64,000 bases of DNA from contig NC_086107.1 in the NCBI RefSeq assembly GCF_963921235.1, positions 50,592,001 through 50,656,000 on the forward strand, read 5' to 3'. Within the stretch, counting starts at the first letter, position 1, and the number at the start of each line of letters is the position of its first letter. Of this stretch, positions 1 to 64,000 are shown one piece after another. Made by a program: the position numbers and the translations under genes. This DNA comes from Mobula hypostoma (Eukaryota). Under the pieces are notes generated by a model that was not told where the DNA came from, did no database searches, and saw nothing but the letters and a program-made list of their open reading frames with translations.

Positions 1-498
1 AAAACACTTCACTGTGCTCTGAAGGAAAACCACAATTCAAGAGGTGTCATGCTTGGAATGATATATTAACTCAAGACATTCTTTCATCACTTAGCTGAAC
101 TATGTTTCAAGTAAGTTCTTCTAAAAAACCTTTCAACTTTAATCAAAACCACAAAGAAAACAAGATTGATTGGATAAGCATTATAATTACCCTCAACAAA
201 TCTGTTGTGCAAAATTTGCCAGTATTATGAACACTGTCCTGGAGATTCAATTGAACGCTGCTTGATTTTATTTTAAGTACTATGGGCATCAATTATAGTA
301 GAACTTAAGCTGTGCAGAGATTGTCTCTTGATAGACAATTTGACCATGCTGTTTGGTGCATGGAAATTGTACATGCAATGCGTAATAGACCGTGAAGATA
401 ACCTATGTCTCTGCCATTTACCAAACCTCTGGATGGTAGATTAGATGTTTACTGTGAACAGTAGAATAACTTCAGCACCTGCATTATCTAGAGTAATA

Positions 499-3124
499 AC
501 TGGTAAACAACAGATGGTGCAATCCTGGGCATATTAATATCAAGGAACGTGTCTGTAGCCCGGATATTGAACTTTTGCTGTTGGACTCCGGCCATATTAT
601 TTGCCAAGGGAAATCTCGCGTGCAATTTTGGTTGTTGTGTACATCCCTCCCTCTGCCAACCCGACGTCAGCATGTAACAGCATTTACACCATTATAGCCA
701 GATTACAAACCCAGCACCCGAGTGCCCTCATTACCATCTCAGGTGACTTCAACCAGGTTACCATGGCTAGAACACTGCCCAACTTCACGCAGTATGTGAG
801 CTGTACAACCAGGGGGGAGAGGACTCTGGATTTGATGTACGCTAATGTTAAGGATGCATACAGCTCCTCTCCCCTCCCCCCACTGGGAAGGTCAGATCAC
901 AACCTGCTGCATCTAAAACCCTACTACGTGCCTCTGGTGAAGAGTAAACCTGCAACCTCGAGGACAGTGAGGAAATGGTCGGAGGAGGCTTATGAGGCGC
1001 TCCAGGGTTGGTTTGAGGTGACAGACTGGCAGGCACTCTGTCAGCCACATGGAGAGGATATTGATGGGCTCACAGAGTGCATCACTGATTACATCAACTT
1101 CTGTGTGGACTGCAATGTTCCGACAAGAACTGTCCTTTGTTATTCAAATAACAAGCCATGGATGACAAAGGACATTAAGGACATCCTGAACGCTAAAAAG
1201 AGGGTGTTTAGAGATGGAAATAGGGAGGAGCTGAGGGCAATAGAGAGGGACCTGAAAGCCAGGATCAGGGAGGCTAAAGACAGGTACAGGAGGAAGCTTG
1301 AGTGGAAACTCCAGCAGAACAACATGAGAGAGGTCTAGAGGGGGATGAGGACCATCACTGGGTTCCGGCAAACTAGCGACAGAGGAGCTGAAGGCAGTGT
1401 GGACAGGGCCAATGAACTTAACCTGTTCTTTAACAGATTTGACATTGTGGCCCCTGCCCATCCCCCACATGAGCCATCTGTTGTCGGCCCCCAACCAACA
1501 TATATTCCACTCTCCCCTCCTACCTCTCCTCACAGTCCCCCACCCTGCTCTCATGACTATACCCCTTCCCCACACGAAACCACCACAGTGGGCTTCACAG
1601 CTGAAACATCTCAACCCAAGCAAGGCTGCAGGACCGGATGGTGTCAGTACCAAGGTGCTCAAAGCCTGTGCCCCTCAGCTATGTGGAGTACTTCGCCATG
1701 TATTCAACCTGAGCCTGAGGCTCCAGAGGGTTTCTGTACTGTGGAAGACATCCTGCCTCGTCCCTGTGCTGAAGACGCCGCACCCCAGTGGCCCCAATGA
1801 TTACAGACCGGTGGCATTGACCTCCCACATCATGAAGATCCTGGAGAGACTAATTCTGGAGCTGCTCCGGCCTATGGTCAGGCCACACTTAGATCCCCTC
1901 CAGTTCACCTACCAGCCCCGACTAGGAGTTGAGGATGCTATCGTCTACCTGCTGAATGGTGTCTACGCCCACCTGGACAAGCCAGTGAGCACTGTGAGGC
2001 TCATGTTTTTTGACTTCTCCAGTGCGTTCAACACCATCCGCCCTGCTCTGCTGGGGAAGAAGCTGACAGTGATGCAGGTGGATGCTTCCCTGGTATCATG
2101 GATTCTTGACTACCTGACTGGCAGACCACAGTACGTGTGCTTGCAACACTGTGTGTCCGACAGAGTGATCAGCAGCACTGGGGCTCCACAGGAGACTGTC
2201 TTGTCTCCCTTTCTCTTCACCATTTACACCACAGACTTCAGCTACCGCACAGAGTCTTGCCATCTTCAGAAGTTTTCGGATGACTCTGCCATAGTTGGAT
2301 GCATCAGCAAGGGAGATGAGGCTGAGTACAGGGCTATGGTAGGAAACTTTGTCACGTGGTTTGAGGAGAATTATCTGCAGCTTAATGTGAAAAAGACTAA
2401 GGAGCTGGTGGTAGACCTGAGGAGAGCTAAGGCACCGGTGACCCCTGTTTCCATCCAGGGGGTCAGTGTGGACATGGTGGAGGATTACAAATACCTGGGG
2501 ATATGAATTGACAATAAACTGGACTGGTCAAAGAACACTGAGGCTGTCTACAAGAAGGGTCAGAGCCGTCTCTATTTCCTGAGGTGACTGAGGTCCTTTA
2601 ACATCTGCCAGACGATGCTGAGGATGTTCTACGAGTCTGTGGTGGCCAGTGCTATCATGTTTGCTGTTGTGTGCTGGGGCAGCAGGCTGAGGGTAGCAGA
2701 CACCAACAGAATCAACAAACTCATTCGTAAGGCAAGTGATGTTGTGGGCATGGAACTGGATTCTCTGACGGTGGTGTCTGAAAAGAGGATGCTGTCTAAG
2801 TTGCATGCCATCTTGGTCAATGTCTCCCATCCACTACATAATGTACTGGGTGGGCACAGGAGTACATTCAGCTAGAAACTCATTCCACCTAGATGCAGCA
2901 CAGAGCGTCATAGGAAGTCATTCCTACCTGTGGCCATCAAACTTTACAACTCCTCCCTTGGAGGGTCAGACACCCTGAGCCAATAGGCTGGTCCTGGACT
3001 TATTTCATAATTTACTGGCGTAATTTACATATTACTATTTATGGTTCTATTACTATTTATTATTTATGGTGCAACTGTAACAAAACCAATTTCCCCCGGG
3101 ATCAATAAAGTATGACTATGACTA
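499..3124 (+). mobile_element. Rex1/Babar-type LINE, 5'-truncated (APE endonuclease C-terminal part + RT), frameshifted
   Basis: Translates as NNRWCNPGHI..LRPYYLPRE, GDFN, LGRSDH (APE), then KAAGPDG, YRPVALTS, FFDFSSAFNTI, GAPQETVLSP, KFSDD (RT). Ends with ATCAATAAAG + (TATGAC)n tail. Internal stops and frameshifts. Confidence 0.92.
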
Positions 3125-4574
3125 GAGGTATTATCAATTACTTGAAACATCTCTCCAGACCATCCAGGAGGCAAAACCCCAGCTAAAGTTGCACAGGACC
3201 AGATCCAGGACAATAGTCAAAGAGGCTGAAGGAGGAGGGGTGGAATTGCTCAAGGAGGGAGCCCCTACTCTAAGAGGCCCGAAAGATTCACATCCCTACA
3301 TCAACCTATCAGAGGCAAAGGAATATATAAGCATCAGTGACAGATCTTTCATCATCTACCAGTATAATCTAGTAATGCAAACGTGCCCTGGATCCAACCT
3401 CTAAATAATTTGGAGACTGCAACCATGCATGCTATCTGCTCATTAGAACTGTTAGTCATGGCAGAGTTTTGGGACCACTTAAAGGGCTACAAACACTAAA
3501 GTGGAGAGAGATAATTATGCAGGAAGAGTTGTGCATAGTGTTTGACTATATTGTAAAAGCTGAATAACTGGTGGTGTAGGGAATTGAAGGTGTGTCTGCT
3601 TAAGGCTTGCAGATGTGCCATGACTGCAAATGGAATTACAGACTTTGAGTGTTAGATATGAATCCTGAGTGATAAGTATTGACAAAGGTGATGATGAATT
3701 AAGGTGTGTCCAAATTGAGTGGCACAGATTTTAAAAATAGCATTTTAAAGATTCATTCTTTGACCACATGCCCGAGGTCACACAGCTTCATACAACATGA
3801 ACATTACATTCATATTCTTGGGGCTCATTCTTGGCAATGACTATCAAATATCAAACTGAGCATCCCTTCCCATTCTTGCACAAATCATACTGCCTAAGAG
3901 CTCTTTGGGTTGAAGAGAATCATTTTGCTCAATTTGAGATTTCATAACGAGTATCATTCCATGAACTCACAATGGCCTGTAACTTCTAGTGAGAAAATTA
4001 TTGGAAACCTTCACCTGCTCATAATGTTGATTTGCCAGTGTCAGTTTTTGATTTTCTGTGGAATTAAACAGATTGCAATGGATTGTAATAAAGCAGCTTA
4101 ATTAAAACATAACAAGGAAATAGACTCTGCATTTGTAATAGCTCTAATGGCTCTAATCTTGTTCTGACTCACTGAAATTACATGGAAGTCAACTTCTGAT
4201 ATAATCATATACTACATTATGTGATTTTATAAATGAATTAATAAAATGTTTAAATTGTCAAACTGCTTAAGATGTGAACTGTATTATTGCACTTCTTTGG
4301 AGCCTGTTAATGGTCCCAGCTTGATATTTTCTTTATTTTAAGCTTTGTCTTCCAAAGTTAAGTGAAGATTACATGTGGCCATCTCCAACTCATGACTTGC
4401 ATAAAAGTTATTACGTTTGATGGTGAACATTTAAACTATGGCCAATATTCTTTTAGAAACTTTGGCATGTACAGCATCAGTACATTTAGAATCAAGACAG
4501 GCGTTTCTCAAGCAACAAACAATTTAGTGCAGGAATGGAGAGATGGAGCTACATATGTGAGAGGAGTGAAACTG

Positions 4575-5840
4575 GAGTTGTTTCAGGTTGAAACCGGAGA
4601 TGTTTTAGGTTGAAACCCTGCATCAGGACTGAGACTGGAAAGGTAAAATGACCAAATTTGAGAGGAGAAGTGGAGCAGACAGAAAGGATCCCAAGGTCTT
4701 GATGAACTGACTAAGATTACAGGCAAGTGGTGTCAGGTAGGGGAGGTGAGCGAGTGTGTGGGGGCAGCTGGGGAAGTTCGAAGACTGTGGCAGGTGAATG
4801 ACAGGTGGAGACAAAGGGAAAAGGAATAAAAACAACAGATGGAGCAAGATGGGGAAGGGTAGTGTGAAGGGAGGGGTCTGGAGTGAGGATGAGTGTGGGA
4901 TAAAAATGAGAAGTTTAGAGGATCAGAAGGAAGCAGTGGGGAAAGAAGGAAAAGGTGTGGGGGGGGGTGAAATTACATAAAATTGGATAATCCAGCCCAC
5001 TGAGTTATTGACTACCAGGTGGAATAGAAGGTGTTTCTCCTTCAGTGTGCATTGGGTTTTATCCTGGTGATAGAGAAGACAAACGATGGACAGGTTAGTG
5101 TGGAAATGGAAAGGGGAGTTGACATGAGAGTTCAAGATGACAATTGTGGACTAACGTAGGTGTTCTGCAAAAGAGTTGCTGAGCCTGTGCAAGGTCTTTT
5201 CAATGTAGAGGAGACCACATTGGGAGCATTGAATGCAGTAGGTAAGGTTGGAGGAGGTGCATGTGAACTTTTTGCCTCGCCCGAAAGACTGCTTAGGTTC
5301 CTAGATGGTGGTGAAGGAGGAGGTATAATGGCAAGAGTTACATCTACTATGAGGGCAATTGTCAGGGAGGGATGAGTGTGGAGGGATAGGCAGACTACAG
5401 AGTCGCAAGAAGAGTGGTCCCTGCAGAAGCCGAATAGGGGTGGGGAGGAGAAGATGTGGCTGGTGATGAAGTCATATTGCAGCCAGCAGCAAGGACGCTG
5501 CATGCAGAAGCTCACAGGGTGAAAGGAAAGCACCAGGAACTCTATCTCACTTCTTTCTGGGAGGAGGCAGGGTAGGAGCTGAAGTACAAGAGACAGAGGA
5601 GATCCACCAACCACAATTTTAAACAAAACACCTCAGACATCCAAAAACAGATGTCCGCTATTTTAAGTGCTGATGCGGCAGACAGAGAAACTGGGAGCAA
5701 AGAGTGGCATCCTCACCAGAGACAGGAGAGGAAGAGGTGTCGTCAAAGTAGTGGTGGTTTATAGTAAAGGGACATAGAAAAGGGAGAGGAGTGCCAGAAA
5801 TGATCCATGTGAATTTGCAAGCAGAGCGGAAGATGATGGA
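4575..5840 (-). mobile_element. Decayed Penelope-like element (3' part, GIY-YIG region remnants)
   Basis: Reverse-strand similarity to the Penelope copies at 28454-29630 and 38180-39972 (e.g. LKEKHLLFHL ~ LEEQHLIFRL), a purine-rich tract, and a degenerate hammerhead remnant near 4580-4632. Confidence 0.7.
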
Positions 5841-5869
5841 GGAGGTTAAAGGGAGTTAAAGCAAAATCT

Positions 5870-7340
5870 GGCCTTGAGTTTTGAGTGTATAGGGAGTGTA
5901 TAGGGGCTAAGGACACAGCCTTGTGAGGCACCAATGATTTGTGGCAGTGGTGTTGCTACCTAACGTTACTGATTGCAGTTTATTGATAAATAGATAGATA
6001 TTTTATTGATCCCAAAGGAAATTACCATATCACAATAGCATTACAAGTGCACAAATACACAGGTATATAAATATTAGAAGAGAAGTAAGAAAGAATAAAA
6101 ATAAGTTGCCTCAAACAGTCTAGCAGCAGGGGGTCATCATTTTCCTGGCTATAGGTTGACTCATTATAGAGCCTAATGCCCAAGGGTAAGAATGACGTCA
6201 TATAGTGCTCTTTGGAGCAGTGCAATTGTCTTAGTCTATTACTAAAGGTGCTCCTCTGTTTAGCCAAGGTGGCATGCAGAGGGTTAGAAGCAGTGTCCAG
6301 AATTGCCAGGATTTTCAGTAGGGTTCTTTGTCCTGCCACAGCCTCCAGTATGTCCAGTTTGTCTCCTATAACAGAGCCAGCCTTTCTAATCAGTTTATTG
6401 AGCCTGTTGGCATCACCCACATTGATGCCATTGCCCTAGCATACCACTGCATAGGAGATTGTACTGGTGTCAACAAACTTGTAGAACATGTGAAGGAGAG
6501 GCCTGCATACTTCAAAGGACTTCAGTCTCCTCAGGAACTGCCCTTCTTGTACACAGCCTCTGTGCTGGTGCTCCACTCAAGTCTGTCATCCAGGTGCACC
6601 CCCATGTACTTGTAGGTCCGCACCACATCCACATCCTCACCATCAATAGTAACAGGGAGCAATGCAGGCTTAGTCTTCCTAAAGTCTATCACCATCTCCT
6701 TTGTCTTACTGATGTTGAGCTGCAGGTGATTCAACCTGCACCATTTGACAAAGTCTTCTACCAGGGCCCTGTATTCATCATCCCGTCCTCCAATACACCC
6801 AACTATTGCTGAGTCATCAGAGAATTTCTGCAGATGACGTGACTCAGTGTTAAATCTAAAATCTGAGGTATACAGATTAAACAGGAAGGGAGCCAATACA
6901 GTCCCCTGCAGGGCCCCAGTACTGCTCATAGCAATGTCTGACACACAGCTCTGAAGTTACACAACTATGGTCTGTCTGTCAGGTAATCCATTATCCAGGA
7001 TATAATGGAAGTGCCAACCTGCATTGAATAGAGCTGCTCCCCCAGCATCAAGGACTATATGGTATCGGTCAAGAATTCAGTGATCCCATTGCAACTGGAG
7101 ATGATGAGTCTGAGGTTCAGGAGTTTGAAGATAAGTTTGTGTGGAATTATCGGATTGAATGTGGAGCTGTACTCAATGAATGATTGTCTAACATAGGTGT
7201 CTTTACTGTCCATATGCTCCAGAGATGAGTGTAGGACCAGCGAGATGGAATCTGCCATAGACCTGTTTCAGTGGTAGGAAAATTGCAGTGGGTTGAGGTA
7301 GTCAGGGAAGCTGGATTTAACGTATGCTATGACCAATGTT
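5870..7340 (-). mobile_element. Old Rex1/Babar-like RT fragment interrupted by a younger LINE at 5988-7054
   Basis: Minus strand reads DSKDTYVRQSFIEYSSTFNPIIP..EFLTD (7055-7258) and continues at ~5985 as QSVTLGSN..GASQGCVLSP. Confidence 0.65.
5988..7054 (-). mobile_element. Rex1/Babar-type LINE 3' fragment
   Basis: ORFs 6531-6944 (GALQGTVLAPFLF, QKFSDD) and 6022-6420. The 3' end on the minus strand reads GGGATCAATAAAA + (TCTA)n. Confidence 0.88.
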
Positions 7341-7842
7341 GTTTATTTTAAATTTCTATAGTGTCATTTCCTGTCAACTTGCACTTGGAGAATAATACAG
7401 GTTCAGTGCAAAGTTGATTTTGAACTCAAAGGTGGAGTAAGTTCAGAAATATTACTCATTCTCTATCATAAATAGCCCTCAGCTTTTGCAGAAGTTCAAT
7501 CATTCACCTGGATCCTCTACTGACCATCAACATTACCCTTCCACTCCCCAGCTGAGAGAGTATAGCACAAATCTCCTGAACACGCACAGCTGTAAGTTTA
7601 CTCTGATATTTTAGGAGAGCAAGTTACCTTTCAATTTATGCACAATAACAGACCACTGTTTAATTAATGTAACAATAGGAGCAACACAGAGGAAAGAAAG
7701 GCTTCATGTGAGTTCATAGACAAGTAATTGACAAATAATTATCACAGGATCAATTATCGATAATTGAAATAATAATTCAATTTGCGTTTGAAAGCTTTGG
7801 GTCTAAAGCAGTCATCTGAGCAATTCCATTCCCCCATTTATT

Positions 7843-8682
7843 TAGAAACATTGAAAACTACAGCACAATACAGGCCCTTCAGCCCACAATGCTGTACCAA
7901 ACATGTACTTACTTTAGAAATTACCTAGAGTTGCCCATAGCCCTCCATTTTTCTAAGCTCCATGTACTTATCCAGGAGTCTCTTAAAAGACCATATCATA
8001 TCTGCCTCCACCACCGGCAGCCCATTCCATGCACTCACCGGTCTCTGCATAAAAAAAACTTACCCCTAACATCTCCTCTATACCGACTTCCAAGCACCTT
8101 AAAACTGTGCCCTCTCATGTCAGCCATTTCAGCCCTGGAAAAAGCCTCTGACGATCCACAAGATCAATGCCTCTCATCATCTTATACACCTCTATCAGGT
8201 CACCTCTCATCCTCCATCGCTCCAAGGAGAGAAGGCAGAGTTCACCCAATCTATTCTCATAAGGCATGCTCCCCAATCCAGGCAACATCCTTGTAAATCT
8301 CCTCTGCAGCCCTTCTATAGTTTCCACATCCTTTCCTGTAGTGAGGTGACCAGAACTGAGCACAGTACTCCAAGTGGGATCTGACCAGGGTCCTAAATAC
8401 CTGTAACATTACCTCTTGGCTCCTAAACTCAATCCCACAATTGATGAAGGCCAACGCAACATATGCCTTCCTAGCCACACGGTCAACCTGTGCAGCAGCT
8501 TTGAGTGTCCTGGACTCGGACCCCAAGACCCCTCTGATCCTCCACACTGCCAAGTCTTATCATTAATACTATATTCTGCCATCATATTTGACCTACCAAA
8601 ATGAACCACCTCACACTTATCTGAACTCCATCTGCCATTTCTTAGCCTAGTTTTTCATCCTATCGATGTCCCACTGTAACCT
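7843..8682 (-). mobile_element. CR1 LINE 3' fragment
   Basis: HFGRSN, LVRSHLEYCAQFWSP, QRRFTRMLPG, RMRGDLIEVYK motifs. CR1-type 3' UTR (GGGCTGAAGGGCCTGTATTGTGCTGTAG). Confidence 0.9.
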
Positions 8683-8804
8683 TTCTCACATACCCAGCAT
8701 CTGCACCTTGATTCTCCTACCACCACCCTAGATGAGGGGAAATCCAGAATAGACATCGAGTCTTCTAATCAAGACATCTTTGGGATGTGGGAGAAAGCCA
8801 CATG

Positions 8805-9380
8805 AGTAAAAAGAGATTTGGCATGTCGACGAATACACTCAAGAACTTCTATAGGTGTACCGTGGAGAGCATGCTGACAGGCTGCATCACTGTCTGGTAT
8901 GGAGGGGCTACTGCACAGCACCAAAAGAAGCTGCAGAAGGTTATAAATCTAGTCAGCTCCATCTTGGGCACTAGCCTACAAAGTACCCAGAACATCTTCA
9001 GGGAGCGGTGTCTCAGAAAGGCAGTGTCCATTATTAAGGACCCCCAGCACCCAGAGCATGCCCTTTTCTCACTGTTACCATCAGGTAGGAGGTACAGAAG
9101 CCTGAAGGCACATACTCAGCGATTCAGTAACAGCTTATTCTCCTCTGCCATCCGGTTCATAAATGCACATTGAAGCTTTGGACACTACCTCACTTTTTTT
9201 TAAAAATATACAGTATTTCTGTTTTTGCACTTTTTTGTAAATCTATTCAATATACATAACTGATTTACTTGTTTACTATTATGTTCTATTTAATTTATTA
9301 TCATTTTTTTTTCTCTCTACTACATTATGTATTGCATAACATGCTGGTGATAATAACCCTGATTCTGGATTCTGGTTCTG
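8805..9380 (+). mobile_element. Rex1/Babar-type LINE 3' fragment
   Basis: FYRCTVESMLTGCITVWYG..FSLLPSGRRYRS C-terminal motif; tail GATAATAACCC(TGATTC)n-like. Confidence 0.85.
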
Positions 9381-9385
9381 AAAAT

Positions 9386-9476
9386 TCATGAGGCCACAGG
9401 AAGAATCTGCAGATTTCACACAGACAACACCTGAGGTCAAATTTGAACCCTGATCACTAAGGCTGTGAGGCAGCTC
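9386..9476 (-). mobile_element. tRNA-derived SINE head fragment (HE1/V-SINE-like)
   Basis: Reverse complement GCTGCCTCACAGC..CAGGGTTCAAATTTGACCTCAGGTGTTGTCTGTGTGAAATCTGCAGATTCTTCCTGTG has a B-box followed by a V-domain-like body. Confidence 0.65.
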
Positions 9477-10739
9477 TTGGGAACAGTGATTTTCTGCTTT
9501 GTAAAACAAGTCTCATAAAGCTTTAAATGCCAAAGCATGCTTTTGAGCAAACAGACTGTGTATCCTAAACTTAGACATCTGATGTTCCTCTGAAGATTTT
9601 ATCGACCAGGTAATTATTGTAATTTAAACTTAAATCCCATTTGGTTCATTTCACCAAATTAATTGAGAAAAAAGTGCATTAAATTAGATTCAGCATCTTC
9701 AGGAATTGTTGCCAATGATAAATCTCTGCCCGACCTGCAAATTTTCCACCGACAGGATTCTAATTAAATAATATATTTAACAGCTTCTTTGAAATATGCT
9801 AATTTATTACAAATGCGAATTTTTCACAATTTTGCTCTTAGAAAATGGCAAGCTGCGTAACCCATTCAAGAGGCGCAGAATTGAGTTGCTGTCAATATTG
9901 TGCAGCAGAATTTACAATATTGACTCTAAGATTTTCATTCAGTTTTCAATAATAGTTTTTCTGTCGACAGATATGTGTTAAGTGCACATTGGTATGACTT
10001 ATTTTCAATATTTTTTCCTGTGTAATATAGCGAAAGCTGAAGACAATCACAATTAATAAAGTAATTTATAAAATTCAAGTGAAATGAGGAGAAATTAATC
10101 CTAAATTGTTGTATTTTCAGATTAAAGGTACATTTATGTTTAGTTACATTCTTTTCAGGAATTGTCCATTTTTTTCTACCTAGTGCTTCCAAAGGTGAAT
10201 CTTAATTATTGTTTTGATCATTGTGAATCAATTTTACCACATTATGTTCTGTAATAATTATTTGTCAATTATATTACCATGAATTCACAAGAGCCATTTC
10301 TTTCTGTTTCTCATATTATTACATTAGTTAAACAAAGCTGTGAAATTGTTGAAAAGTAACTTGCTCTCCTAAAATTCTTAGATTAAATTTACAACTGGGT
10401 TTATTCAGGCTCTGTGCTACATGCTTTCAATTGGGGAGTGGGAGGGGAATGCTGATGGACATTGGAGGATTTAGGTGAAGGACTGATTGAACCTCTGTAA
10501 AATTGAGGGATATTTAAGATAGAGCATTAGTAACATTCCTGAATTTATTCCACCTTTCTGCTCATATCAACTTGCAGTGTAACTGCAAATTTACAGGAAA
10601 ATGCAGGATAGAGTCTTAAAATAAACACTTTAAATAAATAATTATATGTAGCAGTGAGGTGCATATTTAGAATACTAATGCACTGCTATTCATTATTTTG
10701 CAGCATTACATAAATGTTTGCATTATTACTTTTTAATGC

Positions 10740-10863
10740 AAATTTTGTATTCTTTTTCATATCTCAATGCTTATATTTTGTATTTTAAAGTACACATTTC
10801 TGACTGAGCAACTTTGCAACAACAATTTCCTTTGGGATAAATAAAGTTTTATCTTATCTTATG
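10740..10863 (+). mobile_element. Rex1-type 3' UTR/tail remnant
   Basis: AATTTCCTTTGGGATAAATAAAG + (TATCT)n, the same terminal motif as the other Rex1 ends in the window. Confidence 0.55.
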
Positions 10864-12114
10864 AGTAAATGATATATATTTTCTACCAAATTCAGTCTGC
10901 ACATTTGTGCAACTACCCTTTGCTAAAACAAAAAAAAATTGAAAGCTTAATGATTCAGTTTGTAAAGATATTTTCCACCAAGGTTCACTATACATCCACA
11001 GTACTTAAGAAAGCAGTTTCTTTCTTTAGAAAAAAAAACTGGTTTAACAGAATTGTAGAGGCCAAAGCAACTGTAGTATGGGAAGAAATATCTTGAGCAC
11101 AGTAGGTGATGGGTTATAGCTCCTCAAGCAGATTAGTTGTTGCTCCAGATTCCAACATCTGCAGTATTTTGTGTCTCAGTCCTGTGGAAATTTTATAGCC
11201 CTTTCACTGAAGTACAAATATAGGATAGTTTTATTTAATTATTGATGCTAATAAGTAACCAGGGTCCAATAACAGAAGCTGTTAAAAATCTGTTCAGTAT
11301 TTCTATTCAGCATGATATTATGGGACCAAGTTTTGTGTCTTTTCTGTCATTATGACCACAAATGATATTGAGCATGCAACATGAAACTAGCCATGAAATT
11401 AAGCAGCAAAGACTGTCACAAAATTCTACCCTTAAAATTGGCCCCAAAATAAAATTTTATGATATGGTGGATAGTCTGAATTCAAAGGTACTGTATATTC
11501 CAAGAGGAAACCAACATCCAGCTCTGATCCCATCCTTGCCACTGAATATTAACCCTTTCTATAACACCCAACTAATTCCAAATGCCAGAATGAAAGCAAC
11601 AAAATCTTTGTATAATTTTGCAGATCCCCTCCAAAAGGACCAGTTCTTCTTTCCACCTGCTCCATTGCTAAGAATTTAAGAACACATTGATCAGATAGCT
11701 GGTCAGAAAGAGAGAATGCCTCTTGCAAGAAGAATGTTCTAACTGGAAGCAGAAAACATTATGGTTGATGCTGCAGAAAATGTTGCACTTCCAGACTATC
11801 AGAACAACAGATAGAACAAAGTTGACCATGTAAAACCATGGCTGACAGCAGAAGTACGTCAACCACAAAGAACTATGGAGAATATATCACTATGTGCTTG
11901 ACTTCACTTCACTTCAGCAATATAAAATGTTATCACACCAAGCAAGCTCAGCAAAAACTGAGACAAACCAAGAGATAAAATTGTGAAAGTAACAGGCGAA
12001 ACAAAGGGTGATTTAGATGTGTTCTATCTCTCCAGGATGGGCACATGAAGACATATAATGTTTTGGCACTTTATAGAATGATAGGACAAAATCAATTGCT
12101 CTCTTTATAGTAGT

Positions 12115-12345
12115 TTTAGTGTGTTTAGTATCTCAGAAATGTTTGAGTAATATTGTAAATATATTGTTTGATTAATCATTCTGTTTACATAATTCAGTAT
12201 GGGTTTTATGTAAGAAGCACGTGAATTATATACATCATTACACCACATGTCATATGTGAGCACCTCACTAAAGAAAACTAAGCAGACCATTATCCTGGGC
12301 TCCTGTGTTGTCTTTTCAGTAGTTGCTGATTTTACTAAATAGAAC
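12115..12345 (+). repeat. 5' LTR of the Gypsy element
   Basis: Aligns by eye to 20261-20488 (shared TGTAAATATATT, ATACATCATTAC, CATATGTGA.CACCTCAC, AGACCATT). Confidence 0.8.
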
Positions 12346-12521
12346 TGTGGCAATGACAAAAAATTAAAATGAACCTAAGACAATTACCTTGAGGTTGAAG
12401 CACACCACATTTTTTTGTTGGAATGGGAGAGGGACATTTAAGTTAATAAAAGGCCAGAAAATGGATGAAATTAGCAAGCAACATGCATGGCCATTGGTTC
12501 ATAAACAGTGAATATAATAAT

Positions 12522-12524
12522 TAA

Positions 12525-12555
<31 letters not shown>
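12522..12555 (+). repeat. (TAAA)n microsatellite
   Basis: About 8 direct TAAA units in the Gypsy leader. Confidence 0.9.
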
Positions 12556-15500
12556 GCAGAAATAGCTGGCTACATTGGGAAGATAGACATCTTTGATCAC
12601 ACAATAGATAACTGGATGATGTGTACTGAATGAATTGAACAGTATTTTAAAGCTAATGGATTAGCCGATAAGAAATGATTGCCAGTTTGCTGAGTGTAAT
12701 AATGGAAAAGCAAACAGTTTGCTTAGCAGTTTGACTGCTCCAACCAAACCAGCTGAAATAATGCATAATGAAATAATGCGAAGGTAATGCATAAACATTT
12801 AGAACAAAAAGCATTGTTGATTGCAGAACACCATAGGTTTCATAAGCAAAATGAAAAGAAAGGGGAGTCTAGTTTAGCTTATATGGCTGAATTGAACACA
12901 TTATCTGAGTATTGTCAGTACAGTGATGGGTTTAATGATGCACAGAGAGATTGTTTAGTTTTTGGAATCTTATAATAAATCATTCAAAAATGGCTTCTAA
13001 CTGAAACATTACTCACATTTAAAAGAACAGTTGAAAATCACTATCAATGGAAGCAGCAGGCAAAGACGCAATTGAGTTATAGTCACGAATGAAAGTGAGT
13101 GTGAACAAAATTGCAATGTCTAAACACAAACGTGCCTGGCCAAGCAAATCATGTTACCATTGTGGCAGGGTCTCACATACACCAGAGCAATGTAGGTTGA
13201 AAGGTGAAGCTAGCACAGAATGCAAAAAAGTACGACACATACAAAGAGCATTTTGGGCACACAAAAATAAATGAACTGCACAGCAAAGAGGGAAAAAAAT
13301 AAAAAGTCAAGTTGCAGTTCCAAAAAGAGAACTAATCTGCACGCTGTTGATGAAAATATGGTAATGATGAGAGTGACAAAGTACTGAGTAGCCCTGAGAT
13401 CAACAATGTGTAAAATAACAAGAAACAAGCAATATGGTTTACACCAGAAGTGAGCAGTAAATTAATTAAAATGGAACTGAACTCTGGTTCGACCATTTCA
13501 GTCAATCCACAAAATGAGGTTGAACAGCAGTTCAAAGATGCTGTTCAACTAAGAACTTATACTTGAGAAAAGATAACTGCTGTGGAAAAGACATTTGTAA
13601 CAATGATATACAACAACCAATAAGTCACATTGGCTTGAATGTAGTAAAAACAGGATGGCCAGAATTGTGGGGCCGTGATCAGCTGAGACAACTACAACTT
13701 GATTGGAGATCCATCCACCATTTGCATGCCATATACCCTGCAATACATTCAACTAACTGCAAATTAAGAAAGGTAATGGATGATACTACACCAGTGTTCA
13801 AGTATGTCATTGGAAAACTCAAACATATCAAGGGTAAAATAGTGTTCTGTGCTAAGTGAAAATGCCACACCCACATTTTACCATGCCCATCCGGTACTTT
13901 ATGCCATCCACTTTAAAGAAGCTTGTGAGCTAGATCACATGGAGGTGGAAGGAAGTCTTTCTAAAGTTGATTGGAGCCCATGGGCAATAGTAGTGGTCCC
14001 AGTAGCCAAAAGGGATGGATCTATCAGGTTCTGTGGTGATTTTAAGGTCACCATCAATCCAGTACTGTAAGTAGATCAATAGCCTTGCCCAGGATAAAGG
14101 ACATGGACAAAACACTTCAGTGAGGTAAACTTAGCTGAGGCCTACATGCATATGGAGAATGAAGAAGAGTCCAAAGTGTTTCTCAACATAAACACTTACA
14201 AAGGGCTTTATTTATAGAATAGGCTTCTTTTTGGAGTAGCATCTGCACCTGCACTCTGGCTGAAAGCTATGCACCACATTATGCAAGGCCGCTCAAGAAC
14301 TGAGCGTTACCTGGATGACAACATTGTTACCAGTAAGGATGATAAAGAATATCTCTAAAATCCCAAAAGAGTGCTAAAGAGATTAGAAGATTATGGGCTC
14401 AGATTATGATGCAGCAAGTGTGAATTCTTTAAACCAAGCATCACTTACTGTGGTCACACCATTGATGCACAAGTATTTCACAAGTGTGCTGAGAAAAGCT
14501 CACGTAATGGTGAATGCCCCAAGTCCAAGGGATGTATCATAGTTGCAATCTTTATTGAGATTTATCAATTACTCTAATAGCCTCCTGCCAAACTTGGCTG
14601 CTATGCTTCAACCCTTGAACTCACTACTACAGCTCAAGAAGATATGGCAATGGACAAATTATTGTGAGGTGGCTTTCCAAAAGACAAAGGAAATGATGAT
14701 GTCAGACATTGTACTCACACATTGACCCATATCGTCTGGTGAAGCTTACCTGTGATGCCTCGCCTTATGGTACAGGTGCAGTCATGTCACAATGTCACAG
14801 GTGTTCTACTAACAACAGCAGCACAAATCCAGTGATAGGCTCAGTTTCTTGGAGGACCCAATTACAAGACCAAACTAAGGAGGACAACTAATCATGGAAA
14901 TGCTGAAGAATTGTCCCACTTACAGTTGGAAGAAGACATTTACAAAAGAGGACACTCTTCTTGGCATATTCTCCCTAATGCAAATCTAATGTTTCCCGTT
15001 ACAACTAAGATAATCCAAAGGGAAATCAGAAAAGACCCCACACAGTCTCAGGTCTACATGGCAACCCAAAATTGCTGCAAGGTGCAGCAGAAATTCCAGT
15101 TCCTCGCTTTTTACCAGTGTGGGGATGAACTTGCCGTTGATGGGGGTTGCTTTAGGTATAGATTGAGAGTTGTTGTACCATCCAGACTGAGAGATGAAGT
15201 GTTGAAGGGGCAACATGCCGGTTGTCTAGGCATGGCCTCTGAAAGCATTGGCTCAAGGCTTTGTCTGGTGGCCTAGGATAGATCTGCAGATCAAGCAGCT
15301 TCCCATACACTGTTTGATATGCCAACACCAGCGCCTCTCCATTCCTGGGAATGGCCTGCATTACCCTGGTAGAGGACTCCTGAGGAGTTTGGCAGACCAT
15401 TCATGGGCACAGATTTCTTACAGTGTTCCCAACAGCCTTCACTACAGCCTCGCACACTGTTGATGTGTTCAGAAGTTTCTTCTCAAGAACTGGTGTTCCA

Positions 15501-16170
15501 TAACGGACCACAATTTGTTACAGAACAGTTTCCATCATTCCTGAAAATAAATGGAATAAGACATATTACTTCTGCACCATATCACCCCGCAAATGACTTG
15601 AGGGAAAGATTTGGTCCAGAGTCTGAAGAACACACTGCAAGCAGTGTCAGCAAAGCAAACTGCACTAGTACTGAATCAGAAGCTTGCCAAGCTCCTCCTT
15701 GAATATTGCAAATCAGCACACTCCACAACCAGTAACTGACTAGCTGTGCTGTTGCTGGATTGTCCCTTGCTCTCACAATTTGATCTTCTCAAACCCAATC
15801 AGTATGCAAGATAAACAGCTGAGGCAAATAGAAGTTCCTCAAATAAGGAGGCTTGGTGTTTCTCTCCTGGCTTGCTCGTTGAATAATCTTCTGTTAAAGG
15901 AGTTGTTGTTCACATTGGCACCAATGACACCATACAGCAGCAATCTGAGCTGTTAAAACTGATTTTTTCCCTGTCCTTTTCAATTCCTAAAAGTCAGTGA
16001 TAAGGATATTTCTATCCCTGGTCCCATTCCCACTTTAGGCCGAGGTTCAGGGTGTTTTAGTAGGCTTCTCACTATACATGAATGGCTGCGGGATCAATGT
16101 AAAATACAGAATTTTAGTTTTATTGGTAACTTTAATTTATTCTGGGAATAATTTGTCTCATGATCTTGTG

Positions 16171-16318
16171 TATCTAATTAGTCAGGGTATCAATGGATAT
16201 GAGGAAAAAGCCGTAAATTGGAACTAGATGGGAGAATAGTTTAGCTCATGGTGGAGTGGCGGAGCAGACTCGATGGGCTGAATGGCCTACTTCTGCTCCT
16301 TTGTCTTGTGATCTTGTG
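16171..16318 (+). mobile_element. Short CR1 3'-end insertion inside the L2
   Basis: CR1 3' UTR (GACTCGATGGGCTGAATGGCCTACTTCTGCTCC) with (TCTTGTGA)n tail. TGATCTTGTG is duplicated at 16161-16170 and 16309-16318. Confidence 0.8.
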
Positions 16319-18762
16319 AGTGCTCAGCATTCTTTAAAAAAGACAGCCTCCACTCAGATTGACTGTGTTTGTAGATGTTATCCGCTAACATTTCTCATTG
16401 CACTTTTTTTGAGCCCACGTGTGCGGCTAAGATCTGATAGCAGAGCGGAATCTGCTGTTTTCCCTGTTTTTCCCGTGACCTCCAATATTCCTGTTTTGAT
16501 AAGAAATAGAGTTTAAAAAGTGCCTTCAGCTCACACTGCAAACTTACAGAGCTTGATAACTATCCCATGTCAGCCAAAGTCAAATCCAGAAGATGCTTTT
16601 AACACATTAAACCTAGCCTTACTAAATGTTAGGTCTTTGGCTGGCAAATTACTTACAATTAAAGACTTAATTATCAGGCACAGGCTTTATTTTATATTTC
16701 TGCCAGATATTTGTCTAGACCAAAACATCAGTGCAGAAGTTCTTATTGAATCTGCTCCTCCTAATTTCAGTTTTTTAAATGAGAGCAGGATGAAGAAATG
16801 AGGGGAATGATAGCCGTTCTGTTTAATAATTTTTATCAGTGCAAACAGATATCACATGGAACATTTGCATCTTTTGAATATCTTGCTTTTCAGTTGAAAT
16901 CCTCCTGTTGTGCCTTATTTTTAACTATATACAGGCCACCAAAATATTGTACAATTTTTTGATGACTTCGCTGAACTATGCCTATTGTTTGCATTGATTT
17001 TGACTGGGTAGTCATTGTTGGTGATTTTAAGATTGATGTTGATAATTCCAAGGACAGTAGTGCTAATAAACCTAAGTAATTATGGCCTGACACAGGGCTC
17101 ACACACAGCAAGGGCCACACGCTTGACCTAGTCATTCCCAAAGGTCTTAACACTTCTGAGATTGTGGTAACCGATGTTGCTCTTTCACGTAATTTCTGTG
17201 TTTTCTTTAAAATTACTAGGTTTCTATCCACTAGAGCTCAAACTGAGGTAATCACAAAATGGTATATCACTAAAAACACCAAGATATTATTCACTCAGGC
17301 CTTTTCTCCCACACCTGCCTTCTCTCTGGCCTCTGTCAATAATCTTGTAGACCATCTGAACTCTAAAATTACAGATGCCATTGATGCATCTACAATGTAG
17401 AAGTAGCTTCTGGGAAGAAAGAAGCACCATGGAGAACCACCTTGCTGGTTAAACTCCAAACAAGAGAATTTCGAAAAGCTGATCACTGGCGGCAGAAGAA
17501 AAAACTCCAAGTCCATTCTGACATTTATTAAGAAACTCTTCACATTTATAATTTAGAGTTGAGATGTGCAAGGCAATCCTTCTTCTCTGATATTATAAAC
17601 AAAAAGAGCAATAATTCATGTGCCATATTTGCTACAGTTGATAGGCTGACACATTCTTCTATATCAGTAGAACCTGAACTATCTACAAAGTTAGTTAATG
17701 ACCTTGCGTTCATTTTTACCGACAAAATTCAGCAGATTAGATATGCTGTCAGTGTCTCTGTATCACGTCAGAAGCCTGTGTCATCCTTTCAGTAAATTAG
17801 AACTAATTTGGTTAAGATGACAACTCTAAACTATTGATGTAAAACTTTAGAAGAAATTGTGCTACACCTGAAATCCTCCTCCTGTTCCCTTGACATTTTA
17901 CCCACAAGCTTTTTTAAAAATGTCTTTAGTTGCATGGCATCAGCCATCCTGCAAATAGTCAACATTTTCCTTTTATCAGGCTGCTTCCCAAAAGCCCTGA
18001 AAACTGCAGCTATTAAGCCTCTTTTGAAAAAGAACAACCTAGATGCCTCAGTAATTAGTAATGACAGGCCTATATCAAACTTACCATGTTTAAGTAAAAT
18101 CATTGAAAGATTGTTTATCAGCAACTTAACAGCTTCTTGGCACTAAGTAGCTGTATGGATGTTTCCCAGTCTGGATTTCAACAGCACCATATCACGGAGA
18201 CTGCTCTGGTCGAGGTTTTAAATGGCACCCATTTAAACCATGATGATGATAAAATTTCACTTTTGGTTTTACAGGATCTCAGTGCTGTTTTTGACACAGT
18301 TGAATATGGCATATTACTGGACAGACTGGAAGACTGAGTCAGACTTTCCGGTACAGTCCTAAAGTGGTTTAAAGCATATTAAAATCCTACTTACTGGACA
18401 GCGACTATTTAGTATCGATTGGTAGCTGCATATCTGACCGAACAAAAATAACATGAGGAGTGCCTCAAGGGTCCACACTAGGGCCTCTTCTGTTTAACGT
18501 ATACATGCTCCCTCCAGCTCAAACCATGGTCAGCAACAAAATATCTTACCTTAATTATGCGTGTCATCAACTGACTATGGTCCCATACAATCACTAAAAA
18601 GCTATATTGAACAAATCACTGATTGGATGTGTCAAAATTTCCTCCAGTTAAACAAAGAGAAAACTGAAATAATTGTTTTGTGCCAAAAAAGAACAATTAA
18701 AAGTGAGTGCTCATGTAGAATCCCTGTCGTTACAGACTACAAACCAAGCCAGAAACCTTGGT

Positions 18763-18997
18763 TTTTTAAAAACGCAAACAAGAGGAATTCTGCAGATGCT
18801 GGAAATTCAAGCAACGCACATCAAAGTTGTTGGTGAATGCAGCAGGCCAGGCAGCATCTCTAGGAAGAGGTACAGTCGACGTTTCAGGCCAAGACCCTTC
18901 GTCAGGACACGAGGGTCTCGGCCTGAAACGTCGACTGTACCTCTTCCTAGAGATGCTGCCTGGCCTGCTGCGTTCACCAGCAACTTTGATGTGTGTT
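18763..18997. mobile_element. Penelope-derived mini inverted-repeat (hairpin) insertion inside the L2
   Basis: Two opposite-orientation copies of the Penelope 3' terminus. Flanked by GCCAG(A/T)AACCTTGGT at 18748-18762 and 18998-19012. Confidence 0.88.
18873..18908 (-). ncRNA. Minimal type I hammerhead ribozyme (intact core)
   Basis: Minus strand GTC-CTGACGA-AGG GTCTTGG CCT-GAAAC-GTC^GAC. Confidence 0.75.
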
Positions 18998-20260
18998 GCC
19001 AGTAACCTTGGTGTTGTGATGGACTCAGACTTAAATTTTAACTGCTACATTAAGACAATTACAAAGTCAGCCTACTAACATCTTAAAAATATAGTGAGAA
19101 TTAAAGTGCTTTTGTCTCAGAAAGATCCAGAAAAACACATCCATGCATTTATGTTTATTACACTTGACTACTGTAATGGCATTTTCTGTCAAAAAAAGTT
19201 TCTCAGACAGCTGCAGCTCATTCAGAACGGTGCTGCTGGAGTCCTCACTAAGACCAAGAAGGTAGAACGTATCACTCCAGTTCTCAGATCACCACTCTGG
19301 CTTCCTGTCCATCAGAGGATTGTCTTTAAAATATTACTATTGGTGTATAAAGCACTGAATGGTCTCGGGCCAAAATACATCTCTGATCTCCTGCTGCATT
19401 ATGAACCTTCCTGAGCTCTCAGATCATCTGGGGCGGGTCTGCCTACCGTCCTCAGGGTCAAAACTAAACATGGTGAAGCAGCTTTTAGTTACTATGCTCC
19501 ACATATCTGGACTAATCTTCCAGAGGATCTGAAGTCTGCCCCAACTTTAAGCTCTTTTAAATCGAAGCTTAAAACTTCCCTTTTTTTGCTGTAGTGTTTA
19601 ATTAGAATCTCCTGCACTTCTATTTATCATATCTATTTTTTGTGTGACTTTATTCTCTTATTGTCTGAAATTTGATGTTTGATTTTTATACCTCGTTCTA
19701 TGTAAAGTACTTTGAACTGCGTTGTGTTTGAAAAATGTTATACAAACAAACTTGCTTGCTTACAGAAATGATCAAAAGGGGATACTTGGAAAGATTAAGG
19801 ACAGAACTGGACCACACTCCTACACAGTGGAGATTGCGACTGGTGTTATCTGGGGATGACACACCCATCACTTGTGGAGAAAAGAGTCAATATTAGAGAA
19901 GAATGGTGCCGAGAGCTGCCAGATCCACTTCCAGCAGTGCCAAAGTCGACCTCTACAACTACCACAGAGAAGGCCCCGGAACCTAATATTGTTTCACAGC
20001 CACAAGTTTCACCTGCCAAGCAGAGTGACCAGCCCCCTTGTCAGGAAATATGTTATCCCACACAAATAAGAAATCCTCCACAGTGATTAAATCTTTAGGC
20101 CTGAATGGGACAATTTAAAATGTACTATGGTATGGATGTCTATAAAGTAGTTGTATTATATTGTACTGTGTATGTGAGATGACTAGAGAGTAATATGTTA
20201 GATATCTGAGTTCAAGTACATTCTATATTGAGTTGGAGTTTATAGCTAAGCAGGGAAGGG

Positions 20261-20488
20261 TACAGTATATTTCTTATTTCAGTAACATGAGTAATAGTGT
20301 AAATATATTTTTCAGTTGAGTATTCTTTATTTGCATAATTTTTCTATGGGTTATAGATAAGTAGAACATCAATAGCATACATCATTACGCACCACGCCAT
20401 ATGTGAACACCTCACCAAAAAAAACCAAATAGACCATTTCCCCGGCTCTTGTATTTTCCTTTTGGGTAGTTACTAGGGTTACGAAACA
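20261..20488 (+). repeat. 3' LTR of the Gypsy element
   Basis: Follows the polypurine tract, ends in AACA, and is homologous to 12115-12345. Confidence 0.8.
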
Positions 20489-20870
20489 GTATTTACCACA
20501 GAACATGAGAGTTATTGCAAATAATCAGGTTAATATTTATCCTTAAGATAGCATTGTGGTCTGTGAGAGCCTGCTTTGTTTAAAGTGGTTGCTTTGCTTC
20601 TCATGCTGCAGTGATGACTAGCTTCTAAAAATCTGTTTTAGTTATTGACCCCTATCAGACAGCACAAAAAATGCCATGAAAGCTACTATGTAAGTGTAAA
20701 TTCTCCTCCAAGAAAAATACACAACTCCCATGTTGAAACAGGGTAATATTAACATTATAATAATTCTCAAGTCTACTTCAAACCAGAATAGTCAAGGAAG
20801 AAAATGCCTGGTCTTCAAATTACACAACGGAATTCTACCTTCCCAACAGAAACAAATCCAGGTACACCAT

Positions 20871-21062
20871 GCAACACAGACAAAATGCTGGAGGAACTCT
20901 GCAGGCCAGGCAGCATTTATTGAAATGAATAAACAGTTGACATTTCAGGCTAAGATACTTCAGCCCTCCTGCTGAAGAGTCTTGGCCCAAAACATCGACT
21001 GTACTTATTTCCATAGATGCTGTCTGACCTGCTGAGTTCCTCCAGTCTTTTGTGTGTGTTGC
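20871..21062. mobile_element. Older Penelope-derived mini hairpin
   Basis: GCAACAC..CAGGCCAGGCAGCAT.. and its reverse complement ..ATGCTG.CTGACCTGC..GTGTGTTGC, with degenerate hammerhead remnants at the centre. Confidence 0.75.
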
Positions 21063-21619
21063 TTATAGTGGAGATTATATCTAACAGATAACAAGGGAAA
21101 GGCAAGTAGAATGAAGCCTAGGATATTACAGAAAACAATGTTGCACAGAAGTAGCATAACTGGGTTTGAAGAGGATCTAGCATCATACCAACAGAAATTG
21201 CTGAGCCATCTTTTCACTGAAATAAGCAGAGTTAACATTGTCAGCAAAGAGTACATATTCACAAATGCCAGCGCACGGTATCAATTGCAACAGTCCTGCC
21301 ATTAGTGGCTGACTCAAAAGAAAGGCCAAAGGTTTTTGATGATTGAAGTAAACTTATTGAGTACACTCGACATTTTAACAAAAGACATTAGGGTTCCATT
21401 AATCAAATTTTTGTCTCTTGAGGCAGCAGTGAAAATTGGACTAGAAAATGTGAGGCCTCTTTAGTGAAGTTGCTTAGCAAAGCAAACAAAGTTAATTATA
21501 ATGTATATCCTTTATTGAAGGCACTAAGTTCTCAACCAATAGCAAAGTATGTCAAAGCAATGTATCAAAAATCAAACTAAATGATACACTCAGTTCTCAC
21601 ACAAACACACAAACTGATG

Positions 21620-22770
21620 TATCAGGAGGAGGAATAGACCATTTGGCATCTCAAGCATGCTCTGCAATGTACTAACATCATGGCTGACTTGATTATGACT
21701 TCTAGTTTGCTTTTCCATCTACTAATGAACACTTTCCACAAATATATGGAACTTCAGGAAATTAGAAGCAATGCATCATTTATCACTCTAGTCACTTCAT
21801 TTAAGATATTGATCTTCTACCTGACTATTTTTAACTGCACTACCCCATATCCCTTAACTTTCAAAAATGCTAAGAAATCTGTTGATTCTGTTTTGAATTA
21901 ACAAGTGACTACAATTCTCCAGGTTAGAGGATTCCAGTAATTAATTACAGTCTGATGAAGAAATTTCTTCTCATGTCAGTCCAAAATGGCCTACCTCTTA
22001 CATTGAGACTGTAACCCCTATATCTTGACTCCACAGCCAAAATAATTACACCCAACCCATCTCCCCAATCTAGTTTGCTAATGAAATCTCCTCACATTCC
22101 ACTAGACTCTAGAAAATGAAGACCCAGGCAATTCAACCTAACGTCTTACAGGCTGGTTCCATGCAACGAATGTCTAACGTCCCTGGAACAAGACTATTGA
22201 ATCTTCGCTGCACACCCTAGGCAAATACATCCATTTTAAGGGGGGAATGAGGTCTCACACAGGGCTTTATGTAATCACTGTGAGATATCTTTACTCATGT
22301 TTTTAATTCCTTTCATGACAAAGCCAACTGTACCACTTACAAAACACATGTTGCATCTGCTTGCTGACCTCTATGATTTGCATACAAATGCACCTTGGTA
22401 CTTTTGAGCAACACAGTTTTCGAAAATACTCAGGATTTATTTTGTATGCCAAAGTAGACAACACTATTTTTTCCACAGTATATTGCATTTGTCATGTTTA
22501 TTTTCAGACATTCCTGTTTCTCTTCCTCTTAGACACTGCCATATAATTTAGCAAAATCGGCAAACTTGGAAATAGGACTTTTGTTCTCCTCAGACAAATT
22601 ACTGATAAAGTTAGGGCCCAAAAACTGATTCTATTCCTAGACTTCATTTTCTGTCCAGTAACCAATTTTCAATCATGCCAATGTCTTTCTCTCAACTCTT
22701 TAGTACAATAATGTTGTTGATAGATTCCCTCTGTGGGATCGTATCAGAAACCTTCTGAAAATCCAAATAA
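21620..22770 (-). mobile_element. Highly decayed CR1 LINE
   Basis: Scattered matches to the CR1 3' region on the minus strand (GAAGAAATTTCTTCTCATGTCAGTCC, TTGAGACTGTAACCCC, TTCTGAAAATCCAAATA). Confidence 0.55.
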
Positions 22771-22851
22771 GTCATATCATAAGATATAAGAGTAGAATTA
22801 GGCCATTTTGGCTCATCAGGTCTGCTCCATCATTTTATCCTTGCTCATCCA

Positions 22852-23526
22852 GGAGGAGAAGATGGCGGCGCGATGCAGGTCGCAGCGGCCACTCCAGTGG
22901 CTATATCTGTTGTCTGTCAAGTAGGGTGCCGTGCACAATCCTGATTTGATGGAGACAGACATGAGAGCACAGAGGAACATCTGGTGAAACTTCTGAAATG
23001 CCTGCTTCGCTGCCGCTGCGACTGTGTGATCCAGAATCTCCGGAGTGGAAGGCCCTGAGTCCTCGGCTTTGCTTGTTGCTCGGCGGCTGGGGCGGGGTTG
23101 AAGTGCTCGGCAGAAGATGGCGCTCGGTTCTTGGTGTCAAAGGGCTGGTCGGAGGCTCAAATTTTTTGGACAGACTCAGAGTCCGCTGCAGTCGGGTGCT
23201 TCCAATGCATCAGCAAGTGTGCGGCGCTTGGAGGTTCATGGCAGGGAGAGTTTCTTCCTTCTACCGTCTGCGTGAGATGATGGGGCTATCGGGACTTGAG
23301 ACTTTTTTTTTTACCGTGCCCATGGTCTGCTCTTTATCAAATTACGGTATTGCTTTGCACTGTTGTAACTATATGTTATAATTATGTGGTTTTGTCAGTT
23401 GTAGTCTTGGTTTGTCCTGTGTTTCTGTGATATCTTTCTGGAGGAGCATTGTAACATTTTTTAATGCATGCATTTCTAAATGACAATAAATGAGGACTGA
23501 GTGTCCTCGTAATCTAATCTAATCTA
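22852..23526 (+). mobile_element. Non-coding, non-tRNA SINE-like retroelement (GC-rich head, (AATCT)n tail)
   Basis: Cleanly interrupts a CR1 3' UTR. Begins GGAGGAGAAGATGGCGGCG and ends AATAAA + GAGGAC/GTCCTC hairpin + (AATCT)3. No RT motifs. Confidence 0.75.
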
Positions 23527-23909
23527 TTTTTTCTCTCAATCCCAGTCTTCTGCCTAAACCCCACCAGCCCATGCCTTGAACAATCAAGAATCTATCAACT
23601 TCTGCCTTAAATATACATAAAGACTTGGCCTCAACAGCTGTCTGTGGCAATGAATTCCACAGATTCACTACTTTCTGGTTAAAGAAATTCCTCCTCATCT
23701 CAATTCTGAAAGAGCGCACCTCTATTCTGAGGCTGTGACCTCTGGCCTTAGACACTCCCACCATAGAAACATCCTCTGCACATCCACTCTATCAAAGCCT
23801 TTCATCATTCAATAGGTTTCAATGAAGTTACCCTTCGCTCTTCTGAATTCCAGTGAATATAGGCCCAGAACCATCAAACTCTTCATTAACAAGCCATTCA
23901 ATCCTGTAA

Positions 23910-24033
23910 ACAACAGGAATTCTGCAGATGCTGGAAATTCAAGCAACATACATCAAAGTTGCTGGTGAACGCAGCAGGCCAAGCAGCATCTATAGGAAGA
24001 GGCGCAGTCGACGTTTCAGGCCGAGACCCTTCG
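23910..24033 (-). mobile_element. 124-bp Penelope 3'-terminal fragment
   Basis: Nearly identical to the reverse complement of ~29506-29630. Perfect 13-bp TSD TTCAATCCTGTAA (23897-23909, 24034-24046). Confidence 0.9.
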
Positions 24034-24071
24034 TTCAATCCTGTAATCATTTTTGTGAACCTCCTTTGAAA

Positions 24072-24662
24072 CGTTGAATATAGGAGTGGGACTGTAATGT
24101 GGAAGCTGTAATAGACACTGGTGAGGCATATTGTGTGCAGTCAAGGTCACCTACCTACAGGAAGATATCAATAAGATTGAAAAAGTACAGAGAAAATATA
24201 CAAGGATGTTGCTGGGACCTGAGTACCTATATTACAAGGAAAGGTTGAGTCGGTTAGGACTTTATTCCCTGGAGCGTAGGAGAAAGACAGGAAATTTTTT
24301 AGAGGCACACAGAATTATCAGGGGTATTGATAGGGTAAATGCATATAGGCTTTTTTTCGTACTGAGGTTGGGTGAGACCAGAACTAGGGGTCATAGGTTA
24401 AGGGTGAAAAATGTACTTAAAGGGAAGCTGAGAGGGAATTTCCAAACTCAGAAGATGGTATGACTTTGGCACAAGCTGCCAGCAAAAGCAGTGAATGTGA
24501 GTTCAATTGCAAAATTTAAGAGAGGTTTGTGTAAGTACACGGACAGGGGGGTATGGAGGGCTATGTTCCAGCTGTGAGGCAAAATAATAGTTCACCATGA
24601 ACCAGATAGGCCGAAGGGCCTGTTTCTGTGCTGTAATGCTCGATGACTCTATGATTCTATGA
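24072..24662 (+). mobile_element. CR1 LINE 3' fragment
   Basis: KVQRKYTRML..RLGLYSLERRR..TRTRGHRLRV; CR1 3' UTR with (ATGACTCT)n-like tail. Confidence 0.85.
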
Positions 24663-24914
24663 GAGTCATATAGAATACAGTTGATGTTGTCAAGGTACCC
24701 AAAAGGTGAACTTAAATTGATTTTCACTGAAAATGGTGACCAAGGACTGATACACCAGAGTGTGATTATGACGGAGAACGGAGATGAGAGGTAAATAAAA
24801 GCTTTGGGTGTGCTGCAGGCTAAGTGAAAACCTGTGCAAAGCAGTCTCCCAGTCTCCCTGTTGTCTGGTAAGATGCATCAAGAATAGTGAAAATTGTGAC
24901 CAACATGCTCGAAT

Positions 24915-25295
24915 TTCAACTTTGGGTTTGAAACATTATTAAGGCTGACACTTGAGTCCCATTCAGAAGTCATGCTGTATTGCCAGATCTGATATCCTTT
25001 GGCTGAAACGTTGAATTGAGTTACATTCAGCTCCAACAACTCCTTTAGTTATTAAGTTTCCCAAGGCACTATTTAAAGAACAGTAGGCAGTTTTCCCGTT
25101 GACTTGGTCAATATTTCTGCCTCAACCTGCAATGCAAAAAAAAGTAGTCGCTCACTTATCTAGTCTTTATTTGGTTGTGTGCCAAATGACTGCTTTGGTT
25201 ACCAAGATAACAAGTAATTACACAACATAGAATGTGAACTATTTTGATTTGCTTTTGTAAGATAAGGTGCTGAATAAATATAACTTGTCCTTTCC
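24915..25295 (+). mobile_element. Ancient DeuSINE-like SINE (SacSINE1/AmnSINE1-related)
   Basis: Recalled Deu-domain blocks appear in order: AGGCTGACAC, TTTGGCTGAAACGTTGAATTGAG, CCCAAGGCACTATTTAAAGAA, TTGGTCAATATTT.TGCCTCAACC, GTGTGCCAAATGACTGC, AAGGTGCT.AATAAAT. Confidence 0.6.
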
Positions 25296-26442
25296 TTGAA
25301 TTGTGGAACCTTGTGAAGGAAACGACTGGGTGCCTCAGAATATTGTAAATAATTATTACATATGATATAGAAAATAAATTATGCAATTGTCAAGGGCTGT
25401 CATCTCATTTCTCAGCTGAACATCAGACAGCCAGCTTTTGAGAATTTATGAAGGAGTTCCTTAAATGCTCCATTTGTGCTTAAGACTCAACTGATAGAAT
25501 GTCGAAAAAGGATTTATTGGGTTGAGCACAATATACTGTATATCTCTGCAAGACTGAAAGGTGTTCACATGTGCAGCTAGAATAATTCAGTGTGTTCGCT
25601 TTTTGGCAGAATCATCTTTGAAAGAAGTTTGAACTTATTGTTTCCCTAGCAAACAGTAAATGAGAATGTGGGCTTTTAGCCAAAACTGTTCTGAATACTG
25701 AAAGCTGAATGCCAAAAGTTTAAAAGTAAATGCTCTTGTTAATGCAAGATTTTCTTCTCTGCCACAGCTATACTCAAGGAAACAATTATAACAGATGAAA
25801 GCAAGTTTTTCAGCAGTACTAAGTAAAAAGAGAGATATGGGAATGTGCATGTTAAATTGAGAATAGTAATTAATCAAATTATTAATTTGCAAATGTATCA
25901 CAAAATTGATGCTGCACAATTAATGATTTTCTGGCGATGCATAAAAACAAGCCTTGAATTCATACACATACAGAATTCAAACATTGAATTACAATTAGAA
26001 TGTTAAGTGATGCACCAGTATTGGAGTGTAGGCCTTGGGTTACATTGGAGAGTGACTGCATGAAGCTGTGATTGACCCTCATTCCCAAGATGCAATACAA
26101 AGCAGAACCATCATGATCTTTCCAAGTATTCTAATGAAAGATTCTGCCCAGGTAAAACCATTCTGTCCACCAATTTTCTGTAAACAATCCAATTGATCAT
26201 GGGCTTTGCTTCTATAGTCTGACTTAAATTTCCCTTTATTAAAGAAGATTGAGCTGAGTGTCAGAATAGTAATACATCTCCACATTTCCATTGTTGAATC
26301 TATAATTCCACAAGCAACACCCATCATTACAAAAACATACAGCCATGTTCCCTGCAAGAGTTCTTGAGAAGCCCAGTCCATGGCTATCCCTACAACTTCA
26401 ACCCTACTCTCATTTAGGTAATTATCCATCACAGGAGTGTAT

Positions 26443-26628
26443 GGGGTGTCAGGGAGGGGGTAGCACCTCTGGTGGGGGAACATGTTGCGTCCTTTTCAGG
26501 GCGGTTAGTCCACCTTTGGTCCCCACCTGGCACTCAGCTCTCACCTGTGGCTCCCCGTAGCTGTTTGCTTGCGACAGCGGCCACACCCCAGGCAACGGCT
26601 TCTACAAGCCGGCTAAACCAGGTGAGGG
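26443..26628 (+). ncRNA. HDV-like self-cleaving ribozyme
   Basis: P1 GGGGTGT(26443-49)/ACACCCC(26583-89); P2 CTCTCACCTG/CAGGTGAGGG; P3 GGC/GCC; L3 TCCCCGT; GCAAC bulge; P4 CGGCTT/AAGCCG; J4/2 GCTAA with catalytic C26613. Confidence 0.8.
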
Positions 26629-26952
26629 TAGCCGACGGGTCTCAAACCCTCAGTGAGATAGGGAGTTGTCTATCCCAGCATGTGAAGACAGACTCCAGCA
26701 GATTGAGCGGACGAGACCAGTGGAAGGTCCAACGGTCAAGAAGGCGGTCTCTGCAAGCATCATGGAACACGTAGAGCATGACAAGACACAGAAGACGTCC
26801 TGGTCATCCACTGTGCCTTGTCCCATCTCCAGCCGTCTTGACTCTTGTCTTGCCTCTGGATCCAGATGGGAATTGGGAAGAGAGAGTGAGGCTGACGCTA
26901 TGCAACTCTCCCTCACTTAAATCCAAATCACGTGCTAGTCTCAACACCATCA

Positions 26953-27092
26953 AGCCAGCTGGTGGCACAGTGACATCAGCACCAGACTCCAGGAGTGAAA
27001 ATTCCCGAGTTCGAAACCAGTTGAGCCGCTCCCGGGCACAATTTCCATCCGTGCTGGGTTGAGTGTCGAGCTCGCAACTTGGCCTCGTAAAA
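26953..27092 (+). mobile_element. tRNA-derived SINE fragment nested in the ribozyme element
   Basis: A-box TGGCACAGTGA, B-box GAGTTCGAAACC and short A tail. Homologous to the head of the SINE at 43041 (shared TTTCCATCCGTGCTGGGTT). Confidence 0.75.
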
Positions 27093-27346
27093 AGTATTAA
27101 TGGTGTCGAGGTCTCCATCGATAACGATGGACGAACCTTATCCATCACAAAACTGTCAATATACAGCATTCTACACAAATTAAATACTACCAGTTATTGA
27201 AAAACCTAATTAAAAGCTGAAAATGATGGACAAATCAGCAGGTTGGCTAACTGTTCAAAGTGAGAAAAGTACCTTACCTCTCAAATTACACACATCAAAG
27301 TTGCTGGTGAACGCAGCAGGCCAAGCAGCATCTATAGGAAGAGGCG

Positions 27347-27384
27347 CAGTCGACGTTTCAGGCCGAGATCCTTAGTCAGGACTA
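27347..27384 (-). ncRNA. Minimal hammerhead ribozyme, core mutated (CTGACTA)
   Basis: Minus strand TAGTC-CTGACTA-AGGATCTCGGCCT-GAAAC-GTC-GACTG; the conserved G8 is replaced by T. Confidence 0.65.
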
Positions 27385-29497
27385 ACTGAAGGAAGAGTGA
27401 GTAAGGGATTTGAAAGCTGGAGGGGGAGGGGGAGATGCAAAATGATAGGAGAAGACAGGAGGGGGAGGGATAGAGCCGAGAGCTGGACAGGTGATAGGCA
27501 AAAGGGGATACGAGAGGATCATGGGACAGGAGGTCCGGGAAGAAAGACGGGGGGGGGGGTGACCCAGAGGATGGGCAAGAGGTATATTCAGAGGGACAGA
27601 GGGAGAAAAAGGAGAGTGAGAGAAAGAATGTGTGCATAAAAATGAGTAACAGATGGGGTACGAGGGGGAGGTGGGGCCTAGCGGAAGTTAGAGAAGTCAA
27701 TGTTCATGCCATCAGGTTGGAGGCTACCCAGACGGAATATAAGGTGTTGTTCCTCCAACCTGAGTGTGGCTTCATCTTTACAGTAGAGGAGGCCGTGTAT
27801 AGACATGTCAGAATGGGAATGGGATGTGGAATTAAAATGTGTGGCCACTGGGAGATCCTGCTTTCTCTGGCGGACACAGCATAGATGTTCAGCAAAGCGG
27901 TCTCCCAGTCTGCATCGGGTCTCACCAATATATAAAAGGCCACATCGGGAGCACCGGACGCAGTATATCACCCCAGTCGACTCACAGGTGAAGTGATGCC
28001 TCATCTGGAAGGACTGTTTGGGGCCCTGAATGGTGGTAAGGGAGGAAGTGTAAGGGCATGTGTAGCACTTGTTCCGCTTACACGGATAAGTGCCAGGAGG
28101 GAGATCAGTGGGGAGGGATTGGTGGGACGAATGGACAAGGGAGTTGTGTAGGGAGCGATCCCTGCGGAATGCAGAGGGGGGGGGAGGGAAAGATGTGCTT
28201 AGTGGTGGGATCCCGTTGGAGGTGGCGGAAGTTACGGAGAATAATATGTTGGACCCGGAGGCCGGTGGGGTGGTAGGTGAGGACCAGGGGAACCCTATTC
28301 CTAGTGGGGTGGTGGGAGGATGGAGTGAGAGCAGATGTACGTGAAATGGGGGAGATGTGTTTAAGAGCAGAGTTGATAGTGGAGGAAGGGAAGCCCCTTT
28401 CTTTAAAAAATGAAGACATCTCCCTCGTCCTAGAATGAAAAGCCTCATCCTGAGAGAGGTCTTCATTTTTTAAAGAAAGGGGCTTCCCTTCCTCCACTAT
28501 CAACTCTGCTCTTAAACGCATCTCCCCCATTTCACGTACATCTGCTCTCACTCCATCCTCCCACCACCCCACTAGGAATAGGGTTCCCCTGGTCCTCACC
28601 TACCACCCCACCGGCCTCCGGGTCCAACATATTATTCTCCGTAACTTCCGCCACCTCCAACGGGATCCCACCACTAAGCACATCTTTCCCTCCCCCCCCC
28701 CCTCTGCATTCTGCAGGGATCGCTCCCTACACAACTCCCTTGTCCATTCGTCCCCCCCATCCCTCCCCACTGATCTCCCTCCTGGCACTTATCCGTGTAA
28801 GCGGAACAAGTGCTACACATGCCCTTACACTTCCTCCCTTACCACCATTCAGGGCCCCAAACAGTCCTTCCAGGTGAGGCATCACTTCACCTGTGTGTCG
28901 ACTGGGGTGATATACTGCGTCCAGTGCTCCCGATGTGGCCTTTTATATATTGGTGAGACCCGATGCAGACTGGGAGACCGCTTTGCTGAACATCTACGCT
29001 CTGTCCACCAGAGAAAGCAGGATCTCCCAGTGGCCACACATTTTAATTCCACATCCCATTCCCATTCTGACATGTCTATCCACGGCCTCCTCTACTGTAA
29101 AGATGAAGCCACACTCAGGTTGGAGGAACAACACCTTATATTCCGTCTGGGTAGCCTCCAACCTGATGGCATGAACATTGACTTCTCTAACTTCCGCTAA
29201 GGCCCCACCTCCCCCTCGTACCCCATCTGTTACTCATTTTTATGCACACATTCTTTCTCTCACTCTCCTTTTTCTCCCTCTGTCCCTCTGAATATACCTC
29301 TTGCCCATCCTCTGGGTCACCCCCCCCCCACCTGTCTTTCTTCCCGGACCTCCTGTCCCATGATCCTCTCGTATCCCCTTTTGCCTATCACCTGTCCAGC
29401 TCTCGGCTCTATCCCTCCCCCTCCTGTCTTCTCCTATCATTTTGCATCTCCCCCTCCCCCTCCAGCTTTCAAATCCCTTACTCACTCTTCCTTCAGT

Positions 29498-29535
29498 TAG
29501 TCCTGACGAAGGGTCTCGGCCTGAAACGTCGACTG
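29498..29535 (+). ncRNA. Minimal type I hammerhead ribozyme (intact core)
   Basis: Stem I AGTC(29499-502)/GACT(29531-34); core CTGACGA 29503-09; stem II AGG/CCT; GAAA 29523-26; palindromic helix III ACGT. Predicted cleavage after GTC (C29530). Confidence 0.85.
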
Positions 29536-30064
29536 CGCCTCTTCCTATAGATGCTGCTTGGCCTGCTGCGTTCACCAGCAACTTTGATGTGTGTTGCTTG
29601 AATTTCCAGCATCTGCAGAATTCCTGTTGTTTACCTCTCAAATTTATGATTTTTGATCTGAATTGCATACTCCATTAACATCCTGCCAAGAGTTAGTGGA
29701 TGCGTTGCACGTCTATTTACAGCTCATAATAAAATTCAGAAGGTGAATTTTGGAGACCAAGAGACAACTGATTATTTCCTTTCTTATTCCATTGTTGAAA
29801 AAGGGGAGGAATCATCCTGTATATTTGCTTTAGCAGTTATTTTCCATATCTAATGCTATACTCCAAACCAATGTGTAAAAGGCTTTCCTAAGGTTAACTA
29901 AATTAAAAGGTCAGAGTGGTATTTGTACGTGATCTTACCTTCCAGAATAAAACAACACAGCTCATATCTGTAAATGTAATGAATTTGTTATGTGATTAAT
30001 CCAAGTAGACATTTCATGGAGAAACAAGCCAAAAAGACAATTGATTGTATTTTTAAAAAATTTG

Positions 30065-30225
30065 GAATGCTATTTGAGGCAGGAATATTGGTCAAGAGAG
30101 TAGGAAACATACTACTATCTCTAACTATCACCTCAGGAATTTAAAAGAAACTACGGGAGATGGGTAATTCCATTTAACATTTCAACCAAAGGACAATAGC
30201 TCTGCTATTGAGACTTAAACCACAA
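30065..30225 (-). mobile_element. Decayed DeuSINE-like fragment
   Basis: TTGAGGCAGGAATATTGGTCAAG and TTTAACATTTCAACCAAAGGAC are reverse-complement matches to blocks of 24915-25295. Confidence 0.4.
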
Positions 30226-30607
30226 GAAGAAATTTAAATTCACAAGTCATAATTTTCAGCAAAAGTTTCAGGGCCAAATACGTCATAGGTAAGGCTAAGA
30301 TGGTATTTTAAACCATCATACCGGTTTATTCTGCAGAGTGAGGAATAGTGGAAGGGTTTTTTTTACCTGAAAGAGAACAATTGGTAATTAAAAACAGACT
30401 TGTTTGATTGGCACTGCCTCATTTTGTGGCAGTTTCCAATCTTTGCCCATTAACCCTACTCAATTCACCCACCCTGAAAGCATAATAACCTTTGACTCAT
30501 GGGTAGGAGTGCTATCAATGCAATTAAACTAAGATTATTCAGTTGCTTGGAAAGTAACTTAATGTTACAATCTGCACTGTCTACTTTTGGGGAAACATTC
30601 ACTTAAT

Positions 30608-31355
30608 CAGTGGTCCCCAACCACCGGGCCGCAAAGCAGGTGCTACCGGGCCACGAGGAAATGATATGAGTCAGCTGCACCTTTCTTCATTCCCTGTCAC
30701 GCACTGTTGAACTTGAACATAGAGTTGCCAACTGTCCCGTATTGCCGGGACATCCCGTATATTGGGCTAAATTGGTTCGTCCCATAAGGGACCGCCCTTG
30801 TCTCGTAATTCCCCCGCTAAGGTAGAGCATTCCTATGAAACCATTCATGCAAAAATGGCGTAAAGTGAAGAAGCAATTACCATTAATTTATATAGGAAAA
30901 ATTTTTAAGCGTACCCAGACCCAAAAAATAACCTACCAAATCATACCAAATAACACATAAAACCTAAAATAACACTAACATATGGTAAAAGCAGGAATGA
31001 TATGATAAATACACAGCCTATATAAAGTAGAAGTAATGTATGTACAGTATAGTCGGAAAGATTAAGCCAAAACCGACTTGTGGGAAAAAAAATGGGCACG
31101 CATGCGCACACAGGTGCCCATGCAAGGCTTCATGGTCATTGTAGTCTTTCTGGGGTAAACACAAGTGTCCTGGGATTTGACTGCTACTTTTGTCCCTTAC
31201 TTGGGAGTGAGAAAGTTGGCAACCCTAACTGTAAAAGACACGTTGAGGTGACTTTAACCCTACTTGAACACCCCCCTCCCAACAAATCGGCCGGCCTGCA
31301 AGAATATTGTCAATATTAAACAGGTCCGCGGTACAGAAAAGGTTGGGCACCCCTG
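30608..31355. mobile_element. Composite hAT (Charlie-like) non-autonomous DNA transposon
   Basis: TIRs CAGTGGTCCCCAACC / GGTTGGGCACCCCTG; perfect 8-bp TSD CACTTAAT (30600-30607, 31356-31363). Confidence 0.9.
30720..31262. mobile_element. Inner hAT MITE nested in 30608-31355
   Basis: TIRs TAGAGTTGCCAAC (30720-32) / GTTGGCAACCCTA (31215-27), GTCCC subterminal repeats, and 8-bp TSD CTTGAACA at 30712-19 and 31263-70. Confidence 0.82.
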
Positions 31356-32134
31356 CACTTAATGATATACTTGTGTTTTTTAACAGACTTGGATCCAATT
31401 ACTTTTGTTCAAAGACTGATGATGTGCAATAATCCTATAATTTCCAAATTCCTTGTTAAAAATATTAACTGGCAAATGTCTTCATTGTTTTGATACAAAA
31501 TCTTTTAAATTTTATCAATGTTAAATTGGATTACTCTCCAAAATAGACACCTAATCATAACCTGTGTCATTACTACTGATGAAGAAAATAAAATAATTGC
31601 ACATCTGCCACAATATTCCCAAAGATTTTAGACCAAAGTACTTTAGGAAATTTAAAGAAATCAAGAAAGCAGTATCATAGCAGCAGCTGAAAAAAATTAA
31701 CCAACAATTAGACCATCAGTAATCTGATTATCCCTCTATTCAGTGTGGGTTGAGATCTTTCTTGCTGATGAACACAGAGCCATGTGAGATTCATAGAGGA
31801 ATTGATTTGCAAGGTAGCTCTAACTTACTGTTGGAAGCTGACTGAAGCCTCAATTTACCATTGCTGCATAATCTGTATATTCATTGTAACACATCTGCTA
31901 CTATCTTCACAAGAATTGCATTTGTCTCTCTCTCTCTCACACACACACATAAATATATCAAACATAAATATTCACCTCTATCATCTAAATAAATGCAGGC
32001 TATTGTACTAAATTTGGTGATCACTTTTCCCTGTGAAGTATCAACTCACATATGAAGTTAAAATTGTTCTGTCTAAATTACTTGTGTTGTTTTGGCTTTC
32101 ACAAGTGTGAAATTCCCTCCCTTTTTTAAAATTA

Positions 32135-32922
32135 AATTTATACTTTATACTTTATTGTCACCAAACAATTGGTACTAGAACGTACAATCATCACAGCGAT
32201 ATTTGATTCTGCGCTTCACACTCCCTGGATTACAAATATTAAGTATTTAAAATATTAAAAATAGTTAAAATTAGTAAATATTAGAAAATTAAATTATAAA
32301 TCATAAATAGAAAATAGAAAATGGGAAGTAAGGTAGTGCAAAAAAACCGAGAGGCAGATCCGGATATTTCTAGGGTACGGCCCAGATCTGGGTCAGGATC
32401 TGTTCAGCAGTCTTATCACAGTTGGAAAGAAGCTGTTCTCAAATCTGGCCATACGAGTCTTCAAGCTCCTGAGCCTTCTCCCGGAGGGAAGAGGGACAAA
32501 AAGTCTGTTGGCTAGGTGGGTTATGTCCTTGATTATCCTGGCAGCACTGCTCCGACAGCGTGCTGTGTAAAGTGAGTCCACGGACGGAAGATTGGTTTCT
32601 GTGATGTGCTGCGCCGTGTTCACGATCTTCTGCAGCTTCTTTCGATCTTGGACAGGACAACTTCCATACCAGGTTGTGATGCACCCTAGAAGAATGCTTT
32701 CTACGGTGCATCTATAAAAAATAGTGAGGGTTTTAGGGGACAGGCCAAATTTCTTTAGTTTTCTCAGGAAGTAAAGGCGCTGGTGGGCCTTCTTGGCAGT
32801 GGACTCTGCTTGGTTGGACCAAGTCAGGTCATTTGTGATATTGACCCCGAGGAACTTAAAGCTTTTGACCTGTTCCACTTGCACACCACCAATGTAAATG
32901 GGGTCGTGCGGTCCGCTACTCC
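32135..32922 (-). mobile_element. Rex1/Babar-type LINE 3' fragment
   Basis: ORF 32393-32929 (FKFLGVNI, KKAHQRLYFLRKL, FYRCTVESIL, LPSGRR); tail ACAATAAA(GTATAAA)n. Confidence 0.9.
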
Positions 32923-33029
32923 ATTGCAATTACATCAGTGCATTATCACTACTTGCTCAGAATTTTGCATTCTGAAACAGTCTCTTTATCTTTCAAGTGA
33001 TCCCCCAATTTATGACGGGTTGCATCGGG

Positions 33030-34052
33030 AACACCAGACATATTGACAACCCCTCACCTCGAAGGGCTTTTTGGGGCCCTGAATGGAGGGGAGAGAGGAA
33101 GTGATTGGTCATGTGTAGCACTCGGGCCGCTTGCAGTGATAAGTGCTGTGGGGGTGGCGCGTGACGAGTAATGGGGAGGGACGAATGGACAAGGGAATCA
33201 TGAAGAGAGCGGTTTCTGTGGAAAGGTAGGGGGTGTAGATAAAGATATGTTTAGTAGTAGGATCCTGTGGTGATGGCAGAAGTTGTGGAGGATCATCAGT
33301 TGCATGTGGAGGGTGATGGGGTGATAGGTAAGGTCAAGAGGAGCTCTATCACTGTTACGGCAGTGGGAAGATAGTGTGAGCACAGATGTCGAGAAAATAG
33401 AGGAGATGTGGGTGAAAGCAGCATCAATAGTGAAGGGAGAGAAACCCTGCTCTTTGAAGAAGGAGGACATCTCAGATGTCCTAGAATGTTAAGCCGGATC
33501 CTGGGAAAAGATGCGACAGACGTAAAGGAACTGAGAAAAGGGAATAGCATTTCTACAGGAGATAGGGTGGGAAGAGGTATTGACAAGATAACTATGAGAA
33601 TCAGTCAGTTTATAAAAGATATTGGTTGGCAGTTTATCTCCAGAGATAGAGACAGAGAGATTGAGAAGGGGGGCAGGAGGTATCAGAGGTGGACCGGGTG
33701 GAGGTTAGAGGCAAAGTCAATGAGCTCAGTAAAGGTGCATGAAGAAGCACCGATGCATTTGTCGATGTAGTGCAAGAAGAGTTGGGGAGTATTACGGGGG
33801 CAAGGCTTTGAACATGGGCTGTTCTACGTAGCCAATGAAGAGGCAGTCATAACTGGGGCCCATGTGGGAAGAGCTGAAGGAAAAATTGTTGAGGGTGAGG
33901 ACTAGCTCTGCCATATGGAGGAGGGTGGTGGTGGAGGGAAGTTGTTTTTTTTTGTCAAGAAAGAAATGTAGAGCTTTGAGGCCTTCTTGCTGGGGATAGA
34001 AGTCTATGGGGACTGAACATCCATGATGAAGATGAGGTAGTCAGGGCCAGGA
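33030..34052 (-). mobile_element. Decayed Penelope-like RT fragment
   Basis: SSFFKEQGF, APLDLTYHP, NAIPFSQFL-like segments homologous to 38180-39200. Confidence 0.8.
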
Positions 34053-34111
34053 CTACTGTTATAAATTTTGATTTATGTTGAAAGACAAGTCATTGCAATG
34101 GCAGGAGGACG

Positions 34112-36621
34112 TTGCTGTTGGACTCCGGCCATATTATTTGCCAAGGGAAATCTCGCATGCAATTGTGTTTGTTGTGTACATTCCTCCCTCTGCCAACCCG
34201 ATATAGGCGTGTAACATCATTTACACTGTCATAGCCAGATTATAAACCCAGCACCCGAGTGCCCTCATTACCATCTCGGGTGACTTCAACCAGGTTACCA
34301 TGGCTAGAACACTGCCCAACTTCACGCAGTATGTGAGCTGTACAACCAGAATGGAGAGGACTCTGGATTTGATGTACGCTAACGTTAAGGATGCATACAG
34401 CTCCTCTCCCCTCCCTCCACTGGGAAGGTCAGATCACAACCTGGTGCATCTAAAACCCTGCTATGTGCCTCTGGTGAAGAGTAAACCTGCAAACTCGAGG
34501 ACAGTGAGAAAATGGTCGGAGGAAGCTTATGAGGTGCTCCAGGGTTGTTTTGAGGTGACAGACTGGCAGGCACTCTGTGAGCCACATGGAGAGGATATTG
34601 ATGGGCTCACAGAGTGCATCACTGATTACATCAACTTCTGTGTGGACTGCAATGTTCCGACAAGAAATGTCCTTTGTTATTCAAATAACAAGCCATGGAT
34701 GACAAAGGACATTAAGGACATCCAGAACCCTAAAAAGAAGGCGTTTAGAGATGGAAATAGGGAGGAGCTGAGGGCAATGCAGAGTGACCTGAAAGCCAGG
34801 ATCAGGGAGGCTAAAGACAGGTACAGGAGGAAGCTTGAGTGGAAACTCCAGCAGAACAACATGAGAGAGGTCTGGAGTGGGATGAGGACCATCACTGGGT
34901 TCTGGCAAACTAGCAACAGAGGAGGTGAAGGCAGTGTGGACAGGGCCAACGAACTTAACCTGTTCTTTAACAGATTTGACATTGTGGCCCCTGCCCATCC
35001 TCCACGAGTCATCTGTTGTCGGCCCCCAACCTACACATATTCCACTCTCCCCTCCTACCCCTCCTCACAGTCCCCCACCCTGCTCTCATGACTATACCCC
35101 TTCCCCACACGAAACCACTACAGTGGGCTTCACAGCTGAAACATCTCAACCCAAGCAAGGCTGCAGGACCGGATGGTGTCAGTACCAGGGTGCTCAAAGC
35201 CTGTGCCCCTCAGCTATGTGGAGTACTTCACCATGTATTCAACCTGAGCCTGAGGCTCTGGAGGGTTCCTGTGGAACACGTCCTGCCTCTTCCCTGTGCC
35301 GAAGACGCCGCGCCCCAGCGGCCTCAAACAGACTGGAGGCGTTGACCTCCCACATCGTGAAGACCCTGGAGAGACTTGTTCTGGAGTTGCTCCGAACTAT
35401 GGTCAGGCCACACTTAGATCCTCTCCAGTTCGCCTACCAGCCCCGACTAGGAGTTGAGGATGCCATCATCTACCTGCTGAACCGTGTCTATGCCCACCTG
35501 GACAAGCCAGCGAGCACTGTGAGGGTCATGTTTTTTGACTTCTCCAGTGTGTTCAACACTTCCGCCCTGCTCTGCTGGGGGAGAAGCTGACAGAGATGCA
35601 GGTAGATGCTTCCCTGGTGTCATGGATTCTTGATTACCTGACTGGCAGACCACAGTACATGTGCTTGCAACACTGTGTGTCCGACAGAGTGATCAGCAGC
35701 ACTGGGGCTCCACAGGGGACTGTCTTGTCTCCCTTTCTCTTCACCATTTACACCTCGGACTTCAACTATTGCACAGAGTCTTGTCATCTTCAGAAGTTTT
35801 CAGATGACTCTGCCATAGTGGGATGCATCAGCAAGGGAGATGAGGCTGAGTACAGGGCTACGGTAGGAAACATTGTCACATGGTGTGAGCAGAATTCTCT
35901 GGTGGTAGACCTGAGGAGAGCTAAGGTACTGGTAACCCCTGTTTCCATTCAAGGGGTCAGTGTGGACATGGTGGAGGATTACATATACCTGAGGATACGA
36001 ATTGACAATAAATTGGACTGGTCAAAGAACACTGAGGCTGTCTACAAGAAGAGTCAGAGTTGTCTCTATTTCCTGAGGAGACTGAGGTCTTTTAACATCT
36101 GCCGGACGATGCTGAGGATGTTCTACGAGTCTGTGGTGGCCAGTGCGATCATGTTTGCTGTTGTGTACAGGGACAGCAGGCTAAGGGTAGCAGACACCAA
36201 CAGAATCAACAAGCTCATTCGTAAGGCCAGTGATGTTGTGGGGATGGAACTGGACTCTCTGATGGTGGTGTTTGAAAAGAGGATGCTGTCCAAGTTGCAT
36301 GCCATCTTGGACAATGTCTTCCATCCACTACATAATGTACTGGTCGGGCACAGGAGTACATTCAGCCAGAGACTCATTCCACCGCGATGCAACACAGAGC
36401 GTCATAGGAAGTCATTCCTGCCTGTGGCCATCAAACTTTACAACTCCTCCCTTGGAGGGTCAGACACCCTGAGCCGATAAGCTGGTCCTGGACTTATTTC
36501 CTGGCATAATTTACATATTACTATTTAATTATTTATGGTTTTATTACTATTTAATTATTTATGGTGCAACTGTAACGAAAACCAATTTCCCCCGGGATCA
36601 ATAAAGTATGACTATGACTAT
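34112..36621 (+). mobile_element. Rex1/Babar-type LINE, second copy of the family at 499-3124
   Basis: Highly similar to 575-3124. ORFs 34300-35091 and 35596-36480; same (TATGAC)n tail. Confidence 0.93.
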
Positions 36622-36782
36622 TAAAAGTGGGACATACAGCTTGAAAATTGCACGAGATATGAGTTAAACCTGCACTTCATCGTACATTTTCAGCATAATC
36701 CACTCTGTCTAATTTATGCTGTCATTCATATCTCAGGAGAGAACAATGGGATTAATTGAGAACTGAAAATAAAATGTAAATT

Positions 36783-37274
36783 ACTTTGGGTATATACCTC
36801 AAGAATGGTTGAAAAGAGATAAATATTTAATGAATGTACTGCTGGTGGCTGGTAAAAAGACTCTTACCAGGAAATGGTTATCACAGGACTGCCCAATTCT
36901 AAATGTATGGATGGAAATTACAATGGACATTTAAAAAATAGAGAAGGTAACAGCATCTGTTAATCATAAGTTGGAACAATTTTATTCATGCTGGAAAAAA
37001 TGGTTTAACTACATTACACCTCATAGGCCTGATTTTATTCTCACAAGTCAATGAATATGTTGTAAAAAAAAGATCACTCCCTACTATGTACATATTTTTC
37101 TTCTTTCAATTGTTCTTTCTTTCCTCTCCTTTCTGTAAGTGTATACCTCAGATAAATATTATGTGGAGATTTATGACAAGTATGATTATATGATATATGT
37201 ACAGTATTTGAAATACATTTTATGGAAATGTTTGTCTGATGATGAAATTCAATAAAAAATAAATTACAAAAAAG
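36783..37274 (+). mobile_element. L1-clade LINE 3' fragment
   Basis: Translates LLVAGKKTLTRKWL..P..NVWMEI..EK..F..W..W (vertebrate L1 ORF2 C-terminal pattern). AATAAA + A-rich tail; GTAAATT on both sides as probable TSD. Confidence 0.8.
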
Positions 37275-37417
37275 AAGTAAATTCCCTATTTATTTAGCAG
37301 TCGCATAATGCAATGGTTGGATGTGTAATCTTGCTCAAAACAGCTCAGAGCAATATTTCAGAAAAGCAAAGATGTACTTTTTTATGAATAATACCACTGA
37401 GAAATATAATGACCCCC

Positions 37418-38180
37418 TATCTGACCCCCTTACTATCGAGTCCCCTATCACAACTGCCCTCCTCTTCCTTTCCCTACCCTTCTGAGCTACACGGCCGGAC
37501 TCTATGCCGGAGGCACGGCCACTGTCGCTTCCCCCAGGTAACCTGTCCCCCCCAACAGTACTCAAACAGGAGTACCAATTGTCAAGGGGCACAGCCACCG
37601 GGGTGCTCTCTATTACCTGACTCTACCCCTTCCCCCTCCTGACTGTGACCCACTTGTCTGCCTCCCGTAGCCCCGGTGTGACCACCTGCCTGTAACTCCT
37701 CTCTATCAACTCCTCACTCTCCCTGACCAGACGAAGGTCTTCGAGCTGCAGCTCCAGTTCCCTAACGCGGTCCCTTAGGAGCTGTATCTCGGTGCACCTG
37801 GTGCAGATGTAGACGTTTGGGAGGCTTGGAGACTCCAGGGCCTCTCACATCCGATACCGAGAACAACAAACTGCCCTCACAATCATACGGCCCCTCTCCT
37901 CAAATAACAACAAAAAATGAATACCAAACCTTACTCGCCTCGCCCATTTCCGCCTAAGCCCATTGAGCCGAAGCCCTTAAGCCTTCACTCTGCTCCCGGC
38001 TCACTCCACAGCCCGCAAACTACACTGCCCACTGTATGAGGCTCTGTTCCTTTTAAATCTTCTGCGCTTCACTGCCCGACGTCACACGCCTGCACAGTCC
38101 TGACTCTCTGAACGCCGATGGAAAAAAAACCGAAAAAATTCAAAAATAGCTTCCTCCGCACTCCCGCTCCGATTCTCAGA
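37418..38180 (-). mobile_element. CR1 5' UTR + ORF1 N-terminal part (up to the esterase GDS motif)
   Basis: Minus strand reads C..CT..QLLRDRVRELELQLEDL, VPLDNWYSCL and RAVVIGDSIVRGSDR. CpG-rich 5' UTR near 37900-38180. Confidence 0.8.
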
Positions 38181-39972
38181 CTTCCTTCTTTGATATGTAA
38201 GTCTCTATATACTTCCATCCCCCACCAGGAAGGTCTCAAATCTCTCCACTTCTTTTTGGATTCCAGACCGAACCACTTCCCCTCTACCACCACTCTGCTC
38301 CGTCCAGCGGAATTCGTCCTTACTCTTAATAATTTCTCATTTAGCTCCTCCCACTTCCTCCAGACGAAAGGTGTAGCCATGGGCACCCGTATGAGTCCCA
38401 GCTATGCCTGCCTTTTTGTTGGCTTTGTGGAACAATCCATGTTCCAAGCCTTTACTGGTATCTGTCCCCCACTTTTCCTTTGCTACGTAGATGACTGCAT
38501 TGGCGCTGTTTCCTGCACACTTGCTGAGCTCGTTGACTTCATTAACTTTGCCTCCAACTTTCACCCTGCCCTCAAGTTTACCTGGTCCACTTCCGACACC
38601 TCCCTCCCCTTTCTTGATCTTTCTGTCTCTATCTCTGGAGACAGCTTATCCACTGATGTCTACTATAAGCCTACGGACTCTCACAGCTATCTGGACTATT
38701 CCTCTTCCCACCCTGTCTCTTGCAAAAATGCCATCCCCTTCTCACAATTCCTCCGTATCCACCGTATCTGCTCTCAGGATGACGATTTTCATTCCAGAAC
38801 GAAGGAGACATCTTCCTTTTTTAAAGAAAGGGGCTTCCCTTCCTCCACTATCAACTTTGCTATCAAACTCATCTCTCCCAGTTCCCACACATCTGCTCTC
38901 ACCCCATCCTCCTGCCACCCCGCTAGGAATAGGGTTCCCCTTGTCCTCACCTACCACTTCCACCAGCCTTCGGATCCAACATATCATTCTCCGTAACTTC
39001 TGCCGGTTCCAACAGGATCCCACCACTAAGTACATCTTTCCCTCCAGCCCCCCAACTTTCTGCTTTGCACAGGGATCGCTCCCTACACGACTCCCTTGTC
39101 CATTTGTCCCACCAATCTCCCTCCCGGCACTTATCCTTGTAAGCGGAACAAGTGCTCCACATGCCCTTACACTTCCTCCTTCAAACTCATTCAGGGCCCC
39201 AGACAGTCCTTCCAGGTGAGGCGACACTTCACCTGTGAGGCGGCTGGGGTGATGTACTGCGTCCGGTGCTCCCGATGTGGCCTTCTATATATTGGCGAGA
39301 CCCAATGCAGGCTGGGAGACCATTTCGTTGAACACCTACACTCTGTCCGCCAGGGGAAGCAAGATCTCCCAGTGGCCACACATTTTAATTCCACATCCCA
39401 TTCCCATTCTGATATGTCTATCCACGGCCTCCTCTACTGTCAAGATGAAGCCACACTCAGGTTGGAGGAACAACACCTTATATCCTGTCTGGGTAGCCTC
39501 CAACCTGATGGCATGAACATTGACTTCTCTAACTTCCGTTAATGCCCCTCCTCCCCTTCTTACCCCATCCCTTATTTATTTTTTTTATTATTTTTTATTT
39601 CTTCCCTTTTTTTTCTCTCTCTCTTTTTTCTCCCTCTATCCCTCTCACTATAACTCCTTGCCTGCTCTCCATCCTCCAGGCTCCCCTGCCCCTTTCTTTC
39701 TCCCTAGGCTTCCCGTCCCATGATCCTTTCCCTTCTCCAGCCTTGTATCCCTTTTGCCAATCAACTTTCCAGCTCTTAGCTCCATCCCTCCCCCTCCTGT
39801 CTTCTCCTATCATTTCGGATCTCCCCCTCCCCCTCCCACATTCAAATCTCTTACTATCTCTTCTTTCAGGTAGTCTTGACGAAGGGCCTTGGCCTGAAAC
39901 GTCGACTGTACATCTTCCTCCTGTAGATGCCGCCTGGCCTGCTGCGTTTACCAGCATTTTTTGTGTGTGTTG
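38181..39972 (+). mobile_element. Penelope-like element, 5'-truncated (RT + GIY-YIG), frameshifted
   Basis: KSLYTSIPH, GVAMGTRMSPSYA, YVDD, LPFLD, YYKPTD, GVMYC..CGLLYIGET. Pyrimidine-rich 3' region with hammerhead remnant. Confidence 0.93.
39871..39908 (+). ncRNA. Minimal hammerhead ribozyme, core variant (TTGACGA)
   Basis: TAGTC-TTGACGA-AGGGCCTTGGCCT-GAAAC-GTC-GACTG; C3 changed to T. Confidence 0.65.
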
Positions 39973-42900
39973 CCAGGATAGCGTCTTGCCTCCCGGGTGC
40001 GAGGGTCCAGGATGTCTCTGAGATGTTGGAGAATATTCTTGAAGGGGAAAGTGATCAGCCAGAGGCTGTGATACATATTGGTACCAATGACATGGGCAGG
40101 GGAGGGGTAGAGGTCCTGTGCAGTAAACTTGGGGAGTTAGGCAGGAAGCTGAAGAGCAGGACCTCCAAGGTGGTTATCTGTAGATTACCTCCAGTTCAAT
40201 AAGCTAGGAAAGGTCAGAACAGGAAGACAGCACAGATGAATGAGTGGCTGAGATGGTGGAGGAGCAAGGTTTCAAGTTCTTGGATCATTGGAACCTTTTC
40301 TGTGGCCTGTACAAGTGGGACAGGTTGCATCTGGACCGGAAGGGAGCCAATATCCTGGGAGGGTGGTTTGCCTCCTTCCTGTTTCAGTAATGGCCACATG
40401 ATAACGTTGTGACCATTACAGAGATTTGAATGTCTCAGGGGCAGGAATGGCTGCAAAGTGTGCCAAGTTTTATATGTTTCAAAAAGGACAGGGAGGGAGG
40501 CAATAGGAGTGGGGACATGGCATTGCTAATCAGGGATAGTATCATGGCTGCAGAAAGAGAGGAAGTCATGGAGGGTTTGTCTACTGAGTCAGTGTGGGTG
40601 GAAGTCAGTAACAGGAAGGGGGCAATAACCCTATGGGGTGTTTTTATAGACCCCCCAGTAGCACCAGTGACATCGAGAAGCAGACAGGGAGGCAGATTCT
40701 GGAACAGTGGAATAATAAGAGGGTTGATGTGATGGGTTGTTTTAATTTTCCTAAAATTGACCAGCATCCCCTTCCAAGCAAGGGGTTTAGATAGGTTGGA
40801 GTTGTTAGGTGTGTTCAGGAAGGTTTCCTGACACAAGTGTAGATAAGCTAGAAGGGAGACTGTACTTGATCTGGTATTGGGAATTGAACCTGGTCAGGTG
40901 TCAGAATTCTCAGTGAAAGAGCACTTTGGAGGTAGTGATCACAACTCTATTTCCTTTACCATAGTACCGGAGAGGGATAGGAGCAGACAATTTGGGAGAA
41001 TATTTAATTGGGGTACAGGAAATATGATGCTATTAGGCAGAAACTTGGGAGCATTAATTGAGAGCAGATGTTCTCAGGGAAATGCACGGCAGAAATGTGG
41101 CAAATGTTCAGGGAACATCTGCGTGGTATTCTGCATATGTATGTTCCATTGAGGCAGGGAAATGATGGTAAAGTAAAAGAACTATGGTGTACAAAAGATG
41201 TAGAAAACCTAGTTAAGAAGAAGAGAAAAGCTTGCGAAAGGATCAAAAAACTAGGTGCTGTGAGAGCTCTAGGAAAATACAAGGTTACCAGGAAGGAGCT
41301 TAAGAATGAAATTAGGAGAGCTAGAAGAGGCCATGAGAAGGCCTTGGTGAGCAGAATTAAGGAAAACCCCAAGGCATTCTAAAAGTATGTGAAGAGCAAG
41401 AGGATGAGCCATGTGAGAATAGGATCAATCAGGAGTGAGAATAGAAATGTGTGCATGGAGCCAGAGGAGGCAGCGAAGGTACTTAATGAATACTTTACTT
41501 CAGTATTCACCAGGGAAAATGACCTTGGTAATTGCGGAGATAACTTACAGCAGACTGAAATGCTTGAGACATAAAGAAAAAAGATGTGCTGACCTTTTGA
41601 AAAGCATTTAGTTAGGTATGCCACCGGGGCCAGATGTGATATACCTCAAGCTACTGTGAGAATTGAGGGAGGGGATTGCTGAGCCTCTGGCAATGATCTT
41701 TGCATCATCAAAAGGGATGGGGGAAGTACCAGAGGATTGGAGGTTGCAAATGTTGTTCCCTTGTTCAGGAAAGGGAGTAAAGATAACCCAGGAAATTATA
41801 AACCAGTGAGCCTTATTTCAGTGGTGAGTAAGTTGTTGGAGAAGATCCTGAGAGGAAGGATTTGTGAGCATTTGGAGAGACATAATCTGATTAGGGATAG
41901 TCAGCATGGCTTTGTCAAGGGCAGGTCATGCCTTATGAGCTTGTTTGAATTCTTTGAGAATGTAACAAAATACATCGATGAAGGTAGAGCAGTGGATGTA
42001 GTGTATATGGATTTCAGTAAGACATTTGATAAGGTTTCCTATGCAACACTCATTCAGAAAGTAAGGAGGCATGTGATCCAAGGAGACCTTGTTTTGTGGA
42101 TCCAGAATTGGCTTGCCCACAGAAGGCAAACGGTGGTTGTAGACGGTTTGTATTCTGTGTGGAGGATGGTGACCAGTGGTGTTCCACAGGGATCTGCCCT
42201 GGGACCCTTCCTCTTTGTGATTTTTATAAATGACCTGGATGAGGAAGTAGAAGGGTGGGTTAGTAAGTTTGCTGATGACACAAAAGTTGGGGGTGTTGTG
42301 GATAGTCTGGAAGGTTGTCAGAGGTTTCAGCAGGACATCAATAGGATGGGGAACTGGGCTGAGAAGTGGCAGATGGAGTTTGACCCAGATAAGTGTGAAG
42401 TAGTCAAATGTGAAGACAGAATATAATATTAATGATAAGACTCTTGGCAGTACGGAGGATCAGGAGATCTTGGGGTCCATGTCCATAGGCACTCAAAGCT
42501 GCTGTACAGGTTGACAGTGTTGTTAAGAAGGCGTATGGTGTGTTGGCCTTCATCAACCATGGGTTTGAGCTCAAGAGCCATGAGGTAATGCTACAGCTAT
42601 TGAAGACCTTATTTAGACCCCACCTGGAGTACTGTGTTCAGTTCTGGTCACCTCATTACAGGAAGGACGTGGATACTATAGAGAGTGTGCAGAGGAGATT
42701 TACAAGGATGTTGCCTGGATTGGAGAGCATGCCTTACGAGTTGGCCTTTTCGGGGATGAGAGGATGAGAGGTGAGAGGTGATCTGATAGAGGTGTATAAG
42801 GTGATGAGAGGCATTGATCATGTGGCAAGCAAGAGGCTTTTTGCCAGGGCTGAAATGGCTAACATGAAGGGACATAGTTTAAAGGTGCTTGGAAGTAGGT

Positions 42901-43447
42901 ACGGGGGGGGGAGGGGGGGATGCGGAATGTCAGAGGTAAGTTTTTCACACAGAGAGTGGTGGGTGCGTGGAATGCACTGCCGATGACAATGGTAGAGGCA
43001 GATGCAATAGGGTCTTTTAAGAGACTCTTAGATAGATACTGACCCGGCTGGTGGCGTAGTGGCATCAGTTCCGGACTTCGGAATGGGAGGTCCCGAGTTC
43101 GATTCCAGCCAGCTTCCCTCCCTGCACGCTTTCCATCCGTGCTGGGTTACGAGCTGGTGATCTCTTTGGAAGCTCACCCGGCAGAAGGCAATGGCAAACC
43201 ACTGCTGTAACTTGCTTCGCCTCATACACAATTCCTCACTATGCCAGAGAGGTGTGGAAGAAAATTGTCCGCTAACCGGAGAAACTCCAGATGCAACGTA
43301 CCTTTCCTTTCCTTTACTTGGAACTTAGAAAAATAGAGGGCTATGCAGTAGGGAAATTCTAGACAGATTCTAGAGTACGTTACATGGTTGGCACAACATT
43401 GTGGGTCAAACAGCCTGTAAGGTGCTGTAGATTTCTATGTTCTATGT
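39973..43447 (+). mobile_element. CR1 LINE (ORF1 esterase C-terminal part, APE-RT ORF2, 3' UTR), decayed
   Basis: CLPGARV, VIHIGTND, GSDHN, ANVVPLFRKG, NYKPVSL, QHGFVKGRSC, YMDFSKTFDKV, GVPQGSALGP, KFADD, HLEYCVQFWSP; (TTCTATG)n tail. Confidence 0.92.
43041..43315 (+). mobile_element. tRNA-head / RTE-related SINE with (CCTTT)n tail, nested in a CR1 3' UTR
   Basis: A-box TGGCGTAGTGG, B-box GAGTTCGATTCC, RTE/Bov-A-like block GAAGGCAATGGCAAACCAC, tail ACCTTTCCTTTCCTTT. Confidence 0.8.
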
Positions 43448-43859
43448 TAATTGTTTGATTAAATCTACTTCAACTGGTTAAAAATTGTTTAAAAATCTTT
43501 GGGAGTTCGCAATATGTCAAAGGATATTCAGGAAAGCCCAGAACAGGGCTTTAGGATCTGCCACACAAGATCACGCCACAGCTTGTGGTTGGCTCTGTGT
43601 TCAGGGGTGTCTTGACAGTGTAGCCTGTAATGCCATTTGACCAAAAAAAGTAAGTATAGCTGAGTACAAGAAGAGGTCTGTATCAAGCAAGATCTGGTTT
43701 ATAATTTCAGATGAGTAGACATTGTGTACAGTATCTCAATTCAAGTCAAGTGAAGTTTATATCTCCTGAGAAGTATCACTCAATATTTCTGCATCTTCAA
43801 ATATTGATGAAGACATCACAGTTTTGTAGCTATTCACTGATATGCATAGTGATAATTAG

Positions 43860-44240
43860 ATATTTTACAGCTGAACTGGTAGAGCAGGACCAGAGATGGA
43901 GGTGGGGGACATGATGTGAGCTTATATTGGTGGGGTATAGAGGTTTTGCTGGCCGCTCACGGTGCAGAATTTACTCTCTCATTGACATTGTGGGTGATGC
44001 AAAGAGAAGAGCCATCAGGACTGTCACAGAGGCTGCTGAGCAAGCCTCCAGATGGGCTATGGATCAAGAGGTGTGACCATTGGACCAATGCTGCTGGGAC
44101 ACAAGTCAGGACCTGATCAACACTGGCTGGGTCACCTGCACTAGGGTTTCTGATGTTGAAAGACCTGAAACACCCAGTGACCCCAGGTTACATCACTACT
44201 GATGTGTCCTGGCTTATCCTAGGATGTATCTCAGCACCAT
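43860..44240 (+). mobile_element. 3' fragment of an RLE-endonuclease LINE (Hero/R2-like)
   Basis: Frames resemble VGYRGFAG and RAIRTVTEAAEQASRWLWIKR. 3' UTR is shared with 59600-60270. Confidence 0.65.
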
Positions 44241-46944
44241 TCATATGGAAATTAAAGGTTACTTGGTCTGTAGATTCATACACAGTACATAGCATAGTCC
44301 CAGATCATGGACATAAACTCCTTACAAAGAAGCTACAAAACTCCAGTTTCTATTTAATACTCTTACATATTTAAAGGTTGTATTCTATCCTGTGAGTGTA
44401 TCTTTCAATACCTTATCAGTTACACCACTTGTTCTGCCTTGTACCAAGAGGTGAATTTGTAAGGAAACATATCAAGCAATTTATACTACCTTAGTTCACA
44501 GAGAATTGCTTGAGGTCACAATACTTCCCTGTAAATATCCATTCCATCGAATGGAAATCTGATTGTGAGGTTTTAATCATGGGTACAAATAGGACATGTT
44601 TTAGGTTCTGTTGTTATACAAGCGCATTTATCCTTGTCAATATTGATCCTTTAATAATAATTATGGCAAAACAGGTTCTTGTTATTAAACACCTTTTGGT
44701 TGTGAGTTTTCTGATTCCTTCATTCTAACAATGACTAAACTTCACTAAAAAATGTCCTTCGGGACTTCCTGAAAACCTTCAATGTATAATATAGTAAAAA
44801 TGTTGAATGTGGTTTTCTTTTATTTACAAAGAATTCAATGTACTAGATTCTGCGAGTATTGAAAGTGTTTTACTTCCTACCCAATATATGGTTCCAAATC
44901 CTTGTGGAAAACCTACTCTTAGAACTATCAAATATCAAGATTCACTTGTTTGGAGTGGCTCAACCATTTCAGTGTAAAAACGTAGTTTGTTTGTCTAACT
45001 CTCACTCTAAAAGTAAATAGAATATTGTGGGATTTAATTTCCTCTCTCAGGCTAAAAGAAAACAAACTGTTATAATATTCAAGAATAGACATGCAGTAAA
45101 GAGAGCAACACAGGAGATAATTTTAACATTACCAAAGGAAATTGTATTAGGGAAGGAAGAAGTCTAATTGTTGTTTGTCAACTAAATTCAGTTGGTAAGA
45201 GAATTGACTTTAAAAAAATACTGAGTGTTTATATCCCATGGGCAGTCATTGAATCGTTAGCCTAGGTTGACACCTGGGTTCAGAAAAAAATTGGGGAAAT
45301 TTTTGGACCGAGCACAGAATAGGGAGGATTTGGCAATTTGCTACGGTGCTCAGCCAATGCAGACATCTCATGAAATTAAGAACACGTTTTCTCAGAAACC
45401 TGCAGGTATCAAACAGATTTCCTCTTGCAAGTTGAGGAAGAATCCAAGCAGCTACAGCCCACGTCAGTTTAACAAGTAAGATGTGTGAAAGGTTGCTGAA
45501 GGAAAGGATTGGGAATTCATTGGTAATTTGGCAATAGGTTTTTTTGGGATCTAGGTTAAGCGTTCATATATTTAAAACGTGACTTTTTATAATAATATTG
45601 CATATACATTCATGAAAGTTTTCAATATTTGGTGTATTCTGTAAATATGAACATATGTTATGATTCTAGTAGAAATGAGCCATGCCTGAAATGAAATAGT
45701 CCCGAACACATGAATTGGCCCTGCATGTATACAGAGAAATCTACCAGACTCAACCTTCAATTCCATCCAGATGACAGTATGAATTTTCATTCATCCTAAT
45801 CCATTTCAATATAAGCATATTCCTAAAATTTGGTTCAATATCAACAACCTTAATTTGGCAGATCTAGAGAATACCTAAATTAAAGATCTTCTGTATTATC
45901 CACATTATTTTTCCTGAGTGAACTAAAGTACAGATAGAAAGAATTTTAAAGTTGTAATGCTAAAAGGTATGTGCTGGAAGTGTAACTGAGAAAGAGAACA
46001 GTCTTGAATTTTTCAGGAAAGTGCTATTTAATTCCATCTGCATCACTAAATGTTAATTTCGAGGTTTCTTCATTTCTTTTATTACATTCTGATGTTGGAG
46101 GACACTGCTGCATCAGAAAGCTTTGAAGGAGAATCCACTCACGTAAATTTTCTACTCAGAGGGTAGAAGCTTTCAGAATTTCCTACCCTGCAGAGTCCTG
46201 GAAGCTCAGCCTTGAGTTAATTCAAATCAAAGACTGATTGATTTCTGGACATTAAGGGAATTATGAATATGGATATATTGCTGGAAAATGGTTCAAAGGT
46301 AGCAGATCATCCATAAAATGTTGTGGCTTAAATGATCCTCTATCTAACCTGCCAAAAAGGATCAGAAATAATTAGGTCAAAAAGAGGGATCTACAAGTAC
46401 TAAGTCAGTACTTATCTTAGTATATTTGAATTATTGGCTTCTGTCCTGCAATAAGGCATACTCTCTATTTTGTCTCTCTGAAAGTTTGGAAAATCTATTT
46501 GATATGTTACAATTGATTAGAGTTTTTTGGAAAAGAATTGGTTTTGCAATTATTATTTTTTATTATTCAGAGACAAATATTTTCTTATAATCTTTGTTTA
46601 TCTTTCTGTTGATTTTATGTTGATGGTTAGGTTAAAAAGAAACAATTCCATCTGACACTGTTAAATTCAAGGTAGTGAATGTCAGTATGGGGACAGATGT
46701 GCAAGAGGGAACTATTAAAATTATCATTTTGAGAGACATGGAAGGACAGAGTTCATTACTAAATTCCAATACTAAATACATCTGAGACTATGGAGTTATA
46801 GAAAAGTACAGCACAGAAGAAGACCCTTCAGCCCATCTAATCCACACCAAACCATTTAAACTGACTACTCCCATTGACCTGCACCAGGACCAGAGCCGTC
46901 CATATTCCTACCATCTATGTACCGACTATATTTAACTGTGAGTT

Positions 46945-48500
46945 CTCAATTCCGCTCATTCACATTGACTCAAGGTCCTCAAAGCCATCCAGATGTTCCC
47001 TCTTCATTCTGAGCAGCCATGGGCCATGGATTCACAAGAGCCAGTGGGGATGTTGCAGTTTCTCAAGGAGTGTTTGAGAACATCCTTAAACATTTTCCTC
47101 TGTCTGTGTGATAATCTCTTCTCATGACAGAATTAGGAAAAGAGTGCTTGTTTGCTGAGGGTTGTAATGGATATCGTCTGCTGAATGAATCCACCAGACT
47201 CTGGTTAGACCCTCCCTGTTGGGAAGGTTCTTCTGGGTTCCTCTATCCTTCCAGTAGGTTTGGAAAATTTTGTGGAGTCGGAGGTGAGGACATCTGTCCA
47301 GGATTTCAAGGTGTTTGCTACAGTTAGTCAAAGCCTCCGAAAACTACAAGTGGTCAGGGATCACCACAGCCCAGTAGACTTATGGTTTTGTGTGGGCCTA
47401 AAATCATAACCTTCAAACACTCTTTCCTTAATAGGCCAAAGGTGATGTCAGTACACTAAAGGCCGTGATAAATTTTATCATGGATATATGCCTTTGTTGG
47501 CAGGTGGAACTAAGCGTAGCTCATAGATTCCATAGTTTCTCCATCAATGTTTGTTGTTGTAGGGTGGCGTTGCCTTGCAGGATCTGGTTGGTAAATGATT
47601 AATGCCTTGTGGGTGTTGATAGATGTCCAGTTTTCTCATATATCTCAGTGCAGAGGTGAAAGATGATTTGGAGCTCAGTCTCTCAACTTGAACAAACACA
47701 TTTACTTTCTATGTGCCACAGCATATCTCCTGAGATTGTGTTGACCTTGCTTCTGGAGTGAAGACAACAGAGTTTGAAGAGCTTTCCATTAATCATATAA
47801 ATTCATTTTATACCTGTGAAGTACATGAGGAGAATTGAACAAGACTACAGGCACCTAAATCCCAGGGACTGGCAGAAAAGCCATAACTTGTGGAATAGAT
47901 GGTGGTTGCAGAGAGTGCAGGAGGCTTAAAAACTCACTGATGACCATAACTTGTACACATTCTTTCGCTGTGTCAAGCCATCAATGGTCCAAATACCCAA
48001 GTCCCTAAGCCACTAAAAGCCAAGACAGAGTGTTAAAGATACAGTATCTTATAAACTTATCAAAGATAAAGAGACAGTGAAGGGAAGGATTACTTTGGAA
48101 GAACACTCCTCTATTGTAACTCTGTCTTTGAATTGACTGTCTTTGAATCCATACTCTACTTCACAACTCATTCAGTTCATCCAGCTTGTGCCAATCCTGA
48201 CCACAAAGAATTTTTTAAAAAGTCATCCGGCAATCTACCAGGCCTTGGGAGCATATAGTATTGCTGATAAAATTCTGAAAGTCATGTGAAGAACATCAAT
48301 CATATGACATTTCTTTTAGCTTCAGACATGGTATCTGGCCTCAAAATCATGACAGGATTCTGACTGCTATCCTGGAATCTACGCTCTAAGGTCATAATGA
48401 GTGAGGCAGGAAATGATCTCATCTTCATAATTAAAAGGCTGGACTACTTTTTTCACAAAATTGTGCTCCTATCAGGTACCTCAGCAACCAGGAAAATTTA
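46945..48500 (-). mobile_element. Highly decayed RTE-clade LINE
   Basis: Minus strand fragments VFEGYDFRP.., KHLEILDRCPHLRLHKIFQTYWKDR resemble the RTE RT C-terminus; an RTE-like 3' end lies near 46945-47100. Confidence 0.55.
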
Positions 48501-49817
48501 TCGGGAATTTTTAGGCCACTGTAAAAGTTGATCTCCAGTGATAGGCTCCTAGACAGAAGCAGCACTCATAAAACACAGGCTTCACTGTCAAGTGCAGTAT
48601 TTTCACTTTTACAGACAACTATTACTATACATCTCCACCATGAAGCTTAACATCTGATTCTCCACCAGTGAATAATAGAGTCAAAGTAAATGTCATATTA
48701 TAAATTCCTTAATATGTTCTAAACAGTCCAATTATATTATAAATCTGAAAGTAAATTTGCTCTTGTACTTCGCCAATCACGTACCACCACTATCTGTAAG
48801 CACTTCAAATACATCCACCAATGTCCTGAGAAATTATTCAATTCTCTGAAAGCTTTTATTATATTTATGACTGAAATATATATCAAAAGCATGCAGAAAT
48901 GACTGAGCCTATAAAGGTATAAAATGACAATGTCTTATTGTCCGTGTATCTCTTTGACCCAACTAGTGGCAATTTAGAGGGAACATGCATGCAACCCTGC
49001 ACAGGTTACAATAGAATAGGTGACCTGGAAGATTCATGAATAAACTGTAAAATACTTGGGTAATTATTTTACCAGTCACATCACTGGCGTGATTACAGAA
49101 TCTTCTCTTGTTATTATGCGACTTGCAGAATTCAACAAATTTTTTCTCTTTATATTTTCATTTACGGTCTCCCCTCTCTATCATTTATACATGCTGCTTC
49201 AATTCTCAATGTCTCGACACCATTACCCTGATAACTGATCCGTTCCCTGTAACCTGCTGTTCTCATCACATAGCTGTGCAAGAGCAGGTCATGATGACTC
49301 ATTCGCAGATCTTCTGCACAGATTTTTTTTTGGCCATCACGTGTACAGGTGAGTTACTACAGATGATTCGATATCACTCACTTCCATTCTCCAGACAAAA
49401 TCTTCTACTGTGCAATGTGACGTTTTAGTGTGCTGCATGATTGAATTTCTCCATGTAATTCTTGTCAGCGGACCTGTGTCTATGACAAGTGTGCACACAG
49501 TACACACGTATGGTTAGCATCGATCTTCATGCAACACCCGTTTTAATCTCCTTTCTGAAATCTTATCACAAGCCATTAATTGTGAAACAACATGGGCATT
49601 CACAGAGAACTATTTCCATATATTATATTTCCTTATGGTTTAGATGGAAGCCATTTAGGCCCCTTCCTGAGTCTGTTGAGAAGGCAAACGCAATCATTCT
49701 AGAGTAAGAAGAAGAGAAGGAGTCGTTCTCAGACACTGTCACTAAAGAGTCAACAAGAAGTCATTCTCCTACCCTTGTTCTCGCAAAAGTACTTCATTCA
49801 ATGACTAAGGTTTTGAA

Positions 49818-52375
49818 GATAGACAATAGACAATAGGTGCAGGAGTAGGCCATTCGGCCCTTTGAGCCAGCATCGCCATTCACTGTGATCATGACTGATC
49901 ATCCACTATCAGTATCCAGTTCCTGCCTTATCCCCATAACCTTTGATTCCACTCTCTTTAAGAGCTATATCCATCTCTTTTTTGAAAGCATCTAGAGACT
50001 TGGCCTCCACAGCCTTCTGGGGCAGAGCATTCCATATATCCACCACTCTCTGGGTGAAAAAGTTTTTCCTCAACTCTGTTCTAAATGGCCTACCCCTAAT
50101 TCTTAAACTGTGGCCTCTGGTTCTGGATTCACCCATCAGCGGGAACATGCTTCCTGCCTGCAGCATGTCCAATCCCTTAATGATCTTAGATGTTTCAATA
50201 AGATCCCCTCTCAGCCTTCTAAATTCCAGAGTATACAAGCCTAGTCGCTCCAATCTTTTGACATATGACAGTCTCGCCATCCCGGGAATTAACCTTGTGA
50301 ACCTACGCTGCATTCCTTCAATAGCAAGAATGTCCTTCCTCAAATTTGGAGACCAAAACTGCACACAGTACTCCAGGTGTGGTCTCACCAGGGCCCTGTA
50401 CAGCTGCAGAAGGACCTTTTTGCTCTTATACTCAATTCCCCTTGTTATGAAGGCCAGCATGCCATTAGCTTTCTTCACTGCCTGCTGTACTTGCATGCTT
50501 GCTTTCAGTGACTGATGTACAAGAACACCTAGATCTCGTTGTGCTTCCCCTTTTCCTAACTTGACTTCATTTAGATAATAATCTGCCTTCCCGTTCTTAC
50601 CACCAAAGTGGATAACCTCACATTTATCCACATTAAACTGCATCCGCCATGCATCTGCCCACTCACCCAGCCTGTCCAAGTCACCCTGCATTCTTATAAC
50701 ATCCTCCTCACATTCCACACTGCCACCCAGCTTTGTGTCATCGGCAAATCTGCTAATGTTGCTTTTAATTCCCTCATATAAATCATTAATATATATTGTA
50801 AACAGCTGCGGTCCCAGCACTGAACCCTGCGGTACCCCACTGGTCACCGCCTGCCATTCTAAAAGAGACCCGTTAATCGCTATTCTGTTTTCTGTCAGCC
50901 AGCCAATTTTCAATCCATGTCAGTACTCTGCCCCCAATACCATGTGCCCTAATTTTGCCCACTAATCTCCTATGTGGGACTTTAACAAAGGCTTTCTGAA
51001 AGTCCAGGTACACTACATCCACTGGATCTCCCTTGTCCATTTTCATAGTTACGTCCTCAAAAAATCCCACAAGATCAGTCAAGCACGATTTCCCCTTCGT
51101 AAATCCATGCTGACTCGGACCAATCCTGTTACTACTATGTGCCGTAATTTCATCTTTTATAATTGACTCCAGCATCTTTCCCACCACTGATGTCAGGCCA
51201 ACCTGTCTATAATTCCCTGTTTTCTCTCTTCCTCCCTTCTTGAAGAGGGGGACAACATTAGCCACCCTCCAATCCACAGGAACTGATCCTGAATCTATAG
51301 AACATTGGAAAATAATTACCAATGCGTCCACGATTTCTAAAGCCACCTCCTTAAGTACACTGGGATGCAGACCATCAGGTCCCGGGGACTTATCAGCCTT
51401 CAGACCCAACAGCCTATCCAACACCATTTCCTACCTAATATAAATTTCCTTCAATTCATCTATTACCCTAGGTCCTTTGGCCATTATTACATCTGGGAGA
51501 TCATTTGTGTCTTCCCTAGTGAAGACAGATCCAAAGTACCTATTCAACTCGTCTGCCATTTCCTTGTTCCCCATAATAAATTCATCCGCTTCTGCCTTCA
51601 AGGGCCTAATTTTGGTCTTAACTATTTTTTTTCTTTTCACATACCTAAAGAAGCTTTTACCATCCTCCTTTATATTCTTGGCTAGTTTACCTTCGTACCT
51701 CATTTTTTCTCCATGTATTGCCTTTTTAGTTACCTTCTGTTGCTCTTTAAAAGTTTCCCAATCCTCCGACTTCCCACTCGTCTTTGCTATGTTATACTTC
51801 ATCTCTTTTATTTTTATACTGTCCATTACTTCCCTTGTCAGCCACAGCCTCCCCTTACTCCCCTTAGGATCTTTCTTCCTCTTTGGAACAAACTGACCCT
51901 GCACCTTCCGCGTTATTCCCAGAAACACTTGCCATTGCTGTTCCACTGTCATCCCTGCTAGGGTATTGTTCCATTGAACTTTGGCCAGCTCCTCCCTCAT
52001 AGCACTATAGTTCCCTTTGTTCAACTGTAATACTGACACTTCCGAGTTTCCCTTCTCCCTCTCAAATTGCAGATTAAGACTTATCATATTATGGTCACTA
52101 CCTCCTAATGGCTCCTTTACCTTGAGGTCTCTGATCAAATCCGGTTCATTGTACAACACTAAATCTAGAATTGCGTTCTCTCTGGTAGGCTCCAGTACAA
52201 GCTGTTCTAAGAATCCATCTCGGAGGGACTCCACAAACTCCCCTTCTTGGGTCCAGTACCAACCTGATTCCTCCAGTCTATCTGCATGTTGAAGCTCCCC
52301 CATAACAACTGTAGCATTACCTTTGCGACATGCCAATTTTAACTCTTGATTCAACTTACACCCTACATCCAGACT
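49818..52375 (-). mobile_element. CR1 LINE, 5'-truncated, relatively young (APE part + RT)
   Basis: ORFs 51431-52354 (LGGSDHN), 50873-51427 (SPGPDGLHP, YLDFQKAF) and 49909-50913 (GVPQGSVLGP, FADD); (ATTGTCT)n tail. Confidence 0.95.
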
Positions 52376-53666
52376 AGATCAGAGGTGACAAAGTGTTCTT
52401 CTGCAGTCACATACTTTTTCCTGAACTGTACTGCCCTCGGTCACTATCATCTCAAATTTCTTAGCTTCTGCATTATTCCAGATATTAGTCATCACAGACA
52501 CAGGATCATGCAAGGATTGCTATGTTCTGAAGGATTCAAGCAGTGACAGGTTACACTTATATGGGGCTCCCTGTGTGGAAACTATGAACCATTAGGCCTG
52601 TAATTGAGACTCACTGAAATTGGTCATTCTATTGATAATTAAATGGTCTGTAAGCTGCAAATATTTGCAGCCAGTCATTAGAAAACCACCATAATACCTT
52701 CATTCTGGCAACCAAAATACTGCATGGTTCCATTTGTATTGTACGTCTGGCAAAGCAAACATTTTGCAAACACATTCTGATATGTCATGCAGTGACCTAT
52801 GTTTTCTGCAGCAGTGCAAGAAGCTTTGTCAATGCAGTATTGATGGTTTTATATTCTGAAATCAGCAATATAACTCTTTCTTCAATTCCAGCATCAACAC
52901 CTTCAAACTCCTTGCTCTTGACTTCACTTTTTTAATATATCATTCCACTCTCAAACAGGTCATTTCCAGCACTGCATCCTCAGCTTCAACCTTATCTCAT
53001 GTAGTAATTAGAGTAAAAATTTTTAAAATATATATTTTCAGACACTTGTGCCATTTCACATAACAAATGTTACCAATGTTAGTTCTTGACTTCTGTTTGG
53101 CTCTACCTTAAGTCCTCTATTTCTGATATCTTTGAAATTTTTGTCACTGTTGTTCTGATGCTCAGAACTGCATGAAAAACCTGTTGCCAGTAAATAATTT
53201 GAATAATTGGGTAGCTGTCTTCATTCTCAATTCAGGACAGTGTTTGTGCTTTGTATGTGCAAATGGATTGAAAGCACTGGTGACACCACCATTCCAATCC
53301 TTCACTCCAGTTTTACTTATCAGCCCCCTTGGATATGAGTCATTATGTAGATGGATTAGGATGTATTATGAATGTATAGGCTCAATGTCTTTTGGCAATA
53401 TTATTTTAAAGGCTGCCGCTTGGAAAAAGACTTGCAAAATGTGGAATCAATAACCAGTTAATACTATAGTAGGCTGAATACTCCAGTAAAATAGAAAAAG
53501 ATAATTATTAATTCTGTAATCTGTTCATTATGATTATTAGCCTGTAATAAATTTCATTTTTTTTTATTTCATGTCACAGGGAAGGAGGTGACAATGATAT
53601 TAACCTATCTTAGCACCAGGACTACTGACCAAATGTTGGAAGAACTTTAATGATCTGAAGAAGATA

Positions 53667-54960
53667 CAGTTGCAAGAAAAAGTCTGTGAACCCTTTGCAA
53701 TTACCTGGTTCTCTGCATTCATTACATACAGAATATGGCCTTTTCTTCATCTAAGTCACAATAATAGACTAATACAATCTACCTAAACCAATATCCCATA
53801 AACAATCATACTTCTTCTTCTCAACATTGAGTACACCACTTAAACAATCACAGTCTAGGTACAAAAACGTATATGAACCTTTGGGGTAATGCCTTCTGCA
53901 AAGTTATTTGATGTTGTGTGTCCCATTCAATGAGACGAGATTGGAGGTGTGGGTTGTAGAGGTGCCTTGCCTTATAAGAAGACACACAAGGTCAGGTTAC
54001 TGACAGAACCGGATCTTCTCAAGAAAGATCTGTTAATGTGCACCATGCAGCAATCAAAACAGCTTTCAGATTACCTTAGAAGAAGAATAGTAGAGATACA
54101 TGAAGCTGGAAAAGGCTACAAAGGCATTTCTAAAGACCTGAGAGTTCATCAGTCCACAGTAAGAGCAATTGTCTACAAATGGAGGAAATTTAGTACTGTT
54201 GCTATTCTCCCTAGCAGAGGGTATCCTGCAAAGATCACACCAGGAGCACAACATACAATGCTGAAAGAGGTGAAATAGAACCCAAGGGTAACAGCAAAAG
54301 ACCTGCAGAGATGTCTAGAACCTGCTAAAGTATCTGTTTATATGTCCACGATAAGAAAAATACTCAACAAGAATTGTGTTCCTGGAAGGAAACCAGTGCT
54401 CTCCAAAATATATATTACTGCACTTCTCAACTTTGCAAAAGACAAACCTGCATGTTCCACAACTTCTGGGACAATGTTCTGTGGACAGATGAGATGATAG
54501 TTGTCTAATTTTCATCAAAAGACAAGGGTAAATCAACCTTAGATCAACTAAGATGCTGTGGTATGGTCTGAAGAGGGCTGTTCATGCAAGATATTTCTGA
54601 GATATTGATGAACTGAAACAGTTTTGTATGCACAATGGTCTAATATTCCTCCTCACCATTGTGCAAGTCTGATCAGCAGCTACAGGAAATGTTTGGCGGA
54701 GGTTATTGCTGCTAAAGGAGGAAGTTCTATCAGTTATTGAATACAAGGGTTCACATACTTTTTCCAGCCTAGACTCTGAATGACTAAACAATATGCTCAA
54801 TAAAGATATGAAAAGTATAATTTTTAGTGTAGTTTTAGGTTTAGGCAGATTGTCTATCATTGTGACTCAGATGAAGATCAGACCACATTTTATGAGTAAT
54901 TAATGCAGTAAACCAGGTACAGTAACTGAGAAGGTAAATTTCAACTTTTTCTTGCAACTG
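53667..54960 (+). mobile_element. Tc1-family DNA transposon with long IR/DR-type TIRs, internally deleted
   Basis: Ends CAGTTGCAAGAAAAAGT / ACTTTTTCTTGCAACTG with TA on both sides. ~200-bp imperfect TIRs with inner direct repeats (~53863, ~54746). Transposase remnant SKQLS..LRRRIV..HEAGKGYK.ISK.L, WDNVLWTDE. Confidence 0.92.
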
Positions 54961-56444
54961 TAGATAAGGTTATCTGGCTGGCCACTTCCCATTTCCTTTT
55001 TTTTTGACATACACTAGCATGCATAGCATTTATAAATTAATGCACCAGTGAAAAAGGCCAAGACGTCTGTAACAGCTCTGGGAAATAGTTTCCAAATTAA
55101 CTTCACATTCTGCTTATCCTTGTATATCACTTCTTACCAGCAAGGATGTGATAGAGGTAGGTACACGAAGAACACTGTAGAACAATGAGATGAACACTGG
55201 AAATTTGTTGGGCCAAGAGCTGCAAGATGGGATAGTGCAGATAGGTGCCAAATGGCCAACATGAACACAGTGTGTCGTTTGACTTTATGACTCCATTTAT
55301 CGAATTCCCTTCAGAAAATGAATTGAAACAGCTTCCACACACAATTCAGACTCTGCAGCACAAAGATTCCAGGTCATAGCAATGCTGCTGCTAAGTTTTT
55401 TTCTGTCAAAATCATCTCTATTTCTTTTACGATTTGCTTCCAACCTGTGTACTCAGGCTAACAATTCTTTCTGCCATTGAAAGAGTCTCCCCATATTCCA
55501 TGAAAAATATATTATGATTTTCAATGCTTCTCCGTTGGAGCACCAATGAACAGTTTTGAGGAGTTTTCTATTGGTTAAAAGAATTGATGCTCACATTATA
55601 ATATAAAATATATACCAAAATTATTCAAATTTACTTCCAACATTCTTTGCTCCAAAAGCAAACCAGTTTCCATTCTCTTTTAAATAATTGAAATCTGTCA
55701 TCCTTGTTACCATTTTAATGAATTTATTCTGCATCTGAGCAAAGGATCTGACATCTTTCCTATAGCATCAAATCCAAAAATGGACACAAAACTGCTGCTA
55801 GAGCTAATCCGCATTATAAAAACACATCAAGACATTCTTGCTTAATTACGTGCAACCCCTGAGTTCAGGTGTCTTAATTTATTCTCCCACCAATAAATAT
55901 TTCTGCACATCCATTTGCAGGTCCCTCTCCCTTGCTGAAACCTTTTCTGAAACTGTGCTATTTATTTTCAATTGCCCCTTTCTATCTTCCTATTCAAATT
56001 AATTACTTTTATGACTCTCGGTTAAAATACATCTGCCATCTGTCTTCCTTTTCATCCTCACAGCTCTTCAGTGGTTACTTCATTTCTGAGACCTCTGTCA
56101 TCTAAAATCTGAAACCCATGCTCTATCAAGAATGCATATCAAAATATCAATGGTGTCAAACCTGAACTCTGGTGGACACCACTGTACTTTCTTCCCTTCT
56201 AAAAGTATCGTGTCCTTTTTTTTGTTGCTCAGTCAATGTAATATCCAAAATGCAACATGTCATTAATCCTATTGAATTTAACTTTGCTGTCATATAAAAA
56301 GCACAACTATAGTCCAATAGAGATAAATGGTGGAAAGAATTTACAAGATTTTTAAATGCTATCACTCCTAAAAGCAAACCCTCATTTTAAAAGATTAAAA
56401 TCCTTAACAAAATAATGTCTCTGCATCTGATATCCATTGGAACT

Positions 56445-56566
56445 TACACAAAAAGGGTTGTGGGTAACCCTAGGTAATTTCTAAAGTAAGTACATTTTCG
56501 GTGCAGCACTGTGGGCCGAAGGGCCTGTATTGTGCTGCAGGTTTTCTATGTTTTTCTATGTTTCTA
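56445..56566 (+). mobile_element. CR1 3' UTR fragment
   Basis: GTGGGCCGAAGGGCCTGTATTGTGCTGCAGG + (TTTCTATG)n; matches the reverse complement of 7843-7935. Confidence 0.8.
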
Positions 56567-57134
56567 AACTTAGGTTAAAAATGATACTCCTATTATATCA
56601 CCAAGAATGGTGACCTTAAGAAATGGTAGAGTTTGAGAAAGAGGTATGAACTAAAGATCGATAAAAAGGGTGTAAATGGACCATAAAAAAAATCATATGA
56701 AATCCCATAAACATAAAAACTGGAAAGAAGGAACATTCGTCGGAGGCAGAAAAAAAAAGATCATAATGTAGAATAAGGAAATGGTTGAATCAGTAAAATA
56801 GTTTTTTTCTCAAGTTTCATTCCAGAAGAAATCAAAAGCAAACAAGATACAGTAAACCTCTAATAACGCAGCGCTCTCTTGACTTTGGTGGTGATGGTTC
56901 AGCAATTTTCCAAACCACTGGATGCTTTTCTCATCAATACCACAGCACATTTTCAATATACTTCTTTTGCATGTTACACAGTATTATCATAAATTTCCCC
57001 GTGAAACAGGTAACATTTAAAAGGAGTGTGAGAAACCAGATATTGGTCAATTGAAAAACCACGCAGGAACCAGAGTCCCAGTGAATTCAATAAGAGTACA
57101 TGAAGCAAGTCCCAGGCACTTCAGAAGGGTAAAT

Positions 57135-57760
57135 GCAAACAGAAACCTTGTTTGGCATTGGAGGAACACAGCGAGTTAGGCAGCACCTAAGGAGGGGAAT
57201 AAATCACCAAAGTTCCAGGCTGAGGCCCTTCGTCAAGACTGGAAAGGGAGAAAAAGCCAGAATAAGAAGGTGGGGGTGGAGAAGGGGAACATGGTAGCAG
57301 CTAATAGGTGAAACCAGGTGAGAGGGCAGGTAGATAGGTGAGAGAGGGGTGATGAATTAAGAAGCTGATATATGATAGGTTGACAAAAAAGAGGTGAAGA
57401 GAAAAGTATCTGATAGAAGGGGACAGCAAATCATGGAGAAAGGGACAGAGGAGGGGCACCAGAGGGAAGTGATGGGTGTGTTATCAGTGTAGACTTGGAA
57501 CATGGACTGTTCTACATAGCCAATGAAGAAGCAGGCATTGCTGCAGTCCACAGGGACAGAGAAAGTGGGAGGAGCTGAAAGAGAAATTGTTGAGGGTAAA
57601 ATCCAGTTCTGCCAGACAGGGAAGGAGACTGGTGGAGGGAAACGAGTTAGGTATGTTGTCCAGAAAGGTGTAGAGAACTTTAAGGCCTTCCTGATGGAAG
57701 ATAGAATTGTAAAGAGATTGGATCTCCATAGTGAAAATGAGGGAGTCTGGTCCAGGGGAT
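57135..57760 (-). mobile_element. Decayed, internally deleted Penelope-like element
   Basis: IQSLYNSIFHQEGLK, FTLNNFSF, ACFFIGYVEQSMFQ; degenerate hammerhead at ~57205-57240. Confidence 0.8.
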
Positions 57761-58299
57761 TTAAAGTGATTATAGTGATTGAGTAAATATTATCTAGTGA
57801 ATGAGATGCCAATCCATTGGGAGTTCTAAATGCTTGCATAGCATATTATTGGATCTTTACGGTATACGAGGAAGAAGGTTTTACTTAAATAATTAACATT
57901 AGTAGGAATTTTTAACACTGCAAAAGGATGAAAAATCCCCTGCATTTGCTGACCTATATTGTCCAATATATCTTGTATGGAAAATATTGGATGAATTAAA
58001 AGCATTTTCACAATATACACTCATACCTGCTCTTACTTTCTGACCAGCCTCTTCTCAGACCATCTTCCATACATCTCACCTTTGGTGAGGTCCAATCCTC
58101 TCATACCTAAACTAAACCTTATTCAGACAAGGTCTGGATCACCAAAAATAGGGACATTATCTCCAATTACCACATGGCTCTAGAGGCCCTCTTGTATGCC
58201 TTTCTATGCCATCCAGCCCAGGTCTGACTTCATTGGTGGGGTAGTAGTACACATTAGTCTTACAAAATAATATAATATGCAAGTTAATCTTGCAGACTA

Positions 58300-59600
58300 T
58301 ATCTCTAAATGTGCATCATGTCCTATTTCACAAATTGGCTGATGATATAAAGCTAGGTAGACAGGAGCTGTGCCAGGAGCCAAAACAAGGATTAGTGCCG
58401 AAGCCTCGATTATGTACAATTATGTACATGAAAGGTTTAAAGATAAGATTGTTTGTACCCTAGTCAGATTTGCTGATAATACAAAGACAGGTGGATTAGC
58501 TTGTTATAAAGTGGACACAAAGAGCCTGCAAAGAGTTAGAGAAAGATTAAATCAATGGCATTTATTGGCGGATGAAATATAATATGAGGTTAACCACTTT
58601 GTCAAGGAAAATAACAGAACATGCAATTATTTAAATGTTCTTGCAAAATGTTGCAGCACAAAGTGATCTGAGAATCCTTGAATATGGAGCACAAGAAGTT
58701 ATCATGCAAGTATAGCAAGTGTTTGGTATGCCTGCTGGAGTTCTGACCTTCACTGTAAGTGGAAATGAATTTGCAGGGCATTAAAGAGACTGCGTCCAAA
58801 TGTCTGTATAGGTTTGGTCGCCATAGGTAAGGAATGATAGACTTGAATTCAAGGCAGTGGAAAGAAGGTTCACAAGATTGATCCCTGGGATGAATGTTTT
58901 GAATTATCATGAATGTTTGAGACCTATGTACATCGAATTTTAGAAAACTAGGAGGTGATTTTATTGAAACATGAAACATTTTGAGGGGATATTGAAATTA
59001 ACAATGATCAGAACTAATCATTCTTTTGTTTGTTATCCATTTATAATAATACCTCACGTCTTCTCTCTCTACTAACTCTGCCAGACAAGATGGGATTTTA
59101 TACATCTCTTACTTGCATTGCACCCCTTATTTGTTTTCTCCCTCTCTAACTGTTCTCATTAATCTATTAATCAATCAGACAGGTTTACCAACAGCTTACC
59201 ACTCTGAAATACAGCCCTTACCCTGTTCAGAGATATTCTCTCACAGAAACCTTCTGCAAATTAAGAACAAACCTTGTTTTCATTCTTTATTAATTCTGAT
59301 GCTGGATTTTTAAACCAAAACAAAAGTTGTGTTACTCTTTCTATTCACGTGGTCTGATCTGCTGAATGTCTCCAGCATTTTCTGTTTTCATTTACCTTTT
59401 CTGAGGGGGATTGACAAAGTGAATTTTTAGACAGATTTTTTCCCCAGGAGGGGAAAGTAGGAGACATATTTGAGAACAAGGTGTGACCTACTTAAAATGA
59501 TGAGGAGAGGTATCCTCTCCCAGAGAATTCACTACTCCAGATAGTTGTGGAAATGGAGTAATTGAGCATACTAAAGGCAAATCCATTTGAATTAGAAATA
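58300..59600 (+). mobile_element. Highly decayed CR1 fragments
   Basis: RFADNTKTGG, RRFTRLIPG and LGGDFIET remnants. Confidence 0.6.
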
Positions 59601-59619
59601 TATACATATTAAAATGTTC

Positions 59620-60270
59620 AATAAACCAATGGTCCTCAGCCATTAACAAACCAGAAAGCCCATAGTTTTTGTCAAACTGGAGACCAACCACAGCCCTAGC
59701 CTAGATCACCAGTAGGTTTGCTCGCCATGGTGTCTGACTGACAATGGAAAGTCAATCTTGGTAAGCAATTAAAGTTCCCTGACTTCATCGCTTCATCATC
59801 CCTCAGGCCTGACATGGTCATTCTTTCAGAAATCTCGAAGCAGGCGATCGTGATAGAACTCAGTGCCTTGGGAAGACCAAATTGAGGAGGTGTTTGAACA
59901 TAAGAAATCCAAATGCCAGGAGGTGGTAGAGTAGTACCAGAGACAGGAGTGGAGGGCACAATGCAAGCCTATAGAAATGGGTTGCAGAGGTTTTGCTGGC
60001 TGTTCACTGTGCAGAACCTACGCTCTCCTTGGCATTATGTGGGCTGCAAAGAAACGATCCATCAGACTATCACAGAGGCTGCTAAACGAGCCTCCAGGTC
60101 GCTATGGATCAAGTGCTTTGATCTTTGACCAACATTGCTCGGACACAAGCCAGTGTCTGTCAACCCTTTGGGCGAGAGTGCCTAATGTTGAAAGACCCGA
60201 AACACCCAATGACCCCAGATTACATCACTGATGATGTGTTCCAGTGCATCCTAAGAGATTTCTCAGCATC
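59620..60270 (+). mobile_element. 3' fragment of an RLE-endonuclease LINE (Hero/R2-like)
   Basis: LRPDMVILSEISKQAIVIELS.PWE (PD..E motif), GCRGFAG, ITEAAKRASRSLWIK; same 3' UTR as 43860-44240. Confidence 0.75.
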
Positions 60271-62159
60271 ATAATACTTCATAACAATACATCAAGATGA
60301 CTTTATAACTGCATTTATTTCTCATAGTAGTATTCCATTTGGTTTAATTACTTAATATTCCCCCTTGTGATTACAATGGAGTCAAGCTGTACGTATTTTG
60401 GCAAATATAAAATATTTTCAATACCAATATGAATAGCTGATTAATGTTACATAAAAATGAAGCATTTTAGTTTCAAGGTTCACAAAGGGGTGAAAATAAT
60501 TTTGTTGAAAGTCTTGTTTTTGCATTCCAGGGTTCATGAGAGAATCTACAAATTAAATGTTTTGTGATCCAAGTCTATGAAAATCACAACCACAGAAATT
60601 AATATTATTATATTGGCTACTATGTAGTGCATTCAGTGAGTTACATTCAAGATAAACCAGTCAGAGATGTAAACTTGAGAAAAGATTTTAAAAATAAAAT
60701 TAAGGGATGAAGTCTGAGAAAATATTGCCAACCCAGGTAAAGGATTTGGAATTCCATTGCGTATTTGAATATTTGTACATGCTACGCAATGGCATTTTGT
60801 TTAAGGCTAAGTCATTAAAGTTGACAATATATACGTGACATGCTTCCAGAAATTCATTTATGATACTCAGTGTGTAACGTATACAGTATACTTATATATT
60901 TAGTCTGCTGAATTGAGTAAGACAATCTTGTGCTTTTCCTAGAATGGGTGGATCCTACAAGTCTAAACTACAAGGCAGCCCCTGGGTTTCTTAGAATTCA
61001 ATTCCAGCAGGCTGGATGATTCATTCCTTAGGTAGCTTCCTGTTATACTTTTATCCCCTCTAGCCCTAATCATCACATTCTTTACCTCTGAAGGCTGATA
61101 TCACTTTGTTAAGCAAATACTTATGGTGTCCATGCTCATATAACCCGTAGACACTTGAGGGCATATCTTCTTCAACAGTACACCATGGAAGGAAATTGCA
61201 GAGCCTAAGTAATACATTGTAAAAATATTTGCATCTGTTACATAGCTTGTGCTTACTTACTGATTCAAACATGCACCATTTGCTCTGCAGTACTGATCTT
61301 TGCCAGGGTGATGTTGCTGATAGACAAGTATAAAATCTCACTGCTTCAATCATCCTAGCTCTAACTCTGCACTGCTTTGGTTAATGTAAGATTCATTTGT
61401 TGTTAGTGTATTGCCATTTATTTCAATTGGGTTAATAACTGTGATCAACCAATACTCAAAGGAATTCTCTGCAAACACATTGTACAGTGAGTACCGGAGA
61501 TAATTAAGCACTGGGATATTCCTTTTTATGTCATGAATCCCATGCTATGAAGTGTGCAAAATAATAAATGAGAAATGAAATTGACCATTGACTGTTTTAT
61601 AATAGCCTTTCACAAAATTCCTACCTAACATACTGAATCAGCTGTTGAAATGCTTAATCTTGCTTCCAATCTACAATGAAAAAGATGCAGGGGGCACACC
61701 TGCAGACAACATTCCTCTCCACTACAGTCTAAAGTACACAAGCCTGTGGAACTAAGGACGTGAGTCACATGATGCAAGCACCCTGTAGCCAGCTTCTATG
61801 ATTAAGACATCATTATGATGAACCATGCAGTATGGATTGCCTGCAATCACTTTATTAAAATCATTTCATCATTTTCAGATGCTTTCTGACAAACTCAATC
61901 TGATTGCAGGAAATAAAAAGACACTTATCAACCTTTTTCTGGTTCATACCAAAGAATAGTCTTAACTTGTCTGCTTTCACGTGCCAGGTCTGTTTACAAT
62001 ATGATAACTCTATTAATGTTTTCAAAGCAAAAATAAAGCAGCACAATCAATGGAACATAAATTTCAAGGGAATGGTAAATATTGCAGAACTGTAATTGCA
62101 CTCAGTGGATTTGAAGAATGTGGCTAGAATGATTCTCCTTTTCCTTAGTACATTTCTGT

Positions 62160-62925
62160 GAATTTACTTCATAAATGGTAGAGACATTATTGGAGATGAT
62201 TCTCATGGATAGGATTTATGAGCATTTGGAAAATCATGGCCTTACTTAGGACAATCAGCATGGTTTGTGGCATACAAATTGTGTCTTCCTAACTTGATTG
62301 AAAGAGGTAGTGAAGGTTATTGATGATGGAAGAACTGAGGATGTAGTCTAAATGGATTTTAGTAAGGTGTTTGATAAGGTCCCTCATGATAGGCTCATCC
62401 AGAAGATTAAGATGCATTGGATCAACAGAGAATTGCTGTTTGTATTCAGGATTGGTTTGCTCCTAGAAGACAGAGGACAGTGCTTGATGGGGATTAACCA
62501 CTAGTGGTGTTCTGCAGGGATCCATGCTGGGACTTCTGCTGTCTGTGATATATATATAAATCACCAGGATGGAAATATAAATGGATAGATTAGTAAGTTT
62601 ACTGATAATACAAATATTGGTGCTGTGGATAGTGTAGACAATACAGAGGAACATCATAGATCAGATGCATATATGGGTAGTGAAATGACAGTAGGAGTGG
62701 TGGGTGACTGGAATGCACAGCCAGGCGAGGTTGTGGAGGAAATATGATAAAAGCACTCAGGAATCTTTTAGATAGGCACATGAACATATAGAGAATGGAG
62801 GGATGTCGTCATTATATAGGCAAAAAGGATTAGTTTAGTTAGGCATTTAATTATTATTTTAATTAGTTTAGCACACCATGGTGGATCAAAGGGCCCGTTC
62901 CTTTGCTCTGCTATTTAATCTTCTA
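62160..62925 (+). mobile_element. Decayed, internally deleted CR1
   Basis: DNQHG, MDFSKVFDKVPH, SGVLQGSMLG, SKFTDN remnants and a CR1 3' UTR. Confidence 0.75.
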
Positions 62926-63084
62926 CTTTGCAAGTCTCTTTTGTTATTTTACCAGATCATTTTCTTTCAAGCTAGACAGACATTCACTTTCTAGAATGAA
63001 AGTTTCTCATCAGACATAATGAAAAATTGGTCCTAAAGTCAACTGTCCTCTGGTAGTTTTGCAGAAGAGTACCATGTTAGCATA

Positions 63085-63350
63085 GCTTGTGATGTTGGAG
63101 TTCAGAGTTCAATTCCAATGTCATTTGTAAGGAGCGTATATGTCCCCTAATTAACTGTTACTGCAGTACAGTAGCCTAGCTGTTCGTGGAACACTGTACA
63201 GCAACAGAAGTCACTGATCAGAGTTCAATTCCCACTGCTGTCTGTAAGGACTTTGTATATTCTCCCTGTAACTACATGGGTTCCATATGGGTGCACCGGT
63301 TTCTTTACAATCCAGAGATGTACCAGTTAGAAGGTTAGTTGGTCACAGGA
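63085..63350 (+). mobile_element. Two HE1/V-SINE-like fragments
   Basis: GAGTTCAATTCC B-boxes followed by TGTAAGGA..TGTAT.TTCTCCC.GT..ATGGGT..GGGTGC.CCGGTTTC. Confidence 0.6.
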
Positions 63351-63409
63351 ACCAGCTTCCCTGTGTGGTCTCTGTCTAGACTTCTCACTGCCTTGGTAAG
63401 GCAATGACC

Positions 63410-63757
63410 CCAGAAATGCTCTCTTCTTCCCTCTCCCAATGGATAGAACACACAGAAACCAGAAAGCCATGCCACCAGGCTCAAGGACAGCTTCTATCCC
63501 ACTGTTATTTTGAATAAACCTCTTGTACAAAGATGATCTCTTGGCTTCACAATCTACTTCATTATGATCTTGCACATCATCATTTACCTGAACTGCAGTT
63601 ACTTCAGTAGCTTTTGCACTTTATTGTGCATTGTTAATGTTTAACCTTATTCTAGCTAAGTGCAGTGTGTAATGAATTGATCTCTATAAACATTATCCAA
63701 GACTTACTTTTCACTGTAACTTGGTACATGTGACAATTATAAACCAATACCAATGCC
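63410..63757 (+). mobile_element. Rex1-type 3' end remnant
   Basis: CCACCAGGCTCAAGGACAGCTTCTATCCC..GTACATGTGACAATTATAAACCAATACCAAT. Confidence 0.6.
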
Positions 63758-64000
63758 AGTTATACAGTTATATAAGATATTGGTGAGGCTGTACTTGGGG
63801 TATTGTGTACAGCTTTAGTCACCCTGTTACAGTGCAAAAAAAGAGTGCAAGAAAGATTGACCAGGATGTTGCCTGGATGGAAGAGTACAGGATGGGCTGA
63901 GTTATGTGTAGACATGGATTTTATTCCCTGGAATATAGGAGATTGGGGAGTGACCTGAAAGATGTATGTGAGATCATGAGAGGCAGAGACAGTGTGAAAG
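63758..64000 (+). mobile_element. CR1 fragment running off the window end
   Basis: LYKILVRLYLGYCVQL, RVQERLTRMLPG remnants. Confidence 0.7.

What the first reader, a model, noticed from the sequence alone, without database searches (positions are those of the whole stretch)
26434..27137. Ribozyme-headed non-autonomous retroelement: HDV-like ribozyme inside a perfect 12-bp TSD
Seen: a 704-bp GC-rich non-coding insert is bounded by TTATCCATCACA. Its 5' 190 nt fit the HDV nested double pseudoknot: 7-bp P1 (26443-49/26583-89), ~90-nt J1/2, 10-bp P2 (26538-47/26619-28), 3-bp P3, and L3 UCCCCGU with the U20/G25 equivalents. It also has the G-CAA-C bulge of the genomic HDV ribozyme, P4 CGGCUU/AAGCCG, and J4/2 G-C-U-A-A with the C75 equivalent at 26613. 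The first P1.1 G is A (26590), a CpG>CpA-type change, so this copy may be weakened. Known: HDV-like ribozymes process the 5' ends of R2, RTE and L1Tc retrotransposons. Inference: this is a promoter-less SINE-like family, released from read-through transcripts by self-cleavage and mobilised in trans, probably by an RTE. I know of no described example in cartilaginous fish.
Basis: partly seen in the sequence, partly recalled or inferred. Interest (0 to 1): 0.9.

Follow-up and report, generated by a model that had tools for sequence, protein, structure and literature searches.

The report
Ribozyme-headed short retroelement, decayed copy
This insert is an old, slightly damaged copy of a very abundant short mobile element whose first ~198 bases fold like the hepatitis-delta self-cutting RNA, which most likely trims the element's RNA to its exact 5' end; this kind of element is known, but not in this host group or with these extra stems.

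Summary

The HDV-like ribozyme reading is supported by new evidence:
- The family majority has the predicted G at 26590.
- L3 C53/C54 and C26613 barely vary among copies.
- P4, P2, an L3 hairpin and the J1/2 rod change in a compensated way between subfamilies and in a 75%-identical module in contigs of an unrelated animal.
- That module's homology spans exactly 26434 to about 26631.

Three details need correcting:
- P1 is more likely the first GGGGUGU (26434-40), so cleavage falls on the TSD boundary, not at 26443.
- P3 closes at 26580-82, with a hairpin inside L3.
- 26953-27097 is a nested tRNA-derived poly(A) SINE. The canonical element is about 560 bp.

This copy carries G26436A and G26590A and is probably inactive.

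Rfam does not recognise the motif, a loose descriptor matches by chance about once per 20 windows, cleavage is untested, and the RTE partner was not found.

First readers of this scan noted the same family many times elsewhere in this genome (65 notes). I rate it a new member of a known kind.

The parts
26422..26433 (+). left target-site duplication TTATCCATCACA
   Evidence: A contig of organism B spans flank and junction with 2 differences (record 17), so the insertion is shared by two organisms.
26434..26631 (+). HDV-like ribozyme module, bounded by homology with L002:1795-1991
   Evidence: 75% identity. Homology begins at exactly 26434 and ends a few bases after the P2 3' strand.
26434..26440 (+). 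proposed P1 5' strand. GGAGTGT here, GGGGTGT in the family and in L002. Proposed cleavage is 5' of 26434.
   Evidence: 71 contigs lose alignment before 26437; the flank is random and then reads GGG
26441..26537 (+). J1/2: a rod-like hairpin.
   Evidence: The same architecture appears in shark and L002, with a G-C to A-U exchange and several wobble exchanges.
26538..26547 (+). P2 5' strand
   Evidence: Pairs with 26619-28. Pair 26544-26622 is C-G in shark and U.G in L002; the L001 3' strand has A.
26549..26551 (+). P3 5' strand GGC
   Evidence: Pairs with GCC at 26580-82, which abuts the P1 3' strand.
26552..26579 (+). L3: UCCCCGUA (U20, C21, C22 and G25 equivalents at 26552, 53, 54 and 57), then an inserted hairpin at 26560-78, then G79
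   Evidence: no variant of 7% or more at 26553; 26554 is nearly invariant; 26555/56 are variable; the stem loses U64 and A74 together in L002.
26580..26582 (+). P3 3' strand GCC
26583..26589 (+). P1 3' strand ACACCCC
   Evidence: 26589 is T in subfamily 2, giving a G.U closing pair.
26590..26591 (+). P1.1 3' side. AG in this copy, GG in the family.
   Evidence: G at 26590 makes up 83-92% and 89-100% of depth in five organisms
26596..26611 (+). P4 hairpin, 6 bp plus a tetraloop
   Evidence: two pairs with compensatory exchanges
26612..26618 (+). J4/2 GCUAAAC, with the candidate catalytic C at 26613
   Evidence: C>G at 26613 is under 0.03% of depth in organisms A and F
26619..26628 (+). P2 3' strand
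26632..26952 (+). non-coding body of the element
26953..27097 (+). nested tRNA-derived SINE with an A-rich end, absent from the canonical family
   Evidence: joints 26951/2 to 27098; loose end behind 26952 reads TAATGGTGTCGAGG...; poly(A) loose ends behind 27093; 76% match to window 43044-43148.
27098..27137 (+). 3' tail of the element with hairpin 27115-27130; no poly(A)
27138..27149 (+). right target-site duplication
   Evidence: record 24 (organism B spans the junction)

Best explanation
The insert is an old copy of a very abundant non-autonomous non-LTR retroelement. It is shared with a sister organism and differs from the family majority at about 4% or more of positions. The first ~198 nt of the family form an HDV-like self-cleaving ribozyme.

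**Proposed fold (inferred).**
- P1: 26434-40 with 26583-89.
- J1/2: a 97-nt rod.
- P2: 26538-47 with 26619-28.
- P3: 26549-51 with 26580-82.
- L3: UCCNNGUA followed by an extra hairpin.
- P1.1: C53 and C54 with G91 and G90.
- P4: 26596-26611.
- J4/2: GCUAA, with the catalytic C at 26613.

**Proposed mechanism (inferred).** Master copies are transcribed as part of longer transcripts. The ribozyme cuts immediately 5' of the first G. That gives an RNA whose 5' end is the element's first base. A LINE reverse transcriptase that recognises the short hairpin-bearing 3' tail then copies it at a nicked target, which makes the 12-bp duplication.

**Shown here.**
- The duplication.
- The family and its majority letters.
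- Conservation of the core.
- Compensated helix changes.
- The module boundaries.

**Not shown.** Cleavage, the identity of the LINE, and the source of transcription.

**This copy.** It belongs to a sublineage that carries a tRNA-derived SINE inside its 3' part. It has G26436A (P1) and G26590A (P1.1), so it is probably a dead copy.
For: **Family evidence.**
G at 26590 makes up 83-92% and 89-100% of depth in organisms A, B, C, F and K.
- Among copies, C26553 and C26554 (P1.1) and C26613 hardly vary, while the neighbouring L3 positions 26555/56 vary at 13-50%.

**Compensatory changes.**
- P4 pair 26597-26610 is G-C in subfamily 1 and C-G in subfamily 2, L001 and L002.
- P4 pair 26600-26607 runs U-A, U.G, C-G.
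- P2 pair 26544-26622 goes from C-G to U.G.
- The L3 hairpin loses both partners of one pair.
- The J1/2 rod keeps its shape, with a G-C to A-U exchange.

**Cross-genome module.** The module recurs in contigs of a different animal at 75-86% identity. Homology starts at exactly 26434 and stops just after P2.

**Element 5' end.** It coincides with the first G of a P1 strand, as shown by the TSD boundary and by 71 contigs with random flanks followed by GGG before 26437.

**Folding.** Nested MFE folds of both homologues give the rod, P2, the L3 hairpin and P4. They leave the first GGGGUGU and ACACCCC free to pair.

**Other.**
- Subfamily 2 has the G.U closing pair typical of HDV.
- The descriptor hits this site only in the window.
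- The family is huge: 25,000-32,000 contigs laid, with word depth about 1e5 against about 6 for single-copy flanks.
Against: - No Rfam family matches, not even at E=10, in the window or in L002.
- P1, P3 and P1.1 are invariant in everything I could compare, so the pseudoknot-forming helices have no covariation support.
- A loose descriptor hits random sequence 0.04-0.06 times per 64 kb. Folding z-scores are unremarkable, at -1.2 and -1.1.
- To my knowledge (from memory), a hairpin inside L3 is not a described feature of HDV-like ribozymes.
- In organism K, 26600 T>C is not matched by a change at 26607.
- Depth rises only at about 26443, so many copies may start at the second repeat, or differ upstream of it.
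- No RNA 5'-end data were available; every run that held the sequence was kept as contigs, and the one raw-read run (X33) laid nothing.
- No partner LINE was found in the window.
Confidence: 0.75

Rival explanations
1. The ribozyme is real but in the reader's register. P1 is the second repeat (26443-49) and cleavage is 5' of G26443. The 9 nt at 26434-42 are a leader, or were added at integration.
For: - The second repeat is an intact 7-bp match in this copy.
- Depth rises mainly from about 26443.
- In organism K, a contig with GGGCTGT at the second repeat coexists with a 26586 C>G contig. That would be compensatory in this register, but the two changes are not linked on one contig.
Against: - RNA cut at 26443 could not give copies carrying 26434-42. 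Yet this copy, 71 other contigs and the L002 homologue all begin GGGGTGTAT GGGGTGT.
- The second repeat is the 5' strand of the J1/2 rod's closing stem in both homologues.
- Both registers may be used, giving long and short progeny.
Confidence: 0.2
2. The resemblance is accidental or vestigial. The 198-nt head is a structured 5' UTR, promoter or RT-binding domain of a LINE-derived element. The fixed 5' end comes from a transcription start, not from self-cleavage.
For: - No Rfam hit.
- The descriptor's chance rate is not negligible.
- The compensated helices (P4, P2, rod, L3 hairpin) are all peripheral and would be kept by any structured RNA.
- The core helices are invariant.
Against: - The invariant letters are exactly those the HDV core requires: U, C, C and G in L3, GG after P1, and C-N-A-A in J4/2.
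- The letters next to them vary.
- The majority G at 26590 was predicted from the fold.
- The module's homology stops exactly at the 3' end of P2.
- Subfamily 2 has the G.U closing pair.
Confidence: 0.13
3. The 704 bp is one classical tRNA-derived SINE, or a 5'-truncated LINE, not a ribozyme-headed element.
For: A tRNA-like stretch with a B-box-like GAGTTCGAAAC lies at 26953-27020. It matches another SINE head at 43044-43148.
Against: - The tRNA-like part lies 520 bp from the 5' end.
- It is missing from the canonical family, shown by joints from 26951/2 to 27098.
- ARAGORN finds no tRNA.
- There is no ORF or RT remnant in the insert.
Confidence: 0.03

Closest known systems
R2 SIDEs (short internally deleted elements) of Drosophila (PMC3414825; summarised in PMC3774820)
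   Same: A non-coding, non-autonomous derivative. It keeps only an HDV-like ribozyme at the 5' end, to process itself out of a co-transcript, plus a 3' end for the LINE's reverse transcriptase.
   Different: SIDEs insert site-specifically in 28S rDNA and are low in copy number. This family is dispersed, has ordinary TSDs, and is present at roughly 1e4 copies or more in several species. Its partner LINE is unidentified.
NARTc / L1Tc (and SIDER/RIME) of trypanosomatids, with the L1TcRz HDV-like ribozyme (PMC3383444, PMC3185411, PMC4035085)
   Same: Dispersed, abundant non-autonomous elements that share an HDV-like ribozyme at the first nucleotides with their autonomous LINE.
   Different: L1TcRz is a minimal 77-nt ribozyme that doubles as an internal promoter. 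Here the module is ~198 nt, with a 97-nt J1/2 rod and an L3 hairpin. Promoter activity is unknown. The host is an animal.
HDV-like ribozymes at the 5' ends of RTE, R4 and L1-clade LINEs (Ruminski et al. 2011, as cited in PMC3774820 and PMC7761336)
   Same: The cleavage site coincides with the element's 5' junction. The role is 5' processing of read-through transcripts.
   Different: Those are autonomous LINEs. Membership of this element's partner in the RTE clade was not tested here.
Genomic HDV ribozyme
   Same: The order of helices matches. So do L3 U-C-C-N-C-G, GG for P1.1, the G-C-A-A-C linker (in subfamily 1 only) and J4/2 G-C-N-A-A. This comparison is from memory of the HDV sequence, not from a tool.
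   Different: - The closing pair of P1 is G-C in subfamily 1.
- J1/2 is a long structured rod.
- There is a hairpin inside L3.
- The GCAA linker is not conserved: it is UACA or CAAA in relatives.

Membership tests
HDV-like self-cleaving ribozyme | Nested double pseudoknot in the order P1-J1/2-P2-P3-L3-P3'-P1'-P1.1-P4-J4/2-P2', with P3' abutting P1' | tested here: met
Met with P3' at 26580-82 and a hairpin inside L3.
HDV-like self-cleaving ribozyme | P1.1: two C-G pairs between L3 and the two G after P1 | tested here: met
   The family majority, L001 and L002 have GG. This copy has AG, so one pair is lost.
HDV-like self-cleaving ribozyme | Catalytic C in J4/2, followed by N-A-A | tested here: met
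   C26613 in GCUAAAC. Under 0.03% of depth differs in organisms A and F, and it is identical in L001 and L002.
HDV-like self-cleaving ribozyme | Helices supported by compensatory change | tested here: inconclusive
   P4 (2 pairs), P2 (1 wobble step), the L3 hairpin and the J1/2 rod are compensated. P1, P3 and P1.1 never vary. Only four independent sequence types were available.
HDV-like self-cleaving ribozyme | Recognition by curated covariance models (Rfam HDV and HDV-like families) | tested here: not met
   No hit up to E=10 in the window or L002. The 97-nt and 19-nt insertions and the pseudoknots may explain this.
HDV-like self-cleaving ribozyme | Site-specific self-cleavage dependent on the catalytic C | not testable with these tools
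   Needs an in vitro transcription and cleavage assay. No run that held the sequence offered raw RNA reads.
Ribozyme-terminated non-autonomous non-LTR retroelement (SIDE / NARTc type) | The ribozyme's cleavage site is the first base of the inserted copy | tested here: met
   The first P1 strand starts at 26434, directly after the TSD. The same start appears in 71 other contigs and in L002.
Ribozyme-terminated non-autonomous non-LTR retroelement (SIDE / NARTc type) | Target-site duplication, no coding capacity, repeated family | tested here: met
   No sequence in the window shares either end. The LINE RT fragments in the window are unrelated. A first-reader note (s1-141875) reports a full-length RTE with an HDV-like head elsewhere in this genome; I did not check it.
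Classical SINE (pol III head) | tRNA-, 7SL- or 5S-derived promoter head at the 5' end | tested here: not met
   ARAGORN finds none. The only tRNA-like stretch is a nested insertion 520 bp downstream and is absent from the canonical family.

The most novel reading that the evidence does not exclude
The 198-nt head is a new architectural variant of the HDV fold. It has a hairpin inside L3. It also has a duplicated P1 strand that can either close the J1/2 rod or serve as a second cleavage register. This variant has moved horizontally with its retroelement between cartilaginous fishes and a distant, compact-genome animal, perhaps a parasite. There it sits as a ~245-nt unit just upstream of cellular genes.
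Probability: 0.2. Interest if true: 0.75.

Novelty: new member of a known kind. Interest (0 to 1): 0.6.

Why it matters
If cleavage is confirmed, this would be one of the most abundant self-cleaving ribozymes in any vertebrate genome: roughly 1e4 copies or more, in at least nine coded organisms. It would also be a vertebrate counterpart of R2 SIDEs and NARTc, showing that a ribozyme can replace a pol III head in building a SINE-like family. The L3 hairpin and the duplicated P1 strand would widen the search descriptors for HDV-like ribozymes, which current Rfam models miss here. The near-identical module in an unrelated animal offers a marker for testing horizontal transfer of the parent LINE.

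Tried and rejected
- **Rfam at E up to 10**, on window 25500-28000 and on L001/L002: no ribozyme family.
- **ARAGORN on the window**: no tRNA.
- **BLAST of the element against the window**: no second copy and no LINE sharing its ends. The only match is the SINE head at 43044-43148.
- **Pfam on ten long ORFs of the window**: several LINE RT fragments, none linked to this element.
- **Core pattern in viral contigs and genome contigs**: no match.
- **Raw-read run X33 (organism L)**: nothing laid, so no test.
- **RNA runs**: they exist only as contigs, so no 5'-end pile-up could be read. 'Places where many molecules begin or end' reported none.
- **Folding energy z-scores**: not significant.
- **Descriptor statistics**: the motif alone is weak evidence.
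- **Taxon of L001/L002**: the atlas and homologue searches say only 'animal CUL2, at most 42% identity'. No paper mentions the assembly.
- **Literature**: searches found no HDV-like ribozyme retroelement described in sharks or other Chondrichthyes.
rejected in favour of the L3-hairpin layout.
- **DNA transposon**: rejected, because there are no terminal inverted repeats and the TSD is 12 bp.

Full report
**1. The observation**

The 12-mer TTATCCATCACA stands at 26422-26433 and again at 27138-27149. It brackets a 704-bp stretch. That stretch is 55% G+C in a window of 41%. It has no ORF longer than 124 aa and no sign of coding.

I wrote a neutral descriptor of the HDV fold:
- L3 of the form UCC..G
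- a 3-bp P3 abutting a 7-bp P1
- RG after P1
- P2 of at least 6 bp
- P4 of at least 4 bp
- C-N-R-A in J4/2

It finds this site and nothing else on either strand of the 64 kb. The same descriptor hits composition-matched random sequence 0.04-0.06 times per 64 kb. Rfam gives no hit even at E=10. The motif in one copy would therefore not be convincing by itself. The case rests on comparisons.

**2. The family**

I laid public contigs on the locus at 80% likeness. The flanks have single-copy depth (about 6 in run X1). The insert collects 25,000-32,000 contigs and a summed word depth around 1e5, in DNA of three coded organisms and in RNA. The tool warns that this depth is not a copy number. I read it only as 'of the order of 1e4 copies or more'.

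Exact 31-mers of the ribozyme stretch occur in runs of at least nine coded organisms. Organism B has contigs that run from the unique flank into both ends of the insert with 2 and 4 differences (records 17 and 24). This insertion is therefore shared by A and B and is older than their split.

The copy differs from the family majority at 20 or more listed positions in 26434-26952. Most have A or T here where the family has G or C, the pattern expected from CpG decay.

**3. The 704 bp is composite**

Joints lead from 26951/26952 to 27098. The loose end behind 26952 reads TAATGGTGTCGAGG..., which is the sequence at 27098. Loose ends behind 27093 are poly(A).

Together these show that the canonical family lacks 26953-27097. 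That piece is a tRNA-derived, A-tailed SINE. It is related at 76% identity to another SINE head at 43044-43148. ARAGORN calls no tRNA.

Diverged contigs (about 87% identity) in organism B and in RNA of organism A cross the same junction (records 23 and 31). The SINE-bearing form therefore seems to be a sublineage, not a private event. The canonical element is about 560 bp, which agrees with the lengths in other first-reader notes.

**4. Tests of the ribozyme reading within the family**

The majority is indeed G: 83-92% of depth in A, B and C, and 89%, 97% and 100% in A, F and K.

In L3, 26553 has no variant of 7% or more and 26554 is nearly invariant. The adjacent 26555/56 vary: CC to AA at 13%, and C to T at 26556 at up to 36-50%. 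At 26613, C>G is below 0.03% of depth in A and F.

A second subfamily is visible as loose ends. It reads ...ACACCCT GG TACAC CGCTT CGAC AGGCG G GCTAAACC. Compared with subfamily 1:
- the closing pair of P1 becomes G.U, as in HDV
- P4 pair 26597-26610 switches from G-C to C-G on one and the same string
- pair 26600-26607 becomes U.G
- the GCAA linker is not kept

**5. A homologue from another genome**

One scan of the metagenome collection with the core pattern returned two contigs of NCBI assembly GCA_012271395.1.
- L002:1795-1991 is a complete module, 75% identical to the shark copy.
- L002:1-82 and L001:1-56 are its 3' parts, at 82-86% identity.

Homology begins at exactly 26434. The first 16 nt, GGGGTGTATGGGGTGT, match the family form in full; this copy differs only by A at 26436. 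Homology ends a few bases after the P2 3' strand, and what follows is unrelated.

The pair table shows:
- P4 26597-26610 is C-G.
- P4 26600-26607 is C-G in L002_full and U.G in the other two.
- P2 26544-26622 is U.G, and L001 has A on the 3' side.
- The hairpin at 26560-78 loses U64 and A74 together, while its loop changes.
- P1, P3 and P1.1 are identical everywhere, so they are neither supported nor contradicted.

J1/2 is only about 65% identical, yet it folds into the same rod in both. It shows a G-C to A-U exchange and several wobble steps.

**6. Revised fold**

Nested MFE folds of both homologues independently give the J1/2 rod, P2 (11 bp), the hairpin at 26560-78 and P4. They leave the first GGGGUGU and ACACCCC unpaired.

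I therefore place P1 at 26434-40 with 26583-89. This puts the cleavage site on the TSD boundary. It also explains why copies and the foreign homologue start there.

I place P3 at 26549-51 with 26580-82, so that P3' abuts P1' as in all HDV-type ribozymes. The hairpin then lies in the 3' part of L3. This was also suggested by first-reader note s1-142703.

Depth rises mainly from about 26443. An organism-K contig has G>C in the second repeat, and another K contig has C>G at 26586. The second register may therefore also be used. I cannot decide this without mapping the cut.

This copy has A at 26436 (P1, also in organism B's orthologue) and A at 26590 (P1.1). It is probably inactive.

**7. Mechanism**

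*Shown:*
- a defined 5' end on the first base of a P1 strand
- a TSD
- no coding capacity
- no poly(A)
- a 3' tail with a 6-bp hairpin (27115-27130)
- a very large family

*Inferred from what is established for R2, RTE-, R4- and L1-clade elements (PMC3774820, PMC7761336) and their non-autonomous derivatives (PMC3414825, PMC3383444):*
- Masters are transcribed within longer RNAs.
- The ribozyme releases the 5' end.
- A LINE enzyme copies the RNA at a nicked target.

The RTE assignment is untested. No sequence in the window shares either end of the element, and the RT fragments in the window are unrelated. A first-reader note reports a full-length RTE with an HDV-like head elsewhere in this genome (s1-141875). 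I did not check it.

**8. Comparison and novelty**

Ribozyme-headed non-autonomous non-LTR elements are known (R2 SIDEs, NARTc/SIDER). I found no report of one in sharks or other cartilaginous fishes in the searchable library.

Three features set this one apart: the copy number, the 97-nt rod whose stem duplicates the P1 strand, and the L3 hairpin. The last rests on my memory of the literature, not on a test.

I did not verify the host taxon. First readers of this scan have noted HDV-like heads on short elements 65 times in this genome, so this is one more copy of a family the scan already flagged.

I rate it a new member of a known kind, of solid specialist interest, pending a cleavage assay.

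**9. The second genome**

L001 encodes an animal-type CUL2 that is at most 42% identical to any animal protein found. It has a short GTATGT...ACTAAC...TAG intron and a CS-domain gene 10 nt downstream.

L002 has two ribozyme copies about 1.9 kb apart. Each is followed by the same 47 nt and then by different sequence.

A 75-86% identical non-coding module in so distant a genome suggests horizontal transfer of the parent element. I could not identify the organism.

Noticed in passing
L001:1-56, L002:1-82 and L002:1795-1991 (NCBI GCA_012271395.1, contigs WLWI01029589.1 and WLWI01056178.1): The same ribozyme module, at 75-86% identity, lies in contigs of a compact, AT-rich animal genome. That genome has a CUL2-like gene at most 42% identical to known animals. 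In L002 two copies sit 1.9 kb apart, each followed by the same 47 nt and then by different genes. This may be horizontal transfer or a parasite-host link. The organism is not identified.
   Followed up: partly
window 26953-27097 and 43044-43300: Two different tRNA-derived SINEs share a head (76% identity). The first has a short body and poly(A) and is nested in the ribozyme element about 40 nt before its 3' tail. The second continues into a ...GGCAATGGCAAACCACTGCTG... core that I recall, from memory only, as the Deu-type SINE domain.
   Followed up: partly
window 26511 (boundary) and 26588-26598: A second subfamily of the ribozyme head shares 26511-26628 but has a different sequence upstream of 26511 (loose-end consensus ...CCATTCTGGGGCAGCTCACT). 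It also has a different J1.1/4 linker and a G.U closing pair. It could be the autonomous LINE's own head.
   Followed up: partly
window 27266-27400: Directly downstream lies a repeat with summed contig depth above 1e6 in every run, ten times that of the ribozyme element. It has A-rich loose ends before 27288. First readers call it a Penelope-derived palindromic insertion with hammerhead motifs (s1-144633, s1-143776).
   Followed up: no
window 1397-2506, 35596-36480, 38118-38996, 41737-42426, 49909-50913: Several ORF fragments carry reverse-transcriptase (RVT_1) domains. One also has an ALKBH8_N-like stretch. The window is dense with LINE debris.
   Followed up: no
window 26434-26449: The P1 5' strand is present twice (GGGGTGT AT GGGGTGT in the family form). 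All 16 nt are conserved in the foreign homologue, while the rest of J1/2 has diverged. This may be a conformational switch or two alternative cleavage registers.
   Followed up: partly
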